DNA of 64,000 nucleotides from contig CAIIXF020000001.1 in assembly GCA_903813345.2 (NCBI GenBank), positions 29,078,001-29,142,000 on the forward strand, written 5' to 3'. Numbering within the stretch: position 1 is the stretch's first letter; every line of letters begins with the position of its first letter. The notes under the pieces were generated by a model. That model was not told the origin of the DNA. It searched no databases and worked only from the letters and a program-made list of their open reading frames with translations. The stretch is from Owenia fusiformis (taxonomy: Eukaryota). Shown here one piece after another: positions 1 through 64,000 of this stretch. A program made the translations under genes and the position numbers.

Positions 1-911
1 CAAGTTTTTAAATGGACTTTATACCTTTTGGCGGATGGATATGGAACCTCATACCAGAACTTGAATTTTGTGATTTTTTCAATATTTTTCAATGATTTAC
101 CGTAGTGACACCCTAACGTATCATAACTTCCGGAATGACATGCCTTTCGGAAAATTTTTGGGAATATTTTCACTTCATTTACATTTCTTGTATAACTGTA
201 CTTATTGTTGATCGGACGGAAAGATAAGCTGATGTAGTTATCGTTTACTACCATTTGGAAGGCACGTGAGGGTCCCATTCATCAGGTAACACTCATATGT
301 CGAAGTTATTGGTACCTGTTACACTGCTTGGTTGAGTCTAACGAAGCATTTTTGTAACGAAAGTTAGCGAAAAAATTGTGTCCACACTGGCTTTATCCAA
401 CCCTAACGAAGCAATTATTTGGTGTTACACTGCACTTAAAATGCTTCGTTGCGCGTGCGCATTACTCATCTGCCCCACCCACTTATTATGATTAATATTT
501 TTATTCTTTTGATATAAACCATTGATCAAACTCAAAAATCTAATTTTTAATCTTTATTTTAACAAATCAGCACAGAAAAAGACTAGTTCAAAATTCTCGG
601 GAAAATAAAACAAGATGAATGTGATCATTCCGTACACATGTCCATACATTTTTCCGATCATTTCAATTTTTATATATTTCAGCTGTCAATACGATTACAC
701 GTATTGTTTTCATTTTCTATCATTTCCTTTGGAAAACATATGGAATAAAAATAGGCCTATGTTAATTAGTAGGAGGAATTGGATTCGGGGTTTATACAGA
801 CGACTAGTACGTAATATCGTATAAAACGTTCAATTTCCAAATGGACTTCTCAGTTATATTTCAAACAGTGTAGCCATTACTAAAATATCTCGGTGTTCGG
901 CTGGTGGTTTA

Positions 912-1283
912 ACCGTTAATTTGAATTTTCGACCTACCAGATGCTTGAAAATCAAGGATTGCTAGTCTCATACTGCAACGTTTTTCTTCAAACCTATACC
1001 ATTAAAAGCAAAACAAAATTGCCTTTCTGTCGGTGCATTACTTTATTGTAAAGAGTCCCTCGTTCTAGCAGCGTTTTGGTCCCCAGCTGTTAGAAGGCCT
1101 TCTTACCGCTGGGGACCAAAATGCCGCTGGAAGTAGGGACTCTGTTTAAGAGAATAATGTACCATCAGAAAGGGAGTTTTGTTATGCTTTGAATGGAACA
1201 AGTTTGAAGAAAAACGGTGCAGTATGAGACTCTTAATCCTTGATTTTCAAACATCCGGTGGGTCAAAAATTCAAATTAACGGT
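912..1283. repeat. 372-bp imperfect palindrome (hairpin MITE)
   Basis: Arms pair all the way to the centre agaagg|ccttct at 1097/1098. Confidence 0.85.
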
Positions 1284-1576
1284 CGAAGTTAGGACCGCGT
1301 GTAACTACTATTTCATGACCAATTCATTTTAATATGAATATTACCCGTCTCGCCAATACACCATGCATATTTGAGTGAGTTTGACATAAATTAGTATGTT
1401 AATCCATCAGCCGTCCGTTGAATTCGAAAATGGCGCAAATAGGAAGAAACTTGAATACCAGTTGTAAGCATCGTCTTACGACACATCAATAGTGATTGGG
1501 GCTGGCCTAAAACATGCAGCCTCTCTGTGGCAAATATCTGTCGACAAGAAACAATTTTGGCCACCGTTCCTTGTCC

Positions 1577-2073
1577 GCAGGTTTTACCGTATTTGTATAC
1601 GGAAGTTTTGAAACGTAATTAATTCAACATATTTAAACATGAAGTTTAAATTCAATTACAATTTAAAATCGTCGAGGAATAAAATAATGGAACGACTAGT
1701 ACAAGTACATGTATTGCAATGGGGCGATAGCCAGTTGAATACGATTTCTGAAGAGAGACATTTTCGAATCAATCAAATCGGCTATATTCCTGATATGATT
1801 CACCGAGAAGCAATTGTATCAGTATCATGGTATTAACACCTTTAGAATTACATTAAAGGTATAATTATTCGAGGCGCAAGAAAAAATTAATATTAAACAT
1901 GTATGCCACAACTTTCTATTTAGTAAGCATATCTTATGTAATTTCAAAAGTTTACCCTTCCACACTTGAGACGGAGTTTTCTGAAAGAGGGACATTTAAA
2001 TATTCTAGGTTTATTCTCTAATAGATCAGATAAACGTTTCAAAACTACCGTAAACATATACGGTAAAACCTGC
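1577..2073. repeat. About 40-bp inverted repeats bounding a probable MITE
   Basis: gcaggttttaccgtat...ttttgaaacgt versus acgtttcaaaact...atacggtaaaacctgc. Confidence 0.55.
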
Positions 2074-3508
2074 GTTTTTTAGATTTAATACTTTTTGTTA
2101 TATCAATGCGAGGAAAGGCAGGGAATCGAATGAAATGCTACGAAAGACGGTAAATCACATTTATACGTGGCGTTTAGGGCTTGAGTTAGCGTCAATCAGT
2201 GACGCAAATGTGTAATTATTTTAATCAAAACGTAGCATTATAATAATACGTACTTAAAAACATGTTCTTTCCTCGCGATTCCTCTCATTTAATACAAAAT
2301 GATGAATGTGCTCTTTATTACGCGCATGCGCAAACCGCCAACTAAGCATTTTCTAACGAAGCTACCTGTTACACAGGCCAAAAAAGCTTCGTTGGGAGCT
2401 AACCTTCGTTGAATTTTCTACTCAATTGCTTCGTTATCAACTAAGCTTTTCCAACGAAGGCAGAGGTGTTACACTGGCCCAAAATTGCTTCGTTACGAAG
2501 CTTTTTGTCAAATTGCTTCGTAACGAAGCATTTCAACTGGCCTGTGTAACAGGGGTCATTCTTGCTATTTTTAACAGTTAACAAGCTGTAGGTAGATTAA
2601 ATCCTACAGGGAGCTCAAGTTGGAACTATACGTAATCATTTAGTAAACTGGACTGGGAAATCAGAGGTCGAGGGGTTTTTCAATAAAATATATTCCAAAA
2701 ATTCTTGACACCCAGTAAGTCGTAGGGTCGAAGGGTCGTAGGTCGAAGGGTTTTTAGTACATTCCGTTTCAAAGACTGTTTTTCTATGTGAATGAGACCT
2801 GCCAACGATTAGCAATGGCATTGGTTACAACTTTCTGGCTTTGTATAAAAAACCTCCTACCCACATACCCTCGTACCCACGTACGTGGGTCCTGACCCAG
2901 TCTTTAAAGAGTTAAATCTTTAACATTTTTTAAACATTATTCTATCTCAATGTATGCTTAATTATGGATGAATTTATGTACCCATATGCCTTTATTTCTA
3001 GATCGGACATCTGTCTCGTCATAAAATAAAGCCGGCATTGCATAATGTTCATTTGAGCTATTTGAGTGTTGTTTTTGATATATCGAAGCGATTTTTTGTT
3101 GATCGGGCAGTCTTACAGTGTACAACCAATCTATTGCTTGGCGCAAATTGGCCACATGGGGCATGTGTTGTAAAGTGCTGTAGTTTTTGACTCCATGAGC
3201 AGAATATGGTCAAACTTTCACAACAAAATTCACATTGAATGACCTGAATGATTCTGGATTAACGAAGTTATTCAACTTTTCATCGGTCCTGTTTTTTAAC
3301 ACCCTGTAGTTTCGATTTTTATCACATATACTTTTTATTCTTTCAAACGATATTACAAGTATTCATTGTTTGCACGACAGATTTGAACTATACGTGTAAT
3401 TTGTCTTATGTCTTTTATTTAATTTAATATCAGAATTGGAGATACAAAGTGATAGAGTGATCAATTCACACGATCTCAAGGAATAATAAAGGTTGCATTT
3501 CTGTTTAA

Positions 3509-4573
3509 AGGGTTCCGATTAGCATCCCGTATAAAAACAATATGGCGGCTCCAGGTGAATCAACTGGATCAGTCCATTTTTAAGAAATAAGGGGAGTTCT
3601 GTAAAATCCAGTTTATTGAAATTGTCTTTGAGTTAAAGTAATCCGTTTATAATGATTTTGAAAACGTTATCCAAAGAGTGATTGCGTTCAAAGAATACAT
3701 GTACAACAGCCAATATAAATCCTTGTATTAGAAACCGGTTTGTCTTGCTTTGTTTCATTTGTAGGATATTTCATATGCCAAGCTGTGTGCTATTACCAGG
3801 GCTGTCAACTTGGGACCACCTAATATGAGTGACTTCAAAATGTTGGACACCTAAGTCCAAATCTGAACACTTTTGTCCAAATTTTGAACACCTTTGGCCA
3901 ACTTTTAAACACCTTTGGCCAAAGTTTGAGCACCTTTGCCAAACTTTGATCACCTCAAATTTTTCGCGCTCGCTACGCTCGCGATATCGTCAACGGGGGG
4001 GGGGGGTAGGTACGAAAATTTTCAATGAACATGCGTGACATATACGGGATTCGCGTGACAAATCCGAACAAAATCCGTTCGGTTTTTTTCAGACGTTCGT
4101 ATTTTTACCGTATCGTAAACATATTTCGAAAAAATTTCTACAGAAATATTTTTGCGTGACAATTACCAGGTAAAATGCGTATTTGCGTGACATTTTCTGT
4201 CACGCAAAAAAAACTGGCGTGACTTCAAATTCTTCAGCAAATGCGTGACAAATACGCAAATTGCGGGACAGTTGACAGGCCTGTATTACGTTATGGGGAA
4301 ATTTAGATGCCAATTTTTCATTATTATACACAAATAGAAGATCCTGAAACTTCACCCATAAATGTGGAATTGATTTGTCAAAATAAAAATCACCCTTTTA
4401 TAAATGTGTGACGATCTATAATATACTTATGCTATATAACCGTTAGAGGTGTTGACACAACGACCTCGCGCCTGTGAACCCTTGAGTATTATTCCGGGAT
4501 CGGGCCTTTTATACTAAACGGTGAGCAACACCAGAAACGAGCGTTCGATTTGCTAAACGATATGCGTCACCCT
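3509..4573. mobile_element. TTAA-flanked element (Kolobok-like), copy 1, interrupted
   Basis: TTAA|AGGGT...ACCCT|TTAA; reverse complement of 5823-6365. Confidence 0.8.
3797..4283. mobile_element. hAT-like MITE with a 6-bp TSD
   Basis: CAGGGCTGTCAAC...GTTGACAGGCCTG; TSD TATTAC; empty site visible in the copy near 6105; gcgtgac subterminal motifs. Confidence 0.85.
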
Positions 4574-5822
4574 TTAACCGTGACGCAATTGAATAACGAA
4601 ATATTTGAAAAGTAGAAGGATTCGCTATATTCGTTTTTAATCGCTTTTTGGCACAATTTAAGGATAATTGTGCGCACAAGTTCAGTGAATCATTTAGATG
4701 GAATTAAAAGTTAGAGTTGCCAAACTTATGCAGGGGAGTGTAAGTTTGGTTTTGTAAACTTCGACATTATTCATGGCCGTTTGATCCATAATTAGGTAAT
4801 ATGAACTATGAAGAGTAGAGTTTTATTTTGACAATGATTTGATGTAAAACTGGTTTGAATGATAAAAGTTCAGCTTTGTAGTTTCTAGCTTTTTGCGCGT
4901 AAAACGTGAATACAATGGACAACAACGACACCAAATCTTTGACTAACATACGTTAATAACGTATAATATTCGTAAGAATGAATTCTAATAACATTTGAAA
5001 TAAACATCTAATAAAATGTGGTGAATTTAATTGGTTGGAAACTCTAAGAAATATATTTTTAAAAAGATGTCAACTTTTGGACAAGGGTAAACTTCCCGGG
5101 ACATTTACAATCTGCATGAGGTAACAGGAGGCACGGATTGCACTGAATGAAGGCTAGGAGATTGCTAATCAGCACTGATGTGTTATACAGGTAAGACTGC
5201 CCGATCAACAAAAAACATTTCGACATATCAAAAACATAAATCAAATAGCTTATGAACATTTATGCAATTCCGGCTTTATTTTATTTTACTAGAGAGATGT
5301 CAGACCTATAAATAAAGGCATATGGATGCATAAATTCATCTATAATTCAGGATAAACTGAGATTGAATAATGTTTTAAACATTTAAAAAGTTTAAAGACT
5401 GGGTCAGGACCCACGTACGTGGGTACGAGGGTACGTGGGTAGGAGGTTTTTTATACAAAGCCCAACTTTCTGTCTCAAAATACTTGACAAACATTTTAAT
5501 CCAAGGTAATAAAGAATTTCATAAATCCCCGGGGATTTAATTGACAGCATGACCAACCTTTATAGGCTTTATACAACAAAAACACAAGTGGAGCACTAGC
5601 AGAGATTTTACTGTTTTAAATTCACGAATTTTGAGATATCAGAATTTCACAGCTTTTAAATTTGGCCGTGGCTGGAGAGCCTTAAATTTTAAGTCACCAG
5701 AGCACTTGGAGTTGTGCGTCTCAACCTCTGAGGGTGGCCCAAATCCCTCAAAGAAAAGGCCTAGACATTTATGATCCCTTTGGGCCCCCGTTTGGCCATT
5801 CTGATAGGCACAGGATGTTTAA

Positions 5823-6365
5823 AGGGTGACGCATATCGTTTAGCAAATCGAACGCTCGTTTCTGGTGTTGCTCACCGTTTAGTATAAAAGGCCCGATCCC
5901 GGAATAATACTCAAGGGTTCACAGGTTCGAGGTCGTTGTGTCAACACCTCTAACTGTTATATAGCATAAGTATATTATAGATCGTCACGCATTTATAAAA
6001 GGGTGATTTTTATTTTGACAAATCAATTCCACATTTATGGGTGATGTTTCAGGATCTTCTATTTGTGTATAATAAGGAAAAATTGACATCTAAATTTCCC
6101 CATAACGTAATAGCACACAGCTTGGCATATGAAATATTCTACAAATGAAACAAAGCAGTTCTAATACAAGGATTTATATTGGCTGTTGTACATATTCTTT
6201 GAACTCTATCACTCTATGGATAATGTTTTCAAAATCATTATAAACGGATTACTTTATCTCAAACACAATTTAAACTGGATTTTACAGAACTCCCCTTATT
6301 TCTTAAAAATGGACTGATCCAGGAGCCGCCATATTGTTTTTATACGGGAAGCTTATCGGAACCCT
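5823..6365. mobile_element. TTAA-flanked element (Kolobok-like), copy 2, uninterrupted
   Basis: TTAA at both ends; near-identical inverted copy of 3509-4573. Confidence 0.8.
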
Positions 6366-6577
6366 TTAAATGTGAATTAAAAGCATTGTGTGGCATAGCC
6401 TGAATGTAAATATCGACTCTATTTTGAAATTCTACAACATCCATGCCTTCCATGGTCTCTGCTACCCTGCGTGCAGAGTCTAGTTAAGACGGAGCTCTCT
6501 TTTAAGAAGTGAAGTCAAACGAATGCAAAGGGTAGGTCTCTGCGCAAATGGCAGCCAATCTAAGGCGGGGGTATTGA

Positions 6578-7211
6578 GGTGTCACTACGGTAAATCATTG
6601 AATTCAAGTTCTGGGGTACATATCGCCATTTTCGAACGAACTAGCCCATACAATGACTATATGTCTGCGTTCCCCTATACATAACCTTCATCTTAACACT
6701 ATATTTAACATAGGGTTTGCATCTCGATTTTTAAATATCACTACGCCAACATAGGGACTCATTTTTAGGTAAAATCCCTACTTCACCGATGAAAATTAAC
6801 GAGTAAAGTAGTTCCAGTTTACGGGACTATATTCTTGCGATTTTTTTCTTAAAATGGCACATTTAGAAAGTACTTGGCCTCAGCTTTACAGACATACCTC
6901 AAATGGCCACATTGCATACACTTAAACCTACTATACACACCATTGAAGTTGGCATGGCTTCGTTTTTAAAGTATTAAAAAACACTACCTACTAGTACCTA
7001 AAAATAAGTCCCTATGTTGGCGTAGTGATATTTAAAAATCGAGACGCAAACCCTATGTTAAATATAGTGTTAAGATGAAGGTTATGTATAGGGGAACGCA
7101 GACATATAGTCATTGTATGGGCTAGTTCGTTCGAAAATGGCGATATGTACCCCAGAACTTGAATTTTGTGATTTTTTTCAATATTTTTCAATGATTTACC
7201 GTATTGACACC
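6578..7211. mobile_element. MITE with about 200-bp TIRs (GGTGTCA.TACGG); a related end lies at 54-112
   Basis: Near-perfect inverted arms 6578-6771 and 6996-7211; no clear TSD. Confidence 0.8.
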
Positions 7212-9083
7212 TTGTAGATCTTTATTAGACTAACCTACTAGACTAATACTGATAGGTACAGTGCTGATATATAATAATAAAGGGTGCGTTTTCAAACTAA
7301 ACAGAGTGCTCCTACCAAAATGAATTTGCCTACATACCCCTAAGACTCTTATCTGATAGATAGAATGCACAAATAAAACAAAAGTTTTGCTATTACAGGT
7401 AAAAAGTTCTTGTGAAATTTCGAAGTGATTTCACCTGTTAATTCTGTCCATGGTCCGCCATTTTTGCGGAAGTTACACTGAAACGCAAACTCCATGAAAC
7501 GAAACGAAATCACTAGAAAAAACATGGCACACATTGTGCGCATGTGCAGCAAAGTTTAGACCAATCAGATTATTTTGCGCACGTGAATTATTTGCTTCTG
7601 AGCAATTACAAGCTTACCACAATAAACAAACCTGGCAGAGACTACCCTTAGCCTACTTCATTTTGGCGAAATTTCAGCTCAAACTCGTGACAAATGCATT
7701 ATGCATACGCTGGTGTGAAGCCTTGGAGACACTCATTTTGGTAAATATGATTTATGGGGTATACTTTTCTGCAGTTTGTGGGAGTTTGGGACATTAAATG
7801 TTAAAATTCAAGAAAATATGCCAATTAAACAACTGATCAATTAATATATACCAGCACTGTAAGTAAAATTTACACTCATTCATGCATTCATTTTCAAATT
7901 CTTAGTTTTTAGCCTAGCCTTGATTTGATTGACGTAGAAAAAAGAAAAAAAACTGACAAAACATAATAATAGGACTAGCCTAGATCTAACATGACAATAT
8001 AGTCCTCCAGATAACTGCAAAGTTCTGATCAAATCTGATCAGCTCTGGAAAACTCGTTAGTGTTTAAGTTGACAGATTATTTAGATAAGATGTAAGTTAT
8101 GGGGTTGTCTTCTTGGTTTTAGTCTAGAGTGAACTCACTGTCCTCCTCTCATAGACAGATTGCAGTCTGATTCAATGTATTTTTAAAGGCAAATATCTAG
8201 TGTTCTTTGAAGTATTCAAGACTAAATAAGATGTTACTAGTATAGTATACAAAACATGTACTATACTACCCAGAGACAGATATAATATTTACTCCAGTTT
8301 CAAGTTTAATATTCTAAAATGGAATGTGGAGTACCAAATTTTATTTAGTATAATTTAATTTTTGATAGAGACAATGGCCATTGTTAAAATCAAATAAACA
8401 TGAGATTATTAATTTATTAAGGTAGTTTATACGTCATGCCTAGTTCACACTTCAAAACTAAGTTGAATTCAGATGTCATCTTGAAAATAGAATGAGCCTA
8501 AATGGATTACTGTCTCAAAGGGTATCAAAGTCTAGAGATGAGTTATAAGTAATTCACTACTGAAAATGTTTTGACAACTTTTGCACATGGGACTTCATAT
8601 TTATCCCTAAAAAATGGTTGTGATTTTATTTCATAATGATACAAGATACTTTTATTTTTTACAGACCATTCGCAAGTCTTGTTAATGAATATAATTTCAT
8701 GAATATATTTTTCATTGATGCACTTGATATCTAAAGTTCACAATTTGTGAACAATTTCTGCATCTTAAACTTTCATAAAATAAATTCCATAATGATCAAA
8801 TTATGATACCTTTATTACTTATTGTAAGATGAGGTAATTTGAGTGTGGGGGAGGGTGGGGAAGTATTTTTGCATGAATTTAAAAAATGAACCACCCCCTC
8901 CCAGTCACAAAATCCTGGCTATTGTAAGCCACATAACATGATGAAGGCAAATGAATATCAGTCTGTCAAGCTAGTTATCTATCTAGATCACAATGTGATA
9001 TTGTGCAGATATAACTTTTTTTTATTTTATTGCCTAATATATTGGAATTTGCAGGATATGAAGTTTAAAAATGGAAATGTCTA

Positions 9084-9368
9084 CAGGGACGTAGCCAGCT
9101 TTCAGTCAGGACAAGGGGGGGGGGGGGGGGGGGGTGTGATCGCCCAAAAATTCCATTTTCAATCAGGGGATGCGATTGTGGCATAAGAAGCGACAATAAG
9201 ATTTATCTTAACTTCCTTCATAATAAATTGAGCTAGAAGCTTCAAATAAAAAGTATTTAATCTAAAACTATTTTCTTCTCATGGTTATAATCTATTGGTT
9301 ATGGGGGGGGGGGGTGGGGGTGCGATCACCAATTGCACCCCCCCCCCCCCCCAATGACTATGCCTATG
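9084..9368. mobile_element. hAT-like MITE (CAGGGACGTAGC terminus) with a 5-bp TSD
   Basis: Poly-G/poly-C subterminal tracts; GTCTA on both flanks. Confidence 0.65.
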
Positions 9369-9972
9369 GTCTAATTGAAATGTAATAACTCTGCATTGAA
9401 CTACAAGTATTAAAAGTTGCTTTCACCATGTTCACATTCAAATAGCTGATACAGATATTCTATCTACTAGTATACTCATATGAACAGAGATATAGAATTT
9501 CAAACTGAAACATTAAGATAATCTGTTCTGTCATTGAAACAATATTTATGGCCAGCTAAATTTCTGAGAATTTAATGTGTTTCATTCGTTTACTCCTGGA
9601 CTGAATAGTTCAACAAGTTAAACCTAGTCTGGGCCTTATTTCTTATCTGACATATCTTGTGGCCCGCCCTAGGTTTAACTTCCGTGCCTATTCGGCCCTT
9701 GATGCAAAAAAATTTAATGGTGGCCTATGGTAGCGCATAAAATTCCATGCGCGTTTAATTAATAACTGATCGTGAGAATTTGCAACAAATGAAAGCATTG
9801 CACGGAAGTTAAACCCAACCACGGCAACACGAACATTCACATTAAAAAATGAAAGCCGTGGTATTGGGTTTAACTTGTTGAACTAACATGACAAAAGCAA
9901 ACATATGCAAAGGTCAATATGTCTGTGTACAAAACCAAACTTCCACAGGGCAAAACGTTTAGATCTACTTAC

Positions 9973-10346
9973 GGTAGAGAGTTTGTTTATAATTACTCCA
10001 ACCATCAGAACATCACACCTGCATATAATATAACTATATTAGACAAAAACAAGTCCGTATCGCTGGTGTAGAACAGAATAGGATAGGATACGTGTTTGTT
10101 TGTTTATATCCAATGTTTTGCGGTGCTTTAATGCCACCTTATATAGTCTCTGGTGCTACTTTTCACTTTGTAGTATCACTGATGTGGTTTACACTGCTGT
10201 TTTGTAAGAGTTTATTTTTATTTTGTTTTTGATTTTACTTAAAATCCTTATCTACATATAGCTACGTGAAAGTGCTTCTCCTAATCAATTGCTTTTTCTT
10301 AGAATTTCGGCTGTACTGAACGAAACAGCTTAATACCGGGAACCCC
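9973..10346 (-). promoter_or_regulatory. Paralogous promoter and non-coding exon 1 of a downstream (third) receptor copy
   Basis: Shares the blocks aaccatcagaacatcac, tagacaaaaac, tggtgta.aacaga, ttctt.gaa, actgaacgaaa.agctt.at.ccgggaa and a gtaagt donor (9967-9972) with 53081-53276. Confidence 0.6.
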
Positions 10347-10696
10347 GGGGTTGTACTAAATACCACCTAGGTGGCCCACACCTGGGAATACTAAACCATT
10401 GATTTTATTCCAAGCCCACACCTAGGTGTCCCCATTGAAATACCTTACTGGCATTGTGAATAGGTGTGCACTTCTTTCTTTAGCAAGACATCAAGCAATA
10501 GTCTAATATTCTCTCCAAAGCAAATAATTTGAACTGCAGCTGGTACACAGCATAAAATATTGGTGATCGAGATGGCCTATCAATAAAAATTACGTTTGCA
10601 TTTTGAAATTCGATAGGTTTCTGTGCAATATTATGCAACTTTTAACAAGCGGTGCAGATTGTAAAGTTGTGGGTATCAGCACCGCTTATTTAAACT

Positions 10697-11894
10697 GGGG
10701 TCAACCCAGTTGTCCGAAACCCAGTTGTCCGAAACCCAGTTGTCCGAAACCCAGTTCTCCGAAACCCAGTTCTCCGAAAATTAGGGGATCTTATTTGAAA
10801 TATACAATTTTTTTAAACGAATCTCGTTGTCGCAACCTCTGCGAATCACAACATAACATTGGAATAACGTTGACATCATTGCAAAATTAGGCTAAATATG
10901 CTAAGTCAAGACGTTAATTGTTTAATGTTTAGCCTACGAAAGTTCATATACAGGTGATATAGATGTTCAAACAAACAAAGTTAAATTATGTTATTCTCAT
11001 TGTAAAATGGCGTTTACACAACATACATAGATAGGGGTCTACAATTTTTAAACCAATTTTCTTTATGGCCCATGGGCCTTTTTTGAGAGGGAACAACATT
11101 TTTTCAATGGGTGATGAGCGTTCATAAAAGGAAAAATAGCTTTCCCAAGCCAGTGGGCATTTATTTAGTAAAGTTGACATGTACATCTTTTGAAACCAAA
11201 ACTTATTCTTCATTTACGTACTCTGTTCGAGAAATAGAGATTAAATTAAAAGGATGAAGTGAGTACATGGCGAAAATGAAACTTCTTGCGAATGGGAGAA
11301 CATCCATTTTCATTTTTGATACGAGGACAGCCTGCCTTCGTTTCCAGTTGATCCCAAGTGATTAAGTTAAGAATGTTTTGTTCTTTTACGATTTGATAAA
11401 ATACAGAGACTAAGAAATTAAATGCTAAGAAATATTTTGACAACGTAATGTTTTATTCTTAAAGTACTATATGCGTAAACTTATTTTATCTGTTTCAAAA
11501 TGATTCATTTTATTTTGCCTATATAAAAGAGATTGAAGAAGATAAGATAAACTGTTCCGTAATATATATTGTGTTTTGATAACCTTTTTTAGAATCACAA
11601 TGTAAAATAAATCCCCCGTTCCTGCCATTCTGGTAACGCGTGCAATGGATGCAATTCAAAGTGAGAGAGAGATCTATGAACATCAGAATGCGTCCATGCC
11701 ATTAATTTGGCCAAATACATGGCATGAAACTGGCCTAAGCTTAGTACGCCTCCCCTTTCTCTGGTAAATTATGACTATATTTTTCGGAGTAATGGGTTTC
11801 GGACAAGTGGGTTTCGGACAACTGGGTTTCGGAGAACTGGGTTTCGGACAACTGGGTTTCGGAGAACTGGGTTTCGGACAACTGGGGTGCACCC
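10697..11894. mobile_element. Non-autonomous MULE with 15-bp tandem repeats in its TIRs
   Basis: (aacccagttgtccga)n arms inverted; 9-bp TSD ATTTAAACT. Confidence 0.88.
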
Positions 11895-12228
11895 ATTTAA
11901 ACTAGAGGTAGCACATTTCCGATGTTTTTGGCTTTTTAACAGTTTTTGCAATTAAAATATAATTATTATCAATATTGCAGTTTTAAATGTATATGTTGTA
12001 CCTAAAATACTGTTAAATTGAGACTAAAATGGCGGCTACTTTAAAAATTGGCTTTCGAGCAGAACTTGTACTCACATGGGGCATAGGCTATACATATCAA
12101 TTATAAGCAATATTGGGCTGACAGTATTTGAGTAATTGCCCAGATGGACAGAGAGCCATTCTCTCCTGGTAAATCTTAGGAGGGTGGGAGGTGAGAAAAT
12201 AAACAAAGTTTGAAATCAAAAGAGAAAC

Positions 12229-12238
12229 TTTATTTATT
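12229..12238 (-). terminator. Candidate distal polyadenylation signal (overlapping AATAAA x2) of the receptor gene
   Basis: tttatttatt on + strand with a U-rich downstream element on the minus strand. Confidence 0.35.
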
Positions 12239-12627
12239 TCATTATAATTATATATTTTTCAATAGTAAAAATACCATGACACATACAAAAATAGTGACTG
12301 ATAAAATGACACCTACTGAGTTCATAAATTTATCATGTGACCATTTTTCTAACAGAATAAGAGATCACTCTTGTTGATATTCAGATATTACATATCAACT
12401 CATCAATAAATATGATATCACTCAAAGTGATCAGATAATGGGTTTATCCCATGATTACAATCAAAAGTTCAAAAAATTCAAATTCATACAGATATGTGGC
12501 TGATAAATGATATCAGCTGCAAATGGGGTGGATAAACAATTTTCTGAAAACATCACACAGATTTCCATAACTGTAAATTACTTTCATTGAGCAGTCATGT
12601 TACTAATAATATTGTATTGTATTAATT

Positions 12628-15260
12628 ATTAGACTCCAGATGTCAATCTGGAGTCTATTGTTTTTGCCAGTATTCTTATTATTCTTTATTATTATTAGAC
12701 TCCAGATTGAAAATCTGGAGTCTATTGCTTTTGCCTGTATTCTTATTAGACTCCAGATGAAATCTGGAGCCTATTGTTTTCGTCAGTTTTCTTATTCTTA
12801 TTATTAGACTCCAGATGTCCTGGAGTCTATTGTTTTTGTCAGTATTCTTATTCTTTATTATTCTTTATTATTCTTTCCCAGTTTTCTCGTTAACTAGAAG
12901 ATATTGAGTCAAGTCTTATATATGGTCCATTTAAGTCCTAGATCTAGTTTCTCGGAAATTGGGTCAAATTTTTATCTAGGTCAAAGGTCAAGAACTAGGT
13001 CAAATCTTACATTTTCAACATTCTGTCATTTATCTTCGTCGTTGTTTATCGTAACTCCTAAATCTTTTTTTCATCATGTAGCTTAGAAAAAGCCAAAGCA
13101 AAGAAATGACATTAGATTTTTGATTACGCTTACCGATTTTGAAATATGGCGTCCAGAAAGTAGGTCACAATAAAAAGTTCTCCAAATTTAACATATGAGT
13201 TATGAATTAAGGGTAGAATTTTCTCAGGAATCCGAATATGCAAACTAAATTTCGATCCGACTTCCGGTCCAAAAGTTATGACATTTTAAAACTTTTTTTT
13301 AACCTGCCAATAACCACGCGCAAGATCGAAAAAATCAATATGATGGTATCCTGATAGAAAGTCAAGAGTAGTGAAGAAAATATTGAAAAATCCTTCCATC
13401 CATCCTATCTATCCTATCCTATCCTATATCCTATCCTATATCTATCCTATATCCTATCCTATATCCTATCGTATATCCTATCCAATCCTATCCTTCTTCA
13501 GTTCTTTCCTATCCTTCCTTCCTATCCTATACTATCCTATCGTTTCTTCCTATTCTATCCTATCCTTCCTTCCTATTCTGGAAGGAAGGATAGTATAGGA
13601 TAGGAAAGAAGGATAGGAAAGAGGGATAGGACTGGACGACTTGGCTTATTCTGGACGACTCGGCTATATCCATCCCACCTATCCTATTCAATCCTATCCT
13701 TCTTTCCTATCCTTCCTATCCTATCCTGTACTATCCTATCCTTTCTTCCTATTCTGTCCTATCCTTCCTATCCTATGAATTCATCCATTTATCCATCAAT
13801 CCATCCATCCATCGGCTTATTCTGGATGACTCGGCTTATTCTGGATGACTCGGCCTATATTCTGGATGACTTGGCTATTTTGGATGACTCGACTATAATA
13901 TCCATCCCACCTATCCTATCCAATCCTATCCTTCTTTCCTATCCTTCCTATCCTATCCTACCCTACCTATTCTGTCCTATCTTATTCTTTCTTCGGATTC
14001 TATCGTATCCTATTCTATCCTTCATACCCTATACTATCCTATCCCTTCTTCATATTCTATCCTATCCTTCCTTCCTATTCTGTCCTATCCTTCCTCCTAT
14101 CAATCCATCCATTCATCCATCAGTTCAGCCATCCACCTGCTTATTCTGGATGACTCGGCTTATGCTGGATGACTCGGCTTATGCTGGATGACTCAGCTTA
14201 TTCTGGATGACTTGGCTTATTCTGGATGACTCGGATGACTATTCATCCCATCTTAGCCTAACCATCCTTTCTTATCAATAATATTGAAAAATATGTTGAT
14301 CCGAACCGTTGGTCTGGTCTGTCAGTCGGTCCATCTGTCCGTCAGTCCATCTGCTCGGTCTATTGGTCTGGTCCATTGGGTCTGGTCAAAAGGGTCTGTA
14401 TGATCTTTCAAATCCATCAGTCCGGTCAACTTTAGGTCAGTCTGTCGGTTGGTCCTCCGGTCAGTCATTCAGGTCAATTTTCCAGTTAGTCAGTCATCAG
14501 TTTGGTCAGTTGGTCATCTGGTTGCTCATTCAGTCGGTTGACCATTCAGGTCAGTCATCCTTTCGGTCGGTTGTCCAGTTGGTCAGTCAACGGTTCAGGT
14601 CAGTCATCTGGTTAGTCGGTCTGCCAGTAGGTCATCTGATCAGTCAGTCATCCAGTCGGTAGTTCAGGTCAGTTGATCAGTCATCAAGTAGGTCAATCTG
14701 TCATTCAGGTTAGTCGGTCAATTGTCTAGTCGGTCAGTTATCCGGTTGGTAAATCAGTCATCAGGACGGTTGGTCATCCAGTTGGTCGGTCATCCCAGTC
14801 TGCTGTTTGTCAAGCGGTCGATCATTCAAGTTGGTCATCCTGTCAGCCTTTCATGTCAAACATCTCATAGTCCGGTCAGTTGATTGTTCAGGTTGTTTGT
14901 CCGGTTGGTAGGTCAGTCACTCTTCTGGTCGATTGACCATTCAGGTCAGTAGGTCATATGGTCTGTCAGTCGTCCATTCGGATGTTCAGAATTCAGATCA
15001 GTCATCAGGATGGTTGGTCATCCGGTTTGTTGACCATTCAGGTATGTCGGTCGATCATCACATCAGTCATTCAGGTAAGCTGATCAGTCTTCTAGTTGGT
15101 CGGTCAATCATTCTATCATTCATCCGATCAGTCGGTCATCTGGTCAGACAAGCATTCAGGTTGGTAATCCAGTCGATCAGTCATCCAGTTGGTTGGTTGT
15201 CAGTTATTCGGTCAATTGGGCATTTAGGTCGGTCGTCTGGTCGGACAATCGTTCAGATAA
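12628..15260 (-). repeat. Helentron/HINE-like repeat complex with four stacked hairpin termini, (ATCCT)n and (GGTC/GTCA)-rich simple repeats
   Basis: agactccaga...tctggagtct hairpins at 12628-12840; homology to 18760-20712; simple repeats at 13397-14270 and 14300-15260. Confidence 0.65.
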
Positions 15261-17669
15261 TCTTTCCATGGATATCCAAATATTGGTCTGAATTTATGTG
15301 TGTAAGGATTGTATGCCTCTCTGTTGCTCTTAATCAAAACATGTGGGGCTGAGAAGGATTGGAAGCCATTATTCAAACTTAATACTCCGTTGCCTGGCAT
15401 AGACCAATTTTGTCTATAGATTTTAGATTTTGGGAGAAAATCCAAAATGGTTGCCTTGAAATTTAGCCAGTATGTCTAAAATAAAATTATGTCTAAATTT
15501 CAATACAAAGAGACATCTCTGATAATTTCTAGCAACAAATTGCAAACTGATCACAATATTAGCGTCCAATGCTGCCTCATGCCTCTCAATGGCCACGTCC
15601 ATGTATTACTGATATGTATACATTACAATACATGTAGTACTCGCCACCATTAGTGTGGTTGGTGTTTAGTGGTTGGCGTTCTGGGTCTGTAACAAATGGC
15701 AGGTGGTGATATTTTGTATGTTAATTCCTTGTTAATGTGTAAAATAAAAACGGTAACAGAATACAGTATTTATTTTTCATTTTTGTGTGGCCACCCTGTA
15801 CTGCAACAAAGATGCAGAGGAAATTATTCAATATATACTATAACATAAGACTTTATATTCACTAAAATGTTTATATATATTGGTCTTAAAGGATTGACAC
15901 ATCATAATATTTACATAAATCAGATCAGAATGATATAAATACATGCCAGACTTTTTAGTAATCATACATGTTCTGTGCAAATCTATACAATGTAATGGAG
16001 ATATCATTCTGGACTGAATAATACATACATATGCTTCAACTATTTTAATGGTTATTTGTGTACTAAGCATATTTACTGTGGTTCCTTATGGCAATTATAA
16101 GGTCTTTGATTTGGATGATGCCAAGTGAGGGTTTGTCACATAATGTATTAGACATATGTCTCAAGTTTTGATATATTCAATTCATCGGATGCTATTTAGA
16201 GTGACATCATGGTAAGGTTAGGCTAATACAGTTCATCCAATGATGCCTGAGACAACATTGTATTGACGTATTTATATGCTTCTCTAGAGCCTTGTGTTGA
16301 AAAATAGTTATGACATAGTAATGTACATCATTTTATAATAAATTGGACAATGTATCATTTGTTGCCATGGGATGACGTCCAAGCATTCATTCTGTGCAAT
16401 TTGCATTTGCAAACAGTAAACATTTAATAGTTCATCTTATATTTTAATAGTTCATCTTATATTAAAACTCCAAGTACATAGAATTATATTCATTATTTAA
16501 GTTCCTTTGTGCTGTGTAGGCTTAGAGAGAAGCTATAGTTTGGTTCCTTGGTTGATGCCTCAAGATGATCTTAGCTATATGGCCTATGTTCTCATGTAGA
16601 GATATATAGTTCATCAATCACTGCTTGGAATAATTGCTTTAAAGTTCATTATTTCCTGCTGGAGGTTCTTGCCTAATATGGCTATGTTATCATAGCAAAG
16701 TATGTCAACAATGATAGTCCAATGGTTTCCTTTTATGAAATTGTTTACCAACAAAATAATAATACATATGGATGTCCTATAACAAATATTATTCAATTAT
16801 TTGTCTATTAATATGCATATGATACAATTTTAATAATACAACATTTGCCATGTTACATCATATCCAAAATAAAGATAGTAGCTGTCCAGCATAACATATA
16901 TTTATACAAATGTGCAGCTGGAGACAACCAACATCTGTTGCATAATCCCACACCATCAGTCAAAATTGCTTCAGAGTATAATATATTTATATTTACAGTT
17001 GCATATCACAAAATTCATTTTCATTTCAATTGCTGTAGAAACTAACAGCTATATGTTACATTCAAATGCTTGTCAGATGTGACATACTATGAAGTAAAAA
17101 TTGCAACCTCAAAGCATAATAAAACTAAAACTGGATACAATAGTTGTGACATATAATAACATAGTTATAGACATGGCCATAAACAAAAAATTAAATACTG
17201 AATGTCACAGTATGGCAGTGTAACACAAAAGTGTACATCACAGTATGGCAGTGTAATACAAAAGAGCAAGGGTCCAGTTAAATACAAGTTGTCATCTAAA
17301 GGAAGGAACAGGTGTCATTACATTATAAACAATTATATTATTTTAATAAATGGAAAGCAATAATATTTACATGATCACATACCATGAAATAGAGATTTCA
17401 ATATCAGAGTATAATACAATTTAGGACACCTATCAACAATTTTCACAAGGTAAAAAACATGAAGTAGCATAGTTGTATAATAGCAAGATGAAATTTTGAC
17501 TATCCAGAAAGGAACTATGCAGACTTGACACATTGTCATAGAAAAACATCAAGTAGCAAATGCAACTTAGTACAGTTATATCATACAAAGATGGCACAAA
17601 ACCATGACATAACAATTAATTACATTAAACATTAGCATAATATACTTGTATTATAGAAAGGTGCAACTG

Positions 17670-18752
17670 AAGACAACTAGTAGTTGTCACAGTATCAACA
17701 CTATAAACTGGATTATGTCTGTAATGTGTATGTGCATGTCTTGATTTAAGTAATAAAGTTGAAGTTGTAAACAACATAATTCACTAAACAGACAATCCAA
17801 GACATCGTGGCAAAGAAAGTGGGTATCAGTATCAACACGATGAATTGGATGATGTCTGTAATGTGTATGTCTATATTGTGTGATACATCAAAATTCACAA
17901 AACAGACAATCCAAGATCTTGACAAAGGAAGTGGTTGTCAGTAGCAACACCATGAATTGGTGTTGCATGTTCATGCCTTCAATAAACTTGAAAATATGGA
18001 CATTATAATTCACAAAACAGACAATCCAAGACATATTCACAAATGAAGTGGTTGTCAGTATCAACACCATGAATTGGATTATGTCTGTAATATGCATGCT
18101 CATATCTTCAATAAAGTTGAAGATGTGAAGCATCATAATTCACAAAACAGACAATCCAAGACATATTCAGAAATAAAGTGGTTGTCAGTATCAACACCAT
18201 GAATTGGATTATGTCTGTAATGTGCATGTTCATATCTTCAATAAACTTGAAGATGTGAAGCATCATTATTCACAAAACAGACAATCCAATACATATTCAC
18301 AAATGAAGTGGTTGTCAGTAGCAACACCATGAATTGGATTATGTCTGTAATGTGCATGCTCATATCTTCAATAAACTTGAAGAAGTGAAGCATCATAAAT
18401 CACAAAACAGACAATCCAATACATATTCACAAATGAAGTGGTTGTCAGTAGCAACACCATGAATTGGATTATGTCTGTAATGTGCATGCTCATATCTTCA
18501 ATAAACTTGAAGATGTGAAGCATCATAATTCACAAAACAGACAATCCAAGACATATTCACAAATGAAGTGGTTGTCAGTAGCAACACCATGAATTGGATT
18601 ATGTCTGTAATGTGCATGCTCATATCTTCAATAAACTTGAAGATGTGAAGTATCATTATTCACAAACAGACAATCCAAGACATCTTGACAAAGGAAGTGG
18701 TTGTCAGTATCAACACCATGAATTGGATTGTGTCTGTAATGTGCATGCTCAT
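17670..18752. repeat. 130-bp minisatellite, about 8 copies
   Basis: acagacaatccaa recurs at about 18021, 18151, 18281, 18411, 18541 and 18670. Confidence 0.9.
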
Positions 18753-18759
18753 ATTTATT

Positions 18760-20712
18760 ATTATTAGACTCCAGATGTCAATCTGGAGTCTATTGTTTTT
18801 GCCAGTATTCTTCTTATTATTCTTATTCTTATTATTCTTTAGGAGTTTTTTCAATAACTATGAGGTATCCAGTAAGGACCATAATACAGTTTATTCAGGT
18901 TCAGTATCTAGTTGGTGGGAAATTGGGTCAATTTTTTATCTAGGTCAAGGGTCAAGAACTAGGTCAAATCCAGTACTTTGTCACTTTTTTCGATTTTCTC
19001 GGTCGTCCTTCAATATTTTGGATCCGGGTTTTTTTCATTGTGTTCCTCATAGAAAAGTAGAAAATCTAGGGTCGATTTAGTTTTTTGGTATCTCAAACCG
19101 ATTTCGAGATATCAGTGTCCGAAAACGAGGTCCAAAAAAAAGTTCTCCGAATCCAATGTCCAGGATATCAGTCGTATAGGAAATTTTCTCAGGATTCCGA
19201 ATCTGAAAACCAAATTTCGATCTGACTTCCGGTTCAGAAGTTATGGCGTTTTGAAAATTCAAAAATCGCTAAATTTGGTGCCCCATGTTAATTCAATGGG
19301 AAAAAATATTTTTTTGAAGTGTAAAATACGAGATATAGACTAAGCACAGCTAAACATAATGGAAGCCCATAGAAGAAAGGGACCTCAAAACCTTCTTTTC
19401 ATAAAAATTTGGACACCAAAATGCCTAGGTCAAAATCTAGGTCAAATTCAAAGTTTTTCCTTATTTTTGCGATTCTGACACTACAGATTAATTATATTCT
19501 TCGAAATTTTGTATACATGTAGCCAAGAGTGTGCTAATAGTGTTAGCCTTTTGCCGTCAGAAAGTATTTTGACCCACTTTTGAGATATGGTGTCCGAAAA
19601 GTAGGTCAAAATAAAAAATTCTCCAAATTTAACGTTTGAGTTATGAATTAAGTATAGAATTTTCTCAGGAATCCGAATCTGCAAACCAAATTTCGATCCG
19701 ACTTCCGGTTCGGAAGTTATGACATTTTGAAAGCTCAAAAATCGCTAAATTTGGTGCCCCATGTTATGTCAATGGGATAAAAGATTTTTTTGAAGTGTAA
19801 AATACGAGATATAGACTAAGTACAGCTTAAAATAATGAAAGCCTATGAAAGAAGGGGACCTCGAAGGCTACCCAACTTCAAAATTTGGACACCAAAATCC
19901 CTAGGTCAAAATCTAGGTCAAATTCATAGTTTTTCCTTATTTTTGCGATTCTGACACTATATTTAAATGATTTGCTTCAAAATTTTGTATACAGGTAGGA
20001 AAGAGTGTGCTAATAGTGTTAGCCTTTTGCCGTCAGAAAGTATTTCGACCCACTTTTAAGATATGGTGTCCGAAAAGTTGGTAAAAAAAAAAGTTCTCCA
20101 AATTTAACATATGAGTTATGAATTAAGGGTAGAATTTTCTCAGGAATTCGAGTCTGCAAACCAAATTTCGATCCGACTTCCGGTTCCGAAGTAATGGCGT
20201 GTCCAAAAAGTAGGTCAAAATAAAAATTCGCCAAATTTAACGTATGAGTTATGAATTAGGGGTAGAATTTTGTCAGGAATCCGAAACTTTAAATCAAATT
20301 TAGATCCGACTTCCGGTTCGGAAGTTATGGCGTTTTGAAATTTCGGAAAATCGATCTGATGGCATCCTGATAGAAAGTCAAGAGTAGAGAAGAAAATATT
20401 GAAAAATTCATCCATCCTTCCTATCTGATCCTATCCTATCCTTCCTATCTATCCTTCCTTCGTATCCTTTCCTTCCTATCCTCTCCTATCATATCCTTTC
20501 TTCATATTCTGTTCTATCCTATTCTTCTTTCTTATTCTATCCTATCGTTCCTTCCCATTCTATCCTATCCTACCTTCCTATTTTATCCATCCATCTTATT
20601 CTGGATGACTCAGCTTATTCTGGATGACTCGGCTTATTTTAGATGACTGGGCTTAAAAAAGTCTAGATCTGGAGTCTGAAATTGAACTTCGTTCAATTTC
20701 CAAAGTCTAGTT
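18760..20712 (-). mobile_element. Helentron/HINE-like non-autonomous element with internal tandem units
   Basis: Terminal agactccaga hairpin and (TTA/TTC) tract at the left end; matching subterminal tctggagtctg...ctagtt at the right end. Confidence 0.7.
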
Positions 20713-21309
20713 ATTATTATTATTATTATTAGGAGGCCCCCGAGTTTTATTCTGTCTATCAGATAAGTTTATAGACAATTATAAGATGTACATTATTTAA
20801 TAATTGAACATAGCAACTCAACGGAGTAGCAAGTCCCACTAAACAGAACTTTTTTCATCAAACTACTCATAATTTTATTCATTTCATAATTGTAACAAGG
20901 CATGTGCAAACTTTATTTCATGAAAAATAAAGATGATTACCAGTTTACTACAATCTCTCATTTTTCTATAAATGTGATAAAACCATATTTATTATTTGGG
21001 AGATTTGAAAAAATTTTCTCCATTTTTACTCTTTACATCTAAATAACTTCACCAATTTATTACATATCACAGATATTTTGGGAGATATTATATTTGAGAT
21101 CATAATGAACCCATAGCTACGTCAATTTTACATGTTGCTTGCAATTTTATCACCCACTATAAATTTGAGTTTTCCTTTAAGTATACCATAGGACATCCCC
21201 TGGTAACTGAAATTGCATCCATCTTTGACAAAAAATATATTTTTAATACACATATTCAAAGGATTATATCACAGCTTTACGCTTGGCATTTGTTTACTAT
21301 TCATACTAT

Positions 21310-21819
21310 TCATATGCTAGTAGCTGATATAGTAGTTGGAACATTTGGAGAAGGCTCAATGACCAACTCTCTAGGAATTCCACTTGAGCCAGCACTAGTC
21401 CCTGGTGATGACTGAATCCCACTTCCACTCGTTCCAGAACTATTTCCAGAGTTTCCTTTTCCAAATTTTGAATAGTGCTTTACTGGCTGACTGGATGGGT
21501 TGCTTGATAAATTACTTGACAGCTGGCTCTCTTCATTAAAGCCAAGTTCATTGCTAACCTCTGGAGATATATAGTTACTTCTTGGTACCTTTCCCTCATA
21601 TTTCATCACATAGTTATCTCTGGGCACTTGGGTTGGTGATGCACTAGATGTCACAGACATGATAGATGACCCCGACTCTGTTTCACATGAAATTCCACTC
21701 ACAGTCCCATTAGCTTCAGGAACTGTATTGAGACTATGGCTAAAGCCATTATTCAAATGAGTCCCACCATTTGCCACAATCCCACTGTCTTCGCTGGTTT
21801 GTCTTTTAACAGAGCCCAC
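21310..21819 (-). CDS. Receptor terminal exon 17: Ser-rich cytoplasmic tail with YVMK, YEGK, YISP, YSKF
   Basis: ORF 21310..21819 starts exactly at a catag acceptor in phase 0 and ends in TGA. Confidence 0.85.
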   Translation of the reverse strand: MGSVKRQTSEDSGIVANGGTHLNNGFSHSLNTVPEANGTVSGISCETESGSSIMSVTSSASPTQVPRDNYVMKYEGKVPRSNYISPEVSNELGFNEESQLSSNLSSNPSSQPVKHYSKFGKGNSGNSSGTSGSGIQSSPGTSAGSSGIPRELVIEPSPNVPTTISATSI

Positions 21820-24800
21820 CTATGAACAGAAACCATTTATTATATGTTATGAGATAGTCATTATTGGTGACACTCGATATAGTCAATGATTTTTCTGATC
21901 ACCGTTAAAAGATCCAAAATGGGAAGCCATGTGCAGCTTTAAATTCAAGGTACAAGAATTTAGGTTTTTGTTACTGATTCTAATATGATAAACAAAGGAA
22001 GTGCATAATCAATTAAGGAGTCATATATAGGCCTATCCATTTATAGACACTTCAAGACTAAAACATGAATCTCTAATAGATAATAACCATAATATATATA
22101 TATAGAGAGAGAGATAAATAGATGCCATTGATGGTTTTTATCATGCTAGAATAGCATTATATAATACAACACTTTATTTCTTGATTTACCAAATATTTCT
22201 ACTAGGATAAATGTTAAACTATCAGACTATTGCCATGCAATTCTTGTGAATAATTGTGCACACACTTACATATGAAGTTCAATAGGAAAATCAAGGCAAA
22301 CAATTGTAATAGTCTGGGTAATTTCTAGACTATTTGCCAATTTATATGACACAACATAGAACTTCAATATCTAAATCTGAATACAAGAGCCAGGATTTAT
22401 GAAAATGTATTCAATATCTTTTATACATACAGGGGATAAAAAGTCATCAGTCTGTCCACTACTAATATTCTCTAGACAGAAAGGTGTCCCACTGTTGGTA
22501 GATTCTGGATCAGTGTATCCATCTTGAGGTTGTCTACCTGAACCCCCGAAATGCTACAATAAACCACAATGGATCAGTTAGTAATATAACATGTTCATAA
22601 TATAACATGTTATTCTACATTTTATTTGTACCATATTTTATCTAATAATACATTCATAACAATTTCCTGATAAAATCACCAACATAAGGTTTTTGGTTAA
22701 TAGTTTTAGAAAAATGATATTATATAATTTGAAACTTGTTGGCAGTATAACAATCAATATCGGGTGTCTACAAAACAAAGACGTAAGACCTAAGACCTAC
22801 AAAACTAAGACCCCCCACGTTATAAAACTAAGACCCTGTTATAAAACTAAGACCCCCCACGTTATAAAACTAAGACCCTGTTATAAAACTAAGACCCCCC
22901 ACGTTATAAAACTAAGACCCTGTTATAAAACTTAGACCCCCCACATAATAAAACTAAGACCCTGTTATAAAACTAAGATCCCCCACATTATAAAACTAAG
23001 ACCCTGTTATAAAACTAAGACCCCCCACGTTATAAAACTAAGACCCTGTTATAAAACTAAGACCCCCCACGTTATAAAACTAAGACCCTGTTATAAAACT
23101 AAGACCCCCCACGTAATAAAACTAAGACCCTGTTATAAAACTAAGACCCCCACGTTATAAAACTAAGACCCTGTTATTAAACTAAGACCCCCCACGTTAT
23201 AAAACTAAGACCCCCCACGTTATAAAACTAAGACCCTGTTATAAAACTAAGACCCCCCACATAATAAAACTAAGACCCTGTTATAAAACTAAGACCCCCC
23301 ACGTCATAAAACTAAGACCCTGTTATAAAACTAAGACCCCCCACGTTATAAAACTAAGACCCTGTTATAAAACTAAGACCCCCCACATAATAAAACTAAG
23401 ACCCTGTTATAAAACTAAGATCCCCCACATTATAAAACTAAGACCCTGTTATAAAACTAAGACCCCCCACGTTATAAAACTAAGACCCTGTTATAAAACT
23501 AAACCCCCCACGTTATAAAACTAAGACCCTGTTATAAAACTAAGACCCCCCACGTTATAAAACTAAGACCCTGTTATAAAACTAAGACCCCCCACGTAAT
23601 AAAACTAAGACCCTGTTATAAAACTAAGACCCCCCACGTTATAAAACTAAGACCCTGTTATAAAACTAAGACCCCCCACGTAATAAAACTAAGACCCTGT
23701 TATAAAACTAAGACCCCCACGTTATAAAACTAAGACCCTGTTATAAAACTAAGACCCCCCACGTAATAAAACTAAGACCCTGTTATAAAACTAAGACCCC
23801 CACGTTATAAAACTAAGACCCTGTTATAAAACTAAGACCCCCCACGTTATAAAACTAAGACCCCCCACGTTATAAAACTAAGACCCCCCACGTTATAAAA
23901 CTAAGACCCCCCACGTTATAAAACTAAGACCCTGTTATAAAACTAAGACCCCCCACGTTATAAAACTAAGACCCCCCACGTTATAAAACTAAGACCCTGT
24001 TATAAAACTAAGACCCCCCACGTTATAAAACTAAGACCCTGTTATAAAACTAAGACCCCCCACGTAATAAAACTAAGACCCTGTTATAAAACTAAGACCC
24101 CCCAAGTTATAAAACTTAGACCCTATTATAAAACTAAGACCCCCCACGTTATAAAACTAAGACCCTGTTATAAAACTAAGACCCCCCACGTTATAAAACT
24201 AAGACCCTGTTATAAAACTAAGACCCCCCACGTTATAAAACTAAGACCCTGTTATAAAACTAAGACCCCCCACGTTATAAAACTAAGACCCCCCACGTTA
24301 TAAAACTAAGACCCTGTTATAAAACTAAGACCCCCACGTTATAAAACTAAGACCCTGTTATAAAACTAAGACCCCCCACGTTATAAAACTAAGACCCTGT
24401 TATAAGAATCAGTCACCGTGCCTTGCTCTGCTCGCCACAAGGTAGTCTTGCCTCTGGGCCTTGTGTTCCCTAGTAACATACAGATTCTACAAAAGATAGT
24501 CTTGCTTCTGGTCCTTGTGTTCCCTTCTAATATACAGATTCTCCCCACTAACATAAAGATTCTACAAAAGGTAGTCTTGCTTCTGGTCCTTGTGTTCCCT
24601 TCTAATATACAGATTCTCCCCACTAACATAAAGATTCTACAAAAGGTAGTCTTGCTTCTGGTCCTTGTGTTCCCTTCTAATATACAGATTCTCCCCACTA
24701 ACATAAAGATTCTACACATGGTAGTCTTGCCTCTGGCCCTTGTTTACCCTAAAAAATTCTCCATCTAAAATGTCACTCGACTTTTTGGCAATTAAAAGTC

Positions 24801-27800
24801 CCTGCCTGCATTTAGTAGTCATATATTGTCATGTGCATTATTTTGAAACCATATCCTAATTATTTCACAAACCCTTTTTTTGATTCTGCCATAGTTTCCA
24901 ATTTGTAAACAGCATTTAGCCTTTTTAATTGGGAACTTTTTTGAAATTTCCAAAATGGCTGCCATGTGATTCCAGAATTAACATGAGTGTGACGTGACAT
25001 CACAGTTGCTCGTTCCTAGGTAACAACAAGATCACAATTGCTCGTTTCTAGATAGCAACAAGATTTTTGATAAAATGGCACAGAATTACCCTGATTAACA
25101 CCCTTAAAATCCGATTTTCAAAGAATATATTTGGAGAAACAATAAAAGGTAAGTGGAATAAATTAGAAGATGGTTTCAAGTTACCACAGAAGTCAATTTG
25201 AAACTCAAGAATGCTTTCTTTGACTCATAATTACAAAAAAGTCGAGTGACATTTTAGATGGAGAATTTCTTAGTAACATACACATATGGTAGTCTTGCCA
25301 CTGACCCTTGTTTTCCCTAGTAACATGGTGGTTCAAGATTTCAGACCCATCTTTCTCACATAGATTGCTGAACTTATTTCAGTTAAGAATTCCTAATAGA
25401 ATTAAGAATTAATAGCTGAAACTGTTCTGTTTGTCCTAGCAAACAATATCCCAATATGCATTTGAAATTCATTTTTGTCTATATGTGTTGACAGTCTGTG
25501 ATGTCATCATCAATCATCACAATGGGAATTAGGTGAATTCTATCTGTGACAGTGAGATTATCTATGATGTCACATAGTAGTTTGATTTCTAAGAAATGTG
25601 GCAGAGTTCTATCTATGACAGAGATGCTTTGTGATGTCATCATGAATTATCTTGTTTCCATTGTGATGATTGATGATGTCATCAGAGTACTTTGTGATGT
25701 CATCGTGAATTACCTCATTTCTATTGTGATGATTGATGATGACATCACAGACTGTCAACAAATAGACAGAAGAAGTTGAACTACAAGTTGGAAAATTGTT
25801 TGCTAGGGCAAAACAACTCAGTTTCAGCTAATAATTCTTAATTCTATTAGGAATTCTTAACTAACAATGGTTCAGCAATCTGTGCCAGAATGATGGGTCT
25901 TAAATCTTGAACTACCATTAAACATCACTTCCAAAACAATACCAGCATAAAATGGAGTATCTCTTTTTATGCTCAGCATAAAATGGGACATCACTTTTTA
26001 TGCCAGCATAAAATGGGATATCACTTTTTATGCCAGCATAAAATGGGATATCACTTTTTATGCCAGCATAAAATGGGACATCACTTTTTATGCCGGGCAT
26101 AAAAAGTGATATCAAAAAATTACTTTTTTTAAAAATCAACAAATCCGGGTATTTGTTACAGTCCATTTTTATATAATCCGCTGTTGTATGTTACTGGGGA
26201 ACACAAGGCCCAGAGGCAAGACTACCTTGTGGCGAGCAGTGCAAGGCACGGTGACTGATTCTAATAGCAGGGTCTTAGTTTTATAACGTGGGAGGTCTTA
26301 GTTTTATAACGTGGGGGGTCTTAGTTTTATAACAGGGTCTTAGTTTTATAACATGGGGGGTCTTAGTTTTATAACGTGGGGGGTCTTAGTTTTATAACAG
26401 GGTCTTAGTTTTATAACGTGGGGGGTCTTAGTTTTATAACAGGGTCTTAGTTTTATAACGTGGGGGGTCTTAGTTTTATAACAGGGTCTTAGTTTTATAA
26501 CGTGGGGGGTCTTAGTTTTACAACAGGGTCTTAGTTTTATAGCGTGGGGGGTCTTAGTTTTATAACAGGGTCTTAGTTTTATAACGTGGGGGGTCTTAGT
26601 TTTATAACAGGGTCTTAGTTTTATAACGTGGGGGGTCTTAGTTTTATAACAGGGTCTTAGTTTTATAACGTGGGGGGTCTTAGTTTTATAACAGGGTCTT
26701 AGTTTTATAACGTGGGGGGTCTTAGTTTTATAACAGGGTCTTAGTTTTATAACGTGGGGGGTCTTAGTTTTACAACAGGGTCTTAGTTTTATAGCGTGGG
26801 GGGTCTTAGTTTTATAACAGGGTCTTAGTTTTATAACGTGGGGGGTCTTAGTTTTATAACAGGGTCTTAGTTTTATAACGTGGGGGGTCTTAGTTTTATA
26901 ACAGGGTCTTAGTTTTATAATGTGGGGGGTCTTAGTTTTATAACAGGGTCTTAGTTTTATAACGTGGGGGGTCTTAGTTTTATAACAGGGTCTTAGTTTT
27001 ATAACGTGGGGGGTCTTAGTTTTATAACAGGGTCTTAGTTTTATAACGTGGGGGGTCTTAGTTTTATAACAGGGTCTTAGTTTTATAACGTGGGGGTCTT
27101 AGTTTTATAACAGGGTCTTAGTTTTATTACATGGGGGGTCTTAGTTTTATAACAGGGTCTTAGTTTTATAACGTGGGGGGTCTTAGTTTTGTAGGTCTTA
27201 GGTCTTTGTTTTGTAGACACCCAATCAATATCAACAATATCAGCATGATTGAGTGGGGCCTTCCTGATCAGTGATTATAAGCCTATAAAATATTTTTTTA
27301 TTTGAAGATAATCAAAGCTGGTAAACAGGCATTCAAGTTTTAGCAAAAAATTCATATAAAATATCATCAGGAGGGAAAAAATCTCTTGTTGTTCCCCTAC
27401 ATTTTCTACAGTTATAGTAAAAATCTCAATGGCCATTTTGAATTTGGATTCTCTTAGACAGACACTGTTAACCTCATAAAGCAGGTTTATCTTAACTTTG
27501 ACTCAAATGTAGGGGAGTCTTTTATTTCATCCAAAAAATAAGTTGTTTTTTGAGTAGTGAAAACACATTCTGGAACAAATGTTCTTTCATACTCCCAGAA
27601 AATTAATCAAGGCATTAACACGACAAAATGTCACCACCTAGTTGCTCACCATATCATTAGTTCAATCTTAAGTCAGATTTGAATTTCTGTAAACAATTTA
27701 AAAAAGACCTTTTTTGACCCTGAGAAGGTCGTAGAAGATGAAATCTCAAATCTTAAGTCAGATTTGAACTTCTGAGAACTTGTAGATGATTTTGAAAAAA

Positions 27801-30800
27801 GATAGTCAATTTGAAGCAAGTTCAAGAGGCCTTTTTGACCTTGAGAAGGTCATTGAAGGTCAGATTTTCAGCTCTTAAGTCAGATTTTAACTTCTGATAA
27901 CTTGCAGATGATTTTGAAAAAAATGGTCAATTTGAAGCAAGTTGAAAAAATACCTTTTTGACTTTTTTTGACCTTGAAAAGATCATTGAACAGTAGAAAT
28001 GTTTTCACATGTGCAAAGCTCTATTTAGTGATATTTTCATTTCAAATATGGTGGTCAATCCGATGTCTGACAACCCTTACAAACAGCAGCTTGTCATTCA
28101 CGTATACACGCTTAGCAAACATAGCAAAATGATCTGAATTTTGGATTTTTGTTCGAGAGCTAGTAATGATTTTTAAGTGTCTTCATCATAAGTGTTCATC
28201 AGACTTTGCGCATGCTTAGGAGAAAATCATTGACCAATCAAGTTTATAAATTAATTTTGCGCATGCGTCTTACAAGGGTGCAGAAATTCGTATTTATAAA
28301 TGAAACAATTTGAGATAACCTGATATCAGTCGGAAAAATCTGACGATCTACAGATACTCACTTCAAAAAATCAAAAGCGCACTGACGGCTTATTCTACTA
28401 TGCTGGAAGTCTTTTGGGATCTTTCGAATGAGGTAAGTCTCTAGTTAGAAAGACAATCAACTTGAACAAAAGTTGAGTTTTGAAGAAAAATTCTAATATG
28501 CACTGAAGACCCATTTTAGTAATACCATATTGAAGTTCTGAAAACTTGTAGATGATTTTGAAAAAAATTGAAGTCTGTCTCAACAGTATTTGTTAAGTAA
28601 TTGGAAGTTCTAAGAATTTGTTACAGATGCCAACCGCCACCTGCCGATCACCAACCACCAATCACCAACCACCAACTGTTGCCACAAAAAAATGGTGAAC
28701 ATAACAATATGTCACCATTTTTTGGCGGTGACATAATGAAACTGGACTGATATAAATATCATAAGCAGTAACACACAAATCGATGATTTTCAAGTTGAGC
28801 TACGAATGAATTTTGGTTGGCTAGCTAAGAATCATTTGGAATTTAGAAAGTAGATAATAGACAAGGAATAACATAAGTAGAAGAATGATTTTTGAAAAAG
28901 TTACATAAAATTGAACTTACTGAAGTATTAGCATCTATACTTTCAAACATTACAATTGGCACAGTAATTTGTTGTGTTGCAGATTTCTTAAACCAGTTAA
29001 TCCCTTCTTTTCCACGTCTGAAATTAAAAAAGGAAAAATAATGAGATTTTGATTTGTTGAACTTGATGATATAATGAAAAAAATGATATTGAGATTGCTA
29101 CAAATCTGATTGCCCGCGTGGCATAAATATATCTTGTATTGATTGCAGGATTCTTAATGCTCTCCAATGTCACTGTATCACACACTTTGATGTCAGACCT
29201 TTTCTGCTAAAAAGATTTAAAGATTTCACATAAAAAGTATGGCACCTTATGAAATACTGACTTACTGGGGCGCAATATTTTATGTATTTGAATCATTGAA
29301 TAATCAAATATAAAATAATACCAAATATATTTACTTCAAACAGACACTTAATCCTATTCCAGCTAATAGGACTACAAAAACAGAAACAGCTGCAATTAGT
29401 CCCCAATGCCAGAGTCTCAGTCCTACAAAAATAAGAAATAGTAATTGACAACAAAAATCCACATGACACATCAATATCTGCATGTGCAATGCACTCTTGC
29501 AGAGAGTGTACCAAATGTAGCAGACTAGGAGATGAGTACCATTACATTTTAGAATGTAAACTTTTTGAAGATGACAGAAAAATACTTCTAGATAACTACT
29601 TCATTAGACAACCAAATATGTTAAAATTTAAAAGTTTGTTGTCTAATATTAAATATTCTGTGCAATTAAGTAAATTGATGAAGATTATTGGTGGTAGTGA
29701 ATTAAACTAAACTGTATTATCATTGTATGTATATGTACTATTTTATACTCACAAGTGTGGGTAGAAATAAGGAAAAAGAAAAGAAAAAAGAAAGATACTG
29801 ATATCAATCCATGAATAAAAAGGCATTAACGTGCAAAATAACACCACCTAGTTGGTCACAATATTGTGAGTTTAAATCTGAAGTCAGATTTGAACTTCTG
29901 AGAACTTAAATGATTTTGAAAAATAAAAAAAGGTCAATTTGAAGCAAGTTGAAAAATACCTTTTTGACCTTTTATGAAAGATTTGAACTTTTAAGAACTT
30001 GTATATGATTTTGAAAAAAAATTGATTCGGATTTGAACTTATGAAAACTTGTAGATGATTTTGAAAAAAAATGAAAACAGTCTAATCAGTACTTGTTAAG
30101 TTATTGGAAGTTGTAATAGTTTGTTACAGACGCTGACAATATGTCACCACTTTTGGTGGTAACATAATGGTGTTACATTACTATCAATTTATGAATAGAA
30201 TGATATTAATATCAATTCCTGAATAATGATATTAATGTCAACTCATGAATAAACAAGGCATTATGATGCAAAATGTCACCAGCTGTCATCTGTTACAGAC
30301 ACAAACACCAACAACCAAACACCATCCACAAAATGTATGGTTAAACACAATGTGTGAATATGATTTAAGAGAAATATTACCTATGAATCTTGAAGTGACA
30401 ATCACACATTTACTTGGATAACTCTGATGACCTCCCTCAGAGTATGATGACATCTCAACACAATATTTACCCTCTGGTACTCCTGGTATTGTTACCCGGA
30501 GTTTGTTTGCTCCGGTAACATTATGTACTGTGACTGAAAAAGGAAATGTGCTAGGTATTACTTAAGCCACCTTTAGGAAGTCCACGGAACCAATCAGAAC
30601 TCTCTGCTTCATCACGTGACAAAATATTGAAAATGTCTATACGGACTGAATAAATATCGCATCATTGATTGGGCGATTGGTTTTTTGGTATCTCACAAAA
30701 CTCTGCGGGCAACTGCCAGGAGGGGCAATATTGAGAGTGAACTCAGCTGGGGTTTATTTACACAGTGGCCGGTTAAATCGGGCAGATTTATCAAGGTGAG

Positions 30801-33800
30801 GTAGGAACAATCGAAACCTTGTGAATCAAGATGGCTAATACTGTATATGGAAAGTATCAAGTTAATGTGTAGAAGACAATGTCATTAGATTGCTACTCAC
30901 CATTAGAAATATCATTCTCTGGATAGTAGCGGATAATCCATCCTAAGACTGGATATTTCATCTCACTACATAGATATGATTTCCATGAGACAGTTAAGCT
31001 TTCACTGATACCAGAGTCATCAATGGCAACAACTTCTTTAGGAGCTTTAACCCTTGCTGAATACAACAAAAGCAATTTAATTGAGGGTTGAGGTTTAATT
31101 GTGGTTAAGGGTTTGCCAAGGACATTTGGTTAATATATTGTAACTGTAACTTGTAAGTATGTACATGTAACTCATTTGTCTATTTACCAGCTGTTTTTAA
31201 TATCAGCTTGTTTTAAATACAGATTATAAACATGTAATTGTTTTGGTCACCATCTGTATTAACCCCTCTGATAGGTTAAAATCTTAATACTGTAATATAA
31301 TATGAGCTGTACTATTTTTAAGCATGTGACTTCTTTTATACTTACGTATGGAATAATCATACAAGCAATCTGCCCAATTTATCCCAGAATGGATCTTCCC
31401 ATTAAATACTGACACACCATATAAGTTATTAGTTGCCCCTTCTAAACTCATCATATGGCTTGTTACCCCATACTCCAAGACTTGAAGTACAATGGGTTTC
31501 TGAAATAATGTCCATAAAATACATCCATTCAAACATGCAACAAAGCTTCCAATCAATTAGACTGTTCCATTAAAGGATTATAAATAAATACTCAATTGAT
31601 ACAAGAGCTTATATGTAGAAGTTCTCTTCAAATATATTTTACAATTAAAATCAATTTAATGTCTATTTATCTTTGTTATTCCCTTATTATAAAAGTGACA
31701 ACAAGTGAGTGATTGCAAAAGCTCACCATGTGAGCTAATGAACTACATATACAATGTTAGCTGTATCCAAAATAGCTACAACAAACTATCAACTGTATGC
31801 ACTCTGCTCCTCACCTTTCCATTACAAACTTTGTCACTGAACCCCTGTCTTGGACAATATACTACAGTTGCTTGTTCTGATGGCCCAATATTGAACCTCA
31901 CTGTGACGTTATTTATATCACTGAGGGCAACAAGTTGTTGAACAGGAAACACTGGAAAAGTGAATCATTTACCAAATGAGTACTGCTTGCACAGATTGAT
32001 AAGTGTCTGATACGACTAAGATGTTGTATGAATAGAGGTAATGATAAAAAGGGATACATTTTTATGAAACTACAGTATATTCAATGATCCATTTAAAAAA
32101 CGATCAGATTTAAAGGGACATTCCTTCATAACCTGTTCATAACTGAATTGAATACTTAATTTTTTTTATTGTAAACATCCATATAAAGATATCAACGGAG
32201 TTGGACTAAATGCATATTTGACATAACGACTGTTTTTGCCACATATTCATTTTGTATGATTACATTAGATGCATCATAAGAATATTCATGAAATATGACC
32301 AAAACAAAAAATAAATGTTTCACAGCAATGAGTTCATTTTCACTTACCTTGTTCAGCTCTGGGTACTTCAATAAAGTTTTGTAAGGTAGAACTATACCCA
32401 ACTTCAGTTCTACACTCAACCACCAATCTGTATACACGGTCCTGTTTTAATGTGGTGGAGCACATGTTCCTATCTGCAGGAACAACACACAGAGTTGCAG
32501 CATTATATGAGATTGTAGGACCATCTTCTGATACATCACGGACACGACAATCTTTAAGAATGCCATTCTTATCTTCTTGTGGGATATCCTTCAATAAATA
32601 CAAATCTTCTGTCTAGCTCCTGTGCCACAAGTTCCCCACCCATCCTCAACAATTACATAGTGAGTCAAATCAAATCAAAAAGAGTTCATACAATATTGAC
32701 AATGTATATTTTGTATGACAAATTTAAACTAATTAATAATTTTCAATATTCATTAATATTATGAGGGAGTTTATCCTACAGGTTACCTCCCAATACAGAA
32801 CAACTGTTCGTGTGGAATCAGTTTGATTCAAGTTTCTTATTTCAAATCCACCTCCATGGACGCCTGGCCCTCTAGCAGGGACTGAAACAAACAGCTAAGT
32901 GTCAATATTCTAGCACAAAGCATGTACATAACATAAAGCATGTACATAAATTTAAACAAACATTTATTAGTTTACATGACATCTTAATATGCAATAGTAA
33001 CTCACTGTCTTGTTTAGTCCTTGCTTTGTCCTGTTTACTGTCACTCCATGCTTCAGGATCAGAGCTATTCCTAGAGGCGACCTTAACAGTCACATCAAAA
33101 GTGTAGTTTTGATATGGATGTAGCCCTTCCACAAGAAACCAAGTCCTGTCTGTCTCACCAGCATTCTGAAAAATCAATTTGTAATCAAAAAAGGTAACTA
33201 GAAAACTCCATAGAGTAGCAAATCCCACCAAGCAAATCCCACCAAACAAAACATAGTAAATACCTTGTGAATCATTATGGACATTACATGATAGAAAAAG
33301 TAGTAGTATAAGCAAACACCCATGATGCCACATAATAAATTCTTTCTTGAGCAGATGTCTTATACAATAAAGCATAATCGTATAAAATTTCAACCAAAAG
33401 TTATTTCTTCCTTGGCATCAGTAAAATGTAAAATTGGAACCAAACCCACCTTCTAGTATTTGAGTTTAATATCAAACATTACATTTTTAAGAAAAATGGC
33501 AGCCATTTTGAAATTCAGTGGCCATCTTGAAAATTTCTTCTTGAGCAGAGTTATTTTATTTCTAGGCATCAGCATATAAGATTTGGACCAAATTTGAATT
33601 ATCAAAGATCACTTTTTTAAGAAAACTGATGGCCATTTTGAATTGCGCACCATATTGTAAATTCCTTCTTAAACAGAGACAAGAGGTGAACATTTTCTAA
33701 AAATCCTCTTTAAATTGGCTTAAGTTTTGTTTTGCCTAGTTATTCTATAACCCTTATCAATATAATATTTCTCAATCGCAGGATGTTTCTGACATAAAGT

Positions 33801-36800
33801 CAGAAATGTTTGACCTTGTATATGTAATTACCTAACTACTGAATAATATATAATCATTACATGAAGGCAATAAAGGTTTGTTTTTTGATTTGCTAGTTTT
33901 TTCACCTCCCACCCTCCTTAGATTTTGCCCTTCTTCAAGATGTTAAACAAATAATTGATTTAGAATGGCCTTACCTGCCATTGATGCTTGTCATCCCTCT
34001 TATATAGAACTCTGTACATGATTGATCTGATTGGTTTATCTCCATTTGGCTCCCAAGTAACATTGATTGCAACACTGCTGTCAACAATGAGCTTCACCTT
34101 ATTTACAGCATAAGGAACCACTGGAATAAGATAATATATTGGCTTTTTAGATAAATATATAAAGAAAAGCACCAACCATCTCAAAGGACGATTCTCGGTT
34201 TGGAGAACAGTCTCCTGGGCTAATAATTTTTTCAGGAAAAATATAGAAATATTACCCAAATTAAACTATGAATATTCAAAAGAGGACATTTAAATCTACA
34301 AGATGTAAAATTAACAAATTGGTCTGAAGCAGGGATAACGCTCAATTAGACCGATTCAATAAAATACAAGTCTCGATTTGGGGAAAGAAGTTCATCAGTG
34401 TACTGCGCTGATATTTTTTTGCGAAAAATCAAGAAATATTACCCAAATTAAATTATGACTATTCAAAAGAAGACATTCAAATCTATATTATGTAAAAAAA
34501 ATCAAATTTGTCCGAAGCAGGGATAATGCTCATTTAGATTGATGTTACTTCGTTCTCCAAACCGAGAATCGTCCTTTTGAATTGTTTTAGGTGGTAAAAT
34601 ACTTTTCATTAACAAATATTAAATTTAATTTAAACAAATTGTCCTCAGAGTTACAAAACTTCAGTGGGATAGCCATCTTGGATTTCATTGAGCATGGGAC
34701 ATTGGCTAATGAGTTGCCATGAAATCCTACTTCAGAGATTTATGCACCAGTCACCAATCATGTGGCATGAAGTAGTACATTTACTATGGGCTTCCGTATC
34801 TATGCTCTCTCTTGCAGTGGTTTTACAAATATCATTGGTCAAATCAATTTGTAAATAAAGGTAAAGCCTGGCAGAAATATGAGTAAAGTTACAATGATTT
34901 GAAGAACAGATGCAACTGGATTTATGCTCCTTGTCTTCAGATGTACATGGTGTCAAATCTCCAAAGCTTGGGTGCCTGCAAAAAACACAAAAGTTAATAT
35001 GACAACACAAATAATAGATTTAATAATAAATACTCACTGTGATCCTTCATATAGATCCTTTGAACTTGTTTTATAAGTCCTAGCTCATTCTCTATTGTCA
35101 GAAACAAATACAATATGGGCTGGCTCTGTATAATTCTCGAGAAATAACAATGATTCTCAGTACAGCTGCATATGGGGCTCACACCACATTGATACGGACC
35201 ATCGCCATATCTGTAAAACAGATATGCATGTACAAGGGCCGATCAAAAAGTTTCTTACCGTTGGCTCTAGATTTTATAATAAGAGGAGTTGGAAGCTCAA
35301 ACTATAACATGAGACAGGATAGTTAGTTTGCTTGAAACTGTACGAGTTTCATATAAATTGGTTCATTGGTAGTGACACAGAGTCAATACATATTTTCAAT
35401 GATTGAACCAGAACAACGGCAACGCCAAAGCGTAGCGAATCCCATCGAACAGCCATGGGTGGCATTTTTACAAACAAAGTATATAGCAAAAATGGCAGCC
35501 ATTTTTCAAAATGGCCGCCTTCTACCAAAAGTGTCATTAGACCATGTGCGATGCTTATAGTATTCATATACCAAATATGAACAAAATTGCTCCACTACTT
35601 TTCAAGTTATAGTAAAAACGTTAAAATGGCGGCCATTTTTCAAAATGGCCACCTTCTACCAAAAATGCCATAAGACAGTGTGCCGTGCTTATAGTATTTA
35701 CATACCAAATATAAACAAAATCGCTCCACTACTTTTCGAGTTATAGTAAAATACGTTAAAATGGTGGCCATTTTGAAAAATGACCGCCTTCTACCAAAAG
35801 TGTCATTAGACAGTGTGCCATGCTGACAGTATTCACATTCCAAATATTAACAAAATCGCTTCACTACTTTTCGAGTTATAGTAAAATACGTTAAAATGGC
35901 GGCCATTTTTCAAAATGGCCGCCTTCTTTCCAAAGTGTCATAGGACAGTGTGACATGCTTATAGTATTCACATACCAAATATGAACAAAATCGCTCCACT
36001 ACTTTTCGAGTTATAGTAAAATATGTTAAAATGGCGGCCATTTTGAAAAATGGCCGCCTTCTACCAAAAGCGTCATCAGACAGTGTGCCATGCTTATAGT
36101 ATTCACATACCAAATATGAACAAAATCGCTTCACTACTTTTCGAGTTATAGTAAAATACGTTAAAATGGCAGCCATTTTTCAAAATTTTTTTCAAAATGG
36201 CCGCCTTCTTTCAAAAGTGTCATAGGACAGTGTGTCATGCTTATAGTATTCACATACCAAATATGAACAAAATCGCTCCACTACTTTTCGAGTTATAGTA
36301 AAATATGTTAAAATGGCGGCCATTTTTCAAATTTTTTTTCAAAATAGCCGCCTTCTACCAAAAGTGTCATCAGACAGTGTACCATGCTTATAGTATTCAC
36401 ATACCATATATGAACAAAATCGCTTCACTACTTTTCAAGTTATAGTAAAATACGTTAAAATGGCGGCCATTTTTCAAATTTTTTTTCAAAATAGCCGCCT
36501 TCTACCAAAAGTGTGTCATGCTTATAGTATTCACATACCAAATATGAACAAAATCGCTCCACTACTTTTCGAGTTATAGTAAAATATGTTAAAATGGTGG
36601 CCATTTTTCAAAATGGCGGCCATTTTTCAAAATGGCCGCCTTCTACCAAAAGTGTCTTTAGACAGTGTGCAATGTTTATAGTATTCACATACCAAATATG
36701 AACAAAATCGCTCCACTACTTTTCGAGTTACAGCAAAAATCGCAAAATAACGAGTAAAGGCCGCCATTTTTCAAGATGGCTGCCATGTGCTACTTTAATA

Positions 36801-39800
36801 TCTACATTTCTAGCTTTATTAATGTCCTATATAATTTTTTTACATCTAAAACATATTGCTATTACAGTTTTACATATTGCACCTAAATTACTGTAAATTC
36901 GGCACTAAAATGGCTGCCATTTAGAAATGAGCGGCAATTTTGAAAATCGGCTTTCGAGCAGAACTTCTACATCCATAGGCTATATGTGTACAAAATATGA
37001 ACAAAATCGGGCCAACGGTATTTGAGTTATTGCCCGGACGGACGGACGTACGTACGGACGTACGTACGGACGGACGGATGGAGGCGTTCCCTATATCCCT
37101 CCGAACTTCGTTCGATGGGATAATTAGGTGGAGCAGCGTTTTTTATAATAAAATTATGCTAAGCTGCAGTTTTGGAAATTTCTAACACTAAGTAGTGTCA
37201 TCTGTCAACAGACTGTAGTTTAATCATGTTTAATTAGTTTTTCTGCTAATATTCATTCTCATTCAAAATATTCAACCCCAGTTGCAATGCACTTCCTATA
37301 TCTGTCCACTCGATCCAAAAACACGTGTTAAAGGCCTTCATATGAGAGGTTTTAAATGACGTTGGTAAATTTCCAGAACCACAACTTAGCAGATATTTTA
37401 TATATTACGCTGCTCCACCTAACTTTGTCATTGAAAATATGAATTGACTCTGTATCACTACCAATAAACTTATTTATATGAAACTTGTACAGTTTCAAGC
37501 AAACTAACTATCCTCTATAATGTTAAAGTTTGAGCTTCCAACTAAAATATTTCCATTTTTTGGACGCAAACTTTTTTTAGGTCAATACTACAATGTGTTT
37601 ACAACGATACCTAACAAAAACAAATAATTATGATCTCTCATCTTTATTTGAATCGTAAATAAGGCTCAACATGTTGAATATTTACAAATAATCATGATTC
37701 TCTCGAATTTTTTCGACTTTGTTTATTTTTAGATTTGAAACCATGACACGCCACAGTTTTTCCTATTCAGAAACAAATATTAGGTTATTCATGAAATAAA
37801 ATGTTTTCATTGTCGAATGAACGAACATGCATTTATTCAGTCCGTACTTCGTTTACTTCCATTTTAAATTCGCGGCAAGAAATCAAAAACTGAAAGGTGT
37901 TTTGGTAAAAAATGCTTTTAAAATAAAGTTATACCTCAAAACAGGCTAGAAATAGGGGACACACTTTTTTTTAAAAAATTGCGTCCTTGGGACTCACAAA
38001 TTTTCTAACCTAATGCAAGCGCTGTATATATACATTTACATTTCATACTGGGTGTCAAATAAATGTTATGTTGTTACTTGTAACAGTAAAACACAAAATG
38101 TATCATGATTAATAACAAACAAATCCCTTTTTGTTTAAAACATGAAATGAAAAGGTTACATTAAATCTACAATTTGCGGTTAGTAGTATAAATTGTGATT
38201 AATTAGTTATAAGTTGCACCTATAAGACCTGTCAAAATACCATTTAACCAATAACTAATCGCAATAGTTTTCAAATGTTGTTTTTTGATTTGTGGATGAA
38301 ATATGAACAAAATTGCTGACTGCTACTTTTCAAGTTATAGTAAAAAAGCTAAATAATACTTGTTAAAATGGTGACCATTTTTCAAAATGGCTGCCTTCTT
38401 CTCAAAGTGTCATTAAACCTGTGCCTGCATATAGTATTAACATATCAAATATGAGCAAAATCGCTCTACTACCTTTCGAGTTATAGTAAAAAATGTAAAC
38501 TAACACAGATAAAAATGGCAGCCTTTTTTCAAAATGGTCGCCTTCTACCAAAAGTGTCATTAGACAGTGTGTCATGCTTATAGTTAGTATCCACATACCA
38601 AATATGAACAAAATCACTCCACTACTTTTCAAGTTACAGCAAAAAATGTAAAATAACATATAAAGACTGCCATTTTTTAAGATGGCTGCCATGTGCTTCT
38701 TAAATGCTTTATTAATGTCCTGTAAAAATTTTATACATTTAAAACATATTGTTACTACAGTGTTTTTTATATATTGTACCTAAATTACTGTAAAATCAGC
38801 ACTAAAATGGCAGCCATTTTTGAATGAGCGGCCATTTTGAAAATGGCTTTCGAGCAGAATTTAAACTCCCATAGGGCATACTGTACGCCCGGTATTATTC
38901 GCGTGCGATTAACTTTCGCGCTTTTCGCGAGGGTGTTAAAATCGCGAAAAATTATCGTCGCAAAATTGCCAATTAAATCTCCGGTAATTTGTTTTTACCC
39001 GGGGCTCTGATGCATTTCGTTTTGTCTACTAGTTTGGATCGAGTTATAGTACTTCAATAGTACTGTGCAACTCCATGACTTTACTATGCGCATGCGCGGC
39101 AATGAAAGAGCACGTGCGCACGATTGTTCACGTGATCGTAGCTTGCAATTTGATTGGACATCATATACTGGGGAATCCCCGAATACGTTAAAATACAGTA
39201 TTCGCGAAATTTAATAGCCGCGAAACCGTGTTTTCGCAAAATTCGCGAAATTAAAGCTCGCGAATAATACCGGGCGTACAGTATGTGTACAAAATATGAA
39301 CAAAATCAGGCGAACGGTATTTGAGTTATTGCCTGGACGGACAGACGGAGGCGTTACCTATATCCTTTTGAACTTCGTTTGATGGGATCCACAGATACTA
39401 GTTTTCTGCATGAAAAAAATCAAAATTCTGCAAAAAATTCTGCAAGAAAAAAAGCAAATTCTGCAAGTCAGCTACTTTCTAGGTAAGAACTGTGCGTCAT
39501 TAGCGAACTCGCTTTAGCGAATTTAAACGTGATAGAATGTTGAATTTCACGGTGAAATCGTACTTGTACTCAATAATGATTGATTGTTGGACATAAACAG
39601 ACACTCTTCAAATACCCCGCAAAGGTAGGAGATCGTAAAATATGTAATTTCTGGAAATTCTGGTAATTCTGCGGGATTTTCATGAAAATCAGGGATTCTG
39701 CAAAAAAATTGAAGTTTTGTCAAATTCCGTCCACGCTGCGGAGTGACAAGAAATACTGAAAATGGACAAAAATCTATTTATTGGAACATGTGAACAAATC

Positions 39801-42800
39801 ATTTTTGGTACCCCTAAAAGTAAATGAGAATATTTTTAACCCCTTTTCATCTAAAATTTTGCTCTGAATACAAACAGTAATTATACACGAACACCATTAC
39901 ACAGGTAAAACTCATCTTAACCCTATTATAAAAAAAATTCCATTTTTACCTAATTGTATTCAATTCTAATTCTAAGTTTCTATGTTGTTAAAATTTCCTC
40001 TTCTATTTTTTAGACCAGAGTTATCTATCATTAAATGAAAGTCACTTATATACTGTCCAAGACCACACCTATGTGTCATTAAATGAAAATTACAAAGACC
40101 AGAGTTACTTACGCAAAGCTGTATAAAACAATGGTTGTTGTATGCAGGTAAGTAACATTCTTCTGCACAGGTTCCCAGGAAAAATGTCCATCATTCCAGT
40201 TATTAAACCTAGCATGGAAATTTGTTGGCATCAATGGTTTCCCTGAAAAAGATAATGTAAGAAAATGTTGTTAAGCAATAAAATAAATATAAGTGGCTGT
40301 ATATAGCTAGTAGATTAAAAGATGTCATATGAACAACAATGTATCAGAATTAGTGAATACAAAAAGAAACTGAAACTATCAAATTCCTGGACAAAATTTG
40401 ATATATGTGACATCTTTTGAGTGAAGTTGTATTTTTATAACTGTATTAGGTTATTAAGCATAAAAGGGGTCTCAAATAAAACTGCTGTAAGTGATCTGGG
40501 AAGCACACTATCAGATGCTTATCCAAAATGGCAAGAAAATTTTAATCATGATTAAAAAAAGTTGATTAAACTAGCTTAAGTGTGTCACAAATAATTTAAT
40601 TTATCAATGCCAGCACTATTTAATCATAAGTGCACAATATTGCAAATAACAAGCCAATTTACACGTTTGATTCATTCATTTTCAGAAATAACCTCTTCAG
40701 GTTTTAAATGTAAATGTCACTAGGTTTGATTTACTTGAAAAGCATTAGATTTATTTAACATAATCAAACAAATGTTGGTATATGTAAATAAAAACGTTTT
40801 TGAACAAAGTCTATGTCAGGCTGTTAAATGAGCATACATTATATCTTATCTTATCATTTGTGTCACCATCCCTTATTGTAAATTATTTTTATAGGAGTCT
40901 CACGCCCGGTGATCGTAGAATTGGGACGGAGGGGGGGAGCAGGCAATTTCTGCTAGAAATTTCAACAAATCTGGAAGATTTATTTTTTAAAGAAGAAGTT
41001 TACTATTGAATTGCTAAATAAATAGGCTCACGGTATTGTAAAATATGTTAGGTATTCTAGGATTATTTTTCAACCGATACTCTTTTAAGATATAAGATCT
41101 ATTAAAAAAGGCGCAACGCACCAACGTGCAAAAGTCAATGTTGTTGCTATAAATGAAGCAACAATGGTGTACATGACCTGTAATAAATACTTGTAAGTGA
41201 CATTATCGTCACAAAATTAATGTTATTGCTGACTTTGTAAAATAAGTTTCCATAGGTGAAATAAAAAATAATCGAAAATAATTTTGGGACGGAGGGGGGA
41301 GCAATATGTACTAAGACATGATACATATTGCTCCCCCCCTCCGTCCCATAATTATTTTTGATTATTTTTTATTTTACTTATTGAAACTTATTTTTCTTAA
41401 ATTCAGCAAGGGCATTAATTTAGTTATGATATCGTCACTTACAAGTATTTAATACAGGTCGTGTAGACAATTGTTGCTTGATTTATAGCTAAAACGTTGA
41501 TTTGTGTCTGTTGGTTGCCTCGCGCCTTTTTTAATAGATCTCATATCTTAGATGCCTATCGTTTCAGAAAAAATCCCAGAAGACCTAACATATTTTACCA
41601 TACCGTGCGCCTATCAATTCAGCAATTCAATAGTAAACTTTTTCTTGAAAAAATAAATCTCTCAGATTTGTTGAATTTTCTTGCAGAAATTGCCTGCTCC
41701 CCCCCTCCGTCCCATTTTCACGATCACCGGGCGTGAGTCTACAATGAACAATTTATTCCTTAAATACATGTGTAGGCTATAAATTAATTCTATTTCTGTT
41801 GAACACTCCACTCAGGTTAATATGTCGTCCTATGAGAATAAAAATGTCCCAACTCACATTTTTGTAAAACTGAGAAATCAATTTTTGAAAGTTTAGACAT
41901 CTGTAACTTCAATAGTATCTATCTGACATATATGTAAAACTGTTTTTGAGCATATTAAAAATGGAGATACATGTAGGACAATTCGATTCCGAATTTTTCA
42001 TAACATTAAAAGATTAAAGCTGAGCTATGTCCATTTTGCTATGTATTTTCAATGGTCACAAATTTCTCTATTCAATTTTTCAAAAATAAATTCAAATCAC
42101 AGTCTAAAATTGTAATATAATAATTCCTAGTCACATGGTGTAATTCGAACAATTTGATTCATTAAAATGGTACATAGAACAATGTTAAATTGTATTTTTG
42201 AATTTTCTATGGAGTTAGGACAATTTGACACCGAAAAGCAGGCTATTGAGAGGAGGTAACGGTAAGGGAATATCACAGGAGGAAAGAGGGTGATTTAAAT
42301 AGTGAAAATCTGTGAAATTTTCAATTTCACATTTACTCCAATATAGCTAAATATATACTAGTAATGAAGAATATGGATTGCAGTGACTCTGCCTCTGATC
42401 TGACCTCTGACACTAAGTTCAAGTTCGCAAGTATCAATTAATTACTTTAAAATGTAATCTCTAACAATCAAAACAAGAACACAAATGTGTACAAAATGTC
42501 CCCACCTATGGGTGATCCTGTCAAATGGTTATCCTAAAAATGAGTAGACAAGACTTTACCGACACAATTTGATGACGGAAAATCCAAAATGGCCACCTTA
42601 AAATTTACCTAGAATGCCAAAAAATTAATCAGATCTAGATTTTCATACTAAGAATCATCCCTGAAAATTTGAAATTGATCTACAAAACGGTTCACCTAAA
42701 AACGCGTAGACAAGACTTTACGGGCAGGATTTTAAGACGGAAAATCCAAAATGGCTGCCTTGGCATTTATCCAGAATGCCAAAAAACTAATCAGATCTAG

Positions 42801-45800
42801 ATTTTCATACTAAGAATCATCCCTGAAAATTTGAAATTGATCTACAAAACGGTTCACCTAAAAACGCATAGACAAGACTTTACGATCTAGATTTTCATAC
42901 TAAGAATCATCCCTGAAAATTTGAAATTGATCTACAGAACTGTTCACCTGGAAATGCGTAGACAAGACTTTACAGACAATATTTTAGGACGGAAAATCCA
43001 AAATGGCTGCCTTGACAATTACCCAGAATGCCAAAAAACTAATCAGTTGTACATTTTCATATTAAGGATCATCCCTGAAAAATTGAAATTGATCTACCAA
43101 ACAGTTCACCTGAAAACGCATAGACAAGACTTTACAGACAAGATTTTAGGACGGAAAATCCAAAATGGCTGCCTTGACATTTACCCAGAATGCCAAAAAA
43201 CTAATCAGATCTAGATTTTTATACTAAGAATCATCCCTGAAAATCAAGAATTGATCCACCAAACGGTTCACCTGAAAACACGTAGACAAGACTCCACAGA
43301 CAAGATTTTAGGACGGAAAAATCCAAAATGGCTGACAATAAAAAAGTGATCATGAGTTTTTGCTGATTTCTTTTTACAAAATTATCACAAACAAATACTG
43401 TTAACAACAACATAGGCTTTAACAACAAAGTACATCTGAAATTATTTATAAAGCTACTAAATAGTTAGAATATGAAAACTCAAAAACACCATTCAATATG
43501 ATACAAAGTATTATCGTGCGCTAACTTTTCTTAAGACATTCAAAATGGCTGACATGACTGAGCTAACAGGTCCAAAACCTAATCAGATCTAGAATGAAGT
43601 GAGCTGAACAAGATTTTAAAGTTTTAAAAGCAACTGTGAAGCCGTTTTTCTTAAAGTTTGCAGACAAGGATTTTAGCATTTGACTTCAAAATGGCCGACA
43701 GGAAGTAGGTATCGAGTTAATTTTTTTTATCCACATCTGTATGCACTCATAAGTTATCCCTGAAAATTTGAAGGTGATATCTGTAGCGGTTTTGGAGAAA
43801 ACTCCCGGACGTACGGACGGACAGACGGACGGACGGACAGACAGACGGACAGACAGACGGACGGACGCGCCTAGGCCGACAATATGGCCCCACACTATGT
43901 GGTGGGGACATAACAATATGCTTTTCATAAGTTTCAAAAACAAATATCACCATGAAAACAACAAGGCACAGACGTGAACAATATCGTACCTAAAACACAG
44001 CATTGTGGTCTTGTTGACCAAGAAAGCAAGATGGCCGCAGAAAAGTTAATCAGCTCTAGAACTTATCACTGTGTGACATATGTAAAAATTTGAACGGTTT
44101 GGCTGGAAACCTGTAGACAAGTCTTGAAAGTGAAGATTCTAGGACGGAAAATCCAAAATGGCCACCTTAAAATTTACCCAGAATGCCCAAAAACCAATCA
44201 GTTCTTGACGTTGATATGTAGAAACATCCCTGAAAATTTCAGATGAATCCCTCAAATGGTTTGGCTGAAAATCTGTAGACAAGTCTTGAAAGTGAAGATT
44301 TTAGGACAGAAAATCCAAAATGGCCACCTTAAAATTTAATTAACCAGAATGCCCAAAAACTAATCAGTTCTTGACGTTGATATGTAGAAACATCCCTGAA
44401 AATTTCAGATGAATCCCTCAAAAGGTTTGGCTGGAAACCTGTAGACAAGTCTTGAAAGTAAAGATTTTAGGACGGAAAATCCAAAATAGCCACCTTAAAA
44501 TTTACCCAGAATGCCCAAAAACTAATCAGTTCTTGACGTTGATATGTAGAAACATCCCTGAAAATTTCAGATGAATCCCTCAAATGGTTTGGCTGAAAAC
44601 CTGTAGACAAGTCTTGAAAGTGAAGATTTTAGGACGGAAAATCCAAAATGGCCACCTTAAAATTTACCCAGAATGCCCAAAAACTAATCAGTTCTTGACG
44701 TTGATATGTAGAAACATCCCTGAAAATTCCAGATGAATCCCTCAAATGGTTTGGCTGGAAACCTGTAGACAAGTCTTGAAAATGAAGATTTTAGGACGGA
44801 AAATCCAAAATGGCCACCTTAAGATTTACCCAGAATGCCCAAAAATTAATCAGTTCTTGACGTTGATATCACGCCCGGTGATCATGAATATGGGACGGAG
44901 GGGGGAGCAGGCAATTTCTGCTAGGAAATTCAACAAATCTGGAAGATTTATTTTTTCAAGAAAAAGTTTACTATTGAATTGCTAAATGGATAGGCGCATG
45001 GTATGGTAGAATATGTTAGGTTTTCTGGGATTTTTTCTGAAACGATACGCATCTAAGGTATGAGATCTATTAAAAAAGGCGCAAGGCCATCAACAGGCAC
45101 AAATCAACGTTTTTGCTATAAATCAAGCAACAATGGTCTGGACGACCTGTAATAAATACTTGTAAGTGATGTTATCATAACTAAATTAATGTCATTGCTG
45201 AATTGATAAAATAAGTTTCCATGTGTGAAATAAAAAATAATCGAAAATAATGAATTTGGGACGGAGGGGGGAGGGGACGGAGGGGGGGAGCAATATGTAT
45301 ATAAGACATGATTAGAGATGTTTCGCGACTTTAAGTCCTTTTACTCCAAATGTCCCCATTTTTCAGTCTCCAGGGGTATATCATCCAGTTTCTTACTAAG
45401 TTAATGAGTTCATTTTTCAAATACAAGAATTCGTGTGAAGTTGTTTCACTTTATAGAATTATTACTCCGCCCCTCCGTCCCCTCCCCTCCCTCCGTCCCA
45501 TTTTAATTATTTTCGATTATCTTTTATTTACGTATGGAAACTTATTTTATAAATTCAGCAATGACATTAATTTAGTTATGATAACATCACTTACAATTTA
45601 TTTATTACAGGTCGTGTAGTCCATTGTTGCTTGATTTATAGCAAAAACTTTGACTTTTGAACGTTGGTTGCGTTGCGCCTTTTTTAATAGATCTTATATC
45701 TTAAAAGAGTATCGGTTGAAAAATAATCCTAGAATACCTAACATATTTTATCATACCGTGCGCTTATTCAATTTGCAATTCAATCGTAAACTCTGTCTTG

Positions 45801-48323
45801 AAAAAATAATTTTACCAGATTTGTTGAATTTTCTAGCGGAAATTGCCTGCTCCCCCCCTCCGTCCCATTTTCACGATCATCGGGCGTGGATATGTAGAAA
45901 CATCCCTGAAAATTTCAGATGAATCCCTCAAAGTTTGGCTGGAAACCTGTAGACAAGTCTTGAAAGTAAAGATTTTAGGACGGAAAATCCAAAATGGCCA
46001 CCTTAAAATTTACCCAGAATGCCCAAAAACTAATCAGTTCTTGACGTTGATATGTAGAAACATCCCTGAAAATTTCAGATGAATCCCTCAAATGGTTTGG
46101 CTGGAAACCTGTAGACAAGCTGAAAAGTGAGACGCCGCCCGCCCGCCTGCCAGCCCGTCAAGCTGACTACAATATCGTACCTTTTTTTAGGTACGATAAT
46201 AAAAATTGATGATTGTTGTTGTATACCTAGAATCATATTAATTTTACGCCATCTGTATACCTAGGATGTATTCACTGTTACATTCTTCACTGTTTGGTAG
46301 CGTCACCATTAATTACAACATCTCCACTATGACTTAAATTGAATTTACTTCCTGGTATTTAATATTACTCTAGTAAATATTTATTATCGCTAAAAATATG
46401 TTGTAATTTTTAAGACTTGTCAGTGCTTATCCTCCAACTGCAACGTGCATGAATATTACCAAACAGAATATAACATAGTTTATAGGTTTCACAAAATATG
46501 TAGAAGATGGAGTAAAAATTGTTGTCATACTTCCTATTTTAGCCACCTGTCCTCCAATGTATGTACCGTTCATGCTATTGTTCAAGTAGCAATAAAATGG
46601 TTGACTCCCAGTGTATTGTCCTGTCATATTCTCTTTGTATGTCATTATAGTTGGAGACAGGATCGCATAGAATTCTGATGAGATTTCTTTGGAGCCAGCT
46701 TGGAAATAGAGGTGGCTTGAGTTGAAGGGGGCAACATCCCCTGTCAATGTACAGTTTAGTTCAATATAATTTCCAAGCTCAACTAGAGGATTCACTGGTG
46801 TTACTTCTGAAAACGCAAGAAATACAATTTGCTGAATGAAATCAATCAAACATATTTGCATCAAATGCCGTATAATATGTATATTTAAATACATGTACAA
46901 TATATATGCAATAAAGTCGGAATAAACTTCAAAAACTATTTTTGTTTTTAATTCTGCCATCAATGTCATGATTCATGAAAACCACAAATGATTTTTATGT
47001 TGACATTCATATTTCATTTAGAGAATTGATTGTATCATCAATCACTCGTAATACACTGGTGATCTGCTCGATTACGCTGGTTACCGAAACGGTTCGGTTC
47101 GTTACCAAAATATCGGAACGTCGAAAGTATGATTTTTCTTGTTTCCCTATTTCACGCGTTGTAGGCAGAATCCCCACGACGTTTTTCTCACAAACATGTA
47201 CTGTATCAGTATCATATATTTTAGGAAATGAACATGTTTGCGAAAAAATAGCTCAGAAGACAACAGAATCGTCCATTTAATTCCTCACTTAAGTTACAGG
47301 AATGGTTTGGGTTAAAAGTGCAGATCTTAACTGTTTTTCGAAATACCGTTTCTTTACTTTAACACTGTTCCACAACTGGATGACTCTAACTGCAGTTAGC
47401 TTCATTCAAGATGGTTGCCGAGATTCTTTCGTTTTCGATAAACCTCCGATTTCAGCTAAACTAAGTTGAATCTTGATTCCAAAAGTTTCGCCATGCAAAT
47501 TAATAAAACTATGATTGTATTCAACCACAAATGAATGCTCTAACACCCATAATATTAGAGAATTTTAAAGAAAACGACTTCACTTAGAATGACTCTAACT
47601 GAAGTTGATGATCTACGCCATCATGACGTCATCATCAACTTCAGTTAGAGTCATTCTAAGTGAAGCCGTTTTCTTTAAAATTCTCCAATATCGCGGTTGT
47701 TTGAGCATTTATTTGTGGTTATTTACCATCGTAGCTTTATTAATTTGCATGGCGAAACATTTGGAATCCAGATTCAACTTATTTTAGCTGAAATTGGAGG
47801 TTTATCGAAAACAAAAGAATCTCGGCAACCATCTTGAATGAAGCTAACTGCAGTTAGAGTCATCCAGTTGTGGAACAGTGTTTAAGTGAGGAATTAAATC
47901 TAAACATATGTTACTGATACACGTTTGTGTTAAAAATGTCGTGAGAATTCTGCCTACAAGGTGTAAAATAAGGAAAAAGAAAAATCGTAGCTTCGATGTT
48001 CCGAAACGGTTCGTTTCGGTAACCAGTGTAATCGAGTGGATCACCAGTGTAATAGCTATATAAATCATAAATCATAGTTTACAAATTCATTGTTAAGAAA
48101 AGGATACACAATATCTGTGTTACAGTACAAAGTTAATTATGAAGTTTTCAGTTGAAATGGGCGCTGCGCCACAAAAAAAGATGCTGGGGAGATCATAATA
48201 AAGTAAATGTGCACCTCAAAGAATTTAATACTCACCTCCTGCAGTTGACACAAATAATCCTTGCAATAAAACTGGGGATAGGACCAAGTACAACACATAT
48301 ATCCGAGTCGAATGTAAGGCCAT
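21310..48323 (-). CDS. Multi-exon type I cytokine receptor, Domeless/gp130 (IL-6 receptor beta)-like; 908 aa (exon 5a) or 914 aa (exon 5b)
   Basis: Coding exons with GT-AG boundaries and matching phases: 48236-48323, 46531-46806, 40113-40242, [35038-35210 or 34785-34975], 33975-34120, 33006-33165, 32787-32881, 32348-32588, 31815-31951, 31346-31499, 30901-31056, 30381-30533, 29335-29422, 28921-29017, 22431-22553, 21310-21819 (sum 2727 or 2745 nt). Architecture SP-Ig-CBM(2 FN3)-3 FN3-TM-tail, with LHPYQNYTF and AWSDS (WSxWS-like) and SGINWADC motifs. Confidence 0.88.
22431..22553 (-). CDS. Receptor exon 16: cytoplasmic
   Basis: 123 nt, phase 0-0; HFGGSGRQPQDGYTDPES...DFLSP. Confidence 0.75.
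22800..24404 (+). repeat. 42-bp tandem array (left foldback arm)
   Basis: aaaactaagaccccccacgttat + aaaactaagaccctgttat units. Confidence 0.95.
24440..24750. repeat. 75-bp tandem repeat inside the foldback element
   Basis: tagtcttgc.tctgg recurs at about 24497, 24572, 24647 and 24722. Confidence 0.9.
24752..25270. mobile_element. MITE with TA TSD (family also at 52304-53020)
   Basis: TIR aattctccatctaaaatgtcactcgacttttt; splits the ccc-TA-gtaacata site of the host repeat. Confidence 0.8.
25327..25916. mobile_element. Palindromic MITE nested in the foldback element
   Basis: ggtggttcaagattt...aaatcttgaactacc; arms pair over roughly 200 bp. Confidence 0.75.
25942..26100. repeat. 30-bp tandem repeat
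   Basis: gccagcataaaatggga.atcactttttat, about 5 copies. Confidence 0.9.
26268..27190 (-). repeat. 42-bp tandem array, inverted (right foldback arm)
   Basis: Reverse complement of the left array. Confidence 0.95.
27606..28737 (+). repeat. Degenerate HINE-like element (related copies at 29815-30167 and 30252-30350)
   Basis: caaggcatta...aaaatgtcaccacc head, internal tandem units, 3' hairpin atgtcacc...ggtgacat. Confidence 0.6.
28921..29017 (-). CDS. Receptor exon 15: juxtamembrane/Box1-like region (RGKEGINWFKKSATQQITVPIVMFES)
   Basis: 97 nt, phase 2-0, gtaagt donor. Confidence 0.82.
29335..29422 (-). CDS. Receptor exon 14: transmembrane helix (WGLIAAVSVFVVLLAGIGLSVCL)
   Basis: 88 nt, phase 1-2; hydrophobic stretch followed by KRGK in the next exon. 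Confidence 0.88.
29490..29793 (+). mobile_element. 5'-truncated LINE 3' fragment (RT C-terminal CCHC region + A-rich tail)
   Basis: CTKC...GDEYHYILEC...RQPNMLKF followed by a (GAAAA)n tail; intronic, antisense to the receptor. Confidence 0.75.
30381..30533 (-). CDS. Receptor exon 13 (FN3 end; IPGVPEGKYCVEMSSYSEGG)
   Basis: 153 nt, phase 1-1. Confidence 0.82.
30901..31056 (-). CDS. Receptor exon 12 (FN3; SLTVSWK...GWIIRYYP)
   Basis: 156 nt, phase 1-1. Confidence 0.85.
31346..31499 (-). CDS. Receptor exon 11 (FN3; YGVSV...SGINWADCLY)
   Basis: 154 nt, phase 0-1; SGxxWxxC motif resembling invertebrate Domeless. Confidence 0.85.
31815..31951 (-). CDS. Receptor exon 10 (FN3)
   Basis: 137 nt, phase 1-0; FPVQQLVALSDINNVTVRF...VVYCP...VCNGK. 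Confidence 0.8.
32348..32588 (-). CDS. Receptor exon 9 (FN3; DIPQEDKNGILKDC...)
   Basis: 241 nt, phase 0-1; NG.I motif of membrane-proximal FN3 domains. Confidence 0.85.
32787..32881 (-). CDS. Receptor exon 8 (FN3; PARGPGVHGGGFEIRNLNQTDSTRTVVLYWE)
   Basis: 95 nt, phase 1-0. Confidence 0.85.
33006..33165 (-). CDS. Receptor exon 7: CBM D2 second half with WSxWS-like AWSDS
   Basis: 160 nt, phase 0-1; GLHPYQNYTFDVTV FN3 tyrosine corner. Confidence 0.9.
33975..34120 (-). CDS. Receptor exon 6: CBM D2 first half (VPYAVNKVKL...INVTWEP...YRVLYKR...WQ)
   Basis: 146 nt, phase 1-0; FN3 strands A-C. Confidence 0.88.
34183..34577. mobile_element. MITE with a 26-bp TIR and internal direct duplication
   Basis: aaaggacgattctcggtttggagaac / gttctccaaaccgagaatcgtccttt. 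Confidence 0.75.
34785..34975 (-). CDS. Receptor exon 5b (mutually exclusive), second half of CBM D1
   Basis: 191 nt, phase 2-1, tttttgcag/gtaaat; HPSFGDLTPCTSEDKEHKSSCICSSNHCNFTHISARLYLYLQIDLTNDICKTTARESIDTEAH. Confidence 0.8.
35038..35210 (-). CDS. Receptor exon 5a (mutually exclusive), second half of CBM D1
   Basis: 173 nt, phase 2-1, ttttacag/gtgagt; YGDGPYQCGVSPICSCTENHCYFSRIIQSQPILYLFLTIENELGLIKQVQRIYMKDH. Confidence 0.82.
35406..37123 (+). mobile_element. Satellite-bearing HINE/pearl-like element (about 135-bp units), inserted in a palindromic MITE (about 35288-37543)
   Basis: Tandem units, (GGAC)n microsatellite, 3' hairpin atccc...gggat; flanks 35288-35402 and 37428-37543 are inverted repeats. 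Confidence 0.8.
38290..39388 (+). repeat. Second, degenerate copy of the 135-bp HINE family
   Basis: Similar to 35540-37123; interrupted at 38881-39281. Confidence 0.7.
38881..39281. mobile_element. Tc1/mariner-type MITE
   Basis: TA|CTGTACGCCCGGTATTATTCGCG...CGCGAATAATACCGGGCGTACAG|TA. Confidence 0.88.
40113..40242 (-). CDS. Receptor exon 4: first half of CBM D1 (KPLMPTNFHARFNNWNDGHFSWEP...)
   Basis: 130 nt, phase 1-2, tttttcag acceptor and gtaagt donor, no stop codons. Confidence 0.8.
40901..41735. mobile_element. CAC-ended hairpin MITE with a 5-bp TSD (Transib-like), copy 1
   Basis: CACGCCCGGTGATCG...CGATCACCGGGCGTG; TSD AGTCT; about 410-bp arms. Confidence 0.85.
42474..43914 (+). mobile_element. 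HINE/pearl-like element with a 162-bp satellite
   Basis: aacaag head, 162-bp units, (GGAC/AGAC)n, 3' hairpin ccccac...gtgggg. Confidence 0.8.
43960..46200 (+). mobile_element. HINE/pearl-like element with a 162-bp satellite (related copy at 61945-62500)
   Basis: Subterminal aatatcgtacct repeated in the 3' hairpin atcgtacct...aggtacgat; (GCCC)n tract. Confidence 0.82.
44870..45888. mobile_element. CAC-ended MITE with a 5-bp TSD (Transib-like), copy 2, opposite orientation
   Basis: TSD GATAT confirmed by the empty satellite units gttGATATgtaga. Confidence 0.88.
46531..46806 (-). CDS. Receptor exon 3: N-terminal Ig-like domain (EVTPVNPLVELGNYIELNCTL...FYCYLN)
   Basis: 276 nt, phase 1-1, Cys pair typical of the gp130/leptin-receptor Ig domain; lies within ORF 46427..46969. 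Confidence 0.88.
47054..48049. mobile_element. About 1-kb hairpin MITE with a TA TSD
   Basis: TA|CACTGGTGATC...GATCACCAGTG|TA; arms pair to about 47620. Confidence 0.85.
48236..48323 (-). CDS. Receptor exon 2: signal peptide MALHSTRIYVLYLVLSPVLLQGLFVSTAG
   Basis: accATGG Kozak context; hydrophobic core; G|gtgagt donor in phase 1, matching the Ig exon; acceptor ttccag gives exon start 48348. Confidence 0.85.
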
Positions 48324-49721
48324 GGTTAATGTACCTCTAGTTTACAATCTGGAAATAGACATCCATGTAAGTGCAGACAAAATGACAAGTGCAAAAAGTT
48401 TGTTACTAACCTAGACAAAAATGTATCAATCAATAAATGGTACAGAAATGATACAAATGTGACAAGGCTATTATTATGTTTTCTGTAAATGAATATATTT
48501 GAAAGCAATTCTGGAACTATGTGAACCTTAATTAAACTAGATAACAGTAACACCAAGGCATAGCAAATCCTATCAAACAGCCATGGCTGCCATATTTTGA
48601 AATTAGCCAAACTCTCATGAGACAGTATAATATACTTCTAAATTGCTCCATTACTTTTGCCGTTATATTAAAGGGTGAAATGACAATGTAAAAATTAGCC
48701 ACAGTTTTTAGCATAAAAATGGCCGCTTACTGCAGGCTGGTCAAAAAATTGCAACTCTGCATTTTCCTCATATATCTTTGTCATTTCATGGCCTGTCTAG
48801 TTGACGGCCCATGGTCATTTTAAGGAATGGCTGACTCCCTGATATTTTGCATATTTCTACATCAGTCAATTTCCTATTATACTACCATATTTCATGACAA
48901 TCAAACTGAAAGTCATGATGTTACAGTACTTTCAACAACATGCGCACTGTAACCTGCACAAGTTGCCAATGAACCCACTGGTATTCTCAGCAGGTATGGC
49001 CTGAATGACAGATAATCTCCATTTTTTGGTCTGCAATGCATTATCCTGAGAGTCAGAAAGGACATTTTGGATGACATGTGCGGGTGTGCGTACATCGCTA
49101 TAGTGGCCACTGGAGTGGAGCATGTTCTGTTGGTCATGAAATATGGTAGGCACTAGGCAGGTAAGGAAATAAATAAATGATGTGCAAATGTGCATAATAC
49201 TGTAATAGCAGGCTGTTTTTTTAGCACCCTGTAGCCAAAGTATCACTGGAAAGAGTAATATCATTCAAAATATTCACATATAAAGGTTTAACAACTTGGT
49301 CCAATATACAATTATTCCTTTCAATTCATTCTAGTATGTGGGTGGAGAATATCAGGTGACTAGGCGTTTTTGCAAACATTTTTATTTTTTTTAATGTACT
49401 TCCTTGTTTCGATTAATGTGTACTTTTTTCAGTAAGGGAGAAATAGTAAATAAATGACACAAAAACATCATCCTTAAAAATAGAAATTGAACCTCCAACA
49501 ATATTGTCAATTAACAAAACACACCAAATATATTCACAGGGGACCTTGATCATTTTTAGAATTACTACTGTGAGGATCAATAGAGTTTCAATATCAATAG
49601 AATATATTAGTCATTTGGATATAATGATTAGTAACCATGGTTACCTTATATTGGCTCCATAACTATAACTTAATGAAATCTAAAGATATTAGTAAATGTT
49701 AGCTTTAGTAATGCCTGGTAA

Positions 49722-50132
49722 GGGGAGGCATTAAAAGTTCGATGTCGGATCGGAAACTAAATAAATCTAGTTTTGACTCAGACCCCCCCCTCCCCCCAAA
49801 AACTAAATACCGTGAAAGTTGATCGCTTACTTCCGGTTTGAGAATTTGAAAAATTTTGCTAAACACGATCTAGTTTTTGTTAATTCCTATCGTAATTTGC
49901 GGCTTTTTGACAACTATTGATAGAATAGAATCCATTGGAATGATCTTGACGAAGAAAGCATCAGGTAAAATCGTTATTTTTAAACCATTCCAAGGCATTC
50001 TGAGTTGAAATTGCCAAAAATTTGAAATGTTGAAATTTGTCGGATAGCAAACTGAAATGGGTTTGAACCCCCTCCCCCCCTAACTAGATTTATTTAGTTT
50101 TCTATCCGACATCGAACTTTTGATGCCTCCCC
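49722..50132. mobile_element. PIF/Harbinger-type MITE
   Basis: TAA|GGGGAGGCAT...ATGCCTCCCC|TAA; about 50-bp TIR. Confidence 0.85.
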
Positions 50133-52303
50133 TAAGTTGCTAGGTAACCAAATAACTTTCTTCTTGAAGGAAGTTACATCAATTTTTGTAAATTCAAACA
50201 AATTAAGTTTTGGCTTGCTTTTGCCACAATCTGAATCACGATCAAAATTTGACTAAAAGCTGGCTACGCCCCCGGAAGTGGGTTATGGTGTGAAAGTAAC
50301 GTGCAAGCCAAAACACACCTAGGTCTAGCCTAGGGGGTCTAGCCTCGATCTATACTCAACAATTTATTGAATTAGAACGCTGCCTAAGCTAAAATGCTAA
50401 AATACCCAGGAATTTATTGAAGTAGGTATCTTTATCTTAAGCGTAAGAGGAGTAGAAAATTCTCCCATGTTGTAACCGTACAGTCAAAAGATTGAGACGT
50501 TCTCAGAACTATAGTCCTGGCACGGGATAAGGGTATCGTCTCTGATTAAAGTCCCCGTCTAAAGTTTAAAAATATTTTTTTTATCATTCATTTACTATTT
50601 GTCATGACTTAAAAAGTTATTTTAGAGACTTTTGGAAAAAAAATTAAAAACAAATAGTATTTGACAATAAATTACGAATTCAATGTGAATTAAATTTTGT
50701 TGACCTCAATTCTTCAAACCAAGTTATAGTTATAAACATTTTAATCAAATTGAAAGTCAATGATTTTTAATGAATTACTTAACAAAGTAAAACATTAAAG
50801 TTTCAAATCAAATGATAATACCATGTTTGATAAATTTGCCATTTGTATTTGTCATTCTTTGATTTATTAAATCAAAATATATTCAAATTCCCCACTCATT
50901 GAACATTTTACCAAGATCACCAAATTTTTTAATCATTGTATCTCCATTATATGCGCCTTGAAGTTTTGAAATATGAAATAAAAATGTGTTATGAAATAAT
51001 CATGTATTTTTGACAAACAGAAAGTAATTTTATGCATGTTTAGAAAATGAATTTGTAAAGATTATTTGTTAAAACACAAATGCGCTAATACATTTCACCA
51101 TACTATATATTGGAATTAATGTAATACCTCTATATTTTGTTTACTTCAACACCTTAATTAAATGCTTATCAGAGGAATCAAGATTTCTTAATTAGGTTTC
51201 TTAATCAAACTTAATATAACAGCATATTATACAACACAGGCTAAATTGAATTAATTTCTTTGTCTATATAAAGTCAACATAAAATGAATCAAAATTATTC
51301 TTATTTAATTATAAAGAGTATTTTGATCACATATGAGGCAACTAGCATAAAAGTATAAAGGTTTTAAAAGAGTGATTTTGACTTATCAGAAATATACATA
51401 AACATCATCAGATTTCAGTAATGAATTGAATTATACCTTAAACTATTCCAATATTCTTAATATTTTGCAAGTTAATTGCTTTCACCTCTTACATGTTGAC
51501 TAGGGTCCGAGTCAACTAGGGTTTAGTCACTAGGGACAATGCTTTATTACATTGCATGGCCTGAGATTTTAGTTTTCGGAAATATGTCAGCAATTTTCAA
51601 AATGTCGGAAGGGGAATTCCCCAGGGATTTCCCTTATGACTGGTGCATGCCGGGAACTGAATGGAGGAATTTGACGGTTGAAAGTATTACACACAAATAT
51701 TGCTATCAAAAACGAAAACCTCTTCGTTCTGCCGATAAACCCATACAATTGGCGATTCAACTACATAAAAAGAATTCTAAAATACTAAGGAATGTATCGA
51801 GGTAGGTCATTTAGGTGTGCAATGCGTAGTGTTTTCTCCAAATTTGTAAAAACATTGACTGACCAATGATTCGCGCGTACGACCACAATCTAAAGTGGTC
51901 GTAGAATTCGATAAGACAGGCCTTGTTATAAGGCTTTAACAGCCATGGGCAAGACAGGTCTTGCAATATAATATAGCATTGTCACAGTCAAATAAGGCTT
52001 TAACATTACCGTGGTCTTGACAGGCCTTGCAATATAATACTATAGCATTGTCATCATGGTTATACCAGGCTTTCACGATAACAATACCACGCTCAAGGCA
52101 GGATCCTTGCGAAACTTAAAAACACTTCATGTAATAACATGGTTGTACCAGGCATAAGTCTTGCAATAGATAGCATATGAAAATCAAAATAAAGATGGCT
52201 ATGTGTTTTAGTAAGTCTGTACTTGTGAAAATCAATCTAAAGATGGCTATGTGTTTTAGTAAGTCTGTACTAGTCTAGGCTAGGCTAGATCTAGCCTAGC
52301 CTA

Positions 52304-53020
52304 AGATTTTCGCCAGCTAAAATGTCACTCGACTTTTTTTGTGATTTTGAATCACAGAAGGCATTCTGAAGTTTCAAATTGGCGCCATGTTTAATTTTTG
52401 GCATCCGCCTAATGTATATCACTTACCTTTTATTGATTCTTTCATAAGTTTCGTCAAAAACTCAGTTTGACCAGAGTAATCTGTCTCACCGCTCCAATTT
52501 TCTTGAAAAATGTCTTATTTTCTAATCACCCGGATGTGCGGTTTACTTGAACTCGCCCAAAACGAGGGGTGTCAAACGCAAGATGGTAGAGATGCAGACA
52601 TGTCGCCACTCTCAGAGAATCTTTTCCATAATTTCAACATTACTACGCGGTTTCACAAGCGTATAGGATAAGGGCAGGTTCAGGTTGTATATGGACAAGA
52701 TGAAAATAAATATTCTAAATAGATGACACCCCTTTGGAAATAAGATGAACTGAACTTATCACGTCACCGATTTCTTAGAAGAAATTACGTCAGAAAAACA
52801 AAAGCTCCGAAAAGAATTTTCGCTTGAAATGTTGAAAAGCAAGCCCAGTTTTCTAAATAGTTACGTGTACAATATTACTGAGTTCGATGGTGAAGAAAGT
52901 AAGTGAATAAGTTAGGCGGTGGATCATTTTGTAAGTACGACAATGTAAATTAATGCGACTGTTACTTTTTGGATGGTTTTTTGCAAAAAAGTCGAGTGAC
53001 ATTTTAGCTGGCGAAAATCT
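52304..53020. mobile_element. MITE with AG...CT ends and a TA TSD
   Basis: TIR agattttcgccagctaaaatgtcactcgactttttt. Confidence 0.8.
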
Positions 53021-53086
53021 TAAAAAAAGAGCAAGGTCAGCATTCAAAATCAAATTTGAATTTCAGTAATAAACAGAAACACTTAC

Positions 53087-53310
53087 GATTATAGTTTGAT
53101 AACAGCTATTTTAACCATCAGAACATCACCCCTGTCTTAACTGTTCCCCGTGTGAGCCTAAACCTAGACAAAAACGAGTCTTTGGTGTAAAACAGACCAG
53201 CGATTAATGCACTTCTTGAGTTCTTGGAAGTTCGTGTCAGGTGACTACACTGAACGAAATAGCTTGATCCCGGGAATGACAGAGGACAAAGTTAATATCC
53301 CCCCCGGGAA
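53087..53310 (-). promoter_or_regulatory. Putative core promoter and non-coding exon 1 of the receptor gene
   Basis: gtaagt donor at 53081-53086; TCAGT Inr at 53249-53253; TTCN3GAA at 53221-53229; TTCCCGGG at 53269-53276 and 53303-53310; homologous to 9967-10345. Confidence 0.6.
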
Positions 53311-53635
53311 TATGCAATTGCATTTTGATTCAGCCAAGATCGTTTTGTAATCATTAAATGGTATCAGTACCATGTGGACTGAGTATTTTTGTAGTTAATT
53401 TAATATGTCATTGTTATAACATCAGAGGGTCAATAAAATACTGTACATATGGGTAGATGTCTATATAACACCCCTCCATCAACCATACTGTACTGTATAA
53501 AAAAGCTTAGACACAAGAAAAAGAAACAAATTGAAAGCAAAATCTATTCGAAATTCTATTATTGAATTGGGTTTTGGGCATGCGCTTTAATGTCGTAATC
53601 TTAATTGCTTGAGAATCCACATAGACTGGACTATA

Positions 53636-54662
53636 CGAGGGTTGATCATAAAGTTCTCATAATATCTCTTTAATTTCTTTATTTTCAATATATTCTAATG
53701 AAATTTTCACAGAATGTACAACATAGAATGTCTTATTAATTCAGCGAAAAATAGTTAATTTAACAGAAATATTAAATAAGAAATGGTTGCCATAGTAACG
53801 GCAAATCAAGGCCCCCCGGGCAAATAAAAGTAATTGAGAGAATGGCTCTAATTAACCATGTTACCACACATAATAAACTCTCATAAATTACCAAACACAT
53901 TAAAATATTAACTTGAATATGTTTTTAGGTGCTTTTACTATTAAAAAAATGATAATGTGGATTGTGTGATGTCATAGGGGGTGCTTTCATGCTTTATTAG
54001 ATGTGATACCAGAGTCTGAGACTCAAAGCTTATGATCAGAAATGACTGAGTAAGAGAATCCAATAGTTGCAGAGATCTTCAGAAAAATAAAATTCATACT
54101 GATAAAATGTTATGTTAAGTTTGTAAGATCCTTTGGTCAGACTAAACATGATCTAAAACAAATATATTGTTAAGATATCAACAAAACTACCCCCTGTTTG
54201 TGGTCTGTACATGTTAAAAAATGAACTAAAGGGGCAAAATCAATTTTCCTCAGGATATTTGACAAAACAGTCATGGGGTCTAACAGTCACTTCTAATGAA
54301 GCATACCAATCATCCATTATGAGATCACACAATTCATATGACCATTATAATAGTTCCCAACAGTCAAAAGCACATATCATTTGATAATTTAATGTGTCTG
54401 ATAGCTTATTTGACAATTTATAATGTATTTAAACATGGTTAATGAGGGCTATTCTAGCTAGCTTTTTTATTTGCCCCGGGTGCCTTGATTTCAAGTTACT
54501 ATGGCAACCATTTCTTATTTAATGTTCCTGTTATTCTAAATAATCTTTGAGGGATTAATAAAACATTCCATGCTGCACATTATGTGAAAATTTCATAGGA
54601 AAATATTAAATAAAAATAAAGAAATTAGAGAGATATTATGAGAACTTTATGATCAACCCTCG
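53636..54662. mobile_element. Mariner-type MITE with long TIRs
   Basis: TA|CGAGGGTTGATCATAAAG...CTTTATGATCAACCCTCG|TA. Confidence 0.88.
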
Positions 54663-55454
54663 TATATACTGTATAGGTGAATTGGAGTCACCTCATTGGG
54701 TGATTATTGAATAAAATCGACTCGTCGTTTATATGTTTATTGGAAATATTATATTTAGCATATAGACACCCTGTATATTAGAAAGTAAAACAGTCGGGCT
54801 CAGTAACTGATTCCGAAATTCAACAAAAAATCGCATATCCCTAACTGCTACTGATATTCAAAAAATCCAGTATCAGATCCCGTATTAGCCAAAATCCAGT
54901 ATCAGATCACATATTAGATCCCGATCACGTATTGGATCCCGTATCAGCCAAAATCCCATAGACCTATCAGATACCGTATCAGAACTACAAATATATATCA
55001 GAAAATTTCATGAGACTTGTGTTCTTATGGCATCTTATGATCCATATTAGTATTATGAATTATTTGGATTTTAAAACATTATGAAAAATCAGAAAAACAT
55101 TATAGCATAAATAGGTTATTGATGGTCATGATGGAAAACGATTTTTTTCCTCGAGAAAATATATTGGCCTTGGAGCTGTCACCCTCGGTCAAAGGATATA
55201 ATTCCCTCGAAATAAAATTCACATTCCATTCCCCCCATTAAATAAACTCTATGCCTCATTTTAAGTGCCGTAATCCCACACGTATTGGTACATACAGTAA
55301 AGAGATCAACATCATTTGCATAGATTTTGTCAACAGAATATTGAATGCAGGTTTTAGATATGTTGAGCTAAAACATTATGCAAAGTATTTCTATCATGAT
55401 ACATGTATTTCCTGTTTTTGGACTAATGGGATTCAGACCATTGGGATTCGGATA

Positions 55455-55943
55455 CTGTAGATTGGGTTAATTTAGCCCGCTTTAATTTGGCGAATTTGGC
55501 GAATTTGAAAAATTCGCCAATATAAATCTTCGCCAAAATTTAGAATGAATCCCCGGGAATTATCTAGGGTATTTCGTCCAGTGTATCTAGGTCACTTCCA
55601 GTTTAGTTTTTTCCAAAAATATGAAAAAATGTCTCTCATAAATTGGCTCAGAACTGGTCAGTCACTCATTAATACTCAGGGAAAACTAGAAAGGAAAAGC
55701 GCGGTATAGGAGCAGCATCGATCGAGGGGCAAAATGTAAAGGATGATCTCACAAATATGTACAAATGTGGTGAATATCGCCATTGGTCCTCAAAAGATAA
55801 AATGAACATAGCCAAACATGCCCATTTACATGATAGTTGCAAACGTAAGTTTAACAATTTTTTTGCATATCCGCCAAATCAAATAGCCGTCAATATGCCA
55901 AAAATCGCCAAATTAAGTAGCGCCAAATTAACCCAATCTACAG
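55455..55943. mobile_element. Tc1/mariner-type MITE inserted in a 15-bp repeat array (MULE-like end, about 55415-56030)
   Basis: TA|CTGTAGATTGGGTTAATTT...AAATTAACCCAATCTACAG|TA. Confidence 0.85.
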
Positions 55944-56065
55944 TAATTGGGATTCGAACGAATGGCATTCGGACTAATTTGGATTCGGACCATTAGGATT
56001 CCGACAAACTGGATTTGGACCAATGGTGTGTCATCGGTGCACTTTTAGCCTATTTCAGTATTTAA

Positions 56066-56533
56066 GCACGCTCGTCGGGGAGCTGTAGTGTACCGAGCCA
56101 GATACTAGACTCGAAAGAGAACGTGCTAAATTCAATGCCCCGTACGGGAATCAAACCCAGGACCTCCCGCTCTCGAGTTGACGCTCTACCCCTGAGCCAT
56201 AAGGGCTAGCCACTACAGCTGAGACTGTAGTAGCGACTTGCTATCGAAGGTCATTACACCATCCCCCCCTAGAAGAGGACGTCCCGTCGTAACTGATTTA
56301 CAAGGGCAATCCCACTTCTGACACCAATGTAACGACCCTTGGGCACGCTCGTCGGGGAGCTGTAGTGTACCGAGCCAGATACTAGACTCGAAAGAGAATG
56401 TGCTAAATTCAATGCCCCGTACGGGAATCGAACCCAGGACCTCCTGCTCTCGAGTCAAACGCTCTACCCCTGAGCCATAAGGGCTAGCCACTACAGCTGA
56501 GACTGTAGTAGTGACTTGCTATCGGTCATTACA
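56066..56533 (-). mobile_element. TRIM (miniature non-autonomous LTR element) with tRNA-like sequence in its LTRs, Helenus-like
   Basis: LTR 56328-56533 (TG...CA), PBS TGGTGTCAGAAGTGGGAT at 56309-56326, PPT AGGGGGGATGG at 56259-56270, second LTR 56066-56258 (distal ~15 nt missing). Confidence 0.85.
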
Positions 56534-57275
56534 CCTGCATTACTGGCATTACTGCATTATGCTTTGATAAAGGAAAAAATGATAGAACTTAGCATTCGTT
56601 CAGGAAGACATTTTGTATCATATTTTCCTTTCATCTATACATATACAAGAAACAGGACAGCTAGAAGTTTGAAACTTTTGCCAGAAATATAAAGCAATTT
56701 ACGATAATTTAAAATATCTCTGGGTGTTCTGACCCAACCCGAAATTGGTAAGTTGTTGTTTGTGACCCAACCCAAGCCTTTCCTACTGAGATTCAACATG
56801 ACTTGCATCAGATGAAAACTTGCCATATTTAGCAATCTCTTACAAAGCTTCCACCATTAGGTATTACCTATAGTATATATGGTATGCAATAAAATAACAT
56901 TTTTATTTTCCTGATATTTATTATACAAAATACCACATCTGACAAAATATTAAGTCTTTAACACTAAAACATCTTTTTAAAATTCCCTAAAGGAGTGAAT
57001 ATCATTGTGAATGAGGATACACATATGCACCCTTGATAACCCCCGCTCTGCCTCATGGGGCCTAAAACACTTCAAATAATATTTAAATATTTATTGGTTA
57101 TTAAACAGCTACGACAACATTTCTGATCAGGTGGCATGTCCAAGTACATTCATCATTGAATAAAATCTACTCCTTTTGGTGTAAATGACGATTCCATATG
57201 TCCTTTGACATTAGTATTCCCCTGAGTGTTCTTTGGATATTTTTTTCACAAATTCACAGGAAATGATTAAGTATT

Positions 57276-60200
57276 CTATGGTAATATATTCTTTATCCGG
57301 CCTAGTACACAAGCTGTGTATTTTTCTAAATTCACTTCTGTCATTGTAGCATTTTCCGCAGTCAGTTCTGAAACAGCCCCTTGCTTACATTGATCCATGA
57401 TGTTATTCCGATCTCCAATTGACATATCCTGTGAAAAGAAATAATAATTACATGTACGATATATTTCCTCCTGTGATAAGAGTATAAGGAAGTTGAACCT
57501 TAAGAGTTTCAAGTTTTTATATGCTTTATTCAGTCTTCCTAATTAGATACTATATCAGTTGAACAATATAATTATTTTGATAACTAAATGGGATGAGATT
57601 TGTTATTTATCGTTATTTGATTGTTTGAAACATGCAACCTTTATGAAAAGACAAGAATATATTGCAAGAAATTATGCTGATAAACAAACACATCTGCTAA
57701 AATAAACCATGTGACATAAAAACATAATAATGGGTTTATAAGTGTAATTTCTCCAAAACAATGTTCTTCAATGTACTTATAGGATATCCTATGATTTTGA
57801 GTGATATCATTTTTATCTACGAGGTGATATCAATATCTGCACAAGAGAGCGAATGAGTGCAGATAACAATATCATAGCCGTAGGCAGCGGGGGTTCGGTG
57901 GGTTCGAACCCCCAGTCAGGATTTCCCAAAATATAATTTTGCGGAAAAATGCATATAACCAGTATCATTAAATTACTGTGCTATTTGAAAACTACATATA
58001 TGAGGAGTAAATGAATTGATATTTGTTATGATGAACACGAGAGCCTTATTTTCTTAAAAACATGTCATAGTGAAGTTACACTTCCCTCAAAACGTTTGGC
58101 AACCTTAGGCACGGGGTGAGATGAGATTTTACATTTAGAAATAACAATAATTTCGCACAATTAGCTTAAAAGCACGCTTCTTCTCGGACAAAATAACCCA
58201 TCTTGGGCAATGGCTAAATCAGTCCTCTGTAGGAATTTTGTTTTAAGCCAGTTCTGGTCCAATGCGAAGTTATTGAAAACAATGCAGACGTCCCATACTC
58301 CAAATGATTTTTACAACATTGACGAATAAATATCTGGAATAGTCGTTATATTGATGGAACACATGTTCTTTCAAATGTGTACATCTCTGTTTTAAATTAA
58401 AATTTAAAATATTTCTTGGGGCGTCCCTGGGGCTGGCAAGTCCCCGAAACCAATTGCGTTAAGTAATTAAAAACGTTGTGAAATGAATTATTTAAAAGCG
58501 TGTATCATTTATAAACACAAGCATTTGTTCAAATTCATTCATTCTTTCATTTGTTCAATATTTATTTACCCATCACTTTCCAAAGAAAAATCAATCATTG
58601 CAAAAAATGATTTTATTTTCAGATACACTCCACCCATCTAAGAGATTGTATAGAATTCAAATTGTTATCGTTCCAGTTTGCTTGCTCTCCATTTTCATGT
58701 TATGTCATGATATGTTTAGCGAATAAATTATATAATAAAAAAAACATTGAAAAATTAAATGGTATTAATCTTCAAATAATGGAGGCCTGATTTGTTATTA
58801 AGCCGTCCAAGGAGGATTGGCTCCCAGGATCGAAACTCGATATTATCCAACAATGAAAACGTCGGAATGTCGTTATTTTCTAAAATTAAAACCGACAAAA
58901 TTTCAAAATAAACAGTTCAAAAGATTCGAACCAATATCTCGATCATTTCTTCTGAGTTTTGGAATTTTTCGTCAGGAAATAAGTCCAAAATTCAAGATTC
59001 AAATGTTGAAGTGAACAAAATGGCAGCTGTTTGAACTCAAATTTTGTATCACGACATGCCCTTATATGGGACAGAATATCGATGTTGCACTCTGGGAGCC
59101 AATCCTCCTTGCAAGCCGTCTGAACTTAACAGAATAACAGTCGCTTGTATTTATATATAATTTTATCCACTAAAACGTTTTTATTATCAATTGCGGTTGA
59201 TCTGCTCTGGGGGAGTTACCACTGAGCTCCGGGGACGTCCAAAGAAATATCTTTAACTTTTTAAAACAAAGCATAACCGAGACCCACTTATTTGAATAAT
59301 AGATATTTTCATCAGTAATACGACTATCCCGGATAGTTTATAAAGCCTTCGTGTAAATGTTGTGAAAAGTTATCATAGAAGAACGATCTTTCGGAGTATA
59401 GGGTGTTTGCGTCAATTTCAATAACCTTGCATTTGATCCGAACTGGCTTCCAAGAAAATTCCCGAAAAATAATGATAAGTCATTGCATGAAGTGATTTAT
59501 TTTGTCCTAGATGAAGTAGCTTAAGTTAAAGAATAAATTGTGCGATATAGTTGATATTCTTTGGAAACAAATCATGCTCCAGGGTCTTCCAGAAATCAGT
59601 CGAAATAATGGTGGATTCGGGGCAAATCAGATTTCAGGATATGTATTCAGTAAAAGATTCACCGGAATATATTTTGATGCAGAAAGTTAATTATAAGTTG
59701 TCTGACTTTTTTGCGCGTTGCCTGTTTATTTTACAAGGTCATTTTTGAAAATCATTTTTACGTCCTGTGTTATTTCAGTGGGAGAGGTTTCTTAATAAAG
59801 CCTATTACTTTCAGACTTTTCTCATGTCATTCCTTGTCATGTCTATTTTCTAAAAATCACAACAGTGCATACTTTATTCCAGGAAAACTAAAGATTTTTA
59901 CAAAAATGTAAACATTCTCATTATTTGGGAGAATTTAAACATTTTCACTCATTTTTGCACTTTGAATCATTAATAACTTCACCAATTTATAACATGTTGT
60001 GAATCTTTTGGGAGATATTGTATTTGATATTGTAAGGAATAGATTGGTAGGTCAATTATACGCGTTGCTTGTTATTTTGTCACCCCCTATATATCAGATT
60101 CTGCCTTTAATGAAGGTATTGAGATGAATTATATTTCCCCTCCCAAAATAGTTTTTTCTTTACAAATTATGCAAATAAGAATTCAAACTTAAAGATGCTT

Positions 60201-62922
60201 TAATACATAATCCAATGGGTTAGTTAGGCTTGCCAAACTTTTGGAGGGAGTGTAATTGTACAGATTGCATTATTTTAGAAACCCTAATGAAGGGGGGGGG
60301 ATTTGTGAATAACATAAAAATAGAACCCCCGGTCACCAAATCCTGGCTACGCCACTGAATATCACCAAGTAGACTAAAATGTTATTCTGAAAAAACCATA
60401 GGATGTTCTTATCATCCTACACTTAATGTACTTAATGTATAAAATCAAGTGGAGTATATCACCCCCATTTCCTTGACATAATGGTTTTCCTGAGTATATC
60501 ATGGCAATATCCTCCAGTTATTTAATTTGCCAATTGTCATTTATTTTTTAATGTTATTATACATTAAGTACACTTAGCGTAGGATAATCTATAATGTTCT
60601 CTATGGGGAAGTTTCCAATATTGTACCTTCCAGTCTGTGCAACATCCTTTTTCTAATCCTTTGTCTGAGCTCCCTTCAGATACTCCAGATCCTATGTCAT
60701 GGTCATTTGGAGAATGTCTACATCCATTCACACAAGGCAAACAAGGTGGACAGCCAGATGCTGCAACAAAAAGGGAGACTTGAATCTTACATGTACAGTT
60801 TACTGTATATAGAAATGACCAATGCCCACCTGAAGATAAAACGTTTGGCAGCACATATGTTAAAACATATGTTAAACATGCTATACAATCACCTCTCTTA
60901 AAAGACCATGCATAGACTATATACAGACTAATACAATTACGACATAAGTTATATAATTATGTATGCTATGCAATCACTACATATACTATACAATTATGAT
61001 ATAGGTTTTAAGATTCACATGAATATAATGTTCAATATTAAATGTTAATCATTTTGTATAAATTGGTTGATTCCTCTATCAAACCATTCTCCCGCACATT
61101 AAGTGTAAATATTGATCATAAATAATTTTTTCCTTCAAAGACATCAATCATCTCCACCAATAGTGTTATATTCACACTTACAATCTTTATCAGTTATGGC
61201 AACTCCTTGTTTGCTTTCACTCCAAGCATTGCGATCCGAACTGTTTCGATAGTTGACCCTTACAGACACATTAAACGTGTAGCCTTGATAGGGTTGCAGA
61301 CCTTTTACCAATAGCCACTCCCCAACTGTCTCACCTGCATTCTATGAATAATAAATAAATATTTCATTTCTGCCTGAAAAAAAACGCTCCAACTGTGTCA
61401 GTTGTTGACATTGAAGGAACACAATAAGTTGACCTTCTATTATCTTCTTTACAATGTATATTATTTTATTTTGATAATTCTGACCTAAATACTGTAAAAT
61501 GGCTAAACCGCATACTGATTAAGTTTCAATACTTGGGTTAATATTTTGAAGAAGGAATTAATAAAAGACATGCAAATCTTAACAAAAGTGAAGCAGATGT
61601 AGATACCAACCATTTACACAAAGAACTTATCATTAATTTAACTAGAAATTTGTTCAATTTCAGACTCCAGATATCAGATTTGTTTTTAGCTTATAGCTAG
61701 ATAAATAGATGTGGATACCATCAAGTCAATTTGTTTCGAAATTTTCAAAATGGCGTAGAATCTTAACTGCAGTCAGATTTCAATTCTGATTTCAGATTTG
61801 GAATCCCGAGATTTTGTAGATGATTTTAAAAAATGCGGTCAAATTGAAGCAAGTTTTTGAGGTCAAATATCTAAAAAACGGTAAGAGTAATCAAGAAAGA
61901 GATGGCACACTGTCTAATTGTCTTTTCCTTGGCCACATTTTTAAAACAAGGCACAGACGTGAACAATATCGTACCTAAAACACAGCAGTGTGACAGTGAA
62001 GAATTTGGGACGGAAAATCCAAAATGGCCACCTTAAAATTAACCCAGAATGCCCAAAAACTAATCAGTTGTTAACTTTGATACGTAGAAACATCCCTGTA
62101 AATTTCGAATGAATCCGTCAAATGGTTTGGCTGGAAACCTGTAGACAAGTCTTGAAAGTGAAGATTTTAGGACGGAAAATCCAAAATGGCCACCTTAAAA
62201 TTTACCCAGAATGCCAAAAAACTAATCAGTTCTTAATTTTTATACGTAGAAACATCTCTAAAAATTTAAGATGGATCCGTCAAATGGTTTGATTGGAAAC
62301 CTGTAGACAAGTCTTGAAAGTGAAGATTTTAGGACGGAAAATCCAAAATGGGCACCTTAAAATTTACCCAGAATGCCCAAAAACTGATCAGTTCTTAACT
62401 TTGATACGTAGAAACATTCCTGAAAATTTCAGATGAATCTGTCAAATGGTTTGGCTGGAAACCTGTAGACAAGCTGAAAAGTGAGACGCCACCCGCCAGG
62501 TAAATACAATAGACTCCAGATTATCATCTTGAGTCTAATTAAAATTTAATAATACATGTATGTCAGAATAAAAATGCAAGCCATATTGAGTTTTTACCAG
62601 ATTCTTCCAGTTTTTTTACTCTGTTGCAGTGATACTATTACTGCAAGAATCAAACTAATATAAGAGAAAAACAAGAAAAAAACAAGAAAGATGGCTTTAT
62701 AGAATATTTACTAATCAGTTAAATGGTATTTTTATTATCATTTTGATTTTAATATCATAGTTACCTGCCATGGTTCAGCACTATAGATTCTTCTGTAGAG
62801 CACTCGGTATACAGAATGAAGTAGTTGAACTGGATCGTCTTCTACTGAAGGCACCCATGTTACGTTTACTGCATCACTGCCATTCACAATGGGCAAAACA
62901 CTTTTAACCGGAGATGGTACAA
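57276..62922 (-). CDS. 3' part of an upstream cytokine-receptor paralogue lacking TM and cytoplasmic exons (soluble receptor or pseudogene); 5' exons lie beyond the window
   Basis: Exons 62765-62922 (phase 1-0), 61182-61341 (0-1; 33/53 aa identical to exon 7, AWSES), 60627-60760 (1-0; Cys-rich) and 57276-57428 (0-TAG; DMSIGDRNNIMDQC resembles DIPQEDKNGILKDC). Confidence 0.7.
58079..60252. mobile_element. Tc1/mariner-type non-autonomous element
   Basis: TA|CACTTCCCTCAAAACGTTTGGCAA...TTGCCAAACTTTTGGAGGGAGTG|TA. Confidence 0.75.
58808..59111. mobile_element. MITE with CAAGG termini and an 8-9-bp TSD (P- or MULE-like)
   Basis: CAAGGAGGATTGGCTCCCAG perfect TIR; (t/c)AAGCCGTC flanks. Confidence 0.8.
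61640..62540 (+). mobile_element. Chimeric or nested HINE-like element
   Basis: Ends belong to the agactccaga family; the interior (61945-62500) belongs to the 162-bp aatatcgtacc family. Confidence 0.65.
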
Positions 62923-62930
62923 CTGGAAAA

Positions 62931-64000
62931 AGCATCGACACATGATCAAGCATTGTCACGTGATCAAACAAAATGTCAATCCAAAAATTTTCTCCTCGTA
63001 AAATTGAGTTTTAGAGCTAAAATGACATAGCACCCCCAATTAAAAGACAACGGAGGAAAGAAGAACCGATAGACAACTTGACTAGAGCAGAAAAATAACG
63101 ACAAAGGACCGTACTAACCTGAATCTGGCCTCGGAAGTGTAGAAATTTTGAACAAAAGAAAACCCCGCCAAATTACGACATCGGATATGGCTTCAAAAGA
63201 TTCTCCAAGAGTAAGACATTCAAGTGTAAATCTTCTAGGGAATATTGTTCTTAGTGATCTTGGAATCGCAAAAGATAGTGAAAAGGGATCGGATTCAGAG
63301 ATTGAAAATGAAATGTCGCAAAATATTGCCGAAAAGGTACCTGCAGAAAATGAGTCCACTTCCGGTGAAAGAAAAAATACACGTTCGTCGACGAAAGCTG
63401 CAAAAAACAACAAGGTAAAGGTAAAAAAAGACACCAAGAGGAAAGACAAAGGTGACGGAGAGGGAGTTGGCAAGGTAATTATTGACTATCCATGTGAATT
63501 CTGTAAAAAACCACCCGCAGAAATCCAGTGTGAGCGTTGTTTGAAATGGGCTTGTATCACATGCCAAGACCTGTCCCTAAATCTGATTGGAATTCTTCAA
63601 AAGCACAAAAATATTCATTGGTACTGTAAACAATGTAGTCCCATTGTAGATCAGTCAGTTCAAGCATCAAGATCGGCAAGACCAAAAACAAATGACTCAA
63701 ATTTAACTGATCCCCTTGTTGAGACACAATTACAGCAAATATCAACAGTTCTCGGAGAAATAACAACAAAATTAGCCGACATACAGGGGAAGCAGGATAA
63801 GGTATCACCCCAAAACAATTCCGAGAAAAGCAATTCCACTCAAAGTAATACTGAATCAGAACATGTGCCCCCTCAGCCAGCCAATACAAATGTAACAGCA
63901 TCACTGCGTGAATATGCTGAAAGGGAAAAACGCAAAAACAATCTAGTCATATTTAATATTCCAGAAAGTAAAGCCAGCACACCACGTCAAAGATTGTTGG
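62931..64000 (+). mobile_element. 5' end of a CR1/L2-group LINE (5'UTR + ORF1), truncated by the window edge
   Basis: Open frame from ATG 63187 to the edge with a PHD finger, coiled coil and REKRKNNLVIFNIPES motif; 5' boundary approximate. Confidence 0.85.
63187..63999 (+). CDS. LINE ORF1 protein (PHD finger + coiled coil + RRM start), partial
   Basis: CEFC...IQCERCLKWACITC...WYCKQC; no stop before the window end, so it is absent from the ORF track. Confidence 0.85.
   Translation, partial: MASKDSPRVRHSSVNLLGNIVLSDLGIAKDSEKGSDSEIENEMSQNIAEKVPAENESTSGERKNTRSSTKAAKNNKVKVKKDTKRKDKGDGEGVGKVIIDYPCEFCKKPPAEIQCERCLKWACITCQDLSLNLIGILQKHKNIHWYCKQCSPIVDQSVQASRSARPKTNDSNLTDPLVETQLQQISTVLGEITTKLADIQGKQDKVSPQNNSEKSNSTQSNTESEHVPPQPANTNVTASLREYAEREKRKNNLVIFNIPESKASTPRQRLL

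Follow-up and report, generated by a model that had tools for sequence, protein, structure and literature searches.

A Candidate Mutually Exclusive Exon Pair in an Owenia fusiformis Gene Resembling Class I Cytokine Receptors

Results

The Locus and Its Gene Family

The window analyzed here, a stretch of 64,000 nt of the genome of Owenia fusiformis, carries on its minus strand a gene, here called W, that extends from about 46.8 to 21 kb and that, judging from language-model features and predicted structures, is probably a class-I-cytokine-receptor-like gene (table 1). W is one member of a local cluster of paralogs. The initial annotation of this DNA, which drew attention to two neighboring exons of W (5a and 5b), made no mention of the cluster, and it is the existence of the cluster that opens the possibility, taken up below, that each paralog employs only one exon of the pair. 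A second member, the tandem paralog U, is located upstream of W. Its four last coding exons correspond, at 98-100% identity, to residues 268-468 of P0002, a protein that its source assigns to Owenia fusiformis. Exon 5 of U lies beyond the window end (64000), and the 1,077 nt upstream of U exon 6 that are inside the window are without a 5b-type exon. The Ig-like exon 3 of W shares 77% identity with residues 57-153 of P0002 (tblastn), and no Pfam family was found for it. When a protein database was searched by word index with 5a, 5b, and the Ig exon, W was without an annotated protein among the models of 101-2000 amino acids: 5a had no match among the longer proteins, 5b matched only P0001, and the Ig exon only P0002. 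Intron 4 of W carries a 1.2-kb tandem array, and the inverted repeats found in 33900-40300 proved without exception to be copies of satellites or transposons.

Table 1. Predicted features of gene W and of the paralog U in the window (D1 and D2, first and second FN3 domains)
Feature	Position	Strand	Length	Content	Basis or remark
U, four last coding exons (62923-62765, 61341-61183, 60761-60627, 57431-57279)	57279..62923	-		tandem paralog	tblastn
W exon 3	46531..46806	-		Ig-like domain exon	tblastn, splice sites and frame, phase 1 to 1
W exon 4	40113..40242	-	130 nt	first half of D1	3' end GC/gtaagt
W exon 5a	35210-35038	-	173 nt (57 codons plus 1 base on either side)	5a-type second half of D1, 4 Cys	
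Intron between 5a and 5b	34976..35037	-	62 nt		donor GTGAGT, candidate branch site TATTAAC, T-rich tract, CAG
W exon 5b	34975-34785	-	191 nt (63 codons plus 1 base on either side)	5b-type second half of D1, 5 Cys	
W exon 6	33975..34120	-	146 nt	first half of D2	sub-cut-off fn3 and Tissue_fac Pfam matches
W exon 7	33006..33165	-	160 nt	second half of D2	WSXWS-like remnant ...PEAWSDS...
W exons 8 (32881-32787) and 9 (32588-32348)	32348..32881	-		further FN3-like domain	RNA reads on both, zero depth in the intron between
W candidate transmembrane exon	29335..29422	-		…GLIAAVSVFVVLLAGIGLSVCLK	ORF and splice-site reading; hydrophobic

The Probable Receptor Family

Exons 5a and 5b are each predicted to encode the C-terminal half of D1. 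Language-model features and the neighbors of predicted structures suggest that exons 4-7 resemble the cytokine-binding module of the class I cytokine receptors. In the Atlas, feature scores reached 0.95 to IL27B and 0.92 to the D1 of CSF2R/TSLPR with PF09240 (IL6Ra-bind); cytokine-receptor modules were also the nearest structures both to the model of P0002 residues 150-375, which is of the 5a type (TM by query 0.67-0.77), and to that of P0001, which is of the 5b type (0.54-0.74). The nearest predicted structures were those of CRLF1, IL27B, IL11RA, gp130, and OSMR. The AF2 models were poor, with a pLDDT of 42 for P0001 alone and of 39.8 for P0002, the latter built on an alignment of 7 rows, of which that of exon 6 was in part wrongly placed. 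The features and structural neighbors point to this module, but sequence searches of Pfam and the PDB do not confirm the "Domeless/gp130-like" assignment made in the initial annotation. With the single exons and P0002 as queries, Pfam returned fn3 only, at 13-18 bits against a cut-off of 25, and no cytokine-receptor family reached threshold; the PDB sequence search gave weak FN3 matches only, to DCC and PTPRD (E 0.05-0.45).

The predicted order of domains in W, in which an Ig-like exon is followed by a two-FN3 module, FN3-like exons, and a candidate transmembrane segment, resembles that of the gp130/IL-6R family and of Domeless. The full WSXWS motif is absent from D2, which has partial forms in W (PEAWSDS) and in P0002 (RNAWSES). 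The AWSDS of W recalls Drosophila Domeless, where this motif is likewise incomplete. The canonical D1 of class I cytokine receptors has four cysteines in two pairs, with a spacing unlike that of W; unlike in the gp130/IL-6R family, all of the D1 cysteines of W (four with 5a, five with 5b) are in the second half of the domain, and exon 4 has none. A regular-expression search of 29450-21000, in which small exons may be missed, found no Box-1-like proline-rich motif near the hydrophobic exon, and no YxxQ motif was found on reading the ORF of the W tail.

Reading Frame of the Exon Pair

The exon coordinates, 62-nt spacing, splice sites, and phases given in the initial annotation were reproduced to the base, as were its counts of codons (57 vs 63) and of cysteines (4 vs 5). 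Both exons are 2 mod 3 in length and equal in phase. When exons 3-9 were joined computationally, the frame was open throughout in the arrangements 4-5a-6...9 and 4-5b-6...9. An mRNA with both exons or with neither meets an early stop, because each exon is 2 mod 3: double inclusion gives ...KDHSTQALEI-stop and double skipping ...YSFAGSLCCK-stop, so that in both unproductive forms the stop codon falls within 8 codons. The earlier prediction of precisely these outcomes (STQALEI-stop if both, an early stop in exon 6 if neither) is borne out, and the frame of W permits either/or use of 5a and 5b only.

It could be supposed that 5a and 5b are not alternatives at all, either because they belong to two successive domains that are separated by an overlooked exon, a caveat already raised in the initial annotation, or because the open frame of one of them is due to chance. 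The reading as two consecutive domains is refuted by spacing and frame: the gap of only 62 nt, which has to accommodate the donor of 5a as well as the branch site, pyrimidine tract, and acceptor of 5b, excludes an intervening exon, and joint inclusion leads to a stop after 7 codons. The supposition as a whole also conflicts with the significant homology of the two exons and with the existence, for each, of a closer counterpart in an annotated protein (see below). We found no point in its support and regard it as extremely improbable.

Homology of the Pair and Exon Types in Relatives

Exons 5a and 5b resemble each other weakly, with 27% identity when aligned globally, and tblastn with either exon alone did not report the other at E<=10. 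Nonetheless, their local BLOSUM62 score of 60 was reached by none of 5000 composition-preserving shuffles (23.6 +/- 4.65), in agreement with the original description of the pair as homologous but very divergent. From the NHC.F motif up to the L-Y-L strand, the two are unlike in both sequence and length. A third copy of the exon is absent from the window, where a search of six frames found the NHC.F motif in 5a and 5b only and tblastn found none.

Each exon of the pair has a nearer relative in another protein than in its neighbor. Exon 5a is closer to the matching exon 5 of P0002, with which it shares 26 of 57 residues (46%; tblastn E 2e-8), than to 5b (27%), and 5b shares 54 of 63 residues (86%) with P0001, in which the tail of exon 3, exon 4, a 5b-type exon, and the head of exon 6 follow one another in this order. 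Exon 4 of W is 76% identical to that of P0001 (32/42) and 57% to that of P0002. Between W and P0001, 5b is hence not less conserved than a constitutive exon. The fifth cysteine of the 5b type is at position 50 in W and at position 45 in P0001. To judge from their sequences, both types of exon are in use in annotated Owenia fusiformis relatives, the 5a type in P0002 and the 5b type in P0001; the evidence for splicing of 5b thus comes from P0001, another locus or allele than W. As outlined in its published description, the O. fusiformis annotation combined RNA-seq transcripts with hinted Augustus and PASA, and its authors report there RNA-seq support for 99.29% of the transcripts (PMC9977687).

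A HMMER profile built from P0001, exon 4, 5a, and 5b (a MAFFT alignment in which the first four residues of 5a were misplaced) was compared with 1.84 billion representatives. At E<=0.001 there were four matches, P0001, P0002, P0003, and P0004; the repetitive proteins P0003 (14 stretches) and P0004 (6) were discarded as low-complexity matches, and at this threshold no relatives outside Owenia were found among these representatives. A 2026 survey that includes annelids traces IL6R homologs only as far as molluscs (PMC13203501).

Splicing Signals

Exon 5a is flanked by the acceptor ...ctgttttacag/ and the donor /gtgagt, and exon 5b by the acceptor ...gtgttttttgcag/ and the donor /gtaaat. The initial annotation had placed the likely branch point of 5b close to the 5a donor and had suggested that this proximity could block the joining of 5a to 5b. 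The position holds: TATTAAC lies at 34999-34993, which puts the branch A at a distance of 43 nt from the donor of 5a and of 18 nt from the acceptor of 5b. The blocking itself is no more than a possibility. The geometry of the 62-nt intron resembles that of an ordinary short intron, which may well be spliceable. In alpha-tropomyosin, exons 2 and 3 exclude one another sterically, the branch point being about 41-42 nt from the upstream donor, below the mammalian minimum. The downstream branch A of W is at a like distance from its upstream donor, although the minimum in Owenia may differ. Introns down to about 40 nt are removed in C. elegans, according to one report (PMC4165533).

Local RNA structure at the 5a/5b boundary was unremarkable (z 0.24; 112 of 200 shuffled sequences folded equally well or better), and neither the folding of this boundary nor the inverted repeats of 33900-40300 yielded a candidate for a docking or selector element.

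RNA Coverage of the Two Exons

Three RNA-seq runs of one study (X17, X18, and X19), chosen by species label, were sampled by reading 6-12% of each, and the reads were aligned only to 32300-35480, a segment clear of the intron 4 tandem array that leaves the junctions of exon 4 outside, with a filter of 95% likeness. Exon 6 was covered in all three (depth 7.09, 4.83, and 2.57 in X17, X18, and X19), and the depth was 0 in the introns at 33691-33904, 32621-32727, and 34654-34760, which indicates that the RNA of W is spliced. In the bin 35082-35188 of exon 5a the depth was 4.43, 0.44, and 0, respectively; in X17 the two bins of 5a stood at 3.52 and 4.43, where exon 6 reached 7.09 and exon 9 a depth of 3.4-5.7. 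The reads on 5a, like those on the other exons, are all first-mate-on-plus, the strand expected of a minus-strand gene. In X18 the depth of 0.41 over the 107 positions of the bin 34975-35081 amounts to about 44 bases. This is the length of the exonic portion of the bin (35038-35081) and is what a single read ending at the 5a donor would give, by arithmetic rather than from a listed joint. The initial annotation had proposed counting the RNA junctions of both exons; 5a was covered in two of the three runs, one of them a trace, but 5b had a depth of 0 in all three at this sampling and likeness.

None of the exon-exon joints of W appeared among the 15 of 44 joints listed, and as this applies to the constitutive junctions as well, it is uninformative either way. 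Exon 6 was covered in X18 and X19 while 5a stood at 0.4 and 0, so that the exon 6 transcripts of these two runs are not accounted for by 5a or 5b at 95% likeness. The reads at the W locus differ from the window at many sites, and those unaccounted for may come from divergent alleles, from cross-mapped paralogs, or from forms that skip both exons. In an additional data set, X1 (Logan contigs), a contig runs across the 5a acceptor (35106-35260); X1 behaves like DNA or unspliced RNA, and its zero depth on 5b proves nothing.

RNA with 5a in two of three runs and 5b in none is what would be found if an ancestral pair had been divided among the paralogs, such that W splices 5a constitutively and retains 5b as a skipped relic or in trace use, while the source of P0001 (a close paralog or allele) uses the 5b type and U the 5a type. 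It fits with this that each annotated relative carries a single exon type and that the gtaaat donor of 5b is weaker than those of 5a (gtgagt) and of exon 4 (gtaagt). The 9 of 63 residues that differ from P0001 would, by a rough estimate, allow that the split was too recent for decay to be visible. However, 5b has kept an open frame, a strong acceptor (a T-rich tract and CAG), and a usable donor, and its identity to P0001 (86%, as against 76% for exon 4) is the opposite of what relaxed constraint would lead one to expect; moreover, the RNA in question is a 6-12% sample of three runs of a single study, passed through a 95% filter, with divergent reads. We consider such a division among paralogs rather unlikely, though deserving of serious attention.

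Alternatively, both exons might be used without any switch of ligand, their exchange serving to tune folding, disulfides, or dimerization (through the fifth, unpaired cysteine of 5b) or to set dosage through the degradation of unproductive transcripts. The different number of cysteines in 5a and 5b, the shift of the extra cysteine between W and P0001, and the early stops in both nonproductive forms would all be compatible with this, and the exon 6 coverage in X18 and X19 without 5a or 5b would fit transcripts that skip both. Set against it is the difference in sequence and length of the stretch from NHC.F to L-Y-L, which matches the E-F loop, a ligand hot spot in GHR, EPOR, and gp130. We judge an exchange of this kind to be improbable.

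Discussion

On balance, we think it somewhat more probable than not that 5a and 5b arose by tandem duplication and serve W as mutually exclusive exons, and that the pair is ancestral, with 5b used elsewhere than in the RNA sampled here. Each exon would supply the C-terminal half of D1, which holds all of the D1 cysteines and the sequence leading up to the conserved L-Y-L-x-L strand. Those mRNAs that contain both exons or neither would be removed by nonsense-mediated decay, leaving 4-5a-6 or 4-5b-6 as the only forms to make a receptor, and the joining of 5a to 5b may in addition be hampered by the shortness of the intron between them, whose branch site is 43 nt away from the donor of 5a. Reliance on decay of this kind has a precedent in C. 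elegans, where, of 19 mutually exclusive clusters whose exons have non-3n lengths, 14 are reported to depend on it (PMC4165533). The pair is presumably old, with the 5a and 5b types each used in annotated paralogous proteins and 5a of W nearer to a paralog's exon than to 5b. W appears to use 5a in the sampled RNA, and we infer that 5b may be used in other tissues, stages, or conditions, where it would alter the binding surface. The fuller proposal, that this one annelid gene makes two membrane receptors that are unlike in that half of the cytokine-binding module which contacts the ligand, and that the pair predates the expansion of the local paralog family, including the neighbor annotated without a transmembrane segment, is offered only tentatively, as we doubt it more than we credit it.

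The closest known parallels are in other families of receptors. The IIIb and IIIc exons of FGFR2 are adjacent and homologous, have non-3n lengths, and are used one at a time, and for FGFR the existence of both isoforms, their tissue regulation, and their differing ligand specificities are proven. The 5B/5A exons of egl-15, the FGFR of C. elegans, are cited as a mutually exclusive pair in one study (PMC4165533). As in FGFR2 and egl-15, the pair in W would make up the C-terminal half of a ligand-binding beta-sandwich domain in a single-pass receptor, and either double form shifts the frame. Unlike in these genes, the domain concerned is an FN3 and not an Ig domain, and FGFR is a tyrosine kinase receptor; in egl-15, furthermore, the intervening intron of 14 nt is clearly too short to splice, whereas that of W has 62 nt. 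In arthropods, the exon 4 and 6 clusters of Dscam1, which find mention in PMC4165533 and PMC13530194, consist of tandem alternative exons. These swap half of an extracellular beta-sandwich domain and thereby change binding specificity. The tandem-duplicated exons of W would swap half of such a domain in a similar way, but Dscam1 has tens of variants and docking/selector RNA pairing, whereas W has two exons and no competing RNA structure was seen. For the class I cytokine receptor family itself, no report of mutually exclusive exons was met among the papers listed by searches of bioRxiv and of the CC-licensed part of PMC, in keeping with the statement of the initial annotation that it knew of none.

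Little is known of cytokine receptors outside the vertebrates and insects. If both exons of W are used, the locus would show that the cytokine-binding module can be diversified by exon switching, a route known from the FGF receptors and Dscam. Should the fuller proposal hold as well, this would be the first case of specificity switching in the style of FGFR IIIb/IIIc among class I cytokine receptors. If W uses 5a alone, the locus would instead exemplify an alternative exon pair that was divided among paralogs after gene duplication. With its 62-nt intron and non-3n exons, W is a compact locus in which to study how a spiralian enforces exclusivity. If the fuller proposal is true, the choice of exon and the choice of paralog would together diversify the recognition of cytokines or pathogens in such an animal.

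Structure of the Gene and of the Exon Pair

The binding module of W, a cytokine-receptor-like gene on the minus strand, contains two homologous exons, 5a and 5b, and we put the chances slightly above even that these are an ancestral mutually exclusive pair. They are separated by 62 nt; the other traced introns of the gene range from 124 to 6,288 nt. Downstream of exon 9 there are more FN3-like exons, then a hydrophobic exon, and a serine-rich last exon that ends near 21310.

Coordinates of gene W, its upstream paralogue and the repeats in its introns
Feature	Position	Strand	Remarks
W exon 3	46806-46531	minus	AG/GT borders
W exon 4	40242-40113	minus	AG/GT borders
W exon 5a	35210-35038	minus	AG/GT borders; 173 nt, 57 codons, 4 Cys
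W exon 5b	34975-34785	minus	AG/GT borders; 191 nt, 63 codons, 5 Cys
W exon 6	34120-33975	minus	AG/GT borders
W exon 7	33165-33006	minus	AG/GT borders
W exon 8	32881-32787	minus	AG/GT borders
W exon 9	32588-32348	minus	AG/GT borders
W hydrophobic exon	29422-29335
Tandem array, intron 4	35489-36738; 38299-38658		135-147-bp units, palindromic core AAAATGGCGGCCATTTT
Inverted repeat, intron 4	35287-35402; 37428-37543		116 nt, 91% complementary
MITE-like element, between 5b and exon 6	34174-34586		35-nt terminal inverted repeats, 89% complementary
Two large 42-bp minisatellite arrays, late W intron	22819-24397; 26264-27190		38 and 22 copies, opposite orientation; long artificial ORFs result (KTKTPHVIKLRPCY repeated)
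Four exons of paralogue U	62923-57279	minus	P0002 residues 268-468, 98-100% identity

The local alignment of 5a with 5b scores 60, a value attained by none of 5000 composition-preserving shuffles (23.6 +/- 4.65). Their global identity is 27%, and neither exon, used by itself as a tblastn query, recovered the other at E<=10, which points to an old duplication. No third copy was found within the 64-kb window.

Retracing the exons and recomputing their joins confirmed the initial annotation in all its coordinates and reading-frame claims. With exons 3-9 joined computationally, 4-5a-6 and 4-5b-6 are both open throughout; inclusion of both exons leads to ...KDHSTQALEI-stop, and omission of both to ...YSFAGSLCCK-stop. 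At the protein level, the reading frame enforces an either/or choice. Nonsense-mediated decay would be expected to clear the mRNAs containing both exons or neither; a C. elegans study reports decay for 14 of 19 non-3n mutually exclusive clusters (PMC4165533).

Exclusivity could also arise at splicing. In a TATTAAC motif the branch A sits 43 nt past the 5a donor and 18 nt short of the 5b acceptor, and the steric block of 5a-to-5b joining that had been proposed is possible. The 43-nt donor-to-branch layout is similar to that of tropomyosin; the 43/18-nt arrangement is equally that of a normal short invertebrate intron. In the C. elegans study only introns below about 40 nt are regarded as unsplicable (PMC4165533). 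Spliceosome incompatibility is ruled out because every donor is of the U2 type. A search for competing RNA structure at the 5a/5b boundary and among the inverted repeats around the pair found none, these repeats being transposon or satellite copies. Within intron 4, the nearer arm of the 116-nt inverted repeat lies 77 nt before the 5a acceptor; its arms could form a long pre-mRNA stem, and they look like two copies of one repeat family.

Relatives of the Two Exons

In a word-indexed protein database, 5a had no match among proteins of 101-2000 aa and 5b had a single one, P0001, a 122-aa "unnamed protein product, partial [Owenia fusiformis]" in which an exon 3 tail, an exon 4-like segment, a 5b-like segment and an exon 6 head follow in order. 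The only further credible match to a profile run against 1.84 billion representatives was P0002 (468 aa, E 2e-8), an O. fusiformis protein that shares a 62.2-Mb contig with P0001. Since four exons in the window encode part of P0002, the stretch immediately upstream of W belongs to a tandem paralogue, U; residues 1-267 of U, exon 5 included, fall beyond the window end. In U/P0002 a signal-like start is followed by an Ig-like domain, the binding module and then about 95 Cys/Gly-rich residues with no hydrophobic segment. Judged by this sequence, U may be a secreted receptor-like subunit beside a membrane-bound W, and the nearest ESM Atlas clusters of P0002 are the soluble IL27B (EBI3) and CRLF1. 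The same database has no model for W itself (101-2000 aa). The published annotation dropped 5,779 models overlapping repeats (PMC9977687); the introns of W are full of repeats, and such filtering may explain the missing model.

W exon 5a is 46% identical (26/57) to exon 5 of P0002, with which it has a YG.....C start and an FSRII.SQ motif in common; for 5b the figure is 29%, and for exon 4 it is 57%. Against P0001, 5b (54/63, 86%) is better conserved than exon 4 (76%). There are therefore two exon types, the 5a type in W and U and the 5b type in W and P0001, and both are used in annotated relatives. Neither W exon resembles the decaying pseudo-exon that the initial annotation had considered as a counter-case: 5a differs from its U counterpart to roughly the degree seen for the constitutive exons, and 5b is the better conserved exon in the comparison with P0001. 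The split between the types would either predate the U/W gene duplication or reflect a much faster divergence of 5b after a later duplication. P0001 comes either from a third paralogue or from an allele of W that has diverged strongly. The fifth Cys of the 5b type is residue 50 in W and residue 45 of the matching exon in P0001; the four others would suffice for two disulfides and leave it without a partner.

Transcription of the Locus

Reads from three 2026 RNA-seq runs of one study carrying the same species label (X17, X18 and X19, of which 6, 6 and 12% were read) were placed on 32300-35480 at 95% likeness.

RNA depth over W exons in the three runs
Region	X17	X18	X19
5a bin 35082-35188	4.43	0.44	0
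5a bin 34975-35081	3.52	0.41	0
5b bins 34761-34974	0	0	0
Exon 6	7.09	4.83	2.57
Exon 9 bins	3.4-5.7	0-0.7	0.9-4.6

W is expressed at a low level and its transcripts are spliced; depth is 0 in the intron bins 32621-32727, 33691-33904 and 34654-34760, and all exon depth comes from pairs whose first mate maps to the plus strand, which is what commonly used stranded libraries give for a minus-strand gene. In at least one sample, W transcripts contain 5a as an exon. In X18, 0.41 x 107 gives about 44 bases, the exonic portion of bin 34975-35081, which is consistent with a read ending at the 5a donor. The joints listed (15 of 44) are repeat-derived; even the constitutive junctions of W are absent among them, so this listing speaks neither for nor against any splicing partner.

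At this shallow depth and 95% likeness, no 5b reads appeared in the sampled fractions of the three runs. Their absence from X17 despite 5a coverage fits either hindered 5a-to-5b joining or decay of double-inclusion transcripts. It would also be expected if W now used only 5a and the pair's use were divided among paralogues, each type having its annotated relative; with 5b so well conserved and open in frame, we hold this, the main rival to an exclusive pair within W, to be the less likely of the two. The initial annotation stands as a sequence observation, and its interpretation is supported in part, for homology and frame.

X18 and X19 have reads on exon 6, compared with depths of about 0.4 and 0 for 5a and 0 for 5b; these exon 6 reads may come from alleles below 95% likeness, paralogue cross-placement or transcripts skipping both exons. 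Mismatches between reads and window are numerous, 12 of them listed in exon 9 (32383-32559, 177 nt; several in all reads) and others at 34080 and 34113 in exon 6; therefore, either polymorphism at the locus is high or reads from a close paralogue were placed here. The MITE-like element has a depth of 280-620 on both strands, versus about 5 for W, so its family is heavily transcribed. At the edge of the intron 4 array (35403-35480) the depth is about 800-1000, and many reads continue into other copies.

The Encoded Domain and Its Possible Role

Pfam gave only a sub-threshold fn3, and a PDB sequence search gave no more than weak matches to FN3 domains of DCC and PTPRD. Two AF2 predictions were too poor to use, and the structural comparison was made with the ESM Atlas's own models of P0002 (pLDDT 0.66) and P0001 (pLDDT 0.70). 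The nearest Atlas feature cluster of P0002 residues 150-375 is IL27B (0.95, 193/256 features), and all 10 structural rows are class I cytokine receptors (CRLF1, IL27B, IL11RA, gp130, OSMR; TM by query 0.67-0.77). P0001 falls closest to the CSF2R/TSLPR D1 clusters (0.92, 181 features), with PF09240 IL6Ra-bind in 100% of members, and the same kind of receptors match with TM by query 0.65-0.74. These matches count as leads under the tool's own criteria, and they agree for the 5a-type and 5b-type domains. Because of them and of PEAWSDS, an incomplete WSXWS sequence in exon 7, we read exons 4 and 5 as the probable first FN3 domain (D1), and exons 6 and 7 as the second (D2), of a cytokine-binding-like module after an Ig-like exon. 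The name "Domeless/gp130-like" is reasonable for this architecture, and membership of the family is putative: W has only part of WSXWS and a non-canonical cysteine pattern, and neither Box 1 nor YxxQ was found by motif scan and reading of the tail ORF.

Exon 5 would then supply the C-terminal strands of D1. In GHR, EPOR and gp130, the E-F loop of the equivalent domain forms a hot spot for ligand contact. Between NHC.F and the L-Y-L strand, 5a reads SRIIQSQPI and 5b reads THISAR. The pair is of the same known kind as FGFR IIIb/IIIc, egl-15 5A/5B and Dscam; we found no report of a mutually exclusive pair in the cytokine receptor family among open-licence papers and preprints. The proposal of the initial annotation that the two exons give one receptor gene two ligand specificities is hypothetical.

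Follow-up and report, generated by a model that had tools for sequence, protein, structure and literature searches.

In vertebrates, the soluble form of the gp130 signalling chain, sgp130, still contains D1-D3 and traps ligand, and is made from one gp130 gene by alternative splicing, polyadenylation or shedding; CRLF1, EBI3, IL-12 p40 and CNTFRα are ancient, distinct members of the family which serve as cytokine subunits or alpha-receptors. To our knowledge, almost nothing is known about the inputs that feed JAK/STAT signalling in Spiralia, annelids included, and we know of no ligand for a spiralian receptor of this type. A survey that mentions Owenia states, in the accessible part of its text, that most invertebrates are without an IL-6-like ligand and deals there with membrane receptors only, the word 'soluble' occurring 0 times (PMC13203501). 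In Drosophila, Latran is presented, in the accessible part of one source, as a short copy without signalling capacity in which the transmembrane domain is retained together with a short stretch of cytoplasmic sequence (PMC2914635), and is reported, in that of a second source, to bind Dome and intracellular components, not ligand (PMC4751595).

The stretch of Owenia fusiformis DNA analysed here in its whole length of 64,000 nucleotides (the window) carries a full-length gp130/Domeless-like cytokine receptor gene, the main gene, and the last coding exons of a shorter neighbour, the paralogue. We read the paralogue, with a probability of roughly 0.6, as an expressed gene coding for a soluble, ligand-binding receptor paralogue.

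Gene structure and transcription of the paralogue

Four minus-strand exons constitute the last four coding exons of P0001, a public Owenia fusiformis gene model of 468 aa, and are followed by a 3' untranslated region:

62765-62922, minus strand: paralogue exon 6, 158 nt; P0001 residues 268-320, 100% identical by tblastn; AG acceptor before 62922
61182-61341, minus strand: paralogue exon 7, 160 nt; P0001 residues 321-373, 100% identical
60627-60760, minus strand: paralogue exon 8, 134 nt; spliced-read joints on both sides
57276-57428, minus strand: coding part of the paralogue terminal exon; 50 codons, then TAG at 57276-57278; joint 57427|60626
57037-57275, minus strand: paralogue 3' untranslated region; AATAAA at 57090-57095; transcript end at about 57040-57090, at bin resolution

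P0001 residues 268-320, 321-373, 374-418 and 418-468 are placed by tblastn at 62923-62765, 61341-61183, 60761-60627 and 57431-57279, and the frame of 468 codons is intact across at least nine exons; residues 1-267, including the signal peptide and the Ig domain, lie outside the window and are taken from the public model alone. The chain 62922-61341-60760-57428 had been proposed by the earlier note from the letters of the DNA, together with the stop at which P0001 also ends, and is reproduced exactly by both the placement of P0001 and the spliced reads.

RNA evidence was drawn from three raw strand-specific RNA-seq runs of one study (X17, X18 and X19), with 6-12% of each run's reads used. All three introns are spliced in each of the three runs, with 7, 8 and 4 spliced reads (X17, X18 and X19, respectively) at joint 61341|62765, 8, 18 and 10 at 60760|61182, and 12, 13 and 5 at 57427|60626 (cut +1); their CT..AC ends are GT..AG on the minus strand, and the first mate of all spliced reads lies on the plus strand, as expected of a minus-strand RNA. 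The earlier note had allowed for a locus devoid of transcripts, which these reads contradict. Exon coverage is roughly even, at about 10-fold depth from this fraction of the reads, and the terminal exon is covered as deeply as exons 6-8. Immediately beyond the AATAAA at 57090-57095 coverage decreases about tenfold, the strand-specific depth being 9.05, 11.1 and 7.51 in the bin 57037-57403 and 1.03, 1.15 and 0.19 in the bin 56670-57036. The two minus-strand AATAAA motifs already pointed out at 57090 and 56902 are found at 57095-57090 and 56907-56902, and a third is present at 56922-56917.

Among the joints listed, none runs from paralogue exon 8 or 9 to anything downstream, and a scan of 53001-57450 for relics of FN3, transmembrane or tail exons returned none, in line with the reading from the letters, the lone match below E 0.2 being the known start of the exon-9 homologue. 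Minor isoforms may accompany the main exon chain. A G>C variant at 60745, which converts Pro to Arg in the CPPC motif of the tail, is carried by 1 of 13, 7 of 21 and 8 of 16 reads.

The full-length neighbour and sequence constraint

The main gene is located on the same strand about 10 kb away, with the paralogue upstream, and comprises the following features:

46532-46807, minus strand: Ig-domain exon; no other part is as well conserved between main gene and paralogue
33975-34120, minus strand: main-gene exon 6, counterpart of paralogue exon 6
33006-33165, minus strand: main-gene exon 7, counterpart of paralogue exon 7
32787-32881, minus strand: main-gene exon 8, 95 nt; matched by the spliced protein fragment P0007; splice sites read
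about 32348-32588, minus strand: main-gene exon 9; matched by P0007; splice sites read
31779-31964, 31287-31556, 30896-31129 and 30289-30561, minus strand: open reading frames for two further putative FN3-like domains, by ORF reading
within 29334-29600, minus strand: hydrophobic stretch, putatively transmembrane, by ORF reading

Main-gene exons 8 and 9, to which P0007 is 81% and 90% identical, jointly code for a complete third FN3-like domain, and the region 29334-31964 (minus strand) is without counterpart in the paralogue. The relative P0004 matches weakly at 31424-31356 (E 0.069); Pfam gave no fn3 match on single-exon pieces of the main gene, and a simple pattern search found no Box1-like motif in it.

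In the paralogue, the C-terminal domain of the cytokine-binding module is split between two exons. Exon 6 covers its first half, and the open reading frame of this exon aligns with main-gene positions 34214-33972 (37% over 86 columns, E 1.8e-8). Exon 7 supplies the second half, in which the WSXWS position is degenerate (AWSES); it is 160 nt long in both genes and shares 33 of 53 residues with 33165-33007 (E 7e-19), so that the homology and the equal exon length first noticed in the letters are borne out by the alignments. What had been called a divergent exon is the homologue of main-gene exon 8, 39 nt longer and identical at 6 of 31 aligned residues; cysteine-rich (6 Cys, including CPPC) and strongly diverged, it is the counterpart of the first half of the third FN3-like domain and gave no Pfam family match. 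The terminal exon resembles the start of main-gene exon 9 weakly (E 0.072 by tblastn for its first 25 residues, and 15 identities among 50 aligned residues), and its stop after 50 aa, as had been claimed, precedes the last strands of the FN3-like domain. With 173 of 297 positions identical (75 of 92 in the Ig exon) and the shared strand, the two neighbours are supported as tandem paralogues, in keeping with the duplication that had been proposed.

For exons 6 and 7 together, pN is 0.27 and pS 0.73 over 101 codons, a pairwise figure not resolved to the paralogue's own branch, from which dN/dS is merely bounded because synonymous sites are saturated; for exon 8 the corresponding values are 0.63 and 0.61. 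A dN/dS near 1, regarded beforehand as speaking against a functional gene, is not what the binding module displays. Relative rates were compared over 297 positions: with four outgroups, the changes seen in the paralogue alone and in the main gene alone numbered 15:14, 11:14, 17:15 and 14:11; the paralogue has changed no faster than its full-length neighbour. The sequence comparison supports purifying selection on the Ig domain and the cytokine-binding module of the paralogue, and the sole part that looks unconstrained is the remnant beyond the binding module. The suspicion of a frameshifted pseudogene, which had been based on the similarity of YLIISCE to YRLVVEC, gained no support, as no frameshift relic was found after the stop and the best out-of-frame score was reached by 403 of 2000 shuffles.

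Domain architecture and family membership

P0001 possesses one N-terminal hydrophobic segment, the sole 19-residue Kyte-Doolittle window above 1.6 lying at residues 18-47, and 11 N-x-S/T N-glycosylation sequons. Beyond residue 60, neither a transmembrane segment (19-residue maximum 0.95) nor a hydrophobic C-terminus is found; the product ends before the membrane, as had been suggested from the exons, and lacks the single transmembrane helix and the cytoplasmic Box1/JAK-binding region of signalling family members.

An AlphaFold2 model built on a shallow 19-row alignment (mean pLDDT 71.3) is mostly confident for residues ~55-373, which are predicted to fold into three beta-sandwich domains, an Ig-like domain and a two-domain cytokine-binding module of two FN3-like sandwiches, the arrangement of the class I gp130/LIFR/Domeless 'tall' group. 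The top Foldseek match of the model is 8d7h_A (E 4e-22), a chain from the CLCF1-CRLF1-CNTFRα complex, and further matches are gp130 D1-D3 in 8dps_A, 8dpu_A, 1i1r_A and 1p9m_A (E 3e-21 to 1e-19, TM by target 0.68-0.74); the matches span 325-337 columns at 12-20% sequence identity to the structures, and a search of P0001 against PDB sequences gave nothing better than E 0.052. The last 95 residues, a decayed half FN3 domain with 8 Cys (SSGCPPCLPC…GCC), have pLDDT below 50, gave no family match and are probably unstructured.

At the sequence level, three membrane receptors are connected with P0001 by phmmer: P0004 (E 2.2e-9, residues 31-349), P0011 and P0013. P0011 passes the Pfam cut-offs for Lep_receptor_Ig (33.9/28.8), LIFR_D4 (26/25) and IL6Ra-bind (25.1/24.3) and P0004 is just under the cut-offs; P0001 matches fn3 only, at 17.8 bits against a cut-off of 25. 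The motif C-x(9)-C-x-W is found in all four full-length relatives (P0004, P0005, P0011 and P0013; alignment A1), whose positions correspond to the first of the two conserved cysteine pairs in the N-terminal domain of the binding module; neither position is Cys in P0001 or the main gene (…TARFNYWNSGDIYW…; alignment A1). The second pair is kept in P0001 as Cys205 and Cys231. In place of a full WSXWS motif, the sequence is AWSES in P0001 and AWSDS in the main gene, both without the second WS, and the motif is degenerate group-wide, the four relatives keeping only [YF]WS.

Discussion

A genome-encoded soluble receptor in Owenia is well supported. The P0001 gene would have originated as a tandem copy of the adjacent class I cytokine receptor gene, which is gp130/Domeless-like. 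The product keeps an N-terminus resembling a signal peptide, and with it the Ig domain and both domains of the cytokine-binding module, equivalent to gp130 D1-D3. The FN3 'legs' next to the membrane have presumably been lost along with the transmembrane helix and cytoplasmic tail, and about 95 decayed, probably unstructured and cysteine-rich residues would remain in their place. Because the binding module is kept and anchor and tail are lost, P0001 is most likely secreted and binds the same ligand or ligands as its full-length neighbour, whose signalling it would then modulate from outside the cell. The analysis shows the structure of the gene and its splicing, the 3' end at bin resolution, a sequence free of a membrane anchor, the fold class of a predicted model and constraint on the sequence; that P0001 is secreted, that it binds ligand and in which direction it acts are what we infer, and an end in mid-domain with 8 Cys in a low-confidence tail could lead to misfolding or retention instead of secretion. 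As to the sign, we lean tentatively towards an inhibitory product, a ligand trap.

Somewhat less probable is a soluble agonistic co-receptor or cytokine subunit, which would present or complete the ligand and so enhance or enable signalling. An anchorless Ig plus cytokine-binding module is indeed the architecture of soluble IL-6Rα, CNTFRα, CRLF1, EBI3 and IL-12 p40, the single best structural match is a chain of the CLCF1-CRLF1-CNTFRα complex, and the binding modules of P0001 and of the signalling receptor are equally constrained; the extent of identity given above, however, marks P0001 as a recent-lineage duplicate of the signalling chain itself, and competition for the same ligand surfaces is therefore expected rather than complementary binding.

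It is improbable that the paralogue is a transcribed and spliced relic, with a functionless product, on its way to a pseudogene. Such decay would fit a frame that stops mid-domain, a tail of 95 residues which evolves as if neutral in exon 8, is modelled with low confidence, matches no family and carries a non-synonymous variant, and the modest expression in the three runs. It would hardly fit a 468-codon frame that has stayed intact despite saturated synonymous sites, a binding-module pN of only 0.27, ancestral residues retained as often as in the full-length gene, and splice sites that are all canonical and used; moreover, the stop is in the last exon, and the mRNA would therefore be no target of nonsense-mediated decay.

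The CPPC of the tail is reminiscent of an antibody hinge. A speculative and rather improbable extension of the soluble-receptor reading is that the cysteine-rich tail, derived from the ruined FN3 domain, has newly evolved into a hinge for covalent dimerisation, the gene product being a disulfide-linked bivalent ligand trap and natural counterpart of the engineered sgp130-Fc; a receptor with a short paralogue would then have evolved independently in Spiralia and flies by opposite routes, with the anchor lost and binding kept in Owenia, and the anchor kept with reportedly no ligand binding in Latran.

That the exons are the 5' part of a longer transcript reaching membrane-anchoring exons, through missed exons or read-through into the main gene, is most improbable, for although the genes are same-strand neighbours, neither the promoter nor the first exons of the main gene itself were located and RNA joints and loose ends were judged among those listed, none of these joints continues downstream, full coverage of the terminal exon ends at the poly(A) signal, the public model ends at the same in-frame stop, and 53001-57450 holds no exon relics.

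If the soluble-receptor reading is true, vertebrates are not alone in having a dedicated gene for extracellular tuning of the pathway, Owenia joins Dome/Latran as a second, independent example of a receptor under the control of a tandem copy of itself, and the soluble binding module provides a ready-made bait for the spiralian ligand. Functional tests are practicable, since Owenia serves as an experimental model in developmental biology.

Comparison with known systems

The folded part of the P0001 model superposes on gp130 D1-D3 and to this extent resembles sgp130, which has more FN3 domains; unlike in sgp130, a separate gene codes for the soluble form in Owenia. With CRLF1, EBI3, IL-12 p40 and CNTFRα it has in common that separate genes of the class I family code for secreted or lipid-anchored modules without a transmembrane helix, but the Owenia gene is a lineage-specific copy of the adjoining signalling receptor. 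P0005 (434 aa) likewise combines an Ig domain, an IL6Ra-bind-like domain and fn3, without a hydrophobic C-terminal segment in the sequence as read, and may be another short form in another animal; it is, however, only 27% identical to P0001 and ends past a complete third FN3 domain.

The Drosophila parallel drawn by the earlier note holds for the gene arrangement, Domeless and Eye transformer/Latran being, in the accessible part of the source, a gp130-like receptor gene and a shorter same-orientation neighbour that arose by tandem duplication (PMC2914635), although the short gene lies downstream of dome in the fly and upstream in Owenia. It fails for the type of protein: Latran is described as membrane-anchored and reportedly without ligand binding, whereas P0001 is anchorless with a constrained binding module, and, having no transmembrane segment, does not conform to a membrane-anchored short paralogue that forms inactive heteromers. 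The fly and Owenia duplications are independent, since P0001 is 58% identical to its neighbour and at most 27% to any other full-length phmmer match. The putatively soluble paralogue of Owenia is a new gene for a type of protein already known.

Gene structure and transcription of the short paralogue

The gene model of the minus-strand short paralogue, located in AT-rich animal DNA (window GC 0.31-0.41), is already public, but unnamed and uncharacterised. P0001 (468 aa), the single protein 100% identical to the translated 160-nt exon 61183-61341 (minus), is labelled 'unnamed protein product [Owenia fusiformis]' and, in UniRef, 'Fibronectin type-III domain-containing protein'; the exon chain and stop codon which the earlier note had assembled from the DNA match it exactly. 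Tblastn of P0001 on the window places its C-terminal part as follows, with residues 1-267 lying past the right end of the window.

Exons and spliced joints of the short paralogue (reads in X17/X18/X19)
62923-62765, minus, exon encoding P0001 residues 268-320
61341-61183, minus, exon encoding P0001 residues 321-373
60761-60627, minus, exon encoding P0001 residues 374-418
57431-57279, minus, exon encoding P0001 residues 418-468
61341 to 62765, minus, joint, 7/8/4 spliced reads
60760 to 61182, minus, joint, 8/18/10 spliced reads
57427 to 60626 (cut +1), minus, joint, 12/13/5 spliced reads

Transcription was assessed on 53000-64000 with three raw stranded Owenia fusiformis RNA-seq runs of one study (X17-X19), from each of which 6-12% of reads were sampled. 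Spliced reads span each of the three introns; their CT..AC ends are equivalent to GT..AG on the minus strand, and every one of them has its first mate on the plus strand, with none on the opposite strand. Depth on the paralogue strand is 0.17/0/0 (X17/X18/X19) in the intron bin 61441-61807, and falls from 9.05/11.1/7.51 in bin 57037-57403 to 1.03/1.15/0.19 in bin 56670-57036, a drop which indicates that the transcript ends shortly after the AATAAA at 57090-57095. The two minus-strand signals previously noticed, 57095-57090 and 56907-56902, are present, together with a third at 56922-56917. Among the joints listed from the sampled reads, none leads from exon 8 or 9 to a site farther downstream, and rare isoforms may occur beyond them. 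A further run, X1, was set aside as DNA-like, since all its contigs are unspliced and follow the genome colinearly through exon-intron borders.

Exons 6 to 9 have homologues in the neighbouring full-length receptor gene, henceforth the main gene. The exon 6 open reading frame (ORF) matches main-gene 34214-33972 (37%, E 1.8e-8), and exon 7, 160 nt long and in the same phase in both genes, shares 33 of 53 residues with 33165-33007 (E 7e-19). The following exon, earlier described as divergent, is indeed strongly altered, yet it is a true homologue of main-gene exon 8 (32787-32881, 95 nt; located via the spliced fragment P0007): at 134 nt it keeps the phases of that exon, and 6 of 31 aligned residues, the terminal Trp included, are identical. 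The last exon encodes 50 residues whose alignment to the beginning of main exon 9 is weak (E 0.072 over 25 residues), and its stop precedes the final strands of the exon-9 FN3-like domain. When 53001-57450 was searched by tblastn with seven main-gene ORFs, allowing E values up to 50, no credible relic of later exons emerged.

The full-length neighbour

The main gene lies on the same strand downstream of the paralogue and contains homologues of every mapped P0001 exon.

Main-gene exons homologous to P0001
46532-46807, minus, Ig exon, 75/92 residues identical to P0001
40115-40240, minus, exon 4, 24/42 residues identical to P0001
35039-35182 and 34786-34974, minus, two copies of exon 5 with P0001 homology
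exons 6-9, minus, homologues of paralogue exons 6-9

Past exon 9, ORF reading adds a further pair of FN3-like domains and, at 29334-29600, a hydrophobic stretch, so that the main gene would resemble gp130 in layout, with one Ig domain and five of FN3-like type. Pfam found no fn3 in its single-exon pieces, and a simple pattern no Box1-like motif downstream of the transmembrane ORF. Searches for longer relatives gave no match, neither for P0001 among 3098 candidate proteins of 820-2340 aa nor for the putative tail exon 21313-21819 among 3311 of 297-2000 aa; as no annotated main-gene protein was retrieved, its transmembrane segment and tail rest on ORF reading.

Exon 5, which encodes the latter half of the binding module's first domain, is present in two adjacent copies, of which 35039-35182 is nearer to the paralogue (22/48 identical) and 34786-34974 is the one found in the spliced fragment P0003 (86%). 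The two copies may be spliced in a mutually exclusive manner, or one of them may be dead. Within 46457-46807 (minus), the Ig exon is far better conserved between the genes, at 75/92 identical residues, than the other exons, at 18/62 to 33/53. An unnamed ORF, P0002, shares 86% identity with the P0001 Ig exon and continues into sequence resembling the main-gene intron right after it. Judged from these alignments, gene conversion may have occurred in the region of the Ig exon, or there may be a third copy or a divergent lineage.

Repeats and other elements

A 162-bp tandem repeat occupies 61991-62484 in paralogue intron 6 (3.1 copies, 90% matches), and related arrays at 42520-46130 form part of a different main-gene intron. 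In RNA reads it is very abundant, mainly on one strand (depth 89.7-173.8 vs 8.07-18.7), with a recurrent joint that goes back 115 (62198>62084; 35/15/17 reads), and its features suggest a satellite or dispersed repeat that is transcribed. Inside paralogue intron 5, on the opposite strand, a 294-codon open frame (63118-63999, plus) runs off the window end; its PHD/B-box-like zinc-finger matches are weak (E 0.024-0.65) and sense-strand reads are almost absent (depth 0-0.31), so that a silent gene of transposon origin is probable. The short element at 56062-56518, in intergenic space, resembles a SINE of tRNA origin: it is present in two adjacent copies with the same translated stretch, and one copy contains a tRNA-Ser(CGA)-like fold at 56413-56484 (minus). 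High read cover of the repeat at 55202-55935 (depth 56.9-85.3 on one strand, 14.9-48.5 on the other) and joints between opposite strands, seen at 55475/55922 and 55477/55920 in each of the three RNA runs, suggest an inverted-repeat element with transcription from other places in the genome. At 26349-27098 (minus frame), KTKTPHVIKLRPCY units form a long tandem array of almost perfect repeats with a 250-codon open frame, which is taken to be within the main-gene intron between the transmembrane ORF and the putative tail exon.

Predicted product and family placement

Strong hydrophobicity in P0001 is confined to the N-terminus (residues ~18-47, best 19-residue Kyte-Doolittle mean 2.39); past residue 60 the mean peaks at 0.95, and it is 0.35 over the last 15 residues. 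By this profile the sequence has neither a transmembrane helix nor a GPI-like hydrophobic end. It carries 11 N-x-S/T sequons.

The AlphaFold2 model of P0001 (19-row alignment, mean pLDDT 71.3, pTM 0.54) is mostly confident beta-sandwich structure over residues ~55-373, with pLDDT <50 over 376-423 and 429-468. Foldseek against the PDB ranks first 8d7h_A, a chain of the CLCF1-CRLF1-CNTFRα complex (E 4e-22), followed by the gp130 D1-D3 chains 8dps_A, 8dpu_A, 1i1r_A, 7z0l_A and 1p9m_A (E 3e-21 to 1e-19, TM by target 0.68-0.74, 325-337 columns). At the sequence level P0001 is difficult to place: Pfam reports fn3 alone, at 17.8 bits under the cut-off of 25, and a PDB sequence search gave no match better than E 0.052. 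Among 1.84 billion representatives, 13 proteins, query included, match P0001 at E <=0.001; they include the membrane receptors P0004 (900 aa, E 2.2e-9), P0011 (1227 aa) and P0013 (1240 aa), P0011 scoring above the Pfam cut-offs for Lep_receptor_Ig, LIFR_D4 and IL6Ra-bind. The putative family assignment of P0001 thus rests on predicted fold and transitive homology. Paralogue and main gene both lack two classical marks, namely the binding module's first cysteine pair and the second WS in WSXWS.

The tail (residues 374-468) contains eight cysteines, CPPC included; Pfam at E up to 10 assigned it no family, and in an Atlas feature search the best match scored 0.76, with all structure rows at TM <0.5 by query, which amounts to no hit. 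In the RNA reads, a G>C variant at 60745 in exon 8 (1/13, 7/21 and 8/16 reads) replaces the second CPPC proline with Arg; either a non-synonymous polymorphism segregates here or the strains differ. Such a variant within CPPC speaks for weak constraint on the tail; a role in disulfide-linked oligomerisation, with which it is compatible, may still be considered.

Proposed function and constraint

Gene model, splicing, exon homology and the 3' end, placed at the resolution of the depth bins, confirm the earlier note's observation of a paralogue ending before the membrane, and the soluble-receptor interpretation is supported to the reach of sequence and RNA. P0001 would enter the secretory pathway, be released, and bind the ligand or ligands of the main-gene receptor via its retained D1-D3-like module; in gp130, the D1-D3 module is sufficient for cytokine engagement. 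As a copy of a signalling chain devoid of legs, membrane anchor and tail is expected to compete for ligand, we lean towards P0001 as a candidate ligand trap, tentatively and with a probability of about 0.35. The same expectation places second the possibility that P0001 acts as an agonistic co-receptor or cytokine subunit, which we consider rather unlikely, and the functionless relic comes behind both.

Whether the gene is alive was addressed by its constraint. Between paralogue and main gene, exons 6 and 7 (101 codons) show pN 0.27 at a saturated pS of 0.73, exon 8 pN 0.63 and pS 0.61, and exon 9, where the alignment is doubtful, pN 0.48 and pS 0.68. In the Ig and binding domains (297 positions), paralogue-unique to main-gene-unique changes number 15:14, 11:14, 17:15 and 14:11 for four outgroups taken singly and 15:12 when their consensus is used, with no departure from 1:1 in any comparison, so that the paralogue's ligand-binding part keeps ancestral residues as faithfully as the signalling receptor. 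Constraint has been lifted solely in the remnant of the next domain. The caveat of a frameshifted pseudogene did not hold up: the missing exon-9 half, compared with any frame past the stop, gave a best score of 26, a value also reached in 403 of 2000 shuffles, and the YLIISCE/YRLVVEC pairing invoked for it fell outside the best alignments; aligning the two exon 9s as DNA added no information. A functionless relic, for which the altered exon 8 could be claimed, is distinctly improbable given the kept binding part, the intact 468-codon frame, the canonical splice sites in use and the stop in the last exon.

Comparison with known systems

P0001 could serve as a handle on the ligand that it would share with the main-gene receptor. 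The cytokine receptor family has soluble vertebrate members in sgp130, CRLF1, EBI3 and p40, and the architecture of P0001 is closest to sgp130 and to the genome-encoded CRLF1, EBI3 and p40. The open-access literature searched yielded no paper that describes a soluble receptor of class I from annelids or from any other spiralian; a recent Metazoa-wide survey of the pathway names Owenia once, for its JAK, and does not contain the word 'soluble' (PMC13203501). The parallel drawn earlier with Drosophila stands for the gene arrangement, dome and latran being adjacent, co-oriented duplicates of which Lat is a short non-signalling receptor (PMC2914635). It does not extend to the route taken: Lat keeps its transmembrane domain (PMC2914635) and is reported to bind Dome, not ligand (PMC4751595). 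The Owenia genes would represent a second, independent pair of receptor and short paralogue, alike in arrangement to Dome/Latran, but opposite in route.
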